This document shows positions 1-64,000 of a stretch of 64,000 bases of DNA, piece by piece; positions within the stretch are counted from its first letter, which is position 1, and each line of letters starts with the position of its first letter. The translations under genes and the position numbers were made by a program. The notes under the pieces are model-generated. The model was not told the origin of the DNA and did no database searches. It saw nothing but the letters and a program-made list of their open reading frames with translations. The stretch spans positions 1-64,000 of the forward strand of contig JBHGNT010000053.1 of assembly GCA_043228905.1 (NCBI GenBank), given 5' to 3'. Source of the stretch: Azolla caroliniana (Eukaryota; Plantae; Polypodiophyta).

Positions 1-788
1 AAAAATTTGATGGAACGAGGTCGCGTTTCCGAGGGTTCATCAACCAAGTTCGACTTATCATTCGGCTACAACCTCAACGTTATGGAGATGGTCTTCGACA
101 AGTCGGTCTTGTGGGCACCCTTCTCTCCGGTCCGGCCCAAGCTTGGTTTGCACCATTGGTAGAAACCTCATCACCTTTATTGGAGGACTTTCCCGCCTTC
201 CTCGCCGAGTTAGAGGCCACATTTGGAGAGACGGACCGACGACGTACAGCTCTTAACAAGATTTATGCACTCGAACAAGGTTCACGTGCAGCTTCGGTCT
301 ATGCTTCCGAATTTCGACAACTAGCATGCGACGTCAATTGGGATGATCAAGCTTTAGTTGATCACTTTCGGCGCGGTCTTCGAAGTAATGTCAAGAATCT
401 TCTCTTAAACTTTCCAGAGCCCACCTCGTTATCCCAAGCGATTTCACAAGCAGTCCATTGTGACAATCGTCTTTTCGAATTTCGCCAAGAAGAGCGCCGG
501 ACTTGGGTTCCACCTCATTCACTTCCACGCCACGCCCCGGTCATACAACCCCAAGCATACTCACACTCGCCTACTTCGGCAGATGCTCCTGTCCCCATGG
601 AAATTGATCAAGCCCGATTTCGGCCATTGACTGATGCTGAACGACAATTTCGGCGGGCTAATGGCTTGTGCATGTATTGTGGCGCCTCCGGTCATGTCGT
701 TCGCCATTGTCCTAGGAGTACTCGCCCACAATTCCATCGAGCTAACGGACCCCAACATCCGGAAAACGACATCGTTCGGTTGCAGTAG
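1..788 (+). CDS. gag: Gag of A1 (5'-truncated by window edge), capsid + CCHC zinc knuckle
   Basis: Near-identical to 5065-6081; PMEID motif and CMYCGASGHVVRHC knuckle; stop TAG 786-788. Confidence 0.93.
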   Translation, partial: KFDGTRSRFRGFINQVRLIIRLQPQRYGDGLRQVGLVGTLLSGPAQAWFAPLVETSSPLLEDFPAFLAELEATFGETDRRRTALNKIYALEQGSRAASVYASEFRQLACDVNWDDQALVDHFRRGLRSNVKNLLLNFPEPTSLSQAISQAVHCDNRLFEFRQEERRTWVPPHSLPRHAPVIQPQAYSHSPTSADAPVPMEIDQARFRPLTDAERQFRRANGLCMYCGASGHVVRHCPRSTRPQFHRANGPQHPENDIVRLQ

Positions 789-793
789 GAGCC

Positions 794-3700
794 ATGCAAC
801 TGGACATCTCCCGTCGCCCACATTCTCTTGGTTCCATTGCCGGACCATCAGGCAATTTCACATTGGAGGTATGGCTTTCGTTTAACTCTAGTTCCATTCA
901 GTCTGTTGCTTTACTTGATTCTGGGGCATCTTCTTGCTTCATCGACGTCGCGTTTGCCCAAGCACATGGCGTACCTGTCGTTGGCCTCTCAAAACCCATT
1001 CCAGTTGAAGCCATTGACGGGTGCGTCCTCTCGTCAGGTGCAATTACTCAAGCTACAATCCCATTAGGGCTTCGGGTGGGCTCACACCAAGAGGAGCTCA
1101 CCTTTTACCTCATCGCATCTCCTCGACATCCGATCGTCTTAGGACTAACGTGGTTGGAGGCGCACAATCCAATAGTAGATTGGTGCAACCGCTCGATCAC
1201 ATTTAGCAAGCCAAGATGCTCGTGCAAAAGTATGAAGGTAAATTCAGTTTCCTATCCTTCGGAGACGGTCGACTCCGAATTGACTACCCCATCATTCGTC
1301 CAGGATGGGTTTGTTTGTGGCGCCATTTCTAACACACTCCATGTTATTCCCGAAAAATACCAACACTTCTCCGACGTATTTGAAAAATGTAATGCTGATC
1401 GGTTGCCTGAACATCGGCTCTACGACTGTCCGATTGATCTTCAAGAAGGTGCGTGTCCACCCTTTGGTCCTCTATATGCGTTGTCTGCACCAGAGTTGAA
1501 GGCCCTTCGTGTGTATCTTGATGAGAACCTCGCGAAAGGCTTTATTCAACCTTCTAAGTCACCAGCCGGGGCCCCCATTTTATTTGTGAAGAAGAAGGAC
1601 GGCTCTCTACGCTTATGCGTCGACTACCGAGGTCTCAACAAACTCACTGTGCGCAACCGCTATCCGCTACCTCTGATCCCCGAACTCCTTGATCGGCTCC
1701 GAGTTGCGCGTGTCTTCTCCAAAGTTGATCTGCGTGGCGCGTACAATCTAGTACGCATCAAGCCGGGGGATGAATGGAAAACCGCATTTCGAACACGGTA
1801 TGGGCATTTCGAATACAAGGTAATGCCTTTTGGTCTTACTAACGCTCCCGCAGTTTTTCAACATATGATGAACGATATTTTCCGGGAATATCTTGATCTT
1901 TTTGTTGTCATTTACCTCGATGATATTCTCATTTTCTCGCCAAACATGGAGGAGCACACTCGCCAAGTCCAATTAGTTCTGGCCAAACTTCGCGAGCATG
2001 GCCTTTATGCCAAAGGCGAGAAATGCGAGTTCGACCGTACCTCGATCGAATTTCTGGGCTACATCATCTCGCCCACTGGCATCACCATGGATATGAAGAA
2101 GGTCTCTGTCATTCAGGCGTGGGCGACTCCAAGGCGACTTAAAGATGTGCAATCCTTCCTCGGCTTCGCAAATTTTTACCGTCGCTTCATCAAGGGGTTT
2201 TCCACCCTAGCACAACCTCTTATCGCTCTCACCCATAAGGGCACTCCATTTTTATGGACCTCAGAGGCACAAAATGCGTTCGACTCACTCAAACACGCAT
2301 TCATCACTGCCCCGGTGCTGCTACATGCCGACCCCACAAAACCCTTCCAAGTCGAAACCGATGCCTCTGACTTTGCCATTGGCGCCATCTTATCCCAAGC
2401 AGACGACAACAACCTAATGCACCCAGTGGCTTACTATTCCCGAAAATTTACGGCATCCGAAATCAATTATCCCATTTACGACAAGGAGCTTGCTGCTATC
2501 ATTGCTGCCTTTGAAGAATGGCGACCCTACTTGGCCGGCGCACAACATCGTGTCCAGGTAGTGACTGATCATAAAAATTTAGTTTATTTTTCCACCACTC
2601 GTACTTTGAATCGAAGGCAGGCCCGTTGGTCAACATTTCTCGCTGACTACGATTTTGAGATTGTATTTCGACCTGGTGGCCAACATGGGAAGGCTGATGC
2701 CCTTTCTCGCCGAGCTGACCTTGCACTCCGCCCTGGGGATGCTGCTTATGCTCAACAATCTAGACGTTTGTTGAAACCCGACCAATTGCATATGTTTGCC
2801 ACTTGTATGTTGCAGGATGATTCTTTACTCCAACAAATCACTGATGCATCCAAGACCGATGCGTTCGCCAACGAGATTCGAGATAGTCTGCAAAACCCCT
2901 CCAAGGCGACCAAAAGGAAGGATCTTGACACCTTCACCATACAAGAGGGTTTGTTGTTCCGAGATCATCTCTTATACGTCCCAGAGGGCCCATGTCGCAC
3001 CCGGGTGTTGCGGGAATGCCACGATGACCCACTTGCAGGTCATTTCGGGGTCGCGAAAACCCTCGAGCTAATCTCTCGGGGGTATTGGTGGCCACAACCA
3101 TGGAAGCTGGTCAAAGAATACATAAAGAGTTGTGAGGTTTGTGCTCGCTCCAAAGCCATTCATCATCGGCCATACGGCTTACTACAGCCGCTTCCATGTC
3201 CTCGTCGTCCTTGGGCCTCTATCTCTATGGACCTGATAACTGATCTACCCTTGGTCAATAGTTATGACTCGGTGTTGGTCGTTGTCGATCGGTTTACGAA
3301 GATGGCTCACTTCACTCCATGCTCCAAAACCATTTCCGGAGAAGGAATGGTGCATCTCCTACTCAACAATGTAGTACGCTTGCATGGACTCCCCGATGAT
3401 GTCATCTCGGATCGCGGACCCCAGTTTGTCTCTCACTTCTGGCAGCGCTTGCTACAAACTTTAGGCATCTCTGTCAAGTTGTCCTCCGCTTATCACCCCC
3501 AAACTGACGGGCAAACGGAGCCTGTCAACCAAATCCTTGAGCAGTATCTTCGGTGCTCGGTTAGTTACCAACAAGATGATTGGGTCAACTTACTTTCGCT
3601 CGCGGAATTCGCCTACAATAATTCTCTCCATGCATCGACTGGCGTCACTCCCTTCTTTGCCAACTATGGTTTACATCCTCGCTTCAACATTTCCCTTCCT

Positions 3701-4342
3701 ACCACTTCCGTGAACCCTTCGGCGGAGGATCGTGCCCGCATTTTGGAAGAAGTACATCATGATTTATCCTTGGAGCTTAGTCTTGCTAATGAACGATACA
3801 AGAAGCAGGCTGATCGCCATCGATCTTCCACTCCACACTTTGTCGTTGGAGACATGGTCTGGTTGTTACGTCGACACATCTCTACTACTCGTCCATGTGC
3901 GAAACTTGATTACAAGAAGTTGGGACCATTCCGTATCATCGAGTGCATCAATCCCGTCGCCTTCCGGCTCGCCCTTCCATCCCACTTCCGGATTCACGAT
4001 GTTTTTCATGTCTCCCTCCTCGAACCCCATTATGCTTCACAACTCCCAGGACGTCAAGCCCCACCACCACCACCTGTGCAGTTGACGACAGGGGAGGAAT
4101 ACGAGGTCGACCAAATCCTTGACTCGCGTTGGCACCGTCGACACTTGCAATACCTCGTCCTATGGCGGGGTTACCCCATGTCTGAGGCCACATGGGAACC
4201 ATCGGCAAATTTACAAAATGCCCCAGAGGTCGTCCAAGATTTTCATCACCGATATCCCCACAAACCAGCGGCCGATTTGGGAAGGCGGCGTAAGAGGGGG
4301 GATAATGTCAAGATTCGAACTCTTGACACGACCATGTTATAA
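794..4342 (+). CDS. pol: Pol polyprotein of A1 (aspartic protease, RT, RNase H, integrase, chromodomain)
   Basis: LLDSGA protease, YLDD RT, ETDASD RNase H, HHCC + D,D35E integrase, GPF motif, chromodomain YEVDQIL..YLVLWRGY..ATWEP. Frame is open from 746 (-1 relative to gag) and runs into the 3' LTR. Confidence 0.95.
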   Translation: MQLDISRRPHSLGSIAGPSGNFTLEVWLSFNSSSIQSVALLDSGASSCFIDVAFAQAHGVPVVGLSKPIPVEAIDGCVLSSGAITQATIPLGLRVGSHQEELTFYLIASPRHPIVLGLTWLEAHNPIVDWCNRSITFSKPRCSCKSMKVNSVSYPSETVDSELTTPSFVQDGFVCGAISNTLHVIPEKYQHFSDVFEKCNADRLPEHRLYDCPIDLQEGACPPFGPLYALSAPELKALRVYLDENLAKGFIQPSKSPAGAPILFVKKKDGSLRLCVDYRGLNKLTVRNRYPLPLIPELLDRLRVARVFSKVDLRGAYNLVRIKPGDEWKTAFRTRYGHFEYKVMPFGLTNAPAVFQHMMNDIFREYLDLFVVIYLDDILIFSPNMEEHTRQVQLVLAKLREHGLYAKGEKCEFDRTSIEFLGYIISPTGITMDMKKVSVIQAWATPRRLKDVQSFLGFANFYRRFIKGFSTLAQPLIALTHKGTPFLWTSEAQNAFDSLKHAFITAPVLLHADPTKPFQVETDASDFAIGAILSQADDNNLMHPVAYYSRKFTASEINYPIYDKELAAIIAAFEEWRPYLAGAQHRVQVVTDHKNLVYFSTTRTLNRRQARWSTFLADYDFEIVFRPGGQHGKADALSRRADLALRPGDAAYAQQSRRLLKPDQLHMFATCMLQDDSLLQQITDASKTDAFANEIRDSLQNPSKATKRKDLDTFTIQEGLLFRDHLLYVPEGPCRTRVLRECHDDPLAGHFGVAKTLELISRGYWWPQPWKLVKEYIKSCEVCARSKAIHHRPYGLLQPLPCPRRPWASISMDLITDLPLVNSYDSVLVVVDRFTKMAHFTPCSKTISGEGMVHLLLNNVVRLHGLPDDVISDRGPQFVSHFWQRLLQTLGISVKLSSAYHPQTDGQTEPVNQILEQYLRCSVSYQQDDWVNLLSLAEFAYNNSLHASTGVTPFFANYGLHPRFNISLPTTSVNPSAEDRARILEEVHHDLSLELSLANERYKKQADRHRSSTPHFVVGDMVWLLRRHISTTRPCAKLDYKKLGPFRIIECINPVAFRLALPSHFRIHDVFHVSLLEPHYASQLPGRQAPPPPPVQLTTGEEYEVDQILDSRWHRRHLQYLVLWRGYPMSEATWEPSANLQNAPEVVQDFHHRYPHKPAADLGRRRKRGDNVKIRTLDTTML

Positions 4343-4658
4343 TCTACTATTATGAGTTAACCAAGATATCTAGTACTAGTTATGTATGTAATTGGTCCTT
4401 ATTATTTTGCTAGCATCATGTGCATAGTTGCTCCTTTGTAGTATTTACACTTGGCACATGCATGCATACCTACATGCTCTATTGTAGATTCACATGCGTG
4501 CAACAAGTGTGCATGCCATGTAGTATAAATAGAGGAGTTCACCTTGAAGGAATTCAAGGTGAACAACACCAGTTATGGAGTCTTTCCTTTAGTACTATCT
4601 TCTTTCTTGTCCATTTGGTTATCTTCTTGGTTGTCTCTTGAGTTTATGATCCGTGACA
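4306..4658 (+). repeat. 3' LTR of A1 (353 bp)
   Basis: TGTCA...TGACA termini, preceded by PPT+AA; TATAAATA at 4524. Differs from the two A2 LTRs at 5 positions I could see. Confidence 0.95.
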
Positions 4659-4662
4659 GTAA

Positions 4663-5015
4663 TGTCAAGATTCGAACTCTTGACACGACCATGTTATAAT
4701 CTACTATTATGAGTTAACCAAGATATCTAGTACTAGTTATGTATGTAATTGTTCCTTATTATTTTGCTAGCATCATGTGCATAGTTGCTCCCTTGTAGTA
4801 TTTACACTTGGCACATGCATGCATACCTACATGCTCTATTGTAGATTCACATGCGTGCAACAAGTATGCATGCCATGTAGTATAAATAGAGGAGTTCACC
4901 TTGAAGGAATTCAAGGTGAACAACACCAGTTATGGAGTCTTTCCTTTAGTACTATATTCTTTCTTGTCCATTTGGTTATCTTCTTCGTTGTCTCTTGAGT
5001 TTATGATCCGTGACA
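4663..5015 (+). repeat. 5' LTR of A2 (353 bp)
   Basis: TGTCA...TGACA; TATAAATA at 4881. Confidence 0.95.
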
Positions 5016-5028
5016 GTTTGTTCACCTT
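4881..5028 (+). promoter_or_regulatory. LTR promoter (TATA), predicted transcript 5' end AAGGTGAACAA (4913-4923) and complementary self-priming PBS TTGTTCACCTT (5018-5028)
   Basis: Exact 11-nt complementarity. The 11-mer starts 32 nt after the TATA box start. There is no TGG tRNA-type PBS after the LTR. Confidence 0.8.
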
Positions 5029-5064
5029 CCATCCTCATAGCTCTCCCTCTCATAAGCCATAGCT

Positions 5065-6081
5065 ATGTCCGACTCAACTAGTGAGTTAGGCCAAATAATG
5101 GTAGCCTTACGACAACTACAGCTTGAAAATGAAGCTCTTCGAAATTCTTTACAAGAACTTCAAGTCGGTACCTCCCTATCCTCACAACCCCCGAACCCTA
5201 GTCTCCCACAACAACCTAGCCTAGAGCCCGATCTTCTACCAACATCTAGCCTAGCTTCATCACAGTTTCTTGAGCCTAAGGTTAGCCTCCCAGAAAAATT
5301 TGATGGAACGAGGTCGCGTTTCCGAGGGTTCATCAACCAAGTTCGACTTATCATTCGGCTACAACCTCAACGTTATGGAGATGGTCTTCGACAAGTCGGC
5401 CTTGTGGGCACCCTTCTCTCCGGTCCGGCCCAAGCTTGGTTTGCACCATTGGTAGAAACCTCATCACCTTTATTGGAGGACTTTCCCGCCTTCCTCGCCG
5501 AGTTAGAGGCCACATTTGGAGAGACGGACCGACGACGTACAGCTCTTAACAAGATTTATGCACTCGAACAAGGTTCACGTGCAGCTTCGGTCTATGCTTC
5601 CGAATTTCGACAACTAGCATGCGACGTCAATTGGGATGATCAAGCTTTAGCTGATCACTTTCGGCGCGGTCTTCGAAGCAATGTCAAGAATCTTCTCTTA
5701 AACTTTCCGGAGCCCACCTCGTTATCCCAAGCGATTTCACAAGCAGTCCATTGTGACAATCGTCTTTTCGAATTTCGCCAAGAAGAGCGCCGGACTTGGT
5801 TCCCACCTCATTCACTTCCACGCCACGCCCCGGTCATACAACCCCAAGCATCCTCACACTCGCCTACTTCGGCAGATGCTCCTGTCCCCATGGAAATTGA
5901 TCAAGCCCGATTTCGACCATTGACTGATGCTGAACGACAATTTCGGCGGGCTAATGGCTTGTGCATGTATTGTGGCGCCTCCGGTCATGTCGTTCGCCAT
6001 TGTCCTAGGAGTACTCGCCCACAATTCCATAGAGCTAACGGACCCCAACATCCGGAAAACGACATCGTTCGGTTGCAGTAG
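5065..6081 (+). CDS. gag: Gag of A2 (338 aa; coiled coil, capsid, CCHC knuckle; Sushi/PEG10-like)
   Basis: LPEKFDGTRSRFRGFINQ capsid motif, PMEID, CMYCGASGHVVRHC. Confidence 0.95.
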   Translation: MSDSTSELGQIMVALRQLQLENEALRNSLQELQVGTSLSSQPPNPSLPQQPSLEPDLLPTSSLASSQFLEPKVSLPEKFDGTRSRFRGFINQVRLIIRLQPQRYGDGLRQVGLVGTLLSGPAQAWFAPLVETSSPLLEDFPAFLAELEATFGETDRRRTALNKIYALEQGSRAASVYASEFRQLACDVNWDDQALADHFRRGLRSNVKNLLLNFPEPTSLSQAISQAVHCDNRLFEFRQEERRTWFPPHSLPRHAPVIQPQASSHSPTSADAPVPMEIDQARFRPLTDAERQFRRANGLCMYCGASGHVVRHCPRSTRPQFHRANGPQHPENDIVRLQ

Positions 6082-6086
6082 GAGCC

Positions 6087-9000
6087 ATGCAACTGGACAT
6101 CTCCCGTCGCCCACATTCTCTTGGTTCCATTGCCGGACCATCAGGCAATTTCACATTGGAGGTATGGCTTTCGTTTAACTCTAGTTCCATTCAGTCTGTT
6201 GCTTTACTTGATTCTGGGGCATCTTCTTGCTTCATCGACGTCGCGTTTGCCCAAGCACATGGCGTACCTGTCGTTGGCCTCTCAAAACCCATTCCAGTTG
6301 AAGCCATCGACGGGTGCGTCCTCTCGTCAGGTGCAATTACTCAAGCTACAATCCCATTAGGGCTTCGGGTGGGCTCACACCAAGAGGAGCTCACTTTTTA
6401 CCTCATCGCATCTCCTCGACATCCGATCGTCTTAGGACTAACGTGGTTGGAGGCGCACAATCCAATAGTGGATTGGTGCAACCGCTTGATCACATTTAGC
6501 AAGCCAAGATGCTCGTGCAAAAGTATGAAGGTAAATTCAGTTTCCTATCCTTCGGAGACGGTCGACTCCGAATTGACTACCCCATCATCCGTCCAGGATG
6601 GGTTTGTTTGTGGCACCATTTCTAACACACTCCATGTTATTCCTGAAAAATACCAACACTTCTCCGACGTATTTGAAAAATGTAATGCTGATCGGTTGCC
6701 TGAACACCGGCTCTACGACTGTCCGATTGATCTTCAAGAAGGTGCGTGTCCACCCTTTGGTCCTCTATATGCGTTGTCTGCACCAGAGTTGAAGGCCCTT
6801 CGTGTGTATCTTGATGAGAACCTCGAGAAAGGCTTTATTCAACCTTCTAAGTCACCAGCCGGGGCCCCCATTTTATTTGTGAAGAAGAAGGACGGCTCTC
6901 TACGCTTATGCGTAGACTACCGAGGTCTCAACAAACTCACTGTGCGCAACCGCTATCCGCTACCTCTGATCCCCGAACTCCTTGATCGGCTCCGAGTTGC
7001 GCGTGTCTTCTCCAAAGTTGATCTGCGTGGCGCGTACAATCTAGTACGCATCAAGCCGGGGGATGAATGGAAAACCGCATTTCGAACACGGTATGGGCAT
7101 TTCGAATACAAGGTAATGCCTTTTGGTCTTACTAACGCTCCCGCAGTTTTTCAACATATGATGAACGATATTTTCCGAGAATATCTTGATCTTTTTGTTG
7201 TCATTTACCTCGATGATATTCTCATTTTCTCGCCAAACATGGAGGAGCACACTCGCCAAGTCCGATTAGTTCTGGCCAAACTTCGCGAGCATGGCCTCTA
7301 TGCCAAAAGCGAGAAATGCGAGTTCGACCGTACCTCGATCGAATTTCTGGGCTACATCATCTCGCCCACTGGCATCACCATGGATATGAAGAAGGTCTCT
7401 GTCATTCAGGCGTGGGCGACTCCAAGGCGACTTAAAGATGTGCAATCCTTCCTCGGCTTCGCGAATTTTTACCGTCGCTTCATCAAGGGGTTTTCCACCC
7501 TAGCACAACCTCTTATCGCTCTCACCCATAAAGGCACTCCATTTTTATGGACCTCGGAGGCACAAAATGCGTTCGACTCACTCAAACACGCATTCATCAC
7601 TGCCCCGGTGCTGCTACATGCCGACCCCACAAAACCCTTCCAAGTCGAAACCGATGCCTCTGACTTTGCCATTGGCGCCATCTTATCCCAAGCAGACGAC
7701 AACAACCTAATGCACCCAGTGGCTTACTATTCCCAAAAATTTACGGCATCTGAAATCAATTATCCCATTTACGACAAGGAGCTTGCTGCTATCATTGCTG
7801 CCTTTGAAGAATGGCGACCCTACTTGGCCGGCGCACAACATCGTGTCCAGGTAGTGACTGATCATAAAAATTTAGTTTATTTTTCCACCACTCGTACTTT
7901 GAATCGAAGGCAGGGCCGTTGGTCTACATTTCTCGCCGACTACGATTTTGAGATCGTATTTCGACCTGGAGGCCAACATGGGAAGGCTGATGCCCTTTCT
8001 CGCCGAGCTGACCTTGCACTCCGCCCTGGGGATGCTGCTTATGCTCAACAATCTAGACGTTTGTTGAAACCCGACCAATTGCATCTGTTTGCCACTTGTA
8101 TGTTGCAGGATGATTCTTTACTCCAACAAATCACTGATGCATCCAAGACCGATGCGTTCGCCAACGAGATTCGAGATAGTTTGCAAAACCCCTCCAAGGC
8201 GACCAAAAGGAAGGATCTTGACACCTTCACCATACAAGAGGGTTTGTTGTTCCGAGATCATCTCTTATACGTCCCAGAGGGCCCATGTCGCACCCGGGTG
8301 TTGCGGGAATGCCACGATGACCCACTTGCAGGTCATTTCGGGGTCGCGAAAACCCTCGAGCTAATCTCTCGGGGGTATTGGTGGCCACAACCATGGAAGC
8401 TGGTCAAAGAATACATAAAGAGTTGTGAGGTTTGTGCTCGCTCCAAAGCCATTCATCATCGGCCATACGGCTTACTACAGCCGCTTCCATGTCCTCGTCG
8501 TCCTTGGGCCTCTATCTCTATGGACCTGATAACTGATCTACCCTTGGTCAATAGCTATGACTCGGTGTTGGTCGTTGTCGATCGGTTTACGAAGATGGCT
8601 CACTTCACTCCATGCTCCAAAACCATTTCCGGAGAAGGAATGGTGCATCTCCTACTCAACAATGTAGTACGCTTGCATGGACTCCCCGATGATGTCATCT
8701 CGGATCGCGGACCCCAGTTTGTCTCTCACTTCTGGCAGCGCCTGCTACAAACTTTAGGCATCTCTGTCAAGTTGTCCTCCGCTTATCACCCCCAAACTGA
8801 CGGGCAAACGGAGCGTGTCAACCAAATCCTTGAGCAGTATCTTCGGTGCTCGGTTAGTTACCAACAAGATGATTGGGTCAACTTACTTTCGCTCGCGGAA
8901 TTCGCCTACAATAATTCACTCCATGCATCGACTGGCGTCACTCCCTTCTTTGCCAACTACGGTTTACATCCTCGCTTCAACATTTCCCTTCCTACCACTT

Positions 9001-9638
9001 CCGTGAACCCTTCGGCGGAGGATCGTGCCCGCATTTTGGAAGAAGTACATCATGATTTATCCTTGGAGCTTAGTCTTGCTAATGAACGATACAAGAAGCA
9101 GGCTGATCGCCATCGATCTTCCACTCCACACTTTGTCGTTGGAGACATGGTTTGGTTGTTACGTCGACACATCTCTACTACTCGTCCATGTGCGAAACTT
9201 GATTACAAGAAGTTGGGACCATTCCGTATCATCGAGTGCATCAATCCCGTCGCCTTCCGGCTCGCCCTTCCATCCCACTTTCGGATTCACGATGTTTTTC
9301 ATGTCTCCCTCCTCGAACCCCATTATGCTTCACAACTCCCAGGACGTCAAGCCCCACCACCACCACCTGTGCAATTGACGACAGGGGAGGAATACGAGGT
9401 CGACCAAATCCTTGACTCGCGTTGGCACCGTCGACACTTGCAATACCTCGTCCTATGGAGGGGTTACCCCATGTCTGAGGCCACATGGGAACCATCGGAA
9501 AATTTACAAAATGCCCCAGAGGTCGTCCAAGATTTTCATCACCGATATCCCCACAAACCAGCGGCCGATTTGGGAAGGCGGCGGCGTAAGAGGGGGGATA
9601 ATGTCAAGATTCGAACTCTTGACACGACCATGTTATAA
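6087..9638 (+). CDS. pol: Pol polyprotein of A2 (PR-RT-RH-IN-chromodomain)
   Basis: Uninterrupted 1183-aa ORF with all catalytic motifs; integrase QTDGQTERVNQ intact. Confidence 0.96.
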   Translation: MQLDISRRPHSLGSIAGPSGNFTLEVWLSFNSSSIQSVALLDSGASSCFIDVAFAQAHGVPVVGLSKPIPVEAIDGCVLSSGAITQATIPLGLRVGSHQEELTFYLIASPRHPIVLGLTWLEAHNPIVDWCNRLITFSKPRCSCKSMKVNSVSYPSETVDSELTTPSSVQDGFVCGTISNTLHVIPEKYQHFSDVFEKCNADRLPEHRLYDCPIDLQEGACPPFGPLYALSAPELKALRVYLDENLEKGFIQPSKSPAGAPILFVKKKDGSLRLCVDYRGLNKLTVRNRYPLPLIPELLDRLRVARVFSKVDLRGAYNLVRIKPGDEWKTAFRTRYGHFEYKVMPFGLTNAPAVFQHMMNDIFREYLDLFVVIYLDDILIFSPNMEEHTRQVRLVLAKLREHGLYAKSEKCEFDRTSIEFLGYIISPTGITMDMKKVSVIQAWATPRRLKDVQSFLGFANFYRRFIKGFSTLAQPLIALTHKGTPFLWTSEAQNAFDSLKHAFITAPVLLHADPTKPFQVETDASDFAIGAILSQADDNNLMHPVAYYSQKFTASEINYPIYDKELAAIIAAFEEWRPYLAGAQHRVQVVTDHKNLVYFSTTRTLNRRQGRWSTFLADYDFEIVFRPGGQHGKADALSRRADLALRPGDAAYAQQSRRLLKPDQLHLFATCMLQDDSLLQQITDASKTDAFANEIRDSLQNPSKATKRKDLDTFTIQEGLLFRDHLLYVPEGPCRTRVLRECHDDPLAGHFGVAKTLELISRGYWWPQPWKLVKEYIKSCEVCARSKAIHHRPYGLLQPLPCPRRPWASISMDLITDLPLVNSYDSVLVVVDRFTKMAHFTPCSKTISGEGMVHLLLNNVVRLHGLPDDVISDRGPQFVSHFWQRLLQTLGISVKLSSAYHPQTDGQTERVNQILEQYLRCSVSYQQDDWVNLLSLAEFAYNNSLHASTGVTPFFANYGLHPRFNISLPTTSVNPSAEDRARILEEVHHDLSLELSLANERYKKQADRHRSSTPHFVVGDMVWLLRRHISTTRPCAKLDYKKLGPFRIIECINPVAFRLALPSHFRIHDVFHVSLLEPHYASQLPGRQAPPPPPVQLTTGEEYEVDQILDSRWHRRHLQYLVLWRGYPMSEATWEPSENLQNAPEVVQDFHHRYPHKPAADLGRRRRKRGDNVKIRTLDTTML

Positions 9639-9954
9639 TCTACTATTATGAGTTAACCAAGATATCTAGTACTAGTTATGTATGTAATTGTTCCTTATTA
9701 TTTTGCTAGCATCATGTGCATAGTTGCTCCCTTGTAGTATTTACACTTGGCACATGCATGCATACCTACATGCTCTATTGTAGATTCACATGCGTGCAAC
9801 AAGTATGCATGCCATGTAGTATAAATAGAGGAGTTCACCTTGAAGGAATTCAAGGTGAACAACACCAGTTATGGAGTCTTTCCTTTAGTACTATATTCTT
9901 TCTTGTCCATTTGGTTATCTTCTTCGTTGTCTCTTGAGTTTATGATCCGTGACA
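9602..9954 (+). repeat. 3' LTR of A2 (353 bp)
   Basis: TGTCA...TGACA, followed by CCTAT (candidate TSD half). Confidence 0.95.
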
Positions 9955-10322
9955 CCTATTAGGCCGACTCGAGATGCATCAGTGGGATATCAGGAAGGAT
10001 GCATCTGGATGACTAAGCGTACCTGATTAAGGAATCCCCAGAATTGCGATCGCGTTCCATCAAATTTCACAGGAAGTCCAATCTTGGGCTCTTTATGAAA
10101 TCCTTAGGGACTTGATCCTTGTTGTTGCAACGCTGCTTCGAGTTGTTGTACCTGTAACGCTAACTCCCCATGTTGTTGTTGCGTTTGTTGTTTTTCTAGA
10201 GCGATTTGTTGCAGATCCCCTATCAATTGTTGGTTTTCTTGTTCCAGGGCAACAAACTTTTCTTTTAGGCACTGTAGCTCGGAGAAAACGGATTGGTATT
10301 CTTGGGCGCTAACAGTAGCCAT
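9955..10322 (-). pseudogene. gag: gag fragment of element B with two nonsense codons
   Basis: Stops at 10104-10106 (TAA) and 9990-9992 (TGA), both compatible with C>T changes; truncated at the A2 LTR. Confidence 0.85.
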
Positions 10323-10392
10323 AGTATAGGGAAAAGGGTAGGAGGATGAGGGAGAGTGACAAGTAGGCTGGAGGAGAAAATTGGTTCAAACT

Positions 10393-10566
10393 GTCAGGAA
10401 TAGTACTAAAACAGAGATGGAATTAGTACTAAAGAAGAGTAGTACTATTAGTCAGGAATAGTACTAAAACAGAGATGGAATTAGTACTAAAGAAGAGTAG
10501 TACTATTAGTCAGGAATAGTACTAAAACAGAGATGGAATTAGTACTAAAGAAGAGTAGTACTATTA
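10393..10566. repeat. 3 x 58-bp perfect tandem repeat at the U5 end of LTR B
   Basis: Unit GTCAGGAATAGTACTAAAACAGAGATGGAATTAGTACTAAAGAAGAGTAGTACTATTA starts at 10393, 10451 and 10509. Confidence 0.95.
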
Positions 10567-10950
10567 GTACTAAGGGGGACGGGACTACGTAAGACTCCCG
10601 AGAGAGGAAGTGAGAAGAGGAGAGAGAGATATCGAGAATGAGAGAGAGAGAGAGATGATGACAACGGCTAATATATTATGTGAAAGATAAGTACAAAGCG
10701 GCGAAGAGGATTAAGACTGGTGTTGAACCAATTTGGTTCAAAACAATGCCTTGTGCCTCCTTTTATAGCGTTTCTAGGAATAAGCCTGAAGCTTCTAGAA
10801 TGTTCCAGAGAGATCTGGAATATACATCAATTTTCTATGATAAAACATAAATGAAAATAATATCCTACAAATTACAATTCATAGTCTAATGGTAGTAGCT
10901 CGACCCATGTAGCATAAGGTCATGGGTTCGAGTCTTGCCATATCATGACA

Positions 10951-13900
10951 GGTGCATCCGGATCTGATTGTACCCGCTAAATTCGTCTAGAAAGCTATAG
11001 ACCTCATGGCCGGCGACGGCATCCAACACTCCATCTGTGAACGGAAGTGGAAACGCATCCATTACCGTAGCCGCATTGAGTTTCCGGTAGTCCACACAAA
11101 TTCGAATTTTTCCGTTCTTCTTCGGTACGACTACGATCGGGTTCAACCATGTCGCTTTCTTTACCGGACGGATAAAGCCAACTCTTAGCAGTTTGTCGAT
11201 TTCCTCCTTGACTTTGGCGGCATAATTGGGATTCATCCGGTACCGTCTTTGTGCCACTGGTTTTGCATCCTTGCTCAAGTGAATCTGATGCTGGTATAAC
11301 TGAGGGTCGAGCCCTCGCATGTCTTCGTATGACCAGGCAAACACGTCACGAAATTCCGTGAGAAGTGTGATCATCGTGTTTTGTCTTCGGACTTCATCTC
11401 CTTGGCGATGTGCACCGGTTTTGCTTCGTCCGTGGTCCCTAGGTTCACCTCTTCAAGTTGAGACGCTTTTACGCGCTGTGAAACGGCCATTTCCCGTTCC
11501 AACGCTTCCTGCGCTTGTCGTAACTCTCGGATTGCATCCTTATCCGGTTCTGCTTCAGTCTCTTCCGGCTGCGGTAAGTATGGTGCTACTGCTTCGGTAA
11601 TGTCAATTTCGAAGAGGGGTACGATCTTCGGGTTTTCCTACAAGTACTGAGCTTCTTCTTCATCAGCTAACCCTTCTAGCATGTTGACGCACTCTGCATA
11701 CAACGGTGTACATTCCTTGCCAATGCTCGTCCTTGGCTGTGTTGGTACCCATACCTTGGCTTTTCCTCGCCGGAAGGTAATTATATTTTTCCTCCAATTC
11801 TGTTTGATATGTGCCATTTTCAACCACGCCCGCCCCAGCAATAGCGGGTATGCGCCTTGTGCCTGTAATTGTAGCACTACTGCCGAAATGTGAAATGTAT
11901 GACCGCCAACGGTGACTTCTAATTTTCGTATTAATCCTGTTGGCCGCACTAAGCTTGTATCGGCCATCCGTAACCAGAACGGACACGGCTCCCACTCGTG
12001 GATTCCCAAGGCATCACACGTCCGGAGGCTTATTACATTCACACCGGAGCCTCCGTCTATTACTGTGTCGGGGAGTTCTTTCCCTTTTACAATGGCAGTA
12101 ATTACCGGACTGTTGGTGTCCACCACCGTTGGTCCCTCCTCCGGATTCGAGAAGAGTACCGGTGCCAGTGATGATTCTCCTTCCGTCCTGGCTGTCTTCA
12201 ATCCTTCCGTGAATCTTGGCACGAGCTGTAGGAGTCTTCCTAGTGGCAGCGTAATCTGGCATTCTTGCAACGCCTGCCATGTCTCGTTCTCGGAGTGACT
12301 GCCGCCGGCAAGCCCTACGGTGTTCTCCTTTTGCCACTCTAAGTCTGTTACGTTTTGCTTGTTTGCTTTCTTCACCCATTCCGTCGCTTGCTTCCGGATG
12401 GTCTCCTGCGTCTCCCATTCCTTGGCCATGCCCTTCGACCTTGTGGTCACCTGCTGTAGATCTGCCACTTCAGGGACTACCATATTTACTGCCGGTCATT
12501 TGTCATAGCTCTTCACCGGGCATTGATTACTATAATGGCCTTCCTGTCGGCAGTAGTAGCAGTAGGTTTTCCGGGTATTGCTGGATTCGACATTGTTTGT
12601 TGTATCCGGGGCAGGTCCTGTGGTAAGCGCGGGGTTTTGGGCCGGTTGGCTGCTTGAAGCTCCTTGTTCCGGATCCCGTGGGTGGCCGCCTTTTTTGAAA
12701 TGTCGTTTTTTGTTATAGTTCTTCTTATTGCGGTACTCTTGACGAGGTTGGTCGTTATATCTGCCGTATTCCTCCCATTGCTGACGATACCCGGGGGAGT
12801 GCTCCCGGTCGTAATGTTCGTATCGTCTATTGTAATCCTGGTACCGATCATATCTATCGTACCGGTCGTAGTTATCACGCCGATCACCGTACCGAACATC
12901 ATTCTCCCGTCGATCGCCATACCAGACATCTTGTGCCGGTCGGTCGCGGTCCATTCGCCGCCAGCGTTCCTCTTCTTCATCCCGACTGCTATGTGGCTCT
13001 ATTTGTCGGACGGGCGATGCTTGCCGGTTCAATAGATTATACTCGCACCTATTCATCATATGGCCCTTGGATTGACAGATTACACATTGCGTCCTCATAG
13101 TGCATTCTAGTGTCGAGTGTCCGGAATTCAAGCAGGTTGTGCACTGTATTGCTTGCCGAAACCGGAGGTCTTCATCGGACAGTAACGCCCGTTGGAGTGC
13201 TCCCAGTGTGAGCTAGGAGCTTGTGTTTTCCATCTCTCACCCGGTCAATGACCTGGTCGATGGTACTTGCACAGAAGTCAATTACCGTGCAAACCGTGCG
13301 TAGGGGTTTCCGGAGCACATTTAGGAATATAGTCCGTAATTCCTCCTCCGGGGGTGCGCGGGCAAGCTGACTATGCATCCGTTGAAACCGGATGACAAAC
13401 TGGGGAATGCTCTCCCCTGCCTCCTGTCGGATGGTATAAAATAAGCCCACCATTACTATCTGGTCCACCTCCCTTTGGAAAAAATGCAAGAATTTAGCTT
13501 TAAAATCTGCGAAGGTGGTGATGGTAGACGGGTCATGCGTCCGGCGCCATCTTGCTGTCGGTCCCTCCAATGTGACGCCAAATTCCGCTATCTTAGAGCG
13601 TTCCTCTTCCTCCGGGGTCAATCGTTGGGACACATGGTTTGCTTCCCATGTCTGTTCAAAGGCGTGAACATGAGCTTCCGCGTCCGGATCATCTCTATAC
13701 TTGGAGTACTGGAACGGCATGTCGTCGTCCGGTACCGGTGCGCGGGTTGGTGGTGTTGGTGGTCGTTCCTGGTTTTTCTCCGGCGTCGGTGGTCTTTCCT
13801 GATTTGTCTCTGGCGTCGGTGGTCTTTCATCTTCTTTTGGTGACGGAGGCCTCTCCTCCTCGACTTCCGGTGTCGGAGGTCGCTCTTCCTCTGCTTCTGG

Positions 13901-14798
13901 TTCCGGAGGTTCCAGCCTTAGCATTTCCAATTCCTGTGTCGGTAAGGTGTCTGATCCTTCGTCCCCCGGTCCGCCCGGGGTGTCGTTGCTGCTACGGTAG
14001 TTCGTGTGCACGTTGTATCCCCCTTCGGAATCCGATTCATACGCTGAAAAGGCTTCTGCTTCGCCTTCTCTGCTTGCCAACGCCTGGAGAAGGGATTCGG
14101 TTTCCAGGAGGCTTATTAGGCTGCTGTCATCATCCGGGTGCGATGTTTGCTGTAACCGGAGGGACTCCTCCGCTACTCTCCAGATTACGTTGGAAAACGA
14201 GCGATCCGCTGTAATTTCTTGTGCCGCTTGCTGGAAAGCCTCACGTCTCCTTTGCCTTTCGGCAGTGCGTCGAGTTCGATCTATAACCAGGTCGTGCGTT
14301 GATCTAGTCATCCATTTGTGCCGTCGTTCATTGCAAAAACAGGAATCGTGGTCGCCAAAAACTGTGTTAACTCTTAGGGCCGGACAATGGCCTAACACAG
14401 GGTGTCTACGGAAGACACTTCACCAAAGGGGTGTTACGGCAAGAGGATTAGGCTCAACGATTAATCCGACTTAATTAGGCTACTTAGCAAGATCGTCCTT
14501 AATAATCACACGCGTAAGATATAACAATGAATGCAGAACGACAATTAACACATAGAGATAAAAACACTAAGCTTCATTAATTATCCGCTGCCCATTACAT
14601 TGTATCCGGGCCTTTAAATAGGTTTCCGGTTTTTAATACAAAACGGTGCCATCCGCACCTGTTCGGGATCGGTCTGGATCCGGAACGGCATACCGATTCC
14701 GGTCCGTCCGCCCACACTAATAGCTTACTTACAACCATTCCTAATAATTAAATAACTCCTTCGTTTCACACTCTGGACTCCTTTGCCGGCCGGTAACA
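10951..14798 (-). mobile_element. Degenerate non-chromovirus Ty3/Gypsy element C (5' LTR, gag, zinc knuckles, protease, RT N-terminus), cut by insertion of B
   Basis: LTR 14432-14798 (TGTTAC...GTAACA); gag from ATG 14311; three CCHC knuckles (about 12500-13145); protease VIDGGSG (11638-12483); RT PIVVVPKKNGKIRICVDYRKLN...FSGYNQI ending at 10951; several stops and frameshifts. Confidence 0.88.
14432..14798 (-). repeat. 5' LTR of element C (367 bp)
   Basis: 6-bp terminal inverted repeat TGTTAC/GTAACA, directly upstream of the gag leader. Confidence 0.75.
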
Positions 14799-15625
14799 CC
14801 GACTACTACCAATGGTCACGAGGCCTCAATGTCGGAGCAATGTTCTCAATACCACCTTGTCCTCTCTTTAAATGACCGGTAAGTGAGCTGGTTGGATCCT
14901 TTAACACCCAAGCTCCCAAAGGCAAAAGTTGATGCTCCCCCAAAATGCCAAAATACCAAAGTTGAAATGAAGAGCTCTTCCTTATCCCCAAGCCAACTCA
15001 AAACGCCCCAAAAGTAGAACCTAAATGAGTTCCCTTGCACTTTTTGTATGAAGAGAGAGGTGCCTCATTTTGCATTAAATGCAAACTACCCCACTTTGTA
15101 TTAAAAAAAAAGAAAAATAGAGAATAATTCTTTAATTCGCACTGATGATGATTCAAATTCTATGCCCTTTGTAGTCTACCTTCAAAATTTCCCCTTTCGT
15201 CATATAAGCCATCCTCGTGACTCGATGCTTGGTCGTTGTCGTGTTCTTCTTCTCCAATGACATTGAGGATTTGCTTGCCTCTCTGCCGCTCCTTGAAGAT
15301 CTTAACTTGTTTGCCTGGCCAGTACTACTAGCCTTGTTTCGTCGAGTTCGGTGAGGTGGTAGGTGGCATTGTCATTTGTGCATGTCACAATGTATAGTCT
15401 AAACCATGAGATTGCAAACTTCCTCATTGAATTGTATCGATTGTCGAGGTTATTGTTGTACACGATCACGTAGTCAAATCAATGTGTCTTGTCGAATTTG
15501 CCTTTGTTTTATACTTGTGTTGTCTTTAATTGTCCCAATGCCAACTCCAAGTCTTATAGCCTTCTCTCGAGTTGTCTTATCCTTGTTGCCATAAGCGCTA
15601 TGTCATATGTTTGAAAGTCTCTCAT

Positions 15626-15627
<2 letters not shown>

Positions 15628-15678
<51 letters not shown>
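15628..15678. repeat. (CT)n microsatellite
   Basis: Direct reading. Confidence 0.95.
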
Positions 15679-15681
<3 letters not shown>

Positions 15682-16196
15682 TTTGTTCTTCTTTTTCGTA
15701 GGTGAAGGCAGGGCAGGTCAGAACAAAAAAGGGAGTTTTTAGATATATGTTTCGTAGTCGGTGGATGGGGCTCTCTTGGTATCTCTCTTGTTTTTGTTGT
15801 TCTTGTTGGCAGGGCAAAAAGAGGAGTGTTTTTAGCTACATATATGTTTCCTAATGGATGGATGAACTTATTCGGTAGGACAGGACAAAAAGGCAGTTTT
15901 AGATATGTTTCCTTATATGTACATAGATGAATTCTCTGGATACATAGATAGATCGATAGATTAGGGCAGAGGGCAAAAAAGAAGTTTAAAGATATGTTTC
16001 TTGAGAGCTCCAACTTTGGCCCACCACAAGTCAATTCTACTTCTTCATTTTGTTGTAGAGAAATCAAAAGCCTTCTTTACATGCCAAATCCAATGCAAGA
16101 TATGAATTTGGTTGATTTGGACAAAGCAAAAAAGAAGGAAAGAGTGGGAGCAGCGGAATTCGGAGCTGTGTAGTGGAGTTGTATGTATAATGTAAC

Positions 16197-16236
16197 ACAC
16201 AGCCACAGCCACAGCCACAGCCACAGCCACAGCCAC
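16197..16236. repeat. (CACAGC)n hexamer repeat in the SF3A3 promoter/5' leader
   Basis: Direct reading. Confidence 0.9.
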
Positions 16237-16310
16237 AACAGGAACGAACGAAAGCGCAGAGGTTTATTTAGTATTAGGGTTTCCTTTCCTGCTCTGTGTA
16301 AGTCGTCGTC

Positions 16311-19300
16311 ATGTCTGGGACACTGTTGGAGCAGACCCGTGCGGATCACGAGGAAGTAGAGCGGTTGGAGAGGTTGATTGTCAAGGATCTGCAGCGCGAG
16401 GTGAGGACGCAGAAAGAGCGGCTCCATCAGAACCACCGTGTCAGGAACATGCTCGACAGCATCATGCTCACATCCTCTCGCCTAGTAAGTCTCTCTCTCT
16501 TTCTCTCTCTCTCCCTCTCTCTCCCTCTCTCTCACTCACACAGAGGAAGAAAGAATGAAAAGAATCCCTTTCTTTTTATGGAACTCTCATCCTTCCGCTT
16601 ATATATTTCATTTTGTTCTCCTTCCCTTCGGTTCATCATTGTAAACCATCTTTTGGCGTCTTTCCTCTAATAAGTGTGCTTATTACTTCTTGCAGATAGA
16701 TATATATGAAGACAAGGATCACGCCCGGCAAGATGAGGTGGCTTTGTTGGGAGGTCAAGGTGCTGGCGGCCAGAATGTGTTTAGTGTCTTCTATGATCGC
16801 CTAAAAGAGGTAGGATGCATCTATAAGTTAGAGTTAAATGATGTATGCAAAAGATTATATTAGGTAATGGTTATAGCATTCTTCTACCACTAGGCAGTGT
16901 ACATCAATATGCGGTCTTTATATATGGCTTGCAAGCATTATGGTTGGCAATGATGGTGACAATAGGTATAGATAGCACGCATCAATTACTAGTCTTCAAT
17001 GAATCTGCTAAAGGTTATGCTAGACAGCCATGTCAGCACTATTAAGTGGAAAGCTTCATCCAGTAGTTCATTCGTATATATGCTAAAAGTAATCCTTTGC
17101 AATGATGCTGATGAGATGTCAAAGAATTCTCAATGTTGTTTGGAGCAAGATTTCTGGAAGGGATTTCTTTGAGCAAGAGATTAAGGAAGCAGCTGAAATA
17201 TGGCCTAGATGACGTGGAGAGAATGGAATGAGAGAGAGTTATATTCTGCGCTAGATCTCATAAATTATGGTTTGCGGCTGGATTACAGATTTTGACTGCT
17301 CACTTTCTCGGATCAGCATTATTTAGCAAGCTCAGTGATAAAGAAATGCAGATGGATTCTGTAAATTACCTTTTGTATCTAAATAATCATTTTATATACT
17401 TCATTTTTTCTGAGGAGAGTTTTACATGCCAAGATTAGAGAGGAAGGCAATAGATGGAATTTGTGAAATCTGATTTATGTCTGCATAATTGAAGTTTGAA
17501 GGGCTTGCAAGTTTCCCTAAGACAAAGCATGTGGCCGAGGAGTCTGTCAATGTAGGCTTCCAGTGTTGCTCTATAAAGTGAGCATTGATATTAAGTTCAT
17601 ATGACACCTAAACTAGTAATGATCTAGTAATTTGGCACCCTCGTCACATGTCCAGCGTTCATTCTTATCCAGCATGTTTCAATGGTCTTTATGTTGAAAG
17701 CGTGGGGGCTGATTTCCTCAGTATTTCCTGCTAACTGCACATGTGAAAACTGATTTTTTACTGATAGTTTTCTTTAATCTTGAGCTGATGCAGATTCGTG
17801 AATATCATAGACGTCATCCTAATGCTAAGATGATCGATGCAGGAGATGATCCTGAGGAGTTGCTCAAGGAGGAGCCTTGGGTGGACTTCAGTGGCGAGGT
17901 TTCTAGTCTATTTCTCACTATTAAATAATTGTGGTTGTAATAAACTTATGGTCGTTTCTATATGTGGTGTGACTTCTCTACTTTACGGATGTCTTCTTGC
18001 AGGAGGCCAATGGGAAGTACTTAGACATGCACGAGTTGTATAATCAATACTTGAACTATAAGTTCGGGCCTGCTATTGAGTATTCTGCATACCTAGAAGA
18101 ATTTCCTCAGACGCATAAGATTGCCCGTAAACACAAGCTCTCCAGGCATGTAAAGCCAACTATTTTATATGGGAATCATACATCACATGCATATGGGTAT
18201 GGAGCTATAAAAGTCTTAGCATTGAAGTGCCAAGTAAGATCATCTTTCTCTTTTGAGAACCCTAAACCCTAAAGAAATGGCATTGGGGTGGCCTTGTGCA
18301 GCTTGTACATGTCAAGGGAGGAACCTGGGAAATAAATGGGGAAATTTTGGGGCAAAACTGTGTTACATTCTACAATTTCAATGAAGTAGAACATAAAATA
18401 GACATGTAGGAACAGTGTATCATATGTGAAAAAAATGAATCATGTGGTTACTTTAAATACTATGAGTGGCATTTGCATTTGTAAAACGTCCACTATAAAC
18501 ATTTAACTTAATGTCTGATTAATGATTTCAACTCCTGACACTGAGTTTCTCCAATTGCAGCAAATATAGAAGCTATCTTTCAGATTTGACAGCATATCTT
18601 CAATCCTTTTTTGAGCGAACACAACCTCTACAAGATCTGGATAAAATTCTTTCCAAGGTCTGTTTCCAATCATTTATATTGAAACGCCTCTCATTGTTAC
18701 ATTAATGCTTAAATGTATGTTGTCTAGATCGAGATGGATTTTGAAGAACGTTGGGAAGCGGGCACGGTTCAAGGTTGGGAAGATAAAGATGGTCGATCCA
18801 ATGCTGATCAATCGACAATTGACATGGATGACTATGAAACAGTTGATGAACTTGTGGAACTGGGGCCTGAGAAACTTAAGCAGGTAACCTGTTGTAATGA
18901 CAATTTCTGAGTGAAGATAACCTCTCATTAAAGCTATTAGTTTACTTAATAGATGATTAATTATTTTAGATTTTCCTGTAGGCTTTGATGGCACTAGGAT
19001 TGAAGGCTGGTGGTACAGCCCAGCAAAGGGCAGAAAGGCTCTTCCTTACTAAGGTACGTTGCTTCTGAGTAATATTGACTAATTTTCTTAGATCCCTTCT
19101 AATTCCTACTTATTTTTACGTCTGTTTATGTTGTTTTTAGTATACCACCCTGGAAAATCTCAACCGCAAACATTTTGCTAATGTTAAGGGTGGTCCTGGA
19201 AAACCGGAAGACGTAAAAGCTTTCAGAGAAATAGCACTCCAAGAAGTAAAGATTCAACGCCTCTGTGAATTGCTTCATGAGGTATTATTATGGTGTTAAG

Positions 19301-21103
19301 TTCCTTAATGCTTCGACATCATGCTGTGTATTGCTTAAAATCTTGTTTGATTCTAGGCGATTGAAGAGACGAAGGCACATGTTGAAAAGAAGCAAGCTTT
19401 GACATATGAAGAAATGGAAGCAGAAAGGGAAGAGGTTCCTCCTCACTTTTTCTCAAGTTTGTCATTATGAGTTTTTCAGCTGCTGTAGTACTGGTGTTTT
19501 ATTTTTAGTTGATGTATCTAGGAGGAAGTGCAAGCAGAAAGTGACAGCGATGAAGAAGAGCAGCAAATTTATAATCCTCTCAAGCTGCCAATGGGTTGGG
19601 ATGGAAAACCTATCCCTTATTGGCTGTATAAACTACATGGATTAGGCCAGGTATGCTTTGCAATCTGAAAGGCACCTTCGCGTGCTACTTTTGCTATTAA
19701 ACACTTTAAAGCTATTACCATCATCATTTACAGAAGAACTGCTGAAATATCAAAAGCAAAGCCCACTATATGCACATATATATTTTTCACTATTGGCTGA
19801 CTAATCTCTAGCATGAGAATGAGTTGTGCAGTTAATCCTGTGTGTTCTGAATAGCAAGAAAATATAGAATGAAATTTATGTATAGATCATTTGAATAAAT
19901 CTTTGAAACGCTAATTAACTGCTTCTGTACACTATGTTATTATCGTTCAAATAAATTTAGTTTTCATATCCTTTTGATTTTGTCTAAATTAATTCACTAT
20001 ATATTTGCGAGTGCAAGAAAATATAGAATAGCATTTATGTAGAGGTATTTTAACTCAAATCATTGAAAGACCAATTAACACACCATCACATGATTTAAGT
20101 AAGTGTAATTTATTTAACATTCTTTGTATTCTTTCTTAATCTCTAGAATTGTCTGGAATACCTCATCCCTATCTTGCCGAGCATCCATCTTTGTGGAAAG
20201 CTCTATCACTGCTAGGCACTGTCAAACGTAACTTGTTCTCATAGGCTCCAACCGTTGGAATAGCTGGTACTGGTACCAAACATTTGAGAACCTTTTTGGA
20301 TTTTCAGCTTGTTATTTCTATTTATGAGTTAAAGACATGTATTTGAGAAGCTTAGAAAGTAATATTCTTCCATCACATGTTGGTCTGAGCCTTTTTCTTG
20401 CAATACTACTACTACTGTTATCTATATCTAGGTCATCTAGTGGTGATTCAAACTTGTATAAAATTTAGACCTTTCAGTGTATGTTACTGCAATAAATGTC
20501 TATCTTTTAAACCAAATTGATATCTTTCTATTTCCTTCTGTTCTGCTTCCCACTGCATGTTCTGGAAATATTTGCAGGAATTCAACTGCGAGATCTGTGG
20601 AAACAGTAGCTATTGGGGTCGGAGAGCTTTTGAAAGGCACTTCAAAGAGTGGAGACATCAGCATGGAATGCGTTGCCTTGGTATCCCCAATACAAAGAAC
20701 TTCCACGAAATAACGACCATTAAGGTGTTCTTTCTGTTGTTTGTATCAGGATATTTAGAAAGAGTTTGTACATTTTTAGGAATCTCAGCATAACATTAGT
20801 ACATGTTGCCATCGTGATGCCCTTTTCTGTTTGAAAGGGCCTAATAAAGCTGGTAGCTATTTCATATTCATCTTATGCAACATTCTTTGCATCTTGATAA
20901 CTTTTTTCTCTTTAATATATTATGTACTATGCTTCACGAAAACATTCCTATGACAGGATGCTCAGGCCTTGTGGGAGAGAATACAAGAAAGACAAGGAGT
21001 AAATAAGTGGCGGCCAGATTTAGAGGAAGAATATGAGGATCAAGAAGGAAATGTCTATAATAAGAAGACATATACAGATTTACAACGACAGGGTCTCATC
21101 TAA
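16311..21103 (+). CDS. SF3A3: Splicing factor 3A subunit 3 (SF3a60/PRP9/ATO), 12 exons, 500 aa
   Basis: Exons 16311-16484, 16696-16809, 17794-17898, 18003-18145, 18561-18657, 18728-18883, 18982-19053, 19141-19281, 19357-19434, 19522-19650, 20578-20724, 20957-21103 splice in frame (1503 nt). Motifs [25 protein letters not shown], zinc finger CEICGN..AFERHF..WRH, and C-terminal DLQRQGLI. Confidence 0.96.
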
Positions 21104-21699
21104 GTCCAATCCACTGCTTGATTTATTACATTCTCACCCTGTTGTGAAAAGGCTCGGCACATACATTGCCATTTCTCAATTAAGAAAAATGTAACTCATG
21201 ATCTTTATTAAAAGAATGCGAATGGCGAGTGACAATGAACATTTTTGTATGCAATGTTTTAATCACATGATGTGATTGTGAAGATGGCTGAATATGTTCG
21301 AGTCTAATTATTTGGACCAATGAATATTCACGTTATTTTATGAGATATCAATGCCAGATGGTTAAACAATCAAAAGGAAAATCTGTTGAATAATTAGTGC
21401 TAGACTTAAAAATACCTCCTAGTTTTGAGAATTCTACTATTCATAATATGGGTAAAAATTAGTACAATATTATTTTGATATATGTCATCACTATGTATCA
21501 AACTAGCACTATGAATTACAATGGAATCCTCTGAGGCACAGAAGATCGTGCTAATTATTAACACACATTCCGTATTTCCTACAACAATTTTCAGTAGGTG
21601 GTTCAATCTCTATTTGTCACCATCCTCAATCACCAACTCCAGAATTGAGAAATCTGGACTCGGCAATGTCAATTATACCTATATCCATGTGGTATGTAA

Positions 21700-22705
21700 A
21701 ATGTACTTCTGATTGTGACAAGAGGCCTTCTTTCCTATCCTAACGTAAGATCCTTGAGGTTGCCGACAACTTTGTTGCCAAAGGATTACCATATGTTAAG
21801 TAGTCATGGACGAACTTCAAACATTATTGCCAAGAAAGCACTCATGGTTAATAGGTTCTGAACATTTAAATGCCTAATTACTATTAACAATATGCCTCCA
21901 CAAAGTTGCAAAGATCATTTTCGTATGGTATATACCCACCTTACTATTAACATCATGCCAACAAGAAGTTCTAATTATTTCTACCCAAGGTTGAGTGTCT
22001 ATGCACATACCTTTTAAAAGTTAAATTTTCGAGCTACCACATGATCAAAATTTACTGCTCCCCCCATTTTGGGTATATATATTGCTCCATGAAACCCAAC
22101 TCATACCAAAATTTGAGCCTTTTGTTCTATGATGTATATTTAGTGAACAAGCTAAATGATCAAGTGATTTCTTTGTCCATGGCAATAATGGCAAAAAATA
22201 AGAAATCATTGGAACCATTATTGCTTGTACCACTTTAAGGTGAGTACCAAATGACCAAGCTTGAGACATCCAATACATATACTTATCTAAAATCGTGTCT
22301 GATATCCAATTCAAACTTTGAGAAGGTGAAATATCAACATCAATAGGGAAATCTAAGTGCCGATACATATTTCCTTCATCTAATATTTGGCCACACCATC
22401 CAACATCAACCAAATCACTCTCAGTGCATCTAATAAGCATTGACTTCCACATATTAATAATCTTGATGCCAATGAAACACATTCCACACCTCCTCCATGA
22501 CTTTAGCTATATTACCAGGTACACCTTTGAGAAACAAAAATGGATCATCTACCAATTCTTGAACTACTAATTGTTTCTCAAATGGTAGAGCGAAGCCAAC
22601 TATTTCCCTAGATGCTGCCAACTCGTGCATCTTAACCAACAGTGGGTGTGTAGCAATGACAAATAATAATGGACTAAATGGGATCATTATCTTCGTAAAC
22701 CTTGT
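21700..22705 (-). mobile_element. Degenerate L1-type LINE reverse-transcriptase fragment
   Basis: PFSPLLFVIATHPLL...QELVDD(P)FLFL resembles the RT 'PLSPLLF...YADD' region; multiple frameshifts; boundaries approximate. Confidence 0.7.
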
Positions 22706-24078
22706 CAATGCACTACTTCGCTATGAATCCGTTCTTTGCCTAAATTTAGCAATTCAATTTTCGAATGTGGATTGATGCATCCTCGTCTAGCCTTTCCTAC
22801 ACTTGATTTCGTAATGCGTTTGTGATGAACTCCATTGGTGAAATTACATCTAAGCCGTAGACCAATCGAAATGTTGTCGAATTGATTGGTACTTTGAAGG
22901 AAGTCTGATATGGCCACAATGCTGAATGTAGATTAAGATCCCAATTGATTTGATGTTTATTCACCGTCTTCCTTAGGATTCACCGCAGAATCTTATGTGC
23001 GGATTTTGTTAATCCATTCGCCTAAGGATAGTATACAATACTCTTTTTGTGCACAAGCATATGCTTGGCTGTGAGCTTTGGTATGACCTTGTTAATGAAG
23101 TGACCACCCTGATCACTTACCAGCTCGATTGGGCAACCAAATTGAGTCATGATATTTTCATACAAAAATCGGGCTACCGATTTTGTACAATTATACCTTA
23201 GTGCCTTTGCTTCGACCCATTTTGTACAGCACTATGTTGCTATTATAATGTACATGTTGGTTTGTTTGAGTTGCTACTGGAATGAATGGTTCGACAAAGT
23301 CCAAACCCCCACTTTTTTTGAAAAGGTTCCAATGGCAACACTAGTTTGTATGCCATTCTTGATTTCTCCGTCGGCCATCCCAACAGTTTGGCAGACATCA
23401 CACTGTTTTGAGTAGAAGTGCATGTAGTTGGATACAAGTGGGCACCATAAGCCTTACGCACCGATCCATACTCTACTACGAGTGGTTACCTCACCTGAGT
23501 AGTGCCCGCTCGCCACTCCTTCGTGAGCTTCCTCGAGGATGGCAAGCTTCTCATGCTCCATGCTGCGTCTGCTCCTTGGTTGTATAGAGCATCGTGGATG
23601 ATACTAAATCTTTGACTACGCAATGTGAATTTCTTCCTTTGATCTCTTTTCAGACTTGGTGGTGGAATTCCCTGAGTCAAGAAGTACTCGATCTCCTTGT
23701 ACCGCCCCGCCCGTCTGGTCCTTTGATCTTCTTCGACTACTTCTTGTGTTAGAATGTCGCCATCCGGGATGTCGACCGGTACTCCTATTGCCGCATTGCC
23801 TGTTTCGATTCTTGATAGATAGTCAACCGATACGTGCAAGACTCTCGATGTGCGGATTATTGTAAACTCGAACTTCTGCAAGAGCAACATCCACCCTGTA
23901 GCTTGCCTGTTAGTTTTGCTTTAATTACCAAGTACATCAAGGCCAAATGATCTACATGAAATGTGACCTTATTCCCCAACAAGTAGTATCTAAACTTGTT
24001 AATCAAGTAGATCATGCCGAGCCCTTCTCGCTTGGTGGTTGAGTAGTTTCGTTCACCTTTGTTTAGCTTGATGAACAT
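22706..24078 (-). mobile_element. Degenerate Ty3/Gypsy RNase H-integrase fragment
   Basis: ERNYSTTKREGLGMIY..KFRYYLLG..FHVDH (RNase H), LLLQKFEFTI..DYLSR, and C..CQ..G..PFQKWG integrase remnants. Confidence 0.8.
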
Positions 24079-25095
24079 CCAAGATCCTAAGGGTTTAAAC
24101 CCCTAAACCCTAAACTGTTCAAATCTCTAATTTGATGCTAGAAATTACAATATTATTTAATAATTAATGCCAAGAATGATCATGTTGTTAACACTTTCCC
24201 AATTGTTCCATTACACCCCAAATTATACGCAACCAAAATGAGAATTTACACTCTACCTCAAACCATATTTCTAACACTCTTGAAACTTAGCTAGTGGTGT
24301 CCAAGGAACAATATAGACCAGATTATTTTCGTAAAAGATAAGCAAATGGGACAGTAATCTATCACTTTGTCATTTGATTTAAAAATGACCTCAAAGAACC
24401 CATGCGAACTTTCATAAAAGTCTTCTGCACTATTTCTACCCACCATAACATTTAACCATTGAGTAACCTAACTTACCAAAGGCTTTCCCCTCATAATGAA
24501 GCAAATAATACCTCGCTGATGAAACATGAAAAAATCCTTCAAGATATCCCAACACGACATCTCCACTTCGACAATATCATCAACTTCTACATTCACCATT
24601 TATATATATTATTAGGTAAAATGTCATGTAATGCTTGGTTAGAAACCACATGAATTACTTCTCAATATTGGTCCTTCATCTCCTCATCTTCTACAATAAT
24701 ATGTGAGTCTAATGGTTTTGAAATAATATCTATATCCTCCCCTTGCATATTATTAATGCCAATCTTTTGATTCTTCAAATCGGTATCGTCTTCTCCTTCT
24801 CTCTATTTCTCTTTTATCCATCCATCCATCCATCCATTCCATGAACTATGCCCAATTTTAAGGATAAGGAATTAAAGAGAAAGATAATTTAACATTTAAC
24901 ATTCGCATTCGAAGATGACATGCCATGTTATAAACCTAGACGACATCCTTTTATGTTACAAACCCGAACAAAGATTGATTTAAAGCTTGTGGAGAAAAAC
25001 AACTTTGCTGCAATGCTCCTGATTGAACTGATGTAGCAAAATTGGTGTACAACCAAAAATCTTGAGCTTCTCTAAATCTAACTCACTCACTCTCT

Positions 25096-25114
25096 ATGTC
25101 TATGGTTTTATCAT

Positions 25115-25175
<61 letters not shown>
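25096..25175. repeat. (CT)n(CA)n compound microsatellite
   Basis: Direct reading. Confidence 0.9.
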
Positions 25176-28100
25176 CTATTTTACTCTTTGTGGAATCTTA
25201 ACTCCACAACGCCCTTCGTGGAAGTTCCACGGAACCTCAATTCCACTAGAGACCAATGCTCTTTATAGCTCACATTTTGCATCCAAATGTTCCTAATAGA
25301 ATATGAACCCTTTACCTTATTGTTTTAAAAGAATAACTTTCACCACTTGATCTACCTCGGTTAAATTTAAATTCTTAGATGTTATGTCTTTTTTCAGTAA
25401 CCGCTTTCTTTGTAATTGAAAAAATAAGATTTGATTCTATTATTTTTAGAATGTTTTTATAAAATTCTATAGGATCTGGAACTATCCATAACTCCAAATC
25501 AAAAATTGAATTTATCTTTATTTCTGAATATTTTTTGTTGATAGAAAATTTGTCAAACACTATTCCTGATTGAAATATACATCTTATATTTTAGTAAAAA
25601 TGAAAAGAATGCTCCATTTTCTGGTAAAAATCGTGAGAAAGGATGGTAATTGTTATTACTTTGAAATCATAATGTTGAGGATTTTTCCAGGGACATATAT
25701 CTTCTTCACAATGTCCTTATCACCGATGTATTTTCTCACATTCTTATTATCCAACGCTGCTGCGAGTGCAATGGCTTCATCAACAACAGCTGAAACTTGA
25801 ATAGTACCTCTTGTCTTCCCATTTATTTGGATTGGTAATGTAACAAATTCTTCTGTGAGATATTCTTTCATCACCTGGCATCAGGGTGGGAAATGTGATG
25901 TAAAATATATGCATATTTATTGCACAAAAACCAGAATTGATTATGAGATGAGATTGGCTAAATGATTTCAATATTACACACCTTTGGCCATGGTTCATAT
26001 GCAAGGCTTTGATGATGGCCAAGTCGTTGCCATAATTCCTCAGCCAAATGAGGAGCAAAAGGCGAGAGTAACAAAATAAAACTTTCCAACACTTGTCGAG
26101 GCCGATCCTCCCACTACAAGACCATTAAATCCTTTAAACAAAAGGTCATCCAATCCTCACAACAGAGTAAAACAGGAATAAAAATTTAGCAAGTATTAAG
26201 TTCGAACAAGCCAGACTCCAAGTTTGAAAGTGAACCTTGTTTGCTGCATTTGTGAATTCCATCATCGCTGCAATAGCTGTATTGAAACGCATTCCTTCAA
26301 GTTCGTCTGTTACCTGGGTTTTTTATGGCCACAGCAATAAGAGCATTACGCAAGCTAGCTATATTAAAGGAATGAGAAAATACTGAAAACAGTTACCTTC
26401 TGAATGCACTGATGCAATATTCGGAGCTGTTCAGAAGAAGGTTTGTTTTCAGTAACAACACAGCCTTCTCGATATAAACCTGTTGTTGTGGCAGGCAAAC
26501 CAACTACTAGCCTCCATGCCCGACCTAAGAAGCGATGGACTCCTTCTACCCCATTGGTATTCCATATTTTGGTATCCCTAGAGAACAATACCCATAACAA
26601 AGAACTCTGACTTCACGTAAAGAAAACCTCAAATAAAAGAGCATTAATGCATGCAAAAACGCTGTAAATACAAAAACGTTCGCGAAATCCAAACTCTATA
26701 CTTACTGTTAGAAATTTCCGTTGTAAAAATATGGGTTCTAAAGACATGCCAAAATCACTTAAAGTAGATCAGTATTAACCTCAATGGACCCATGAACATC
26801 TCGTACAACCGTAAAGAATCTGCCCCATAATCATTGATTATATCATCTGGATTGATCACATTACCCCTGCTCTTGCTCATTTTGAAAGCCCTTGCAATAA
26901 CCCTGATATTTGGAAAGTCTTTAAGCACATAGCTCTCCCCAACTTTCAAAACCTAAAGTAAAAATCAACTGAAATTTATGAATTCTGGGAAAGAGGATTC
27001 ATACAAAGATGTTTCCTCCCTTCTAATTTTTATTTCCCTTTCTATTAGCTCTATAGAAAAAGGATTCACACCTTATTAAAAGAGAAAAGTGCACTGATCT
27101 AAGAATTCAAATCAAGAGGCTAGAGAGAGACTATAATCAATTCATTAAGCATCTAATTAGTGGTAAGAAAATTCTAGGATTTACATTCTAACATAACACT
27201 TACTCAATGTGAACTAATCATATAACTTTATAGTTATGTTAGAATCTAATTAGAGGTAAGGAAATCCTAGGATTTAGATGCTAACATAACACTTAATGTG
27301 AGCTTTGGGATACCTTCACGAATTCCTGTGGGTGTCACATTCATAAGCACTTCTGAGAGCTTTGAAATAGTACAGCCAGACATGATTATATGCAGCATTG
27401 ATGTTACAAGAGAGACAGTATCGATGAGCACTATTTCAGGAGCCTTGCACATTCATCGCATAATCTAGGCCGCTGAACTTCCAGATCAACATGCATCCAC
27501 ATTCTCCTACTTCTGTGAGATTTGGACTCCACCTCAACATCCACTCCCACTCCCACCTAACATGATATAATCTTGGGAATCAAGATCAGTGCCACCTATG
27601 GCAGTTCCTTTTAAGATAGTCCTAGAATCCCTCTCCTCCACACGTGATGTATGGAGACATGGACAAATGATCAATGTTGTCGTTTTTGCACTAGGATTGA
27701 AGGTGCTTTCCATACCTTGGAGACCCTTTCATCTTGGAGTGGCCCATGGTGGAGATCTATTGAAGGCAGAATTTTCGGTCTACCTAACTTCAGAATCTTA
27801 CATGCTTAGCTAAGGAAACAACATTTGTAGATGAGTTTCAATCTCTCATTTGGTCTGATTGGCCATGTTGGCCTCTTAAAGGATGAAAATATATCTTTCT
27901 TTCTTCGCAAGGACTACACCAACCATTTAGATTAACCATCAGATTGAGTAGAAGACTGAGAGAAACAGTCACAGCAGCTCATGTCTAGAGTGATCCCGCA
28001 GTTCATACTATGGGAATGGTTTAACCAACTAACCCACCACACGCCATCCATTATGAGTTGCATAATTCTCTATAGTATATATTGTTCTCGTACATCATAT

Positions 28101-29027
28101 AACAATAAGAACACATCACATGCCATGATGATCGTCATAGAGTACATATATCATCGTCATCATCGACTATGTCTTTCAGTGTAATCTGTCTTATTTGTCC
28201 TTCATTAGGTAGCTAGAGAAGGCCATTGTCCATACTTCAGCATTACCAGACGCATTTATAATTTTATTATTTTCTTTCTTTCAAAGATAACAATCACTTC
28301 TTGTCTGTTTTCTGTTGTTTTGTTATATAAGCTCCTATTGTCACTACTGTCCATACTTGGAAGAGATTTTTAAAAACATGTTACCAAGACAAACACCTAT
28401 ATTCAAATGGGGAAAATGTTTAATCTCCAATCCATGTCATGTACTTGTCTAGTAATGATGACCTTTACCTAATCCCTAATTTGGGAAGTATTACTCATAC
28501 AGTTAAAAAAATAAAAAAATGTTCTTGATACATTTTGCATCAAAATTTACCTGGGTTTCTGGTACTTTTTCCTGAGTATAGTTATACCCTCCATCCACAC
28601 ACTCAGCTGAGACAAAGTTTCCTGAATGATCTCTATTGACTATGTACTCGACCTACAGATGCAGAATAACACCTTTTTAAAGAAGGTTCTTATAAGGTTT
28701 GACTTGGATATATTGTTTGAAAATCTAAAAGACGCATACTTCTCCAAGAATCATGCCTTGATTCACCAAGCATTGAAATGGCTCTTTGGTTGATACAACT
28801 CCAATATCATAAAGAACCTGAAGCATAAGATTTTGAACAAAGAAAGTTATGTTGCATCTTTCATCACAAACAATCTGATAAGGATTGCATGTAAGGAACT
28901 TGTCATGAAAATTGCATTCTTTAATGTCATTTGTCAGTGTGATTTTACATTGCTAATAGGTGATAGAAGTTATAGATCTAATGTGCTTTTCAATTCCACT
29001 GAATACTACTTGAGCACAACCCTCACT

Positions 29028-29345
29028 AGATCACACAGCATATAATGTAAAGCTCAGCAGGAATTATAAGGTTGTTCGGTGGAGACCAAAAGATCATGTG
29101 TTCAACCCCTAGATTCTATCGTGGCATCTGGTAAATTAGTGCAGTTCGTACAATTTGAATCTATGTGCATCTAATACTAATTTAAGAACAACCTCAACTT
29201 GATCACACAACATATAATGTAAAGCTTGGCAGGAAGTATAAGGTTGTTTGGTGGAGACCAATAGGTCATGTATTCAAGAACCCTACATTCTATAGTGGCA
29301 TCTGGTAAATTAGTGCACTTAGGAAGATATGAATCTAGGTGCATA
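29028..29345. repeat. Degenerate ~170-bp tandem duplication in a LeuRS intron
   Basis: GATCACACA(G/A)CATATAATGTAAAGCT...GGCATCTGGTAAATTAGTGCA occurs twice. Confidence 0.8.
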
Positions 29346-32300
29346 GGTTATTGAAAACATAGCTTGCCACTATGGTAGAAGCGCAATATGAAGAAAAACG
29401 TATCCACAAAAAATATTATATATTCATTCATGCATTGAAAATCTCTTTAGATACCTTGTGCCAAAACCTTGCATACAATAAGCGTAAAACAGAATGTTCT
29501 GCACCTCCTACATACAGATCAACCGGGCCCCAATACCTGAAAAGTTTTGGATGCATATAGTAAAGCTTCCTATTTTAATGTATATTTTTTCTACTAAGAC
29601 CTGCTACAATACTATAAAATTTACCTCTCCTTTTCAGGGTCAACCAAAGACTTTACATTATGTGGATCCATAAACCTGAGATAATACCTGAATATATAGC
29701 CACTATTAGATACCATTCCACAATCACATGTACACTCTTTTCTGAAAATATGACCTTTATTGGATGATTGTGAGTTGATGGTGTATACCAGCATGAGCCT
29801 GCCCATTGTGGCATAGTGTTTGTTTCCCTCCTTGCAGGCTTCCCTGTTTCTGGATCAATTGTCTTCACCTGTAAAAATTAGTTCATGAAAATGTGTAGAA
29901 AACAGAATCTTCATGAATCCATAATCCAAAATGTTATTTATTGTTTGATATACGAATTAGTATCTGTTAATATTTTGTGATTTTGAGGCATGATATGCCC
30001 AACAATGAGTAATCACCTCTATTTATTGTTCAAAATCAATTGGCTTACATGTTACAGTCCTTCTCTACTACAGTGAGTTCCTTCACTATCAGAGGATACT
30101 AAACTGCTTACCTACAGTGAGTTCCTATTTGTTTACCTACTAGTCAAATGCACCAATTACCTAGCAGGTAAGAGACCTTCTGTTAAGGATGCATGCATCT
30201 TATTATGGTATACTTCAGAGGGCCACTGTTCTTACACACTTAGTAGAAACTCATCCCCCGTGCCCGAAATTAAAAATAATATTATTCACATATTTGATTC
30301 ATGGGATTTATCAGAGATAGATATTCCAGACCTCAATAGGGCCTAGACATTGGGCATTGCATATCATTTAATCATTTATCATAAATACTAGTATGCTCAT
30401 CAAGGGACTTCTCTCACATTGAGCATATGTTCGGCCAAGCATACTCTCTGCAGCTTGAGCCCAGGTATAATCTTAACACTGTTTCATTCATTAGTTGAGG
30501 AAGGGAAGATTCAATAGGCTGTACATTGCTCCTAACACCAACAGGCCGACTTGTTGCATGGCTTTCACTCACTAACAGAGATCTGTTCACCATCATGCTC
30601 ATACCCATCCTCCAATCCCACCATGCACACAAGTCTATTCCTCATCTCCTCCTCAATAGAATAAACCGTAGTGTCCTTGCTCTGGATAACACTAGATTCC
30701 CACAGCAGAGGGCAAGTTGGGAAAACCTCATTTCTAGGAAAAAATCCTGAATTATGGTTATGGCTGTACCTCAGGACAATATGATATATAAATGAACCGA
30801 GACTGAGCATAACTAAAAAAGCAGCATAGCAAGCACATTCAAAATATCTAATGAAAACCTGCAATTACTCCAATAATAGAATCTTGTTAATCCTAAATTT
30901 AACAACAAATGATATTTTATTTAGCCTTACCCAATCCACTGCTTTTGACAGTGGTGGATCACCAGTTCCAGAAGGAGAAAATTCATCTAGTTCAGGAAGA
31001 ATTATGGGTAGGTCATCCTCATTGATTGCCTTAGTTTCACCTGTATCATTCAGGAAAATTATAGGGAAAGGTTCACCCCAATACCGTTGACGTGCAAATA
31101 ACCAATCTCGAAGCTTGTAGTTGACCTAACAAACATGTACGCACAATGCTTTATCTTATAACAAAGAAATTCCAGTGGAGAAAATTATATCTGAATTAGC
31201 AATTATGCCAGTCAAGAATGTGGTGCCGTTTGTCCTTTTAATATTGCTAAATTACCTGACGTTTACCATAGCCTCTGTTTTCAAGCCATTCTATAACTCG
31301 TTGAGCTGCTTGATCAGTAGGTAAACCATTCCAATCAATACCAGTATCACCATACGAAGAATTAACTACTATTCCTTGACCAGTGTATGCAGCTTTTCCA
31401 TCCCACTGTGTAATATTTTCAGGGGATACGACGAGGCGCTCTGGTAAGCCAAATTTCTTTGCAAATTCATATCTCGCGTATCATGTGCAGGAACGGCCAT
31501 AATTGCACCTGTGCCATAACTGCCATAACATCATTCCACAACATCAATCACACAGAAATATTGTGCACTATAAGTTTCACGTAGCAATAAACAGGAACAC
31601 CCGTTTTACTGTTTCTATCAACACATTTTACAATTAAAGCAAAAGAAACAATCTGTCTCTGTGCACTTCTTATCATACACGAAGTGATGGTTGGCAATGG
31701 CATTGCGTGAAGTTCCATCTCTAATGCATACTACAAACATTCAAATGAAAACAGATAAGCTGTGTCTGTGTGCTTCTGACTACCTGCTATATATTCGAGG
31801 AAGTAAGTATATGCTCCCTATTTACAGGCCCCAAAATTTGCAATCATAAAACTGGAAATAGATAACAAGACCTCAGAAAGACGGAGTTTGGAATTTGGGA
31901 TCGTCCGATCACACATTCATGATTCCATGCTCTTATATTGGTTGCAGACATGGTTTTCCATGAAGAATACTGGATGCACTAGAAATATTTTGTCAGCAGT
32001 CAATGTTTTGAGACATCTGCTCGAAAATGGACACCAGATAGCAGGTAGTATCACCTTTGCCATTAATAACATCAGGGTTTTCTATCGAACCGTGCAGTTC
32101 ACTCTCTTATTCAGTGATAAATTTTTCTTTGCGAGGATTAAATGGCCTGTTATTTGGAATCCCCTAGTTACAGTTTCCTAGAGACATTGGTTAAGAGAAT
32201 GCACACATTGATTAGGCTGATTGGGATCTCATCTTGTCAACTTCTTCCTTACAGTGAACTTCTGGGTGCTCCCTGGTTAATTGCCTGCCATATGATATTG

Positions 32301-34739
32301 CTCAAGATGTTTCACAGCATATTATGAACATTTCTAATGCCATTCCTCCCGCCTGGACAGATAACTCCCCAGTGGTTTCTTTGATGAGTTATAGGCCCCA
32401 ATCTGGTACTTTATAAGCACTTCTATCTTTAGCATTGATCCTATGGATCAGTTTCATCTGCATATTCCCCATAATCTTGTTGATGATGAACATAAGTGGC
32501 AATTTGGATATGTTGCCTTTTGCGGAAAAATATTACTGTCATAGACATATTCAATTTTGGACTGTTTCTAGCATTTACGTTATGGTATATGTAGAAAAGC
32601 CGATGCTCTCACATTCTCAGACACAAAGCATTCTAGTTCTTTTTCTTTGATTGTTCACCCGGAGATATTGTTTGTATATACTCTCCAGTAGTGACTCATT
32701 TCTGTTGTTTAATCTTATCAGCCATTTTGGCCTCTTAAAAGAAGTTAATATTTCTTTCTTTCTTGGCTCCTCTTAGCATTGACTGAGATATTACAGCCAT
32801 GGTACTTGCATATAGCATTTCTGCACATCCATAACAATTAACTCGAAACTTCTATTAACCTTTATAACACAGAATATGATCGCACAGATTCATCAGTCAA
32901 GAGGATTAGGAACCCAGCATATTTAATTAGGAGCTCCCAAGGAGCAAACTACTACTGCTAACATAGCTGCAAACTTCTACAGTTCTTCAAACCCCTGAAA
33001 GTTGCAAAGGTTGGCTAGTCACCACAAAGTCCATCATTGTAAAATCTACCACTTCTGTTCTCTTGTTGAAACCATATAAGAAAGACCTCTTATTTGCAGT
33101 GAAGAATTTATACTACCGTTGAAACCATATAATATCCCATGCCCACATAAGAAAGACCCTAACACAATGACGTTGCTGAAATAATAGCGACCAGAAAGCT
33201 AGACAAAAACTGTGAAAAACAATCGAAAAAAAAAGAATGCCAGTTAACTATCAGAGTGTAAAGATATATATACAGAGAAAGAGAGGTTGTGGCCATAGAA
33301 AGGGAGATGCACTTAATTATGAAATAAAAAATGAATAAATAGCTGAAAAAAAACAAAAAACAAATTGGCTCCTCTCTGTACCCAAATATGAACCCATTGG
33401 GATGCTATAAATTCCGAGAAACACTCTAATTTTAGAAAATAAATAAGGTCACAAAAGTTTCCTGAGGCTATTTTACTCATTTTGTTTCTTGTTCCAGCAG
33501 TTTTGACTTTTCACATCTCCCAGGTACAAAACACACTTTTGATGAATACACATTTGTAGTTGGATACCCATTGTTCCCAAAGTATTATAGCTCAATAGGG
33601 TTTAGGTTTTAAACTTGAATATAATTTACCGATCATTGGGGAGTGAGGATGAGAATTGGACTCCTGTGGACATACTGCCATCGCTATTGACAAGTATTGA
33701 GATGGAAGATATGGAGGCAGTGCACATTGTGATTCATGCTAGCAAAGTAAGGTATCCATATCATGATGAATTGGATGCCCAGCATGTGTTGGCAGCAAGC
33801 AAATGTTTAGTCTTTTACTACCTTCATATTTGAGGTTGAGAAGTCTTGGAGGTGACCCCAATTTAGGTTGCGCTAACATGTACTACAGGTGCTACCTAAT
33901 CATGGCAAACCCATTCAATCTCAACTTCTAATTACAAAGAATCATTTGTCTAAGCCAATGTGGACTAGTTGGCATTCATAAAATGGCTGTAAATAATATG
34001 GACACGGATAAAATGAGGATTCAATGTGTTAAAATTTGGTCATACTTCTGGGTATGAGGGTTCAAGATCTTAATGTTTCAAGAAATGGGTGCATCACCCA
34101 AAAAAGGCATCAAGATCTTTCGTGTCAATGATAGGCAATAGTGAAACAAGGGTTGAAACTCATGCAATATCATAAGCTCATGGTCCACACTAGTGGACAC
34201 CAGAGGGATTTCATGAAGCAAACAGTAATTGATAGTACAAAAATAGATTCATACAATACCTGTGTGTGTAGATTTTCACATCACATTCAGGTTTCTGACC
34301 AGTAATATAATGCATAACCTATAAAAGAGCGTTTGTGTGCATGTACACAGTTGGGCAAATCCGTTTTCGGATCTGTGCATATATACATTCAGCAAGAGTG
34401 AAAAAGTAATGAACAAATAAATTTGTTGAGACTAGGCATGTGAAAAACTTTTGGACACTTCCGTCATGAAGAACAATCCAATGGACAACATGACAGACTC
34501 ACAAGTTGGTTGTAAAAAGTTTGCAAACATTTTAGACTAGAAACAATGATATATTAATTCTAAGTGGCCAAAAAGACCTATAAGCCCAAACAAGAGATTG
34601 CATCTTAATATGTTGTCTCATCTTTGAGAACAACAAACTAACTAAAATATATATAATTTAATATAGGATACTAAAAAAAATAGTTACCTAGAAAAAGCTC
34701 AAAACAAAATCATCGCTTCAGCTTTTCCTATATGCCATT

Positions 34740-35000
34740 CCTAACCTCCATCTTGTTTGTTGCCCATGGTTTCAACTATCCCTTAATCCCTACATAATTC
34801 CCAGCTAACTACTTAAATTATACCACATTAATTAATCTTATTTTTCTGTCAGAATGTTACTCCTTTTGCCCAACCTCCATCTTGGTTGTTGCCCAAGGTC
34901 TCAACTATCCTTGCACCCCCACATAACTCCCATCTAACTACTTATATTATACCACATATATTATTTAATCGTATTTTTCTGTCAGAGTGTTACTCTTTTC
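34740..35000. repeat. Degenerate ~130-bp tandem duplication in a LeuRS intron
   Basis: AACCTCCATCTTG.TTGTTGCCCA...TTTTTCTGTCAGA.TGTTACTC occurs twice. Confidence 0.8.
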
Positions 35001-37279
35001 CACTTTTAGGTGCATGATTGTCAAATACTTGCAACCCTCAATTATCATCTATTTACATAGACAACAAGAATTTTATTTGTTGCTGAAAAGTATATATGAA
35101 TTCAAGTAAATTTATGAACATAAAAAGAACTAACAAATCAAGATTAATAAACATTGGTATGAAAAACTTGAAGCAATTTTAAATATTTTACGTAGTACTC
35201 TGATAATGAGTTTTTTTATTAGATACCTTCCTAAGACATAGTCTGCAACCCATATTGGAATAGCTTCATTGGTTGCTGGGTTAAGTGCATACATTCCAGT
35301 GAAAACTCCCCTTTTTTCTTTCTGAAGATCAGTTCTCTCTAAATCACTCTTTCTGGCAGCAGACTCAACATATGCACGAACCTTCAGAAATTCATTGACA
35401 TACTTCAGCACCAAAATATTAAAAAATCAAAGCTGAAAAATAAGGTCTTCTACCTCCTCTTGTTGTGTAGATGATACCAAGGACTGTAGAAGGGGATGCT
35501 CTGGTGCAATAACTAAGTAGCTGCATTTTCAACCAGCTATTATGCACGATTGGAATTGCATCATGAAAACACAAATCTGATAGAATATGCACATGAAACA
35601 AGAACGGCAAGTCTCTGGTATGGCTTACGTGGCACCACAAAGTGTGTCTGGCCTGGTTGTATAGACCTGAAGACTAAGAGACTGTTCATTTTCTCTCTTT
35701 ACACGGAATTCAATCACAGCCCCTTCAGATCTTCCAATCCAATTACGTTGCATGTCTTTGATACTTTCTGGCCAATCCAGTTCATCCAAGTCTTTAATCA
35801 AGCGGTCTGCGTACTTAGTTATTTTCAGCATCCATTGCCGCATGGGCTGCAATATTAATGGCACTGTCACATGTGAACTGATATGACCCCCTTATGGTAA
35901 AGCCTTTTGGATCAGCAAAACATTTGAACAGTCATGGAAATAGTGAAACATTTCCTTTTTGACTACTTAAGGTTAAAACAAGAGTTGACCTTCCGTATAA
36001 CTGGATGACCACCACGCTCACTTAGGCCATCTATTACTTCCTCATTAGCCAGCACAGTACCCAACGCAGGACACCAATTAACAAGTACCTCCGCCTGCAT
36101 CAAACAAATATGCTTTCAGAGAAGTCAAGTCAACGCAGAAGCCAAAATTAGAAAAGCAAAAAAATAAAGACTAACCCAAAAAAAATGCAGAATACATCTA
36201 TTACGAATCAGATATTTTTGGAAGGCAAGTAGCTTGATATTCTATTTATTATGATGACAAGATATATTATGAGATTATTTTCAATAAAACCTTTTTCTGT
36301 TCCATCTTGGATACAGTAACTCTACAATGATTTTGTATCACATACAAGTGGTCTGTCTTCTCCTGGATAAACAATCCTGGAAGCGATAGCTCAAATAATG
36401 CAAAAGGTCACTATATCCTTTTTTCTGACCTGTGCCATGCAGATATATTTCCTTTTGTGTGTCAGCTTCTCAATTACCTGGTATGCAAGGTCCATTTTAA
36501 ACAATTGAAGAAAAATCCACTGTGTCCACTTGTAGTACTCAGGTTCAGTTGTTGAAATTTCCCTTTGCCAGTCATACGAGAAACCTAATGATTTTAACTG
36601 TAAACCCAATATCAACATGAAGTATTATTTCTCTAGAAGCACACACCTGTAGGCAACAAGAACTTAAATGTTGAACGTCTGTTAAATTAATGGGTAAACC
36701 AATAATGCTGATATTAACAAAACTTGTCTATTAAATGCAAAAAAGGGATCTATGAAAAGCTGACTACAGATGTAATCTGGCTACGGATTAAAATCGTTGA
36801 AAGCGCCCTCAACTAATGGTAAGCTATGTAGGAGACATGTGGGGTGTACATGAGAGAGATCTAAAAACTCTTACATGGGAGAGCTCACTCTAATCCTTTG
36901 GAAATCTGGAGCCTAGTAAAATTATTACTGTTTGCTGTTTTCCCCAATGGATCCAGAGAGAGTACTTTCAAAAAATTTAAGATTCCAGTCATCTTACATG
37001 CTGGACACATGAACACACACTGATTGTACTTGATGTTTAATAGAACTATGTGTGAGGGTTTATTGAGACTCAGGGTACACCCCCCATTATTGTGCCTATT
37101 CTCCAGACATGAGACCCTTCCTTTACGATTAACTATTGCATTATCATCGGTTGCATAAAAACTTGGCATTATCATCTGTTTCTCAGGTTTCCTACATATA
37201 CCATTTTCCCTTCATAGACCAAAACATTTAACTGTTGATCATTTCGTTAACTAAAACTTATTATGGTAAAAATTCAACT

Positions 37280-39420
37280 TCAAAGGAAAACGCTATATTG
37301 TTGTTTTGTGGACTTCAAGAAAGCCTTTGACACTATACCAGGGAGTGAGCTTGGGAAAAGAATGATAGAGATAAGAATGTCATTAGTGTATAGAGCAGTT
37401 GTAGCACAATTGTATGAGCAAGTTGCCAATTGAAAATGGATAGTAGTTTCTCAAACTACTTTTTGAGCAAAATAGGGGTCAAAGCAAGGGTGTCCACTCT
37501 CTCCCACACTCTTTGGTCTATGCATCGATATCCCACTAGTAACCTATATGAGCAAGTTAAGTGCAAATTGAAAGTAGATAGTGGTTTGCCAAACTACGTT
37601 TTGAGCATCATGGGTATCAAGCAAGGGTATCCATTCTCTCTTACACTCTTTGGTCTATACATCGTTAAAATTGAAAAAATAGTAAAGTAAGGTTGCAAAA
37701 GAAAAAGAATCGGATGGCCTAAAACTCATACATGAGCTCTCCTATATGCTAATGATGTTTTTGTAAAGAACTAGAAGACAGAATGACAGTTTTCTGAAAT
37801 ATCTAAAGGTAGAGATATAGAAACTAAAACAATTATGGGGTTTAACACATAGGAGGGATTAAAGAAGTAGAAGTATTTTTACAAAATAAAAGCCTACCAT
37901 TGAAAAAACATACAAGATAGGAGTGCACACACACATATATATATATGCGCTATCCAAGATACATAGAATATGCTTTTAGAAAAGGTGCTTTAAATGCTGA
38001 TGGGACAGCTAAGTCATGGCCTCATAAATACCTATTCTATGCTGAGTGGGAATCTTGTCCAAGTATCTCATTCAAAGTATAGAATATTCTTTTAGAAGTT
38101 GTAGTACAGTTCTGAAAACGAGACTGTACAACTTTAACATAAAATAGAAAATATTAAATAATATAAAAACATTTTTCTAGTTTAGTTAGAGAAACCTAAA
38201 GGGCCCTTAATCCCAAGAGTTTTATTCCAATATACTTTGGATGATATGCAATACGTACTTGATGTATTTGGATACATTTTGTCAAATCAATGGACTATTG
38301 TTAATGATGGCAATAAAGGTGATACAACTCAGACATTACCCCACTTTACATGCAAGAGAGAAGTTAGAACCAAAACAAGTGGTGCAAAGCATCAAATATC
38401 TATGTATGCTATGACAAGTGTGCTGGAATGTATTAAAGTTCCATCGACAAATAGATAGAATGTATGCTATGAGTCTAGGCTTCAAGTGTGCTAGAATAGT
38501 TATTATATGTTTGAGAATCAATGCAACCAAAGTGATACTCGAAGATGGGAAGTGAGATAATGTTATTCAATGCTATGTTGGTCCAAATGTTGTGTTATGG
38601 AGTGAGAGTGTGAGGTGGCACTATCTCACTTAGTGCATGGAATGAACTAGATAAAATCCATAAATTATAACTTGACAAGCTATTAGAAACAAGTGATCTA
38701 TAGAGGTACAAGCCATGCAAAGAGTATTCAAGTATATCACAAAAGCCAAGAATATGCCTGGCCATAAATTGCCAAAACAAGCTGGAACATAGGATGCAAG
38801 GTACACAAACCAAGAAGAGCAAAATCTTCTTATCTAGTTGGATGCTTGACATGATGAAATGGTTTATGAGATGGGTAGTAAAAGATCTGTTGGTGCTCTC
38901 AAGTGATGCTATGAAGCATGTGATCAGCACGGATAGATTACTAGAGGCAGTAAGGATGAAGTGGCAAGATGCTAAAATGTCGAAATTGGAATATTGCAAA
39001 TATTAACCCAATTTTGTCACCAATACAGGGTAAAAATGCCAGAATGTATCCTATCACATCTCACTATCCCCATGAGCCCAGAGAACATTAACACTCTTCA
39101 AACTTGCTCACACAAGTTAAGTGTTGATGTAGCATCATGGCATCCATCACCCAAATATGTAGATATGCAAGGTATGCAATAAAACCTGAGGAGGCTGAAT
39201 CAGTTACATACTTATCCCATGCTCAGTGTATAAGGTAATTCACGAGAAATATGATGACTTGTTAGACGGGTATGATAATGTAAGTCTCATACTCAAATGT
39301 CCATCAACAATGTTGAGCATAAATATGCGTGCATTATTTTCACATCTAGAGTTTTTACTCCAACGTAATAACCCCCCTTCTTAGGAAGGAGTCACATACA
39401 ACATGATATGTTGATTTGAT
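37280..39420 (+). mobile_element. Degenerate non-LTR retrotransposon (LINE) RT remnants inside LeuRS intron 3
   Basis: LYCCFVDFKKAFDT.., GIKQGYPFSLTLFGLYI and LLYAND remnants; boundaries approximate. Confidence 0.7.
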
Positions 39421-40689
39421 CCCATGGGCCATACGTCAAAATTCACTTCCTCATGGACAATAAAATATCTATTCTATTGCCTTAGTGGTACAACATGATT
39501 TTCCATCCATGTGTACCACATTGTAGTTCATACACATTACCTCATCTCACTCATTTCAGTTGAAGAAAATATGAAGGATTAAATAGAATAAGTATAACAA
39601 AAAAGCCAAAGCCAAGGTAGTTCTACCTGCTTGCGGAACCTGCTGATATTACGTTTTGTTGTCAAACTTGGATGAGCTCCTGTCTAACAAGTATTATAAA
39701 ATATATATATTACCATATGTGCAAATGCTCATAATTGAACAAATGGCTTATATATCACAAACAATGACCTTTCATTTTACCTCAATTGCATATTGTTCAG
39801 CAGGTAATCCAAAAGCATCCCAACCCATTCCCATTGGATGAAGAACATTAAACCCTTGCATGCGTTTGTACCTTGCAATAATATCAGTGGCTGTATAACC
39901 TTCAGGGTGTCCAACATGAAGACCTGATCCACTGTTAAACAGTCATGACCATGTAAATCATTAAGGGTTGATAAACCAAAACATAACATAATCAAACACC
40001 AGAGTAGAAAGAAAGAAAGAGTGTCCAACATGAAGACCTGCCCCATTATCGAACATTCATGACAATGCAAATCATCAAGCATTAATAAACTTAGATATCC
40101 CACACTAAACACCATAGTAGAAAGAAAGAAAGCTATATAACATATTTTAAGAGGCCAAAATAGTCTATAAACTGAACAGAAATCTTTGGGAACAAAATGT
40201 TTTCTCGTCTTTGGGAAAAACAAATCAAAATAATTATTGAGGAAACTGTTATGACAGTAGTAGGGTGCCAAAGAGCCTAGCACAAACAGAGAAAATTATA
40301 CTAAAAAGCAACTATATTTCTTAGTGAGCCTCAAAGCCTTTAAATAGAGCGGGGTTTGTAACTGATACATTTATGAAAGGGGATAACATGTGCCTAGGAG
40401 CATAATGAGTAAAAGTCGTAAAGTAGTGGGGAGAAAAAACAATGTAGTAAATGTTGTAATGAAGTACTGGCAGGATTAGAAAGTCAAATGAGATAATTGA
40501 TGGAATAAAGTGAATCTAGAGAGAGAAATGTGTAGTGTGCGTGTGTGCAGAAGGGAAAGATTAGTTCTAAGGCTGTCATCCTCCACCACCTCGGCTCCAG
40601 AATGGTGCTCCTAATTTGAGATGAATAAAGGGCTGATCAATTGTGTCCTTAGGAAGTGCCTTGTTAAAGAAGCCAGCCACATTGCCATA

Positions 40690-41830
40690 GATTACTTGCT
40701 ATACCCAAGAAACTTGCATTTCTTACTCTTGGATTCAAATTTAGTAAGTGTAGTATCTGAAATATGAACATATTCATCAGATTCAAACACCCAAAGATGA
40801 GAAACTAAGAATTTGTGACCTGTAAATGCCTCTTCAAGGATCATTTCAGCAAGTGCCTTAGTAGGAGAATAGTTGATGATATAGACAGCTGTGTCGATAG
40901 CTTCACCCAAAAATGGAGAGAAAGATCAGATTGAGACAACACTCTCACCATTTCTTAACTGTCTTGTTCTTCCTTTCTACTACTAATTTTGTTGTGGAGA
41001 ATTGGGGACAGAAAACTGACAAGCAATACCTTGTTGCCAAGAAAAGATACTAACAGAACATGAAATAAATTCACCACCATTGTTAGCTCTGATTTTGTTA
41101 ACCTTCTTGAAGGTCTTTGTTTCAACTAGAGACACCCATTCTTGAAACCTAGAGAGTGCTTCAAATTTGGTTGAAGGTATGTGAACTCAGACTAGCTCCA
41201 AAATGGATGTGGCACAATAAGTTGCTTGAGAGAGAAATGGTTCTCAGTGGTGCTTCCCATGTGCACAAGCCACACATGAGGTATTGAAGAAATTTGAATG
41301 AGGAAGGCCATGCACCATTTGGGATGACGAGAGTCATAGTTGTGATGCCCAAAAGCAAGCACACAACAGCTACGGATCTTCTTGAGCTACTACGACATAA
41401 CTTCAATGCAGATGTTATAGTAGATGAGACTTGGAGGATGGTAATGAGCTGTTGGAGCCGTGACGGTGACACAAGTCCATTTCCTTTTTATCACTGGTGG
41501 AAATTTGTAGGTTGTTGATGTCATCTCCAACTTAAGAGTTATTCAGATTATACATTTTGTTGACTAGAAGGAAAATTCAAAATGCATTACCCATGGATGA
41601 AGCCTCAAGCACCAACAGTAGGTTAGATGAAAGACAAGGTACAGATAATACATTTTGAATCATAGTTGTTTGTTGACCAGAAAGAGAATTCAAAAATACA
41701 TTACTCATGTGTGAGGCCTCGGGACTTGAGGCATCTGCAATAGAAATGTGTGAGCTGTGAGGTCGAATATAACACAAGATAGACCTGTCAAGAGTCATAT
41801 GACTTGTGCAAGCACTCTCCATAATCCAAT
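40690..41830 (-). mobile_element. Degenerate Ty1/Copia integrase/protease remnant inside LeuRS intron 1
   Basis: GEAIDTAVYIINYSPT..SHLWVF..KFESKSKKCKFLGYS and the S(A)CTSHMT protease-region motif. Confidence 0.75.
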
Positions 41831-43694
41831 GATCAAGAGAGGATACACTTCAGCTAGTCATAGGGGAAGAATTAAAGATGACACCCTAAGAAAGTTGTTT
41901 CTTTGGCAGTACATCTAGTGTTTGATCACAATACAAACCTAGGGTTGGTTGAGGATGGCTTTGTGGAATCATCCCTTTCATTTTCTAGCAATCAGGTTGG
42001 ATGTGGACTTAATTATCCCAATGGCGATAAGTAAGATCTTTATGGGCTGGATTGTTGGTTGGTTTTGAAGAAGATTTATTAATGTTAGGAGATGCATTCT
42101 ATTTGCCTTTGCCTTTATAATAGAGAAGATGCTACCTGTATCCAACGTCTTTGCCAATTACAGTAGGAAGATATACACGAATACCTCTAGAAGAAAGAAT
42201 TTGCCAATTATGTCATCAAGGAGTGGAATCCGAAGCACGCTATGTTTGACACTGTAGTGTCTTTTATGAAATCAGAGGGAGATGCCATTGCCTCTTTAAA
42301 CAAGGCTTTGGCCCGCTACGTAAGGTAATGGAATATTAGGACCAACGGTGCCTAGGTCTTTTCTTACTAGAACTCAAGAGACAGAGGGAAGCATTTGTAG
42401 TGTGATAGGGTAGCTCAAGACTTCTTCAAATCAGTTAGAGATTGAGATAGGAAAATATGCATGCAAATCTATTGAAGAATAAATCTGCCAATTACGCCAT
42501 TGGGAGTGAAATTGGAAAGCATTAAGTTAGTCATGGCTTTGGTTTTTAGTTTTAAAAAAAGGAGGGAGATACCATTGCCTTTTTAAACAAAGCTTTGACC
42601 CAGTACAGAAGGTCAAGTGTGTTTAGGATTGTTCTCACAAGAATTCAAGAGACATAGTGAGAAGTTGTTGACGGACAACAACACAGCCACAACAGCTTAT
42701 CGACGAAGGGCCATTACAGCTTGATTTTTCTCCATCACTCAATGCTACAAGTCAATCAGTTGGCTACACATGTGGAGTCTTGGCCAGGACACTTGAATGG
42801 GGTTAAATAGATTGGGCAATAGCAAATTGTCTTGTCATCTAGGCCACAGCATCTATCACCTTTGTAAGAACTAGAAGATAGAACGAAAGTTTTCTGAAAT
42901 ACTTAAAGGCAAAGATATAGAAACCAAAAACAAATATGGGGTTTCACACATAGAAAAGATTAAAGAAAGCAGAAGCAGATCTGCAAAATAAAAGGCCACT
43001 ACTTAAAAAGCAATGTACAAGGTAGAAGTGCCCCATCTGCTCTCAGCCTGACCCACATGAATTGACCAGTCTCATCTCTATGAAAAATGTGGGTCAGAGG
43101 TTCTAACTCCTCTGTGAAAAGCAATGAAACTCCACTAGCCCAGTGATCCCCCCATATGTTGTCTGCAAGTGAGCTCCCATATGTATCCTATATCATTCTC
43201 GGAGGAGGATTACCCGATGCATCTCGACATAAGTTTACCAGAGATTTTGTTAGTGTGTCTAATTGGAGGGAATGAGGACTGAGTGTATACCTAGGATAGG
43301 GGAACATGTCGAGGACATAGAATTTAGGCTTTGAAGTGTCGACGGTGTCAGGAGTGTGGAACGTCTGGTTGGCTTCCCAGAAATGTTGCCATTTCTGTTC
43401 GATGACATGGAAGGGATAAGCTTTTCTGAGAGGAAGCAATGGAGTAGTTGGGCCACTTTCGGCGTCAGTTGAGGAAGTGGCGATGCTACAGAAGAGAGTG
43501 CGGCTTGACGTCCTTCTTCTTCTCCCACCGAACTGCTGGAACAACAAGTTGCAGCTAGTTGTGGCCTTGCAAGGTCGTGAGAGGATATTGAGGCAGCAAA
43601 GGGGACGCCTGAGGAGGAAAGAGGTGCAGCAGTTGAGGGAGGAGCTCAACATGCCGCCTTCCTGCAGGTGCTGCCAAGCTGGGATACTACTGCT

Positions 43695-43740
43695 CGCCAT
43701 AGCCATAGCCATAGCCATAGCCATAGCCATAGCCATAGCT
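43695..43740 (-). repeat. (ATGGCT)n repeat at the LeuRS start, encoding (MA)n
   Basis: Seven in-frame ATGs spaced 6 nt apart. Confidence 0.9.
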
Positions 43741-46166
43741 GCTCACTCACTCGTGGACATTAATTCATTCATTATTCATATATCTATGTACATATATCAT
43801 CATCATCAAAATCATCATCATCATCTCTGTGTGGTCGGTCGGTCACGCAGACCAAAATACATGAACATACATATGTACATACATTCTTCATTTCTTTCTT
43901 ATCTATCTAGTATCTAGTCAAGGGAGTTATTAAGAAGTTTTACAAGAGAACCATTTCGAATGCAAGTGGGCGGGCAATCACACACAAGAATCAACCAAAC
44001 TCGTTAGTGCGGCTCTTTTATTGACACAACTATCAATAATTATTGACATAAAAGAGTTGATAGTTGTGTCAATAATTATTGACACAACTATCAACTCTTT
44101 TATGCATGGACAACAATTGGGGCAACCACAAAGGAGTCCATCCATCTCCCCATAACAATAGAACATGATGGATGTCCTATGTTGGTGGTGATGCAACATC
44201 CACATCTAACAACACTTGTGATGCATTATCGACCTCGAGAGCTCACCAATGACACTTTGGAGGCAATTTTAGTAATGACAAATAGTGTTTCACTCTTTGC
44301 GCTCATATACAACACTACTACTAGCCCATCCAATGACAAAGCTTGGTATGCCCGATCGATAACATTTGCTCCAACTCTCCTTGCGTCAACTCCCAGATGA
44401 CAAGAAATCAAAGCTCAAGTTTATCATTTGGACACGAAACAGGTGTCTCCAAACTATCATCGTGATCCTCTCCAATAAGATCCTTTGAGGAAATCATGGT
44501 GTCCTTGATTTGGGGATGGTGACTATGTGAACAGACATTCAAACATATGGCAAACTAACCACTTGTTTCAATATCTTACTTGGGTGTTATACAAAAGCGC
44601 ATCGTATGCATGCATGTGTAGGTGGAAACTCGTTGACATTGTGGACTAGGAAATGGGTGGGATGATCCAATATATATCAAAGAATGCATAGCGCGTGGGG
44701 TGTTGGAACAAAGAATATGTGAATCAGTATCTTGGCTTGTGAGATTTCAAACCTCCAACGCCTATGTTAGAAACAAGATGCTTCAAATTATTGAGCAAGG
44801 AACGATATATAACGTAAAATAACAACCAAGCAAGCAAGGATACACAGGTATGAATGAATGTATGATTTATCTTGAGCTTTTTAAGATATATTGTGTGCCT
44901 ATAAGAGATTTGTTGAAGTTGGGGAGATATTTACAAGGGACACAATTGCATGCGAAGGAATTTAAGGGGAGATTGTGGAACATTCAAAAGCTAAAACATG
45001 GTGGCGAATAATGTGTCTTGTTGAAAGGAAAGTAGGGCAAGACAATCAAAGTGTTATCATAAACTCAAAGTCACGAAGATACACATGGCAAACATTTGGT
45101 GTTTGGCAATGCCTCTTATTAAATTTTGAAGGTGAAACTCCATCATGGGTTGTCTCTAATTAGTAGAAGATATTCTCTTAAAAAATCATTTGCATTGGGT
45201 AGGAGACATAGGAGTGAGAGGAAGTGAATTGTTGGAGGTGATTGTCAACGAAGTATGCCATGATCCACACAAAATGCCCAACCATGGGCATCACATCGAA
45301 AAGTTGACTAGTTGAGAGTGAAGCACACCTTTGGTGAGCATTGTGAAAATCTTACCATGTTCATCTATGTGGAAGAGGATAGAAGTTGGGACTGGTGGAT
45401 ATGTAGCCAAGAGTCGGTTGAACAATTTATCAATGACGCAACCATCTAATTAAGGTTAACCCTCCAAGGTGGTTATTTATCGGGGGGCTTCAAAAGGAAG
45501 TTTTGAACCTAATGAGCTTGACCCAACTCTAGGGACACAATTATCAATCAAGTTGTTGGTTGTCAACATACAACATTGGGTATAAGAGCATATCAATTTG
45601 TTGTTCAATGGAACTTCAAGGTAAAAGTGCGAGAGATGTGTGATGAGGGGTAGTTCAAAAAGCTCATGGTAATAAGCAAGAGGAACAACAAAATGTTTGT
45701 TGTTGTCCTCATTCCATTTTGTCCACATATTCCGGGAGTGTGCCATTGAGCTTGAACCAATAATTGGCCATAAAAACAATTGGCATTGAAGCTTTGGATG
45801 AATAATTAGAGCTTGAGTTTCACAATGTGAAGATGAGGATGACAATTGTCGGTGGAGGGGTCCGTCAATGAGAGGAACGTCCTTAAGCAAAAAATTTACT
45901 AATGTAGGTTCCAAATGATGAAAAACAATGTGTTAGGCGTGATGCTTGCAAGTGGGGTTGTGGTTTGTGTCTTATTTGCAGAAATGGGTGTCAAGGACGT
46001 GTAATCTTGACTCACAACATGTGGGATGTTGAGTGAAATGAATATGAAGCCCTCCATAGAAAATACGATCTAGCCTTTTCTGTTATTAACCGTTCGGTTG
46101 TAGCAAGGAGTGCGGGCGACTTTGTGATATAGTAGATAATGTAATAGTCAAAGAAGATATTCTAAG

Positions 46167-46167
<1 letters not shown>

Positions 46168-46232
<65 letters not shown>
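46168..46232. repeat. (CA)n(GA)n microsatellite
   Basis: Direct reading. Confidence 0.95.
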
Positions 46233-46234
<2 letters not shown>

Positions 46235-46660
46235 CAAGAAGTTTTCATTAAAATGAAAGGAAAGACCTTATGCAGCAAACTAGTTTCGCTCGCTTAGACC
46301 TCATCAGTGCAAAAGGTCATGGAAATACAAATGGTGGTTTATATAGGATGTTGAGAATGGGGAAGGGAGGAGAAAGAGGGAAAGTATAATCATAGTGAGT
46401 GGGGTGTAATAAGAGTGTAAATAGATGGAAGGCTGTAAGGATTTAAGGTGGAAGATCTTGATGATAGGGGGGGTGGTGATAAAGGGGGAAATGAGTTGGT
46501 GATAGGAAGATTGATAGGGTGATAAGACAGATGAGTGAGTGGGATATGGTGATAAGGGGAAATGAATGAGTGATAGGGTATGTAATTATAAGTAAGTAAA
46601 TATAAGATGGTGAGAAGGTGAAAATTAAGGAAGGGAATAAGAAGGGAAAGGAAGGAAAAT
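46233..46660 (-). mobile_element. Probable 3' end/pseudo-LTR of a Penelope-like element
   Basis: Carries the hammerhead. Same strong strand skew (G/A-rich plus strand) as the Penelope-like ORF region at 57822-58790; abuts a (GA)n tract. Confidence 0.5.
46264..46318 (-). ncRNA. Minimal type I hammerhead ribozyme of the Penelope-like-element kind
   Basis: Minus strand GACCTT-TT-GCA CUGAUGA GGTC-TAAGC-GAGC GAAA C-TA-G TT TGC TGCAT AAGGTC. Both core boxes present, palindromic ACTAGT stem III, stem I GCA/TGC plus GACCTT/AAGGTC; one G-G mismatch in stem II. Confidence 0.7.
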
Positions 46661-47490
46661 CGTGGCGGATCGGGGAGAGCTGGAAGCACAGGAAGCTGAG
46701 GAGTTGTTCGACCGACTAGGGGTAAAACTCTCCCTCACTACGGCTTACAATCCGGAGGCGAACGGGAAAGTGGAACGTGGTCACGGGTCTATCGTGAAGG
46801 CATTAGTACGTGCTTGTGAAGGGCAGGTCGGGAATTGGCCGCGGCTCCTCCCTTACGCACTATGGGCGGACCGAACTACGCACAGTTCGACTACGGGGTT
46901 CATGCCGACAAAACTGATGTACGGGCAGAAGCCTATCATGTCGGTAGAGCGGACGATCTCTTCGTGGGCGGCGGTAGACTGGAAGGACGAGATAAGCCGG
47001 GAGGAGCTGTTGGCGGCGCCAATTCGACAGCTCGAGCGGAGGCTAGAGGACGTACAGAGGGTGAAGGAGAAGCTGCGTGCGGCGAGGGAACGAAACAAGT
47101 TCCGGTTCAACCAGACGCACCGGCTACGACCCAAGAAGATCGAGGAAGGCGATTGGGTGCTGGTTTACGACAGCAGCCTCGATAACCAGCATAAGGCGAA
47201 GCGTAAATTTGCAAGGAGGTGGTTCGGGCCTTATACGGTGACGAGCGCGAACGGCAACGACACGTATCACCTCCCAGAACTCGACGGAACACGCTTAGCG
47301 GTGCTGGTGGCCGGGAAGCGGATCAAGGCGTTCAAGAAGCGGAATGAAGATGAGCCGGAGCGAGGAGAGCGACGACGATCGGTTGGGGCCCGACGAAGAA
47401 TCGGACAACGACGGATGACGAGCCGGCTTTCTCCCGTATCTACCTGCCTCTGGAGCAGACCGGTGGATGCGCGGTTTGATGGGGGTGGAT
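46661..47490 (+). mobile_element. Ty3/Gypsy integrase C-terminal fragment with PPT-like tract
   Basis: DRGE...TTAYNPEANGKVERGH, WPRLLPYALWADRTT, RWFGPY; GATGGGGGTGGA near 47478-47489. Confidence 0.85.
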
Positions 47491-48719
47491 TTCGGCACCG
47501 CCTTGACTCCCCTTGCTCGTGGAAGTCCCGGAAATGCTATCGGCACGCTCATTGTGCCTTCGTTCCTGCTCTTGCCGGCCGCTTCCATTGCGTGCCGACC
47601 CACCTCTTCCCCCACGCCCACGGGGTCTATCAGCCTCCATGTACAGCATCCGACTGTCCGATTGAGTGGTCCGAGACTCACTCACGTGGTTTTCTTCGAC
47701 CATCATCATCGATTGCAAGTCGAAGAAGGACGGTGGTTTCTCCCATGTACAGATCGTTGTCCGCATCGGCCTGTACCTTTTCGCTAGACCACCAAGGCAG
47801 ATTTGTACCATCTCGTGTTCATCCACTGTCACGTTGATAGACCCGAGTGCGTCACAAATCTCTTTTACTTTGGTGGTATAGTCCGTGACCGACATGTCTC
47901 TCTGTCGGATGTTGTTCAGCTCTTGCCGGAGCTGCAACTTACGGGTTGTGGTACTTGCGGCGAAAACCTTACGCAGATTTTCCCAGGCTTCCTTCGGCGT
48001 CTTTGCATCCCTAATGTAGCCGAGCATCTGGTCATGCACAAAGGACGCGAGGCAGTACAGTACTCGGCTCGCTCCTTGCTCCCATACCCGAAAGTCCTTG
48101 TGTGCAGGTTCTGGCGCTACTTCATTCGTTCCTTCCACAAAACTCCAATACCCATGCCCCAGTAGGTACTGATGCATTTTGTATGACCAGGACGCGTAGT
48201 TGGTCCGGTCGAGTTTCTCTGTGGGAATCGAACTTGCCATAACTCTGTCCATGTCTTTTTCTGTCTACTGTTCTTACGACCTGTTAGGGTTTGCTCTTCG
48301 AAAGTAAATGTCGATTGCAGAGGTTCTCAACCCTCTCGATCTAATACCATGTAGAAGATCACTTGCGGAAGCGATAGAAAGAACAGAGAAAATAGAAGAT
48401 ACATAGAGTGAGAGAGAGTACACGGGAGAGACAGAGAGAGCAGAACGTAAAACTATATTCAAAATTATATCAACACTCTGTACATACAACACGCTCATCA
48501 ACGCTATTTATACAAGTCCTCATGGGACTGACAGAAGTACCGTGTACTTCAATGCTCACACGAGCATCTAACACTCACTCCAAGACAATAACTACCTAGT
48601 AATACCGTAGATTACTAGGCTTCCGGTTACTGATGGATCCGGTTAACCGGCTCCCATGCTTATCGGCTTTTTGCTCACCGGCATACGAATCCGGCTCCGG
48701 TTGAGCTTGCCGCTCAACA
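47491..48719 (-). mobile_element. Ty1/Copia 5' fragment: LTR 48350-48719, tRNA-iMet-like PBS and gag (UBN2-type)
   Basis: LTR TGTTG...CTACA on minus strand; PBS TGGTATTAGATC (48349-48338); gag EKLDRTNYASWSYKM..LLGHGYW..TPKEAWENL. Confidence 0.88.
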
Positions 48720-49174
48720 ATTTCCTCGTAAACAGGATCCAGTTCTTCTGTTTTCATGTTTACTTCTTCTTAAGAAAGACCTGATTCTTCTGTCTTCCAA
48801 TGACGTTGATTTGTAAAGACATTTATCCTGATTTAGAAGCTACCTAGATTCAAAGTTCAAACTTTGATTTCTGGAATGTTTGTTTGAAAGACAACAGGTT
48901 ATTTTGCCATTTACTCACGTTTTTTGTTTCTGGAACAACGTTTTAGTAAGTTAAATCATCTTGACAAATTGCAAGTATATAAGGGTGAATGGAACTCTAT
49001 TTCCGATTTCCTTTCAAAGTATTTAGTGGTATTGCAAGCTAAATCAATCTTTTTCTCTTTCCCTTTGTTTTATGTTTAGATTTGGGCATGCTACTTCCGA
49101 CCAACTGCTTCATGCAACTAGCTTTCTTGCATTATTGGTTGTGGTGAACAATACCATCAGATATCCATAATGTA

Positions 49175-50027
49175 CATAAGTGGGGTTTCTTTCAAATTTA
49201 TGCAATAGTTTGAGCTTATACCGTTTACACACCTACTTTGTCTTATAAATGGCTACAGAAAAGTAATGAATCTTAAAAAATCCTCTAGGTTTCTTACGAA
49301 GCCAAATCAGCATCCTTGGCTAGGCCTAAAGAGTTTTTCCATCTGGCTGTAACTCCTTTATTTCACATCCATGTCATTCATTGCTCTTTTTAGTAATTTC
49401 CCAACTAAGTTAAACTAAATCAAACATACCATACCATACCAAATTAAACCAAATCAAACATACTATAGCATACCAAACCAAATTAAACTAAATCAAACAT
49501 ACCATACCATAGCAAATTAAACCAAATCAAACATACTATAGCATACCATACCAAATTAAACTAAATCAAACATACCATACCATACCATAGCAAATTAAAC
49601 CAAATCAAACATACTATAGCATACCATACAACTAAATCAAACATACCATACCATAGCAAATTAAACCAAATCAAACATACTATAGCATACCATACAACTA
49701 AATCAAACATACCATACCATACCAACTTAAACCAAATCAAACATACTATAGCATACCAAACCAAATTAAACTAAATCAAACATACCATACCATAAGTGGG
49801 GTTTCTTTCAAATTTATGCAATAGTTTGAGCTTATACCGTTTACACACCTACTTTGTCTTATAAATGGCTACAGAAAAGTAATGAATCTTAAAAAATCCT
49901 CTAGGTTTCTTACGAAGCCAAATCAGCATCCTTGGCTAGGCCTAAAGAGTTTTTCCATCTGGCTGTAACTCCTTTATTTCACATCCATGTCATTCATTGC
50001 TCTTTTTAGTAATTTCCCGACTAAGTT
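49175..50027 (+). repeat. 237-bp direct repeats (49175-49411, 49791-50027) flanking a 379-bp satellite insert (49412-49790)
   Basis: The two copies differ at one visible base (CCCAACT vs CCCGACT); the insert is the same satellite as 56960-57793. Confidence 0.93.
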
Positions 50028-50455
50028 GAATCTGCTTTAACCTCTTTATGTAAATGCCATTTCTCCTTATCATCATTCATTTGCTCCACCTACAAATAAA
50101 TTTGATATCATTCAGGAACACACGCTCAAATGCAATGAACAAGATGATATAAATCCACGGGGGATCATAGAACTCTTCATATGAGAAATAAAAACAGGCA
50201 ACAAAAAACACATCTTTACTAGTTCAGACAATGGTAGCACATACCCAAGCACTTAACGGTTTCTTACGATGCAATGTATCATACACACACGTGTATGATG
50301 GAACAACCATGTAACTTGATCTTAGTAGAACTTTCTAGGGTTTCCAAATTTCTACCCAAGTGCAAGTGACACATCACTAACAAGCATATACATAAGGTAG
50401 CAATGCACATTCTGCTAATGCATTAAAACGACATTGTTCTGTGAAAATGGAGTAC

Positions 50456-54673
<4,218 letters not shown>

Positions 54674-54675
54674 TT

Positions 54676-54713
54676 TGAAGAAGAAGAAGAAGAAGAAGAA
54701 GAAGAAGAAGAAG
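54676..54713. repeat. (GAA)n microsatellite in the ADSL 5' leader
   Basis: Direct reading. Confidence 0.9.
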
Positions 54714-55079
54714 ACAGTGTGTGTGTCTGTGTCTCTGTCTATGTTTGCTGTTGAGTGAAGAAGAAGAAGAAGTAGATGGTTTTGTGAAAGTTTTTGAGTG
54801 TTTGGAAATGGATATTTGAAATTTTAAAATGTTCTCTCTAGCAAGTATTGGATCATTGATCTACTTTGGACGCAACTTGCCAAGCAAAGCAACAACGTGG
54901 ACGACAACCTCAGTTATGTGCAAGAGAGAGATTACATTTTCAAATGGATCTCCTGCCCCACGACCATTTATCTTGATACTTCAATATCAATGGATGTTGG
55001 AAATGTGTGATCAATTTTCGTAAAACAACTTTTGGGCAATCGTCTCCACATTTTAAAGAGATCAAATTGAGTTGCCATT

Positions 55080-55400
55080 ATGTGTTGTCCTTGCCCCAAA
55101 CCTCATTATGAGGGGTCAAATCATGAACAAAGTGCATTAGGAACTTGCTTGAATTTCATATTCACAAGGATGTCTAAGGTGGGGCCAAATGGCATAGTCA
55201 TTGATAAGTGTTGGGCATCGTATAATGTTATATTTAATGTGGTTGCAAGAGACCGTCAATGTTTGATTGTTGCAAATGGGCATGGCTCGCAAACACATTA
55301 TCGCCATTTGTTGTGTCAGTTCCACGCAAAAAAAAATCATGGGGTCCCACTTGTTGCCCAAAATAAGTGTTGGCGAGAGAAACCGCCTTTTATCAATGGA
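55080..55400 (+). mobile_element. Mutator-like (MULE) transposase fragment
   Basis: PNGIVIDK...HLLCQFHAKK matches the MULE second-Asp plus CxxH pattern. Confidence 0.5.
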
Positions 55401-55507
55401 TGTGTCTGATGCTAGTGCGGGTTTCACTATCAAGTACACTACCTTGAGACAAATAATGAACTGATCTAATGCTGATCTTGTGCATGTCTTAATCAAGGAT
55501 AGTGAAA

Positions 55508-57821
55508 CCCGCACTAGCATCAGAGGGATCGTCATAATATAGTACATGCAATGACAAAAAATATTCAAAATGTTTTTGGTCTTTAACTTTGGAGATTTTG
55601 GTCTCCAAAATCAAACCTTAGAAACTTTTTGTGGTTGGCAATGTGTGGAATTTGAAGTTTTAAGTATTTTCAAAACACGTTTTTAGTTTTTTTGTGGTTG
55701 AAATTTATATTAATTGTTATTTTGGTAGTGGAAATTTTAATGTTTTGATGACAAAGGTTGTCAGAATCGGGCTATGGGAAACTCCCGTACTCTTTTAGAT
55801 AAAGATCTAATAGTGCAAATTGCACTTGGCCTCTGAAATGCGCCCTACACCGTTGTGACCGTGATTCCCTCACCAAGCCTTATTATCAGTTGGATGCAAA
55901 TAAACACCAGCCTTCTACATACAAACATACATATACTTTATGAGCCCGCCGAATCCCACGAAAACTAGAGATTGTGAGTTACATACATATGTAGAAACCT
56001 CTAATTGTGTCATGTGGCCAAAAGACCCTTTTGCTCATCCAACAAGTGAACGGTGTTCCCATTAGTCGGTCCTATGAAAGAGTTGCGAGTAATTTCACAA
56101 GTTTTCTCACTCTTTCTCTATATGTGTGCATGTGCATGCATGTGTGGATGCATGTCTGTCTCAGGGTATGTTAGGGTTTTTATGTAGTTTTTATGCCAAG
56201 GGTTTTGTTTATGATGAAACTAGGTGTCGCGTCGTGACATATCTGGATGATCGTGATGGCCACATACACAGAAGCATTAATTAGATGTTTTTGATCCTTG
56301 CCCCGATGACACAATGACTCACCTTTGTTTGTTTACACAGTACATTGTCATATAACAATTATCCCCATATTTGCAATCCTATTCTAAAAGCGTGAACATC
56401 ATGGTTGGTTTTGACACATTGAATCCTTTCTTCTTCTTCTTTTTAATAACAAGCTCCTCCCCCTTCTTCGCAATGTGTTGTTTAATTAGCAAACGATTAG
56501 CACACATGTGGTTAGGCCGCCATAAAACTCTGCATGGTTTACAATTGTTTTTATTACGATCTTCGAAGGATTTATTTGAATGTATTCCTTTGTCTTTACA
56601 CATATAGATTGTTCACCTTTCATGTTGGCAATGCGCAAACAAAAGAGAGGTATTTGGCTTGACTCAGAGTCACATGGAAGTTCGAGAAACATGTCTTTCA
56701 CATAGCGAATTCTTGTGGTATTGAATTGAAGGTATTGCCAACCCAATCCAACCAGCCCGTATCCTACCGAATTGAACCATATCATAGTGAATTAAGCCTA
56801 ATTAAACCAAACCATACTAAATTAAACCAAATCAATCCAATTCAACCAACCCAATACGAATTCTTGTGGTATTGAATTGAAGGTGTTGCCAACCCAATCC
56901 AACCAACCCAATATCCTACCAAATTGAACCATATCATAGTGAATTAAGCATAATTAAACCATATCATACCAAATCAAACATACTATACCATACCATACCA
57001 AATTAAACCAAATCAAACATACTATAGCATACCAAACCAAATTAAACTAAATCAAACATACCATACCATACCAAATTAAACCAAATCAAACATACTATAG
57101 CATACCAAACCAAATTAAACTAAATCAAACATACCATACCATACCAAATTAAACCAAATCAAACATACTATAGCATACCAAACCAAATTAATCTAAATCA
57201 AACATACCATACCATACCAAACCAAATTAAACTAAATCAAACATACCATACCATACCAAATTAAACCAAATCAAACATACTATAGCATACCAAACCAAAT
57301 TAAACTAAATCAAACATACCATACCATACCAAATTAAACTAAATCAAACATACCATACCATACCAAATTAAACTAAATCAAATATACCATACCATAGCAA
57401 ATTAAACCAAATCAAACATACTATAGCATACCATACCAAATTAAACTAAATCAAACATACCATACCATACCATAGCAAATTAAACCAAATCAAACATACT
57501 ATAGCATACCATACAACTAAATCAAACATACCATAGCATACCATACAACTAAATCAAACATACCATACCATACCAACTTAAACCAAATCAAACATACTAT
57601 AGCATACCAAACCAAATTAAACTAAATCAAACATACCATACCATACCAAATTAAACCAAATCAAACATACTATAGCATACCAAACCAAATTAAATTAAAT
57701 CAAACATACCATACCATACCAAATTAAACTAAATCAAACATACCATACCATACCAAATTAAACCAAATCAAACATACCATACCATACCAAATTATGACGA
57801 TCCCTCTGATGCTAGTGCGGG
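55508..57821. mobile_element. Non-autonomous TIR element with 31-bp perfect TIRs (CCCGCACTAGCATCAGAGGGATCGTCATAAT), carrying a satellite
   Basis: 55508-55538 is the exact reverse complement of 57791-57821. No coding ORF inside; no clean TSD (AA left, TA right). Confidence 0.7.
56960..57793. repeat. Satellite of ~34-39-bp units built from 5-mers (AAACC AAATC AAACA TACCA TACCA ...)
   Basis: Direct reading; preceded by a ~150-bp duplication (about 56706-56960). Confidence 0.95.
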
Positions 57822-58790
57822 TAAGATAAGGATTTTAGTATTTCTCTTAAGGCTATTGAGGGCTAAGAGAAGGTGGTATGGGGGTTTAACATACTTAATT
57901 TTAGTGTTTAGTAGTTGTTCTTGTAGGATACTATTGTATTTTTCAATAAGGGTTTCTAAGGGAAGGTATTTAGATGGAGGGTTCCAGCTGGGGTTAGGTA
58001 ATTTGAAGGGATTCGGTGGGGTAGTATCATTATTTTTAAAGAAGTGTCTAAGGCGTAGTGATCTACTAAGGTTGGTATATTCTTTAAGGATATTTTGAGG
58101 GGAGGGTGGGGGGGGGGGGGAAGGGGGGGGTGTATTTTAGTCCTAAGTTTAATAATTGTGTTTCGTTTTTACTAAGTGTGTAAGCGGACAAGTTATGTAG
58201 ACTAAGACTAGTACGAGGGGTATAAGCTAAAGGTTTCCAAAATTTAGTCCTAGGTCTATTCCTGCGGGTTTTCTTAGAGGTAGGGTAAAACATGAATTTT
58301 TTATTATTAGTATTCCCCAACCACATAAAAGTGTCAGGGGTTGAGGTTTGTCTATTGAGAAGGTAGAAGATTCGTTTTCTAGGATGTATGGCGTGTCTAA
58401 AGTGTCTATTCACACGTTTAGCACACCGTGTTAGACGTATTTTGGTCGGGCTATGGGAGGGTTTGAGGAGGGGGTATGTGAATGATTTTGAGTATTATGG
58501 TGTCTATTATGAGGCCTATGATTTATGTGGGGATATGATGTAGTAATATTTTTTGGAGGGGGAGGGGTAGTGTTAACATTATTAAAAGGATAGGGCGTGG
58601 TATTAATTTTTGGAGGGGGGAGGGTATTATGTATTAAGAAAGAAGGGGGAGGGTTAATAGAGGAATTAGAGAAATATGGGGGAGGGATAATAGAGGAAGT
58701 AGGGGGAAGGGTATGAGTAAAATGCGGGGGAGGAGTATACGAAAAATTAGTGTAAATAGGTGGAGGGGAATATGTGTAATTTGAAGAAAC
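57822..58790 (-). mobile_element. Penelope-like element ORF N-terminal fragment
   Basis: HNLSAYTLSKNETQLLNLGLKYTP, then after a frameshift near the G-runs RSLRLRHFF..PFK.PNPSWNPP..LNSLKRNTKILILPA; these are the PLE pre-RT motifs that normally lead into PADKG. Confidence 0.7.
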
Positions 58791-59322
58791 GAAAGAGATG
58801 GAGATCCCATTAGATAATCGACTGTGCTTGCACCCCCTTTTGGGTTCCAACATGTCAAAGCATCTTATCCAGGCCATTGTGACAAGCCATTATATATCAC
58901 AAGTCCATGCGCGCTTCCCAAGGCTAGAAAGTGTTTTCCATATTCAATTATAGCACTCATATCTTGAACTTTTCTCTTTAGACCAACCTCTTCTGCCATA
59001 GCTTCTCCATAGCCAGCCTCGTCGGTGTTAAATATAGTTGTTTGTTCATCCTTGGTTCGTGCATTAAAATCTCCTAATAGTATTATATCCCCCATAGTAG
59101 CAAATCTTATGATATCATCATATAGTGTTCGATATGGTGATTCACCTAGAGGTGCAAACCTTGAATAGGCAGGTGGAAAGTAGCAAATTGCAATATATAG
59201 CTCCCTAAGATCCCCTCTTTTTATGCATATCCACATGTAGCGTGCATCCACATCCTTATGTACAACATGCACTCTACCATGGAGCTCCTCTTTGTATAGC
59301 ATAGCCACTCCTCCCGAACCTC
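58791..59322 (-). mobile_element. LINE apurinic-endonuclease (APE) domain fragment
   Basis: RGSGGVAMLYK..ICYFPP..IILLGDFNART..TC..STVDY. Confidence 0.8.
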
Positions 59323-59612
59323 TAGTGCTTCCTCATTTCTTCCTTTAGTGCTATTTCAATATCTTCTCTAATAAGGTTGATCTCTTGCGCAATCAAATGG
59401 CGTAAAAGATCATGTTTCCCATTTTCGACATCGAATGGAATGTCGGATGGGGCCCGCATTCTAGGTTCCTTATGCGCCCTTCTGACGCTATTCAGGTCCC
59501 GTCCTTTTCGTCTATGATATCTTCTTGTGGTCTTCAATAGATTTGGACCCTCGTCATGCGTGTTAAGATCCATCTTTTCAGTGTCTGTCCCTTCGGACTC
59601 TATGGTGTCAGA

Positions 59613-59826
59613 TGTTGAGGGCAGAAAGAATAGAAATTACTACGGGGCAGAAAGAATACAGGAACAGAGTTGGCAGAAGATACAGGAAATCAAATTTGGA
59701 AGAGAACGCACAAGATCAGGCATTGCAGAAAACACAGAGGACAGACATTTCAAAAAAGACAGACAGAGTCAGAACCCTAAACGCAAACCCAAAACCCTAA
59801 ACGCAGAGCATAAACCCTACACTCGG

Positions 59827-59873
<47 letters not shown>

Positions 59874-60170
59874 GCCGAAGAGGATGTTGTCTCTGTTGTA
59901 ACCGCCACCTGTGGCGAAGACAGTGAACAAGAGGTCGTTGCCTCTGTGTTCATCTATTGTATATTGTAATATAGTGATAGTTTGCAGTCTGTGGACTGCC
60001 GTGGTTTTTCCCGCGTTTGGGTTTTCCACGTAAACATCCTATGTGCTCTTCTCTTTACTGTGTCGTGCATACATTACCCATTTTTCTGTGTTTGATCCTA
60101 GACTCGGTTGTGGCCGAGCGTTGTTTTCGGGAGCGTGTAGTCCTTACATTGTTCTAGGTAGAGACATCAA
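59613..60170. mobile_element. Possible LTR remnant containing a (GA)n tract
   Basis: Begins TGTTGAG and contains GGGTTTTCCACGTAAA; right boundary and TSD not resolved. Confidence 0.35.
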
Positions 60171-60224
60171 TGTGGGTAGCATAGTTTTCTTCACAGGTAT
60201 AAAAATATTTTGCTTCTCATACAG

Positions 60225-63200
60225 GTTAGTGTCAAGGTTACTCTACTCAACTTTTTTGTTACACAAGAAGGACTTGAAGAGCAACTTCTAGGACAGGTTG
60301 TGACAAAAGAACGACCAGATCTTGCTGAAATGAAGAATCATCTAACTATTTCCAATGCAAATATGAAACGGGAACTTAAAGAGATTGAGTCACAAATTCT
60401 TCATCTTTTGTCAAAAGCACAAGTTAGTGTCCTCTAAAAATCTGTGACAGGCTTTTCAGTTATTCAATTTTTTAATATTTAATAAGTAATCTATTGATAG
60501 CATGATAATGAAATTTCATATCTATGCATAATTATTTTCAGGGAAACATTCTGGATGATGAAGTCCTTATCAATACTCTTGCTCAGTCAAAGGTAACATC
60601 AAATGTTATCAAAATAAAGGTTGCAGAAGCTGAGAAAACAGAAATAGCCATTGATGAAACAAGAGAGGCATGTATTATTGCTCAATATTATGCTCTAAAT
60701 GGAATCCCAAAATTGTTAGCGCTGATGAAATCTATCTGTTTTTGTCTTACAGGGTTACCGTAAAGTCGCAACAAGAGCATCACAATTGTTCTTTTGTATA
60801 TCAGATTTGGTTTCTGTTGATCCCATGTATCAATATAGCCTAACTTGGTTCATATCATTGTTCAATCGAGCTATGGATGGTGCTACGCAAGCATCAATAA
60901 TAGAGAAGAGAGTGCAAAATTTAAATGAGTATTTTACATATTTGCTTTATGTGAATGTGTGCCGGTCGCTCTTTGAAAAGCATAAGTTGATGTTCTCTCT
61001 AATGCTATGTATCAAGATTTTACAGGTTTGAGCATCTCCTATATTTCCACTACTGTCTATGTGTCTTTTCCCAGAACCTATTTTGCTTCATGTTGAAAAT
61101 GGGAATTGTAAAGAAAGATATATTAATAACTATTTCCCAATCTTACTGAGACACCATAGGATAAAATGCTTTCATGGGGGCAAACATGCAACACAGGCCA
61201 TTTTTTCCATGTTAAGTAGCTTGAGAGTTCTAGATTTCAAGCTGTAGAATCAGGCACCCTTTTCATACTATACCTATGTAATCCGTTTTTACTTAGACCA
61301 TTGCCGTCATTCCAGTGTTAATTTCCTAGCTGTAGGAAGATATTTTCCAAAGTTTTGAGTTTATTTCAAATCTTTTCCATTTTCCCAGTGTAATAACAGC
61401 TTTGTAGTCAATGTTTGGTGTTCTAATTAGATTGAGGATGTTGGTGGTACTAGCAACCACATGCTCTACTAGTGAAATAGTCAAAATGAGACAATAGTAT
61501 TAGATAAAATTTCTGGATTGGACTCAAAAGGCCATTTTGGCATTGTAAAAAACTTTAATAAAAGCTTGCTTTCTTTCTTTCCATCCTCACTCCATAGATG
61601 TAACTGATTGCTGTAAAGAACCTAACTCTCGTAGAGTGCGTAGTGTGTGTGTGAGAGTGGGTGTGTGAGCAAGAGAAGGAATCAGAGAAAATAAGCATAA
61701 ATAATCAAATACACAATAGGGGGATGACAGCTTATGCACTGAAGAGAAAACTATATTAATCAACTAAAGATCAACTAAACACAATGCGTCAAGAGGGTTT
61801 TATATACAAATCCTCAAGTGATTGTTGGGAATCTAATCAAGATATCCACTCGAGTGTCTTATATTCGTGGACCACATTTACACGTGACAACTAACTAGAC
61901 ATCACAATCTAGTTCTTCGTGTAACTACATAGTTCACACAGATTACAATAAAGTGTGTTTTTCTTCATAAGCACATGTTCAGACAAGTTGAGCTTGATTC
62001 TCAAAAATTGCTAATAATTACTGGATTCACTTCATTGTTTGCAATAGATGCAGAAGGCAATGTGACCGCGCCATTGTTTTTTAGCTAATAAGATGCAGCT
62101 TCTTTTTTGATATAGGAAAAGGGATGTGTAGATCCTGTTGAGTGGCGGTTCTTGCTCGCAGGAGCCACATCATCTACAATGTCACAGCCTAACCCTGCTC
62201 CAGAATGGCTGACTGACAAGGTATTTAAGAAATATTGTGATCTTTCTCTTGAACATGTTTGTATGTTTGTTAAGCATCTTACCAGAAGTTTGGTTCTGCA
62301 GTCATGGATTGAGATATTACAGCTTAGCCAGTCAAAGAATCTCAAAGGTTTTGAGCAGCATTTTATTGAAAACATATCACATTATAAAAGGATTTTTGAT
62401 AGCTCAGAAGCTCATCAAGAACCACTTCCAGAAGACTGGAATAACAAATTAAACAAACTGCAAAAATTGCTCATACTTCGGTGTATCCGTGTTGATAAGG
62501 CACTTCTGGGAATACAGGTACTGACTAGCCTTGATTCATTTGTTAATCTTGATTCATTGGTTTAGGTATCCATCAATGGAATGGTTAAGCTACCGAATCT
62601 TCTCTACATATATTTCATACTAATTTGAAAATAATAACCAAATGTTTTCTATAGGATTTTGTATCGGAAAACCTAGGTCAGCGCTTTATCGAGCCACCTG
62701 CATTTGACCTTGCTGGATGTTATAAAGATGGGTCTCCTTCATCACCGCTCATTTTTGTGCTTTCTTCTGGAGCTGATCCCATGGCTGATCTCCTGAAGCT
62801 AGCAGAAGACCTTCGGTTTACTAAGAAATTTGAGAAGGTATTGAATCCATAGAACTCCCTTTGTTTAAAATACATGTTATGGAGAAACTCAGTTTGGGCA
62901 AGCTGGTGGCAGATGATTACAAATATAGAAACCCAGTTCTCTCTTAAAATGCTTACATATCATTGCTTTTTCTGTGTTTTATTCCTAGGTTTCTCTTGGA
63001 CAAGGTCAAGGACCCAAAGCAGAAAAGCTTCTTGAACTAGGGATGGATCGTGGCATGTGGGTATGCCTTCAGAATTGTCACTTGTCACAATCATGGATGC
63101 CTGCTCTTGAGCGTATTGTTGATAACATCGATCCAGAAAAGGTAGTACTATAGAATTCAGATTTTTCTTTGAACCAGATTTGAGAATTTCTTTGTTCTTA

Positions 63201-64000
63201 CTTTTAATATTTCATGTTTATACACTCAGGTGCATAAAGACTTTCGGCTCTGGTTAACCAGCATGCCTAGTCCTGATTTCCCTGTTTCAATTCTTCAAAA
63301 TGGTGTAAAAATGACTTTGGAACCTCCAAAGGGTTTGAAGTCAAACCTAGCGCGGTCATACATGAGATATACTGACAAGGTCCTGAATGACTGTGCCAAA
63401 CCAGATGTATGGAAGAAGTTTTTGTTTGCGACATGTTTATTCCATGCTGTTATTCAAGAAAGAAGGAAATTTGGTGCTTTAGGATGGAATATAAGGTATG
63501 AATTCACAGATGGAGATCTAGCTGTTTGCCAGACTCAAATTCGGATGTTTCTAAACGAATACAACGAAATTCCGTATAAGGTAGTTTCCTACACTATTTA
63601 TCCTGATTCGCCATAGCAAGAGAAATTTTTGTTTTGTCATTGATTGGATGTGTCGATATTCAGGTTATCCGGTTTCTTTGTGGAGAAATCAACTATGGTG
63701 GTCGTGTCACGGATGATAAGGATAGGCGACTTATGAATAATCTGCTTCTCAAGTTTATTATTCCAGAGGTTTTCTACTGTCTCTTATCACACAAGCAAAG
63801 AAATGTCTTTATATAATTAGTCTTACAGACAAAGAAGCAATCTTGACATTCAATTTACTTAACTCTGATGCAGATTATAGTTGAAACAAAACACAGCTTC
63901 AGTGAGTCTGGAGTATATATTATCCCTGATGCAACAAATGTCAATGGATTTGCCGCATACATTAAAGAGCTTCCACTGGCGCCAAAGCCAGAGATATTTG
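60225..64000 (+). CDS. DNAH1: Axonemal inner-arm dynein heavy chain (DNAH1-like), AAA5-AAA6 region; partial
   Basis: Exons 60225-60422, 60542-60667, 60753-61025, 62116-62220, 62302-62517, 62655-62837, 62989-63141, 63230-63580, 63664-63768, 63874->64000, all in frame. Motifs GLEEQLLG..ERPDL, DPMYQYSL, RSLFEKHKL, SLGQGQG, LQNCHL, FRLWLTS, NYGGRVTD. Subfamily assignment is from memory. Confidence 0.88.
61599..61947. mobile_element. Solo LTR in a dynein intron
   Basis: TGTAA...TTACA termini with near-TSD ATAGA (61594-61598) / ATAAA (61948-61952). Confidence 0.6.

What the first reader, a model, noticed from the sequence alone, without database searches (positions are those of the whole stretch)
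4650..4670. Tandem retrotransposon junction keeps both unprocessed cDNA ends (CA-GT-AA-TG): an integrated heterodimer of two different cDNAs
Seen: A1's 3' LTR ends at 4658 and A2's 5' LTR starts at 4663, separated by GTAA. GT is exactly the dinucleotide between LTR and PBS (5016-5017), and AA is exactly the dinucleotide between PPT and LTR (4304-4305, 9600-9601). LTR 4306-4658 differs at 5 sites from LTRs 4663 and 9602, which agree with each other. A2 has no TSD of its own. Known: linear LTR cDNAs carry 2-nt terminal extensions that integrase removes, and such junctions are the signature of 2-LTR circles. Inference: both LTRs of one circle should be identical, so this is better explained by end-to-end ligation of two distinct linear cDNAs that then integrated as one unit.
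Basis: partly seen in the sequence, partly recalled or inferred. Interest (0 to 1): 0.8.

Follow-up and report, generated by a model that had tools for sequence, protein, structure and literature searches.

The report
Two retrotransposon copies fused end-to-end
Two slightly different copies of a plant jumping gene sit head to tail, joined by four bases that match what lies just outside each copy's terminal repeats, so two free DNA copies with likely untrimmed ends were likely fused and inserted together: a rare accident of a known process, not a new system.

Summary
Observation confirmed: LTR-GTAA-LTR at 4659-4662; LTR1 differs at 5 sites from LTR2 = LTR3. A1 and A2 come from two source lineages: 30 of 44 changed codons are synonymous, pN/pS about 0.15. 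The elements are predicted self-priming, Tcn1/Tf1-like chromoviruses, and the 2-nt gap before the primer site is conserved in relatives, so GT is the predicted right cDNA end. The left end is ambiguous by one base (GT|AA or G|TAA). A2's outer end is trimmed to CA against B gag. Best reading (0.65): two different linear cDNAs were joined at untrimmed inner ends and inserted by integrase at the outer ends; the order of the two steps cannot be read. Not verified: the upstream end, the full target-site duplication, and read support (no genome held; no listed contig bridged the junction, which is uninformative). LTR-LTR tandems are known in Drosophila and retroviral vectors, and the scan noted a similar dimer in another genome (e1-7153424, unchecked). 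A new variant of a known kind.

The parts
3..788 (+). A1 gag, cut by the window start
   Evidence: open frame; aligns to A2 gag
746..4342 (+). A1 pol frame: protease, RT, RNase H, integrase, chromodomain; no stop
4292..4305 (+). A1 polypurine tract, then T and AA
4306..4658 (+). LTR1, the 3' LTR of A1 (5 differences from LTR2 and LTR3)
4659..4662 (+). GTAA junction: predicted untrimmed right end of A1 cDNA plus left end of A2 cDNA; parses GT|AA or G|TAA
4663..5015 (+). LTR2, the 5' LTR of A2; TATA box at 4881, predicted self-primer at 4913-4923
5016..5028 (+). GT spacer (5016-5017) and 11-nt primer-binding site (5018-5028) complementary to 4913-4923
5056..6081 (+). A2 gag frame
6039..9638 (+). 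A2 pol frame, no stop, with chromodomain
9588..9601 (+). A2 polypurine tract, then T and AA
9602..9954 (+). LTR3, the 3' LTR of A2, identical to LTR2; ends at CA with no GT
9955..9959 (+). CCTAT: the first five flanking bases, predicted right copy of the target-site duplication
   Evidence: B gag reads in frame up to the LTR
9955..10322 (-). gag of element B (two in-frame stops), interrupted by the A array
10379..10950 (-). element B 5' LTR (10392-10950), GT spacer and predicted self-primer site

Best explanation
A1 and A2 are two intact-frame copies of one chromovirus family, about 1% apart and joined head to tail by GTAA, and they likely entered the chromosome together as two different linear cDNAs whose untrimmed inner ends were likely joined by host end-joining while integrase likely inserted the outer ends into the gag gene of element B. 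Shown: the junction, the LTR pattern, the two lineages, the CA end against B gag. Inferred: GT is the right cDNA end because the predicted self-primer site starts two bases after the LTR; AA (or TAA, sharing the T) is the left end; the joining enzyme; one shared insertion. Open: whether joining came first (dimer, then integration) or last (integrase pairs one end of each cDNA, and the two loose inner ends are then repaired); both give this sequence. It is most likely a one-off by-product with no function of its own.
For: Junction and LTR pattern. If three identical LTRs had mutated in place, all 5 changes falling on LTR1 has P = 0.004. A1 and A2 differ by 45 substitutions and one 3-nt indel in 4308 aligned columns; 30 of 44 changed codons are synonymous against 24-31% expected, P below 1e-6 at every transition weighting tried, so the differences arose in replicating lineages before insertion. 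At LTR position 90 the T shared by LTR2 and LTR3 is absent from the listed contigs of X1, X2 and X7 and nearly so in X8: a rare allele tying both LTRs to one template. A free search (spacer 0-4 nt, any bases) found a self-complementary primer site 2 nt after the LTR in 28 of 31 hits in the 64 fetched loci (26 loci; GT 23, GA 5), with primer and site changing together across families and lying 32-35 nt after a TATA box. TAA precedes the LTR start in 35 of 47 purine-tract hits. Both GT and AA are absent from normally integrated ends, so both inner ends were likely free when joined; the outer right end is CA joined to B gag. Two-LTR junctions are made by NHEJ (PMC3148978, PMC12786077, passages).
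Against: The left outer end and the second CCTAT lie outside the window and no genome is held, so a single insertion is not shown. An edge-of-LTR crossover of a 2-LTR circle gives the same sequence. The left end is uncertain: in Tf1 the CAA before the LTR is counted as part of the polypurine primer and most cDNA ends carry extra bases (PMC11042837, passages), so a clean 2+2 blunt join is only one reading. One locus only; no second junction in the 64 fetched loci, which are short-read contigs and likely collapse repeats. The test for a crossover is blind if both parents are equally diverged.
Confidence: 0.65

Rival explanations
1. A 2-LTR circle of one copy recombined by a single crossover into a resident, normally integrated copy. 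The observed LTR pattern needs either a crossover in the first 89 or last 29 bases of an LTR, or an internal crossover followed by conversion of LTR2 by LTR3.
For: 2-LTR circles are a documented product in plants and flies (PMC9324142; bioRxiv 2022.09.25.509424). The family is very abundant in the laid runs (summed contig depths in the thousands), so targets are many. cDNA recombination into resident copies is shown for Tf1 (PMC11042837).
Against: An internal crossover predicts LTR1 = LTR2, which is false. The permitted edge windows are 118 of 5998 positions, 2%. The Tf1 recombination tandems described share one LTR. No clustering of lineage-specific alleles along the element (runs P = 0.76, breakpoint P = 0.19; a weak test).
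Confidence: 0.17
2. Assembly or library artefact: a read from an extrachromosomal 2-LTR circle, or a chimeric read, was built into the contig.
For: Read support is untested: no genome is held and only contigs, no raw reads, were offered.
Against: A circle read would carry identical LTRs on both sides of the junction; here they differ at 5 sites, and LTR2 matches LTR3 five kb away, including a rare allele. A false join would have to be made within 89 identical bases. Both pol frames are intact and the differences are mostly synonymous, unlike sequencing error.
Confidence: 0.09
3. A shared-LTR array of three copies lost the internal region of its middle copy by a deletion that used the one shared T as microhomology, leaving LTR-GTAA-LTR.
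For: Shared-LTR tandems are common in plants (PMC11899658). The T fits both sides.
Against: Both breakpoints must fall on the predicted cDNA ends: 2 of about 10 million breakpoint pairs (1.9e-7). It also needs a prior array of mixed lineages.
Confidence: 0.03
4. Double insertion: A2 integrated next to a resident A1, and GTAA is leftover target DNA.
For: Proposed for some LTR tandems in Drosophila (PMC5932611, section 17).
Against: The target duplicate should lie in the junction; the five bases left of A2 are AGTAA and those to its right are CCTAT.
Confidence: 0.03

Closest known systems
2-LTR circle junctions of retroviruses and LTR retrotransposons (PMC3148978, PMC12786077, PMC9324142, PMC7197481; passages read)
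   Same: U5 end joined to U3 end with the bases that integrase would remove still present; attributed to NHEJ.
   Different: Here the junction sits in a chromosomal contig between two different copies, and its two LTRs are not identical.
Head-to-tail LTR-LTR tandems in Drosophila populations (McGurk and Barbash 2018, PMC5932611; passages, section 17, Table S2 and its legend read)
   Same: Two LTRs adjacent, not shared; seen in 16 of 26 listed LTR families.
   Different: Read-pair evidence only; the text I saw ascribes some to double insertion with the target site in the junction. Here there is no target duplicate and the junction matches cDNA ends.
Shared-LTR tandems: rice and other plants (PMC11899658, parts 1-4 of 6 read), Tf1/Tf2 integrase-independent tandems (PMC11042837, passages)
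   Same: Head-to-tail full-length copies at one locus.
   Different: Those share one internal LTR and arise by recombination or annealing; this one keeps two LTRs and a 4-base joint.
Head-to-tail concatemers of integrase-defective lentiviral vectors (PMC3177226, passages)
   Same: Chromosomal tandems of reverse-transcribed genomes with one or two LTRs between units.
   Different: Engineered, no active integrase, at an induced break, identical units; here natural, two lineages, and the visible outer end looks integrase-made.
Tcn1 / Tf1-Sushi self-priming chromoviruses (PMC6317226, PMC2864245; passages)
   Same: Gag and pol frames with a chromodomain, no tRNA site, primer site complementary to the LTR.
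   Different: A 2-nt spacer precedes the primer site; the PMC2864245 passages read report Tcn1 from mosses, Selaginella and basidiomycetes. No tree with reference elements was built here.

Membership tests
LTR-LTR (2-LTR-type) end-joined junction | U5 end abuts U3 end in direct orientation | tested here: met
LTR-LTR (2-LTR-type) end-joined junction | Joint consists of the untrimmed terminal bases of the cDNA | tested here: met
   GT follows the LTR before the primer site and (T)AA precedes it after the purine tract, in the window and in relatives; cDNA ends themselves are predicted, and the parse is ambiguous by one base
Single 2-LTR circle | Both junction LTRs come from one cDNA and are identical | tested here: not met
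   5 differences in 353 bases
Integrase-made single insertion of a dimer | Outer ends trimmed to TG...CA | tested here: inconclusive
   right end met; left end outside the window
Integrase-made single insertion of a dimer | One target-site duplication around the whole array | not testable with these tools
   no genome held
Shared-LTR tandem (IDENTAM type, Tf1/Tf2 type) | One LTR between the two internal regions | tested here: not met
   two LTRs and GTAA
Double-insertion dimer | Target-site duplicate inside the junction | tested here: not met
   AGTAA versus CCTAT
Chromovirus (Ty3/gypsy) | PR-RT-RH-IN order with C-terminal chromodomain | tested here: met
Tcn1 / Tf1-Sushi clade | Primer site of 10 nt or more, 0-5 nt after the 5' LTR, complementary to the LTR (criterion of PMC6317226) | tested here: met
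   11 nt, 2 nt after the LTR; control 27 of 2155 ACA sites in window 17001-64000
Tcn1 / Tf1-Sushi clade | Chromodomain with aromatic cage | tested here: inconclusive
   Y, W and Y are present in the chromodomain by eye; cage positions are recalled, no alignment to references
Tcn1 / Tf1-Sushi clade | RT-RH-IN phylogeny groups with Tcn1 | not tested
   no reference sequences fetched

The most novel reading that the evidence does not exclude
Integrase in a living plant can pair the ends of two different retrotransposon cDNAs and insert both at once, the host sealing the two loose inner ends; such heterodimers recur across the genome as a second route to tandem retrotransposons, and their joints are a fossil record of the exact cDNA ends of lineages never grown in the laboratory (here a 2-base extension on a self-primed chromovirus).
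Probability: 0.25. Interest if true: 0.65.

Novelty: new variant of a known kind. Interest (0 to 1): 0.4.

Why it matters
End-joined retroelement DNA is usually described as a dead end (PMC3148978). A chromosomal dimer with a cDNA-end joint would show that such ends can be inherited, gives a route to tandem LTR elements other than LTR recombination, and records where reverse transcription starts and stops in a self-priming plant lineage. As one locus it is a curiosity; it matters only if a genome-wide count shows that it recurs, and that count is easy with the assembly.

Tried and rejected
Own genome: none held, so the upstream test and a genome-wide junction count were not possible. Public runs: 20 listed, all as contigs; X1, X2, X7, X8 were laid on 4484-4838 and X1, X2, X3, X7 on 4618-4703; no listed piece bridged the junction (32 of 498 pieces shown, the longest 45 bases on the stretch); contigs drop rare variants, so this is no evidence either way. 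A 24-base junction pattern found 0 matches in metagenome contigs. Viral contigs held no relative. A junction scan of the 64 fetched loci found only the window's own junction. Polarising the five LTR differences gave different answers with distant relatives (3 A1-derived, 2 unclear) and same-species contigs (informative only at position 90), so only position 90 is used. The crossover test was negative but weak. Double insertion, LTR-sharing recombination, in-place mutation of a homodimer and an internal crossover with one circle were rejected. Reading all four bases as purine-tract remnant fits two relatives whose tract ends in GTAA (L032, L061) but not A2, whose tract ends in ATAA. Two Tf1 cDNA-end papers (PMC1287563, PMC1563812) were not held. 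Literature: searches listed no report of a natural chromosomal heterodimer with a cDNA-end joint; the library lacks most older subscription papers, and I recall, without a call, 1980s work on oligomeric MLV proviruses and work on Ty1 multimeric arrays.

Full report
Observation. The sequence is as described. Three 353-bp LTRs lie at 4306-4658, 4663-5015 and 9602-9954. GTAA separates the first two. LTR1 differs from the others at five positions, and LTR2 equals LTR3. A2 has AGTAA on its left and CCTAT on its right, so no duplication of its own. One detail was missed: the base before the AA is T, so the joint reads GT|AA or G|TAA. A random deletion would give this exact joint with probability 1.9e-7.

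The elements. A1 and A2 carry open gag and pol frames with protease, RT, RNase H, integrase and a chromodomain. The 11 bases at 5018-5028 are complementary to 4913-4923 in the LTR, 32 bases after a TATA box, and the predicted transcript folds with that pairing. This meets the self-priming criterion used by Neumann et al., who predict self-priming for the Tcn1 clade and relate it to Tf1/Sushi (PMC6317226, passages); I built no tree, so the clade name is a likeness. Among 64 related loci from metagenome contigs (the best 80 of 278 hits were kept), a search that allowed any spacer of 0-4 bases found the primer site two bases after the LTR in 28 of 31 hits, in 26 loci; the other three are a self-matching palindrome. 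Primer and site change together between families. The spacer is GT in 23 and GA in 5. So GT is the predicted right end of the cDNA. On the other side TAA precedes the LTR in 35 of 47 purine-tract hits, which does not decide between AA and TAA. In Tf1 the CAA before the LTR is counted as part of the primer tract and cDNA ends are ragged (PMC11042837, passages). The joint is therefore made of cDNA-end sequence on both sides, but a blunt 2+2 ligation is not proven.

Two source copies. A1 and A2 differ by 45 substitutions and one 3-base indel over 4308 columns. Of 44 changed codons 30 are synonymous; pN/pS is 0.20 in gag and 0.14 in pol. The excess holds under every transition bias tried (P below 1e-6). 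Mutation after insertion would not do this; the differences arose in replicating lineages. Three identical LTRs mutating in place would put all five changes on LTR1 with P = 0.004. At LTR position 90, LTR2 and LTR3 share a T that the listed contigs of three runs never show and a fourth barely shows. A2 with both its LTRs is thus likely one cDNA, and LTR1 belongs to another.

The outer end. LTR3 ends at CA with no GT and is joined to B gag, which reads in frame up to that point. That is the end integrase leaves (2-base trimming: PMC3148978, passage). Element B is a related predicted self-primer on the minus strand, itself inserted in the RT of a third gypsy element.

Mechanism. A normally integrated copy has neither GT after nor AA before its outer LTRs, so both inner ends were likely free cDNA ends when joined. 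I commit to this reading (0.65): two different linear cDNAs, inner ends joined by host end-joining, outer ends inserted by integrase. The order is open. Concerted integration assays use short separate donor ends (PMC11054761, figure legend), so pairing across molecules is chemically possible; an in vivo case was not found (no paper listed).

Rivals. A 2-LTR circle crossing over into a resident copy predicts LTR1 = LTR2 if the crossover is internal, which is false. It fits only if the crossover falls in the first 89 or last 29 bases of an LTR, 118 of 5998 positions, or if LTR2 was later converted. An artefact (0.09) is unlikely for the allele reasons above but untested: no genome is held, and no listed contig bridged the joint in five runs, which shows nothing because contigs of so abundant a family break into short pieces. 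Deletion of a middle copy (0.03) and double insertion (0.03) fit poorly.

Known cases. Two-LTR junctions of circles are standard (PMC3148978, PMC12786077, PMC9324142, PMC7197481, bioRxiv 2022.09.25.509424; passages). Plant tandems so far described share one LTR (PMC11899658, parts 1-4 of 6), as do most Tf1/Tf2 tandems. LTR-LTR tandems were detected in 16 of 26 listed Drosophila families and are stated not to arise by unequal exchange (PMC5932611, Table S2 and legend); the text ascribes some LTR tandems to repeat insertion. Eight supplementary files of that paper could not be read and might show joint sequences. Vector concatemers with one or two LTRs between units are known (PMC3177226, passages). 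Nine searches listed no natural chromosomal heterodimer with a cDNA-end joint, but older journals are poorly covered. The scan's own notes hold one similar dimer in another genome (e1-7153424), which I did not check, and call this genome a fern (unchecked).

Verdict. A real feature in the sequence, likely a fused pair of free cDNAs. It is a new variant of a known kind: each step is known chemistry, the product is rarely described. Interest 0.4 as a single locus; higher if a genome-wide count shows recurrence.

Noticed in passing
window 4913-4923 and 5018-5028; B at 10723-10733 and 10379-10389; 26 of loci L001-L064: A whole group of plant chromovirus families has an 11-12-nt predicted self-primer that changes together with its binding site, always two bases (GT or GA) after the LTR and 32-35 bases after the TATA box.
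   Followed up: yes
window 9955-14800: Three-level nesting: the A array sits in gag of element B (two in-frame stops), and B sits in the RT of a third, decayed gypsy element C.
   Followed up: partly
window 10396-10572: B's LTR contains three head-to-tail copies of a 58-bp unit in its U5 part (family D13).
   Followed up: no
window 4306-4342 and 9602-9638: The pol frame runs through the purine tract and about 12 codons into the 3' LTR.
   Followed up: no
L007 531-10678: A relative (84% protein identity in the best segment) is assembled as a shared-LTR tandem with 99.4% identical units; it may be a short-read assembly loop.
   Followed up: partly
window 49175-50030, 52778-54420, 56706-57800: AT-rich tandem arrays with periods of 10-39 bases; the 49 kb and 57 kb arrays are related.
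   Followed up: no
window 47440-48264 (-) and 58865-59332 (-): A copia-type gag fragment and a weak endonuclease match below the Pfam cut-off, possibly a LINE remnant.
   Followed up: no

Follow-up and report, generated by a model that had tools for sequence, protein, structure and literature searches.

The LTRs of a group of retrotransposons in the genome of Azolla caroliniana carry an inverted repeat at the U3/R junction, predicted to fold into a hairpin in which an arm located in U3 pairs with the putative self-primer of the element. The feature is real and conserved within its clade, which belongs to a known group of self-priming elements; it apparently has not been described before and is dispensable in sister families. 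In self-priming elements the primer is present at both RNA ends, and the literature searched held no account of how the 3' copy is excluded from the primer-binding site (PBS); a U3 arm would be a simple answer. On the basis of covariation and folding models we tentatively read the arm as an auxiliary mask that may keep the 3' primer copy off the PBS and so act against mis-priming. No description of a U3 arm directed against a self-primer was found in the literature searched, the primary Tf1 papers excepted. The presence of armed and armless sister families within one genome offers a natural comparison.

Tandem chromoviruses at the contig start

The window, i.e., the whole 64,000-nucleotide stretch of DNA analysed, begins at a contig start (genome of 523 Mb) and presented two family A elements in tandem within bases 1-9954 (Table 1). 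LTR copies 2 and 3 were identical and copy 1 differed from both at 5 of 353 bases. We infer that the GT+AA junction between copies 1 and 2 arose by head-to-tail joining of two unprocessed cDNA ends, in agreement with a PBS beginning at LTR+3. Genome-wide, two exact family A junctions of this kind and one that was a base short were found, with PBS letters kept in none of the three. Contig C80, compared for the left end of the tandem, matched on the B side only and did not reveal that end.

The family A elements are Tf1/sushi-type (Tcn1-like) chromoviruses. A Pfam scan showed the PR-RT-RH-IN order and the C-terminal chromodomain that characterize chromoviruses (Ty3/gypsy), and the aromatic-cage residues Y, W and Y were located by eye in 4098-4250 by comparison with the text of Figure S10A (PMC10085805 supplement, in part). 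As in the Tcn1 clade and Tf1/sushi elements, the LTR of the element itself was complementary to the PBS, with a perfect match of 11-12 nt. Named homologues were mostly fungal, amphibian and plant. In the portions consulted, the chromoviruses of non-seed plants that form the Tcn1 clade (REXdb; PMC6317226, PMC2864245) are likewise described as having gag and pol, a C-terminal chromodomain, no tRNA PBS and predicted self-priming, and among plants Tcn1 elements have been reported in mosses and club mosses (PMC6317226, in part). Those portions describe no U3 hairpin, and the terms "hairpin" and "palindrom" are absent from the main texts of PMC6317226 and PMC2864245.

Table 1 Location of the features discussed (positions are those of the window unless contigs are named)
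Feature	Position	Strand	Remarks
Upstream element, pol ORF	746..4342	+	5' end of the element cut off by contig start
Upstream element, polypurine tract	4292..4303	+	from sequence
LTR A copy 1	4306..4658	+	3' LTR of upstream element
TATA box	4524..4530	+	32 nt upstream of primer start
U3/R hairpin, LTR copy 1	4537..4564	+	arm 4537-4548, loop 4549-4552, 3' arm 4553-4564
3' copy of the 11-nt predicted self-primer	4556..4566	+	first R bases; identical to 4913-4923
Conserved post-primer motif CACCAG	4567..4572	+	putative landing site of minus-strand strong-stop DNA
GT+AA junction	4659..4662	+	between LTR A copies 1 and 2
LTR A copy 2	4663..5015	+	5' LTR of complete element
Hairpin, LTR copy 2	4894..4921	+	RNA starting at 4913 would lack the U3 arm
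Predicted self-primer, 11 nt	4913..4923	+	RNA 5' end; perfect complement of 5018-5028
Primer-binding site	5018..5028	+	2 nt past LTR
Complete element, gag ORF	5056..6081	+	stop to stop
Complete element, pol ORF	6039..9638	+	protease, RT, RNase H, integrase, SH3_Tf2-1, chromodomain
LTR A copy 3	9602..9954	+	3' LTR of complete element
Hairpin, LTR copy 3	9833-9860	+	
Family B primer-binding site	10378..10389	-	
Family B LTR	10392..10950	-	
Family B proximal hairpin	10723..10741	-	U3 arm 10735-10741, predicted 12-nt primer 10723-10734
Tandem repeat arrays	52778-54393, 49319-49794, 56760-57791		
Loop-inverted/duplicated LTRs L291-L298	contigs C1, C2, C4, C7, C8, C13, C19		

Predicted self-priming and the U3/R hairpin

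The self-priming geometry proposed in the earlier note was supported by sequence covariation, since differing primers, located 31-35 nt after the TATA box, were accompanied by matching PBSs across families. A pattern combining TATA box and post-primer motif gave 3032 matches in the genome versus 25 for a control. In Tf1 the PBS pairs with RNA bases 1 to 11 and RNase H cuts between bases 11 and 12 (PMC7175516, in part); by analogy, the RNA of the complete element would start at 4913, and its first 11 nt would pair with the PBS and be cut off as primer. When family A was folded from +1, the primer:PBS pairing probability was 0.94. Tf1, Tf2, Tj1 and the "pretzel" leader of Tf1/sushi elements are similar in that the first 11-12 nt of R complement the PBS (parts of PMC7175516 and 10.1101/2022.12.06.519325). 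Here a U5-side R/U5 duplex beside the PBS was predicted (z = -2.15) and a duplex 3' of the PBS was not. The three duplexes of the pretzel, as described in those parts, lie wholly inside R-U5-PBS at the 5' end, whereas the arm studied here is in U3, which would limit any action to the RNA 3' end or to read-through transcripts. Because strand transfer needs R past +12, judging from Tf1, the RNA 3' end should carry U3 and the second primer copy.

The perfect 12-bp stem with a GGAA loop was exact in the three family A LTRs, and the folding of 4524-4570 gave z = -6.4, with none of 200 shuffles equally good. The hairpin spans the predicted cap site, placed by PBS complementarity and the TATA spacing given above. 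The proposal that U3 ends in a copy of the PBS held for the sequence of the arm, which matches 9 of 11 PBS bases, but not for its position, from -19 to -8 and away from the U3 terminus. The GNRA tetraloop did not stand as a conserved feature: the loop columns were the least conserved segment (identity 0.30), and loops vary freely and invert. With loops so variable, GNRA docking and loop-loop dimerisation were ruled out. An Rfam search of 4280-5100 gave no family at the gathering score (best 17.2 bits, cut-off 52). Among 100 LTRs listed, the perfect stem was kept in 73 of 90 of the A type (counted by eye), in a family too young to tell selection from age. In 8 of 15 rows of the A-side clade no other 44-nt window tested was as stable as the junction, but most LTRs held further hairpins of -10 to -23 kcal/mol, and U3 is rich in palindromes.

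Family B had been reported to carry an analogous hairpin. Its palindrome is real, but it is unable to fold as the 9-bp stem and 1-nt loop described; the RNA (minus) strand gives an 8-bp stem closed by a 3-nt loop. The geometry differs from that of family A in that only 7 nt come from U3 and the primer forms the loop. The stability of this junction was exceeded by 8-18 of 65 windows. The B LTR of the window also presented a threefold 58-nt repeat in U5 (10375-10568), its R-U5 being 343 nt long versus 228 in sister copies, and it is adjoined by a different, fragmented Gypsy element with gag, protease and RT matches (10943-14419, minus strand). In a single family B3 LTR elsewhere in the genome (L070, C16:6401001-6404309), the hairpin had been removed by a clean deletion.

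Covariation between U3 arm and primer across families was scored in an alignment of 15 distal-arm rows with one gap; the rows are related and were chosen for shared spacing. The score was 0.41, compared with 0.143 ± 0.023 for shuffles (none of 500 as high) and at most 0.135 for slid registers. In the A-stem register 78% of cells pair, and both partners differ in 6 of the 14 pairs, a count not above that of the shuffles (164 of 500). Pair 15-40 occurred as U-A, A-U and G-C, pair 18-37 as A-U and U-A, and pair 19-36 as C-G and G-C. Unprompted, RNAalifold recovered six of the register pairs. Outer stem pairs covary while imperfect, bulged stems persist.

A palindrome straddling the predicted start could also be a promoter element at the DNA level, fixing the start site that self-priming requires, and the TATA-to-CACCAG length was indeed identical in 14 of the 15 aligned elements. 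We consider this most improbable, given that the TATA-primer spacing is equally 32-33 nt in armless families and that the arm sequence follows primer changes, unlike a protein site; G-U cells also outnumbered A-C cells in the arm-primer pairs on the RNA strand (13 versus 6, a weak excess).

Relatives with and without the arm

We compared 40 representative copies, 19 from this genome, 11 close and 10 distant relatives. The non-genome rows came from 85 viral or metagenome loci, most of which had no LTR plus PBS and hence were unused; viral contigs yielded six loci over four scans, and a gag scan yielded none. Every row represents a single real copy that we picked, in which the primer start may be off by one base where no clean PBS was present. 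Masking was scored by comparing U3 (-33 to -1) with shuffled U3 on the row's own primer (p ≤ 0.05). It was significant in 18 of 40 rows, i.e., all 10 with the AAG primer, all four of family B, L116, L121 and two of the 10 distant relatives. It was significant in none of the seven families D, D2, D3, E, F, G and H, nor in L112, L113, L114, L117, L118, L119 and L122 (p 0.055-0.45); the 11-bp stem of L118 extends beyond the primer, and the test truncated it. Thus 7 of 19 genome family representatives and 8 of 10 distant relatives had no significant arm, and the absence of the palindrome from most related families, which according to the earlier note would speak against its proposal, applies in part. 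The row's own primer was harder to open than every non-cognate primer in 18 of the 40 rows.

At least two arm geometries cover the primer: distal in A, and proximal in B, L113, L118 and C; L121 and the distant relative L189 also have such arms. The register was maintained across pol divergence to about 60-65% identity, and stems with fixed bulges or internal loops persist in A4, C2 and the L112-L119 group. In a gag+pol tree of 41 rows, arbitrarily rooted and without named references (C, C2, A6, D3 and B were omitted, B2-B4 standing for B), the CACCAG clade had a support of 100. One side of this clade, with the distal arm, comprised A, A2-A5, L111 and the L112-L119 group; the other comprised B, L113 and L118, with the proximal arm, together with D, E, F, G and H, which have no arm and, on grounds of parsimony, probably lost it. 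The primer of the E/F/H lineage is unlike that of B, and no arm tracks the changed primer. Of the first 100 LTRs in the list, 30 belonged to armless families (tallied by eye). The LTR pairs of armless families were 93-99.8% identical (five elements, including 99.8% and 98.8%) and those of armed families 87-100% (12 elements), the ranges overlapping. The near-identical armless pairs show that some armless families were recently active, and the arm is thus likely to be a useful safeguard rather than an indispensable switch.

Some further features of the relatives were recorded. The primer of the armless families E and F (L044, L048, L082) is nearly palindromic, and pairing between RNA copies would be possible. 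In the distant relative L106, inspected by eye, the partner of U3 lies in R downstream of the primer, and the primer itself falls in a loop. Family C (L054, L091, L092, L264) is abundant and has its own primer/PBS pair; a search for gag and pol in copies L264, L265, L259 and L267 gave no match, suggesting that the family is likely non-autonomous. Genome searches for new primer families returned mainly point-mutated copies of known ones, and the candidates L203/L231, L236/L250 and L244 had no matching PBS and were dropped.

Predicted masking and template switching

The masking switch was modelled in 22 rows with a PBS, in 15 of which primer and PBS match perfectly. These 15, when folded from +1, gave primer:PBS pairing of 0.90-0.98. 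The switch postulated earlier was reproduced by the models in about half of them: attaching 33 nt of U3 dropped pairing to 0-0.34 in 8 of 15 (0.34 in A) but left it unchanged in 7 of 15, pairing staying at 0.89-0.98 in C, L117, D2, D3, E, F and L122, with 0.97 in family C even though it has an arm. In a two-piece fold the arm cost the 3' piece 6.2-15.4 kcal/mol of its binding to the PBS in the same eight rows, 5.0 kcal/mol in C and 0-2.6 kcal/mol in five armless or weak rows. According to these foldings the hairpin would hold the 3' primer copy and also the primer of read-through or upstream-started RNA, and tandem arrays such as the one in the window would yield read-through RNA subject to masking. 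A mis-paired 3' copy would be a rival for the PBS and might expose to cleavage the 3' R on which strand transfer depends.

The polyA/TAR hairpins of HIV-1 and the R fold of HTLV-1 are likewise LTR RNA structures by which the two R copies are treated differently (PMC2645353, in part); these folds control polyadenylation in tRNA-primed viruses, whereas here it is the primer of the element itself that would be occluded. The hairpin might similarly serve the architecture of the 3' end, by looping out about 28 nt and bringing the U3 TATAAA near as a poly(A) signal, or by shaping the minus-strand transfer acceptor that follows immediately 3' of the stem. With one mismatch allowed, no AATAAA-like hexamer was present in the first 80 nt after the primer in eight of nine A-side rows (genome plus L111, ignoring the L108 row, a short-contig artefact), A4 having one. 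Parts of three papers offer precedents: plant Copia LTRs, for which a dual TATA/poly(A) role has been put forward (PMC3601003), the juxtaposition of signal and site by HTLV-1 structure (PMC2645353) and acceptor hairpins that can aid transfer in HIV-1 assays (PMC6088434). Yet the arm-bearing A4, B, B2, B3, L113 and L118 do have an R hexamer and the armless D and E have none, and a spacer hairpin need not pair with the primer itself, which makes a role in 3'-end architecture improbable.

Eight of about 668 A-type hairpins were altered, seven by an inverted loop and one by a fold-back duplication of the stem, on at least three backgrounds (A, Ab and a third). The loop was inverted in both LTRs at C4 and in only one of two neighbouring LTRs at C2. 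It is reported that stems arise and are maintained through template switching, which also inverts loops (PMC8794818, in part). The hairpins treated in that part are similar in their loop inversions inside a perfect stem and their matched double changes, and differ in belonging to ribosomal RNA gene histories and not to an LTR at its primer. Template switching thus acts at the hairpin, and part of the arm-primer covariation could arise without selection. The earlier note left out this process. More generally, covariation in LTR palindromes may stem from template switching and by itself is not proof of function.

On these grounds the hairpin could be a self-perpetuating palindrome of little or no function, made by template switching that copies primer changes into the arm. 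The altered hairpins, the B copy with the clean deletion, the lack of an arm in active families and the abundance of palindromes in U3 are in line with such an origin. We nevertheless judge it unlikely, and selection is still favoured, because some stems retain fixed bulges and internal loops, which templated correction should erase, and because the primer is covered by arms that differ in geometry; the register, too, is retained down to the pol identity given above. If the arm is an auxiliary mask, template switching likely helps it to follow primer changes. It is conceivable, though rather doubtful, that a U3 "anti-primer" arm has evolved repeatedly in self-priming retrotransposons and permits priming by the correctly started 5' end only, with template switching letting the arm track the primer automatically. 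In that case the anti-primer arm would be an as yet undescribed cis-element that is general to self-primed reverse transcription.

Other palindromic or repeated sequences were present in the window. A perfect 29-bp palindrome without a loop was found at 44047-44104, and the tandem repeats comprised an array with a 21/27-nt TATGCA-rich palindromic unit and 34/39-nt units at two places.

What the first reader, a model, noticed from the sequence alone, without database searches (positions are those of the whole stretch)
4881..5028. tRNA-independent self-priming signal (Tf1-like) in chromovirus A
Seen: no TGG tRNA PBS. Instead TTGTTCACCTT (5018-5028) is the perfect complement of AAGGTGAACAA (4913-4923), which starts 32 nt after the TATA box start, where the cap site is expected. 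Known: Schizosaccharomyces pombe Tf1 primes reverse transcription with the first 11 nt of its own mRNA, whereas most plant LTR elements use tRNA primers. Inference: this apparently intact plant element is self-primed.
Basis: partly seen in the sequence, partly recalled or inferred. Interest (0 to 1): 0.7.

Follow-up and report, generated by a model that had tools for sequence, protein, structure and literature searches.

The report
Self-priming retrotransposon in a spore plant
This jumping gene of a non-flowering plant has no binding site for a transfer-RNA primer and likely starts copying itself with the first 11 letters of its own RNA, a route already shown in fission yeast and already predicted for related moss and clubmoss elements; an adjacent hairpin that would mask this primer in wrongly started RNAs may be new.

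Summary
5018-5028 is the perfect complement of 4913-4923, lies 2 nt after the LTR end, and has no TGG nearby; 35 of 200,000 shuffled LTRs give such a match. Relatives repeat the geometry with different sequences: in 15 of 35 testable sequences (window included) a duplex of 9 nt or more starts exactly 2 nt after CA, against 0.86 expected. A head-to-tail LTR-LTR junction in the window (CA-GTAA-TG) looks like two unprocessed cDNA ends and fits priming at 5018. The element is a Tf1/sushi-type (Tcn1-like) chromovirus; the host is a land plant with flagellate sperm, probably a fern. Self-priming is likely (0.88), but the kind is known: Neumann 2019 predicts it for 83% of 1,500 plant Tcn1 elements. 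Possibly new: a 12-bp hairpin across the proposed start that would mask the primer (7 of 22 loci, several sequences), and a fern host. No RNA start was measured. The scan's earlier notes showed nothing on this element.

The parts
1..4658 (+). Upstream copy of the same chromovirus (5' end outside the window); pol ORF 746-4342; 3' LTR 4306-4658
   Evidence: 48 differences in 4305 bp to copy 2, spread evenly, and 5 LTR differences
4659..4662 (+). LTR-LTR junction GTAA: the 2 nt that follow the 5' LTR (GT) plus the 2 nt that precede the 3' LTR (AA); inferred unprocessed cDNA ends joined head to tail
   Evidence: not equal to the 3' flank CCTAT (9955-9959), so not a target-site duplication
4663..5015 (+). 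5' LTR of copy 2 (353 bp, TGTCAAG..CGTGACA), identical to the 3' LTR
   Evidence: ends fit the Sushi att motifs TGTYANR / CNTNACA (PMC3601003)
4881..4888 (+). TATA box
   Evidence: conserved 31-35 nt before the primer in six relatives
4894..4905 (+). U3 arm of a perfect 12-bp hairpin (partner 4910-4921, loop 4906-4909) that covers 9 of the 11 primer nt
4913..4923 (+). Proposed self-primer (first 11 nt of the genomic RNA; start site inferred)
4925..4936 (+). R segment predicted to pair with the U5 end (4925-4926 with 5017-5016; 4929-4936 with 5014-5007), stacking on the primer duplex after a bulged C4924
   Evidence: 48 of 60 cells paired in six relatives against 13-31 when slid
5016..5017 (+). 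2-nt spacer GT between LTR and PBS
   Evidence: other family copies read CA-GT-TTGTTCAC in 3 of 4 runs laid (table 7)
5018..5028 (+). Primer-binding site, complementary to the element's own R start
5065..6081 (+). gag (Retrotrans_gag, Ty3_capsid; C-terminal CCHC-like knuckle seen in the translation)
6039..9638 (+). pol in the -1 frame, overlapping gag (possible slippery site G GAA AAC at 6054-6060): PR, RT, RH, IN, chromodomain with Y/W/Y at the cage positions (about 9393-9545)
9588..9598 (+). Polypurine tract, followed by TAA and the 3' LTR
9602..9954 (+). 3' LTR of copy 2

Best explanation
This Tf1/sushi-type (Tcn1-like) chromovirus carries an 11-nt sequence 32 nt after its TATA box that is the exact complement of the site 2 nt past its 5' LTR, and it likely uses this as a self-primer instead of a host tRNA. 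Steps. (1) Inferred: Pol II starts at about A4913. (2) Sequence shown, fold predicted: nt 1-11 pair with the PBS, and a second helix of R nt 13-24 with the U5 end stacks on it across a bulged C. (3) Inferred from Tf1: the RNase H domain of RT cuts after nt 11 and frees a 3' OH opposite T5018. (4) Inferred, and consistent with the junction: minus-strand DNA starts by copying T5017 and G5016, so the linear cDNA would end CA-GT on the right and AA-TG on the left; integrase would normally trim these, and here two untrimmed cDNAs from different family copies appear to have been joined. (5) Inferred: plus-strand synthesis copies the primer back into the PBS, which explains why the pair stays perfect while its sequence drifts between families. 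(6) Predicted, least certain: a U3 copy of the PBS sequence would fold the primer into a 12-bp hairpin in any RNA that includes U3, such as the 3' LTR end of the genomic RNA, read-through RNA or upstream starts, so only the correctly capped 5' end could prime.
For: Exact 11-bp match at the expected place; chance 35 of 200,000. Among 35 of 83 sequences with a Gag hit and enough upstream DNA, a perfect duplex of 9 nt or more starts 2 nt after a CA in 15 (14 of 34 relatives, two of which are one family), against 0-3 at each other offset and a shuffle mean of 0.86, maximum 3. With a TATA filter over all 82 loci: 17 hits at offset 2, 0-3 at the others. Where a second LTR copy fixes the LTR end at CA in the sister family (L017, L036, L039), the complement starts at offset 2 with 7, 10 and 10 nt. 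Primer nt 1-8 differ widely among the six closest relatives and only the final CAA is fixed, which no single tRNA could serve. Predicted primer:PBS pairing is 0.94 for a start at 4913. Junction GT+AA. RT falls in a 99-supported clade with fungal and frog elements, closest named Cunninghamella 73%, apart from the Lolium and Closterium rows (quick tree). Self-priming is typical of this group (PMC10085805; PMC6317226).
Against: No RNA evidence: start site, cleavage and primer were not observed. 20 of 35 tested sequences gave no duplex of 9 nt or more at offset 2; some fell outside the 650-nt window, had 8 nt or are degenerate, but not all were traced. Of 12 loci with a direct repeat, 6 gave no complement (L022, L024, L031, L034, L067, L073); in several the repeat did not end at the LTR end. 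L072, L080 and L082 gave other offsets. The third duplex of the Tf1 'pretzel' is weak in the window (14 of 300 shuffles as good) and absent in L005, L006, L012 and L036. In 4 of 18 loci (L030, L037, L045, L066) the predicted fold does not form the primer:PBS helix. Host tRNAs could not be screened. One junction cannot exclude trimming of longer ends, and its T is assignable to either side. The masking hairpin lowers predicted pairing in the window only from 0.94 to 0.45.
Confidence: 0.88

Rival explanations
1. A host tRNA half or another small RNA with the sequence of 4913-4923 primes at 5018; the LTR copy is a structural or incidental match.
For: Half-tRNA priming exists in plant copia lineages (Osser, Bryco, Bianca; PMC6317226). 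The host tRNA set could not be checked: no genome is held and the window has no tRNA gene.
Against: Neumann found half-tRNA priming only in Ty1/copia. No TGG, so no mature 3' CCA end. Each related family has a different PBS, matched by its own LTR. The 11-mer does not fit an anticodon loop (pyrimidine-U-anticodon-purine; recalled, not tested).
Confidence: 0.05
2. Self-priming is real but differs from Tf1 in detail: another start or cut site, for example a start a few nt upstream or a cut after the bulge at 4926, or a primer released from the U3/R hairpin.
For: The leader lacks a clear Tf1-type third duplex. The predicted helix continues past the bulge by 2 bp. The hairpin spans the proposed start.
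Against: The junction keeps G(T) after CA, so the primer did not cover 5016. Family copies show no extra G in the PBS (table 7), which copying of a longer primer would leave. The duplexes in relatives mostly start at an A 31-36 nt from the TATA box.
Confidence: 0.06
3. Chance complementarity, or an inverted repeat left by template switching, with no role in priming.
For: The LTR holds several short palindromes, and the overall folding z-score is only -1.38.
Against: 35 of 200,000 by chance; sharp enrichment at offset 2 across families; no other primer site is present. For the U3 arm alone this rival is much stronger: 14 of 22 loci show no significant arm.
Confidence: 0.01

Closest known systems
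Plant Tcn1 clade of chromoviruses (PpatensLTR, SM-Tcn1; Novikova 2010 PMC2864245; Neumann 2019 PMC6317226)
   Same: Chromodomain with aromatic residues at the cage positions, gag and pol in overlapping frames, no tRNA PBS, complement of 10 nt or more in the 5' LTR to a word 0-5 nt past the LTR (Neumann's own criterion), non-seed plant host, affinity to fungal elements.
   Different: 5,292 bp, just under the listed range (5,466-9,444). The host is probably a fern, whereas the clade was reported only from mosses and clubmosses and not found by PCR in 26 ferns and horsetails. Novikova saw no self-primer in SM-Tcn1. No named Tcn1 sequence could be put in the tree.
Schizosaccharomyces pombe Tf1/Tf2 and the fission-yeast relatives Tj1, Tosmo1-3, Tcry1
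   Same: 11-nt primer at the proposed RNA 5' end, complementary to the PBS; a second duplex between R/U5 and the PBS-adjacent U5 end; chromo-integrase.
   Different: Two ORFs in overlapping frames. The second helix starts 2 nt after the primer and the third 'pretzel' duplex is weak, while more distant loci (L037, L042, L045, L059, L081) show a strong one. There is a U3 arm over the primer. That Tf1's PBS abuts the LTR without a 2-nt spacer is recalled, not read.
LTR-LTR junctions of unintegrated cDNA (2-LTR circles, NHEJ; carrot Alex1/Alex3, PMC9324142) and tandem LTR elements (PMC5932611)
   Same: Two whole LTR ends meeting with a few extra bases.
   Different: Here the junction sits in the chromosome between two copies that differ by 1.1%. 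It shares no LTR (unlike recombination tandems) and holds no 5-bp target duplication (unlike double insertion).

Membership tests
Tf1/sushi self-priming chromoviruses | Ty3/gypsy order PR-RT-RH-IN with C-terminal chromodomain | tested here: met
Tf1/sushi self-priming chromoviruses | No tRNA PBS; PBS complementary to a sequence at the predicted RNA 5' end | tested here: met
   host tRNA halves not screened
Tf1/sushi self-priming chromoviruses | RT groups with fungal and vertebrate chromoviruses | tested here: met
   (quick tree, 77 rows, 240 columns; SH-aLRT 99 for the clade with Ustilago, Berkeleyomyces, Cunninghamella, Powellomyces, Ranitomeya; only one seed-plant row, of unknown lineage); nearest clusters Basidiomycota and Chordata (few members with a record)
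Tf1/sushi self-priming chromoviruses | Three-duplex 'pretzel' leader | tested here: inconclusive
   primer duplex and R:U5 duplex supported; third duplex 14 of 300 shuffles as good in the window and not conserved in the closest relatives
Tf1/sushi self-priming chromoviruses | Transcript 5' end at the primer and RNase H cleavage after it | not testable with these tools
   only contigs were served; no RNA holder on record
Tcn1 clade (REXdb) | Monophyly with Cryptococcus Tcn1, PpatensLTR and SM-Tcn1 in RT-RH-INT trees | not testable with these tools
   no named reference sequence was returned
Tcn1 clade (REXdb) | Group I chromodomain with aromatic cage (95% of Tcn1) | tested here: met
   Y, W and Y/W align with the CDYL chromodomain's aromatic residues; cage positions recalled
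Tcn1 clade (REXdb) | gag and pol in overlapping frames (60%) | tested here: met
Tcn1 clade (REXdb) | 5-bp target-site duplication | not testable with these tools
   the left end of the tandem lies outside the window and no genome is held
Tcn1 clade (REXdb) | Host range moss and clubmoss | tested here: inconclusive
   land plant with axonemal dynein (best named Ginkgo, 85%); organellar LeuRS best named Adiantum; no moss, liverwort or lycophyte protein was available for comparison
tRNA-primed plant chromoviruses (Tekay, Reina, Galadriel, CRM) | PBS starting with TGG, mostly tRNA-Met | tested here: not met
   lineage table

The most novel reading that the evidence does not exclude
A sub-lineage of self-priming chromoviruses, active recently in a fern, has evolved a built-in primer lock. 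A copy of the PBS sequence between the TATA box and the cap site folds the self-primer into a hairpin in every RNA context except the correctly capped 5' end, so the 3' LTR copy and read-through transcripts cannot prime. U3 arm, primer and PBS change together across families (three unrelated sequences in the window/L005, L006 and L012; a shorter arm in L036/L039). A chromosomal dimer of untrimmed cDNAs preserves the priming site as a fossil.
Probability: 0.3. Interest if true: 0.6.

Novelty: new member of a known kind. Interest (0 to 1): 0.35.

Why it matters
In the papers read, self-priming is cited as demonstrated for S. pombe Tf1 and only predicted or proposed for plants. This locus adds two kinds of sequence evidence beyond a single complement: the geometry is fixed across families whose primer sequence differs, and a junction records where the cDNA ended. 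A young, multi-copy family (LTRs 0 of 353 different) gives clear observational targets: a cap at 4913, a cut at 4923/4924, cDNA ends CA-GT. If the host is a fern, the reported gap in Tcn1 distribution, which was used in the horizontal-transfer argument, needs revision. If the U3 arm works as a lock, it answers how a self-priming RNA, which carries its primer twice (5' R and 3' R), keeps the 3' copy from interfering. The core finding alone is confirmatory.

Tried and rejected
No whole genome is held, so no host tRNA screen, no copy census and no left flank. ARAGORN found no tRNA gene in the window. No RNA holder was listed; X23 (RNA a guess) gave two low-identity contigs only, which is no evidence either way. 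No listed contig bridged the LTR-LTR junction in 4 runs (327 pieces not shown), so the junction is neither confirmed nor refuted elsewhere. No comparable junction in the 82 loci: the three regex hits other than the window were not LTR-LTR joins by eye. Double insertion at one target rejected: the junction is 4 nt and is not CCTAT. Recombination of a 2-LTR circle through the internal region rejected: it predicts LTR1 = LTR2, but LTR2 = LTR3 and LTR1 differs at 5 sites; a crossover in the last 29 nt of the LTR remains possible. A fungal host was considered after the 'leaf metagenome' rows and rejected on the dynein, LeuRS and CpG-depletion evidence. Viral contigs gave only 3 distant loci. Cluster look-ups gave no host names for the closest element proteins. 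The Atlas could not read Gag. The careful tree did not finish; the quick tree was used. One search stopped with an error after 12 of 18 loci and was rerun. Five primary papers were not held. Literature searches: self-priming+Tf1+chromovirus, self-primed+PBS+stem-loop (31), Tcn1+fern (39), self-primer+hairpin (46), tandem/LTR-LTR junction (47), Tcn1+Azolla (59, no paper), Tcn1/chromovirus/fern genome from 2018 (64), Tf1+self-primer+cDNA (69), self-priming+plant (77). In the listings and passages seen, none reported Tcn1 in ferns or a U3 arm masking a self-primer, but most hits were seen as listings only.

Full report
1. Observation. The two 11-mers are exact complements and the duplex is bounded by mismatches on both sides. 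Three LTR copies fix the LTR at 353 bp (4306-4658, 4663-5015, 9602-9954). The PBS therefore starts 2 nt after the terminal CA, and the complement starts 32 nt after the first T of TATAAATA. There is no TGG in 5010-5045. 35 of 200,000 mononucleotide shuffles of the LTR contain an 11-nt complement to any word starting 0-5 nt past the LTR. The leader as a whole is not unusually stable (z -1.38).

2. The element. gag (341-aa ORF, first ATG 5065) and pol (1,199-aa ORF, -1 frame, overlapping gag) carry Gag, PR, RT, RH, IN and a chromodomain. The chromodomain aligns with CDY/HP1-type domains and keeps aromatic residues at the cage positions (cage positions recalled). The LTR ends fit the Sushi att motifs (PMC3601003, passages). 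On a quick RT tree of 77 rows (31 of 120 listed protein hits, 11 named hits, 34 of 82 loci and the window) the element sits among unnamed relatives inside a clade (SH-aLRT 99) with fungal and frog elements. The closest named RT is from Cunninghamella (73%); the Lolium (44%) and Closterium (52%) rows fall outside. No named Tcn1 reference was available, so 'Tcn1-like' is by features, not by tree.

3. The host. The window holds intron-rich genes for SF3A3, an organellar leucyl-tRNA synthetase and an axonemal dynein heavy chain, and its older parts are CpG-depleted (0.26-0.6). A dynein exon matches a Ginkgo protein best by identity (85%). Across its exons LeuRS scores highest with Adiantum among named proteins (1,490-1,516 bits, angiosperms 1,250-1,370, green algae 1,222-1,234). 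This is a land plant with flagellate sperm. A fern is likely (about 0.65), but no moss, liverwort or lycophyte protein was among the comparators.

4. Comparative test. 79 metagenome and 3 viral loci were fetched with a 40-sequence Pol alignment. 35 of 83 sequences (window included) had a Gag hit and enough upstream DNA; contigs with exact terminal overlaps were read across the overlap. For every CA in the 650 nt before gag, I asked at which offset a perfect duplex of 9 nt or more with a site 40-260 nt upstream begins. Offset 2 gave 15 of 35; offsets 0, 1, 3, 4, 5 and 6 gave 3, 2, 1, 3, 1 and 3; 100 dinucleotide shuffles gave a mean of 0.86 and a maximum of 3 at offset 2. Two of the 15 are one family (L042/L043), and L005 shares the window's primer. 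A Gag-independent scan with a TATA filter over all 82 loci gave 17 hits at offset 2 and 0-3 at the others (two L036 hits are probably chance). In the six closest relatives the first 8 primer positions vary while CAA-CAC(C/A)AGT is fixed. Because plus-strand synthesis copies the primer into the PBS (established for retroelements), this co-variation is what self-priming itself would produce; a tRNA model would need a different RNA for each family. Misses: 20 of 35 had no such duplex; of 12 loci with a direct repeat, 3 gave offset 2 (7, 10, 10 nt), 3 gave other offsets and 6 gave none.

5. Leader structure. Folding from 4913 gives the primer:PBS helix (pairing 0.94), a bulged C, 2 bp, an internal loop and an 8-bp R:U5 helix. 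With the register fixed from the window, six relatives pair in 48 of 60 cells against 13-31 when slid; the inner pairs are mostly invariant because they meet the att end, and the outer ones include double changes and breaks. These six were chosen for sharing the motif; the 11 distant loci give 32 of 110. The third duplex of the Tf1 pretzel (PMC10085805, passages) is weak here (14 of 300 shuffles as good) but strong in several distant loci (L037 0, L059 0, L042 1, L081 2, L045 3 of 300). The window's lineage thus looks like a modified leader.

6. The U3 arm. 4894-4905 pairs perfectly with 4910-4921 and covers 9 of the 11 primer nt; the fold from the TATA box forms this hairpin instead of the primer:PBS helix. 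An arm beyond chance (at most 1 of 300 shuffles) is found in 7 of 22 loci with an identified primer: window 12 bp, L005 11, L006 10, L012 12, L031 10, L036 7, L039 7. L001 is borderline (4 of 300) and 14 show no significant arm. The arm's sequence follows each family's own primer region. Adding 30 nt of U3 lowers predicted primer:PBS pairing from 0.94 to 0.45 in the window and to 0.06 or less in L005, L006, L012, L031 and L036, but also in L059 and L081, which have no arm, and not in L016, L024, L025, L042, L070 or L077. In the genomic RNA, U3 precedes R only at the 3' end, so the arm would mask the second copy of the primer there and in read-through RNA. This function is inferred only; a template-switch origin without function is not excluded.

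7. The junction. Copy 1's 3' LTR and copy 2's 5' LTR meet as CA-GTAA-TG. GT is what follows the 5' LTR before the PBS and AA is what precedes the 3' LTR after the PPT. It is not the 3' flank CCTAT, and Tcn1 duplications are 5 bp. The copies differ at 48 of 4,305 internal positions, evenly spread; LTR2 equals LTR3 and LTR1 differs at 5 sites. The simplest reading is end-joining of two untrimmed cDNAs from different source copies, as known for LTR-LTR junctions of extrachromosomal DNA (PMC9324142, passages). It fits a primer whose 3' end paired at 5018, where the self-duplex ends and where a tRNA CCA end cannot pair. Limits: a single junction, a T that fits either side, possible trimming, and no independent contig seen across it.

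8. What is known. Tf1 primes with its first 11 nt after RNase H cleavage (PMC7175516, passages; the primary papers were not held). Self-priming is a common feature of the Tf1/sushi group (PMC10085805; PMC4600332, passages). Neumann 2019 (PMC6317226: passages; Additional file 5 whole; Additional file 1 with per-element PBS too large to read) predicts it for 83% of 1,500 plant Tcn1 elements by a criterion that this element meets, and confines the clade to mosses and clubmosses. Novikova 2010 (PMC2864245: passages and section 7) found Tcn1-like clones in Selaginella but none in 26 ferns and horsetails. Persson 2016 (PMC5341516: passages and section 5) shows that Tf2 normally uses a downstream start, so a shifted start does not refute self-priming. 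Also seen as passages: PMC8282616, PMC5932611, PMC3350952, PMC13469084, PMC9033089. Butler 2001, Goodwin and Poulter 2001 and the Levin papers, where leader folds are drawn, were not seen and might show a U3 arm.

9. Verdict. Observation confirmed; interpretation supported (0.88). It works like Tf1 and belongs to the Tf1/sushi group; Tcn1 membership is probable but untested by tree. It is a new member of a known kind, interest 0.35. The parts worth following are the U3 arm, the junction and the probable fern host.

Noticed in passing
window 4659-4662: Head-to-tail dimer of two slightly different copies joined at apparently untrimmed cDNA ends (CA-GT / AA-TG); left end outside the window.
   Followed up: yes
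window 4894-4921 (also 4537-4564 and 9833-9860 in the other LTRs): Perfect 12-bp hairpin across the proposed start; co-varying versions in L005, L006, L012, shorter in L036/L039.
   Followed up: yes
window 4921-4930; L005, L006, L012, L016, L036: The fixed motif around the primer end reads CAACACCA-GT, which ends like a tRNA 3' end (..ACCA). Pairing explains only some of its invariant bases. A likeness to a tRNA-Val end is recalled, not tested.
   Followed up: no
window 9602-9638: The pol reading frame runs into the 3' LTR and stops 37 nt inside it.
   Followed up: no
window about 9955-14474, minus strand: Copy 2 is followed by pieces of another Ty3/gypsy element (Gag, zinc knuckle, protease, start of RT), with a 58-bp tandem repeat at 10375-10568; the tandem may have inserted into it.
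   Followed up: partly
window 17973-20790 (+), 25659-43487 (-), 60180-64000 (+): Host genes: SF3A3/Prp9, organellar leucyl-tRNA synthetase (about 18 exon matches over 18 kb, with retroelement remnants in introns), axonemal dynein heavy chain; weak Lyase_1 exons at 50867-51366 (-).
   Followed up: partly
window 47443-48264 (-), 58868-59332 (-), 52828-54410, 56700-57794, 49400-49794: Copia gag remnant, a LINE-type endonuclease fragment and several low-complexity tandem arrays.
   Followed up: no
L037, L042, L045, L059 (3' of the PBS): Distant loci share a 6 bp + 2-nt internal loop + 6 bp duplex between U5 and the leader, a clear pretzel-type third helix that the window's lineage lacks.
   Followed up: partly
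window 5028/5029: Many family copies carry one extra C just after the PBS (table 4); it lies outside the 11-bp duplex.
   Followed up: no

What the first reader, a model, noticed from the sequence alone, without database searches (positions are those of the whole stretch)
46264..46318. Minimal hammerhead ribozyme of Penelope type on the minus strand
Seen: CUGAUGA (46307-46301), stem II GGTC/GAGC with one mismatch, GAAA (46287-46284), palindromic ACTAGT in place of stem III, a GUU triplet (cleavage predicted after 46278), and stem I GCA/TGC extended by GACCTT/AAGGTC. It lies about 30 nt from a (GA)n tract at the end of a strand-skewed segment. Known: Penelope-like elements carry minimal type I hammerheads with palindromic stem III, thought to cleave as dimers, and these elements are patchy in land plants. 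Inference: a ribozyme-bearing PLE or retrozyme-like family exists in this genome; this copy may be partly decayed.
Basis: partly seen in the sequence, partly recalled or inferred. Interest (0 to 1): 0.75.

Follow-up and report, generated by a model that had tools for sequence, protein, structure and literature searches.

The report
Hammerhead in plant telomeric Penelope fragment
This conserved, likely self-cutting RNA motif sits in a 600-base broken-off piece of a multi-copy plant jumping gene that has a copying enzyme but no DNA-cutting enzyme and likely attaches to chromosome tips and DNA breaks; the kind is already known from a spikemoss, and this copy carries one damaging letter change.

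Summary
The motif is real and at the stated coordinates. It is a canonical type I hammerhead with a 2-bp palindromic helix III, not the 'minimal' form. It lies in a 607-nt fragment (46047-46653, minus strand) of an endonuclease-less Penelope-like element (PLE). A metagenome scan gave 24 loci; 15 carry the PLE reverse transcriptase, which groups with Selaginella, Ginkgo and Cryptomeria proteins and has no room for a GIY-YIG domain. Unit order: 3'UTR, TATA box, hammerhead, (UC)n, conserved leader motif, ORF1 with telomere-complement repeats, RT. The (GA)n tract is inside the element. The helix II mismatch is private to this window: another assembly of the same locus and all contigs of six runs read the paired letter. 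Distal helix I shows compensatory changes. One locus runs into a telomere array. Possibly new: one family switches ancestry at the ribozyme, as cut-and-rejoin would give, though recombination in the invariant core explains it too; and a 1.7-1.8 kb RT-less tandem derivative exists. Cleavage, transcription and chromosome position were not tested. This scan already reported the same family on other pieces of this genome. New member of a known kind; moderate interest.

The parts
46047..46653 (-). Fragment of an endonuclease-less Penelope-like element, truncated at both ends, no target-site duplication seen
   Evidence: 84-85% identical to L011 over 46194-46642 and 46047-46147; a contig of organism D aligns up to 46653 and Ty3 contigs begin at 46654
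46348..46653 (-). C/U-rich distal 3'UTR of the RT ORF, which doubles as predicted promoter region (the 'strand-skewed segment')
   Evidence: In L011 the homologous stretch lies between the RT stop (636 nt before C3) and the hammerhead
46338..46345 (-). TATA-like box (TATATAAA), 38 nt before hammerhead C3; promoter function predicted
   Evidence: TATA-like word starts 34-39 nt before C3 in 25 of 26 hammerhead entries; the 26th has only 20 nt upstream; outside the scan pattern
46264..46318 (-). Canonical type I hammerhead, 2-bp palindromic helix III, GUU site, cleavage predicted after 46278
46299..46299 (-). Substitution that breaks helix II in this window only
   Evidence: Family letter in 100% of laid depth in X5, X9, X13, X15 and X10, X9, X12, X15; L010 has the family letter
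46167..46232 (-). (UC)26(UG)7 tract, internal to the element's leader
   Evidence: L011, L009 and L020 continue past the same tract into leader and ORF1
46088..46114 (-). Conserved leader element: CGCACUCCUUG followed by a 4-bp tetraloop hairpin; function unknown, possibly RT or ORF1 binding
   Evidence: 11 invariant columns in 12 distinct sequences, picked on that word; hairpin 95.5% of cells paired, one pair with double change, 11/500 shuffles as high
46047..46057 (-). First 11 nt of ORF1, then the junction to unrelated DNA
   Evidence: Matches the ORF1 start of L011 and L009; no further ORF1 in the window

Best explanation
The motif is a conserved type I hammerhead inside a 607-nt fragment of an endonuclease-less Penelope-like retroelement of a land plant, and it likely cuts the element's tandem transcript into unit-length RNA. 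Shown: tandem units ordered 3'UTR, TATA-like box, hammerhead, (UC)n leader with a conserved motif, ORF1 with C-strand telomere-like repeats, RT without GIY-YIG. Inferred: transcription starts just after the TATA box, at or within helix I, runs through ORF1 and RT and into the next unit's hammerhead; two copies pair through the AACUAGUU palindrome and cleave slowly; the RT primes cDNA on an exposed DNA 3' end, a telomere overhang annealed to the C-rich repeats or an internal break, and copies back across the ribozyme site, so its template is uncut read-through RNA or re-joined RNA. The window copy would be such a short insertion at an internal break, primed near the ORF1 start and aborted in the 3'UTR; it has no RT, no partner hammerhead nearby and is probably inert.
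For: Scan: 25 matches in 24 loci; 15 of 24 hold the RT. L011, 83-85% like the window piece, has RT-hammerhead-ORF1-RT in tandem. RT: weak RVT_1 match, no GIY-YIG; ends 204-214 aa after YxDD in 6 of 6 loci against 343-399 in 19 GIY-YIG-bearing homologues; FastTree support 100 for a group with Selaginella, Ginkgo and Cryptomeria proteins. AACCCT occurs 12-56 times on the sense strand and 0-1 on the other in 12 of 12 unit-bearing loci examined. L003 leaves the family sequence at an internal AAACCCT repeat and runs into a pure array to the contig end. Contigs of four organism labels show no variant row at 46264-46287 or 46300-46306 among the 15 rows at 4% share or more, while loop II varies. Four distal helix I pairs are kept in 14 of 14 distinct sequences in two states (GACC/GGUC in 9, GGUC/GACC in 5) and a further pair flips U-A to A-U in 3; one contig of organism D carries both arms of the second state (record 20). 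PMC4209133 reports canonical type I hammerheads in Selaginella EN-minus PLEs and proposes cleavage and circularisation.
Against: No cleavage, transcript or start-site data. Chromosome position is unknown (no genome held); only 1 of 24 loci shows a terminal telomere array, and the window copy has no telomere repeat at its junction. Core, helix II and proximal helix I were fixed by the scan pattern, so their invariance in the 24 loci is by construction; the contig data count only records at least 80% alike. Helix II never covaries. The two helix I states may be one event. In the window's subfamily a competing helix I register makes the hammerhead shape 4.6-5.1 kcal/mol worse than the free fold against 1.8 in the others, and 9.7 for the window copy. 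The 3' junction may come from later deletion or insertion instead of priming; a second PLE fragment in the window ends inside the RT, far from the leader. Loci include repeat assemblies of the same families and are not independent.
Confidence: 0.82

Rival explanations
1. Same element, but the hammerhead is nearly silent in vivo: copying uses uncut read-through RNA, and the conserved core serves as a protein-binding or dimerisation signal; ancestry switches at the ribozyme come from recombination in its invariant core.
For: All copies seen span the site and no pile-up of ends was listed there (table 6 empty, contigs only). GUU site in the whole family; GUU as a slow triplet is recalled, my search gave no usable source. 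Loop II varies freely, so loop-loop contacts are not conserved. Competing helix I register. PMC4209133 found low in vitro activity for metazoan PLE motifs.
Against: Catalytic core letters are held across four organism labels; the only core variant is C3-to-U at 2-9% of depth. GUU is common among PLE hammerheads in the supplement of PMC4209133 (Fig. S3). Helix I covaries.
Confidence: 0.25
2. The window copy derives from a non-autonomous retrozyme-like family, not from an RT-coding unit.
For: Seven loci form a 1.7-1.8 kb tandem unit with the same hammerhead core and leader motif and no RT. The window piece is too short to include RT.
Against: Its best relative by far is the RT-coding L011 (439 bits against at most 51 for the RT-less loci), including 330 nt of 3'UTR.
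Confidence: 0.07
3. A microsatellite-targeting or (UC)n-tailed element whose 3' end is the (GA)n tract.
For: Contigs of all four organisms run into (GA)n at the same junction; PMC8557442 reports microsatellite bias for Naiad and Chlamys PLEs.
Against: Element sequence continues beyond the tract into the leader and ORF1, in the window itself and in L009, L011, L020.
Confidence: 0.02
4. Member of the EN-less Chlamys PLE-X group of spike mosses and Chara, which also bear canonical hammerheads (PMC8557442).
For: Plant host, no GIY-YIG, canonical hammerhead.
Against: No CxC in the RT or ORF1 of L011; separate ORF1; telomere-complement repeats; no rDNA flank seen. No labelled PLE-X protein was in my tree, so placement is indirect.
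Confidence: 0.04
5. Chance match.
For: No Rfam hit; the free fold of the window copy does not form helix II.
Against: 0.03 loose hits per shuffled window; 24 homologous loci; covariation.
Confidence: 0.01

Closest known systems
Telomere-associated EN-minus PLEs of Selaginella moellendorffii (Coprina group) with canonical type I hammerheads (PMC4209133; Gladyshev and Arkhipova 2007 seen only as cited in PMC8557442 and PMC12477314)
   Same: RT without GIY-YIG, 37% identical to a Selaginella protein and in one supported group with it; hammerhead in the repeated end; C-strand telomere repeats on the sense strand; tandem units; one junction to a telomere array.
   Different: Another plant lineage (RT branch of its own); loop II is highly variable whereas Selaginella motifs are said to keep tertiary-contact bases; interstitial fragments between genes; fixed TATA spacing, leader motif, ancestry switch at the ribozyme and an RT-less derivative were not in the passages I could read.
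Metazoan PLE min-HHRs (PMC4209133)
   Same: Type I, palindromic positions 15.2-16.2, predicted dimer, G10.1-C11.1, GUU sites occur.
   Different: Here helix II is 4 bp, there is no extra base after position 9, helix I has a distal stem with compensatory changes, and the carrier lacks an endonuclease.
Non-LTR retrozymes of animals (PMC7229834; bioRxiv 10.64898/2026.07.22.740005)
   Same: The seven RT-less loci are tandem, non-coding, type I hammerhead units sharing ends with autonomous PLEs.
   Different: Plant host, 1.7-1.8 kb instead of 170-400 nt, retains the ORF1 start; circular RNA not shown. The window copy itself is not of this subfamily.
Athena and Terminon elements of rotifers (as described in PMC12477314, PMC8557442)
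   Same: Attachment to G-rich overhangs through C-rich repeats 3' of a hammerhead.
   Different: Units of about 5 kb with two ORFs, different RT clade (not tested directly).

Membership tests
Type I hammerhead ribozyme | Core CUGANGA, GAAA, NUH with helices I and II | tested here: met
   the window copy has 3 of 4 helix II pairs
Type I hammerhead ribozyme | Structure supported by compensatory change | tested here: met
   Distal helix I, two states plus one pair flip in 14 distinct sequences; helix II invariant, so uninformative
Type I hammerhead ribozyme | Site-specific self-cleavage | not testable with these tools
   no bench data
PLE min-HHR (PMC4209133) | No helix III loop, long helix II, extra base between 9 and 10.1, short helix I | tested here: not met
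   2-bp helix III with UA loop, 4-bp helix II, A9 followed directly by G10.1, 3+6 bp helix I
Penelope-like elements | PLE-type RT | tested here: met
   Homologues include GIY-YIG-bearing RTs at E<1e-30; ADKN and YIDD motifs
Penelope-like elements | Partial tandem (pseudo-LTR) structure with hammerhead in the repeat | tested here: met
   L007, L009, L011, L015, L020 hold RT-hammerhead-ORF1; L005 has a second hammerhead about 255 nt on
EN-minus (Coprina-type) PLE | No GIY-YIG endonuclease | tested here: met
EN-minus (Coprina-type) PLE | Reverse-complement telomere repeats on the sense strand 3' of the hammerhead | tested here: met
   in leader of L003, L007, L011, L026 and in ORF1. Absent from the window fragment itself
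EN-minus (Coprina-type) PLE | Location at chromosome ends | tested here: inconclusive
   1 of 24 loci ends in a telomere array; no assembly to map; the window copy is interstitial
EN-minus (Coprina-type) PLE | RT groups with curated Coprina references | tested here: inconclusive
   Groups with an uncharacterised Selaginella protein; no labelled Coprina sequence was available
Chlamys PLE-X | CxC motif N-terminal to RT | tested here: not met
Plant LTR retrozymes | Type III hammerhead in LTRs with PBS and PPT | tested here: not met
   Type I topology; no LTR pair around the copy

The most novel reading that the evidence does not exclude
The genome records the ribozyme at work: PLE RNA is cut at both hammerheads and re-joined (circle or RT template jump) before copying. 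One family (L009, L020) has leader and ORF1 of the window's subfamily (87-89% DNA after the cut site, 85% ORF1 protein) but RT, 3'UTR and promoter of another (67-69%), with the switch inside the ribozyme; L022 shows a second switch 5 nt after the cut site. With a TATA box firing into helix I, the element would remove its own cap, and a 1.7-1.8 kb RT-less unit would be a plant non-LTR retrozyme derived from a PLE.
Probability: 0.3. Interest if true: 0.7.

Novelty: new member of a known kind. Interest (0 to 1): 0.42.

Why it matters
What PLE hammerheads do in vivo is stated as unclear in PMC8557442, and telomeric PLEs are called rare in plants, with Selaginella as the example, in PMC12477314. 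This family is multi-copy, has intact ORFs, several subfamilies and natural chimaeras, so the cleavage-and-circle model becomes testable in a plant. The RT tree points to one EN-less lineage shared by a lycophyte, this plant and gymnosperms. The window copy itself is an ordinary inert fragment, and the scan has reported the family before.

Tried and rejected
No whole genome is held, so no genome-wide count or map. Rfam gave no hammerhead. The viral scan gave L001 and L002, one unrelated phage hammerhead with no similarity to the window. No RNA holder was listed; this says nothing on expression. After I took the (GA)n tract for a tail or target; refuted it. The MAFFT alignment A1 did not put the distal helix I in register, so RNAalifold found no covariation; I counted pairs by anchoring on the GRYC words instead. 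A constrained double-hammerhead energy script crashed and was not redone for the dimer; unconstrained self-cofolding paired the palindrome between molecules in 2 of 6 sequences, L011 and L007. The maximum-likelihood tree did not finish; the FastTree run used 54 rows, leaving out P0003-P0012, 7 of 19 GIY rows, 3 other rows and the remaining hits. Three of eight 3' junctions begin with CAT on the host side; post hoc, and L006 may be a later insertion, so not used. Junctions relative to the leader motif start: L012 +29, L019 +39, L003 +53, window +68, L006 +131, L018 -105, L025 about -110, L013 an inversion; loci were selected on the hammerhead, so clustering is suggestive only. Summed contig depth shows many copies but is no copy number. 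Gladyshev and Arkhipova 2007, Arkhipova 2017 and Lin 2016 are not held, so features I call possibly new may be in them.

Full report
Observation. It is the only such motif in the window, Rfam does not report it, and a loose descriptor finds 9 hits in 300 shuffled windows. By the definitions in PMC4209133 (read: main text parts 1-2 of 4, supplement parts 1-2 of 3) it is the canonical type I form with a short palindromic helix III, not the minimal form.

It is a conserved multi-copy family. Sixteen listed runs from four coded organisms and two plant-associated metagenomes hold some of the stretch, ten of them half or more. Laying contigs on 46221-46345 gave 15 variant rows at 4% share or more, all shown. 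At 46299 all laid depth in all four runs reads the letter that completes helix II as GCUC/GAGC; one search shows the same with two further runs. No row falls in 46264-46287 or 46300-46306; C3-to-U appears at 2-9% of depth; loop II changes in length and sequence. One contig of organism D carries both arms of a distal helix I that differs from the window's by two compensatory pairs. Contigs drop rare variants and only records at least 80% alike are laid.

What carries it. An exact-pattern scan of metagenome contigs gave 25 matches in 24 loci. L010 is the window's own locus from another assembly: 5,399 nt at 99.6%, four substitutions, one being the family letter at 46299. So the mismatch is a private variant or an assembly error. 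Fifteen of 24 loci hold an RT. L011, the closest other locus, reads RT, 3'UTR, hammerhead, (UC)n(UG)n, leader, ORF1, RT. Aligning to it extends the window piece to 46047-46653: distal 3'UTR, TATA-like box, hammerhead, microsatellite, leader and the first 11 nt of ORF1. The (GA)n tract is therefore internal. The flanks are a Ty3 integrase piece starting at 46654 and unassigned DNA; no duplication was seen and no more ORF1 lies in the window.

The RT is of PLE type and lacks an endonuclease. Nearest named homologues are from Cryptomeria, Selaginella and a Ginkgo-style id at 37-42%; more distant ones carry GIY-YIG. Six locus RTs end 204-214 residues after YxDD, against 343-399 for 19 GIY-YIG-bearing hits, and Pfam finds no nuclease. 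A FastTree tree of 54 rows puts them with the plant proteins at support 100, apart from the GIY rows (midpoint root, no curated Coprina reference). There is no CxC. ORF1 has Asn-Pro runs encoded by telomere-complement repeats; AACCCT is strand-specific in 12 of 12 loci examined. L003 departs from L007 at an internal AAACCCT repeat just before ORF1 and continues as a pure array to the contig end, the arrangement described for EN-minus PLEs in PMC8557442 and PMC12477314 (passages).

Conserved signals around the ribozyme. A TATA-like word starts 34-39 nt before C3 in 25 of 26 entries, which would put a start site at or within the 5' strand of helix I; this spacing rule is from general knowledge and untested here. 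Four distal helix I pairs hold in 14 of 14 distinct sequences in two states. The window's subfamily has a repeated UGC that favours an off-register helix I.

Mechanism. Shown: unit order, EN-less RT, telomere repeats, one telomere junction, conserved core. Inferred: read-through transcript, dimer cleavage through the palindrome, priming on telomere overhangs or breaks, copying across the ribozyme site. Because the window copy starts near ORF1 and continues through the hammerhead into the 3'UTR, its template must have been uncut or re-joined at that site. A second PLE fragment at about 57816-58790 ends inside the RT, so interstitial pieces are not always bounded in the leader.

Hint of re-joining. 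L009 and L020 (two assemblies, 99.8% alike) match the window's subfamily after the cut site (87-89% over 45 nt; 82-92% over the first kilobase of ORF1; 85% protein) but not before it (67-69% over 100 nt, the background level) or in RT (67-69% protein), where they are closer to L008 (80-87% DNA). The switches lie near the ORF1-RT boundary and between the TATA box and the cut site. L022's second hammerhead has the RT-less family's 5' side and an unrelated 3' side from 5 nt after the site (one contig). A cut-to-cut circle or template jump predicts this; so does recombination in the 30-nt invariant core. The data do not separate them. Seven loci form an RT-less 1.7-1.8 kb tandem unit.

Comparison and novelty. 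The kind is known from Selaginella (PMC4209133); PMC5680766 (passages) mentions tandem hammerheads there too. Searches for hammerhead + Penelope-like + fern, fern genome + Penelope, Coprina + Selaginella and chimaera terms listed no paper describing this family or an ancestry switch at the ribozyme; I saw listings only for most hits, passages of PMC7229834 and of bioRxiv 10.64898/2026.07.22.740005, and three key papers are not held. Supplements of PMC8557442 were not read and may list plant families. Two unreviewed notes of this scan report the same kind of element on other pieces of this genome.

Verdict. Real hammerhead, fragment of an EN-minus telomere-type PLE, new member of a known kind, interest 0.42. 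The re-joining reading has probability about 0.3 and would deserve 0.7.

Noticed in passing
window about 57816-58790, minus strand: Second fragment of the same PLE group (end of ORF1 and first 215 aa of RT, 52-56% identical to L011 RT, frameshifted), between an L1-type endonuclease piece and an ACCAT-rich minisatellite.
   Followed up: partly
L004, L014, L017, L019, L021, L022, L024: RT-less 1.7-1.8 kb tandem subfamily with hammerhead, leader motif and ORF1 start: a candidate plant non-LTR retrozyme.
   Followed up: partly
L013:115-1348: An inverted RT piece begins 99 nt after hammerhead C3: two element pieces in opposite orientation.
   Followed up: partly
L011:4400-4630: A tract of variant telomere-like repeats sits between two copies of a 14-nt leader word; absent from the window copy.
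   Followed up: no
L005, about 255 nt after the first hammerhead: Short partial tandem with a second hammerhead whose first core box is mutated.
   Followed up: no
L001 and L002:2990-3065: Unrelated intergenic phage hammerhead with the same helix II and a long helix III.
   Followed up: no
window 1-9954: Two tandem, 98.9% identical chromodomain-bearing Ty3 elements with 357-nt repeats; intact pol ORFs.
   Followed up: no
window 49175-50030: An ACCAT-rich minisatellite block flanked by a 240-nt direct duplication (99% identical); a related block lies at 56700-57794.
   Followed up: no
window 44047-44104: Perfect 58-nt palindrome just upstream of what looks by eye like the first exon of a leucyl-tRNA synthetase gene (no Pfam hit for that ORF).
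   Followed up: no
window 50450-51210 and 63173-63616: Adenylosuccinate lyase exons and an axonemal dynein heavy chain exon; the latter indicates a land plant with flagellate sperm.
   Followed up: partly
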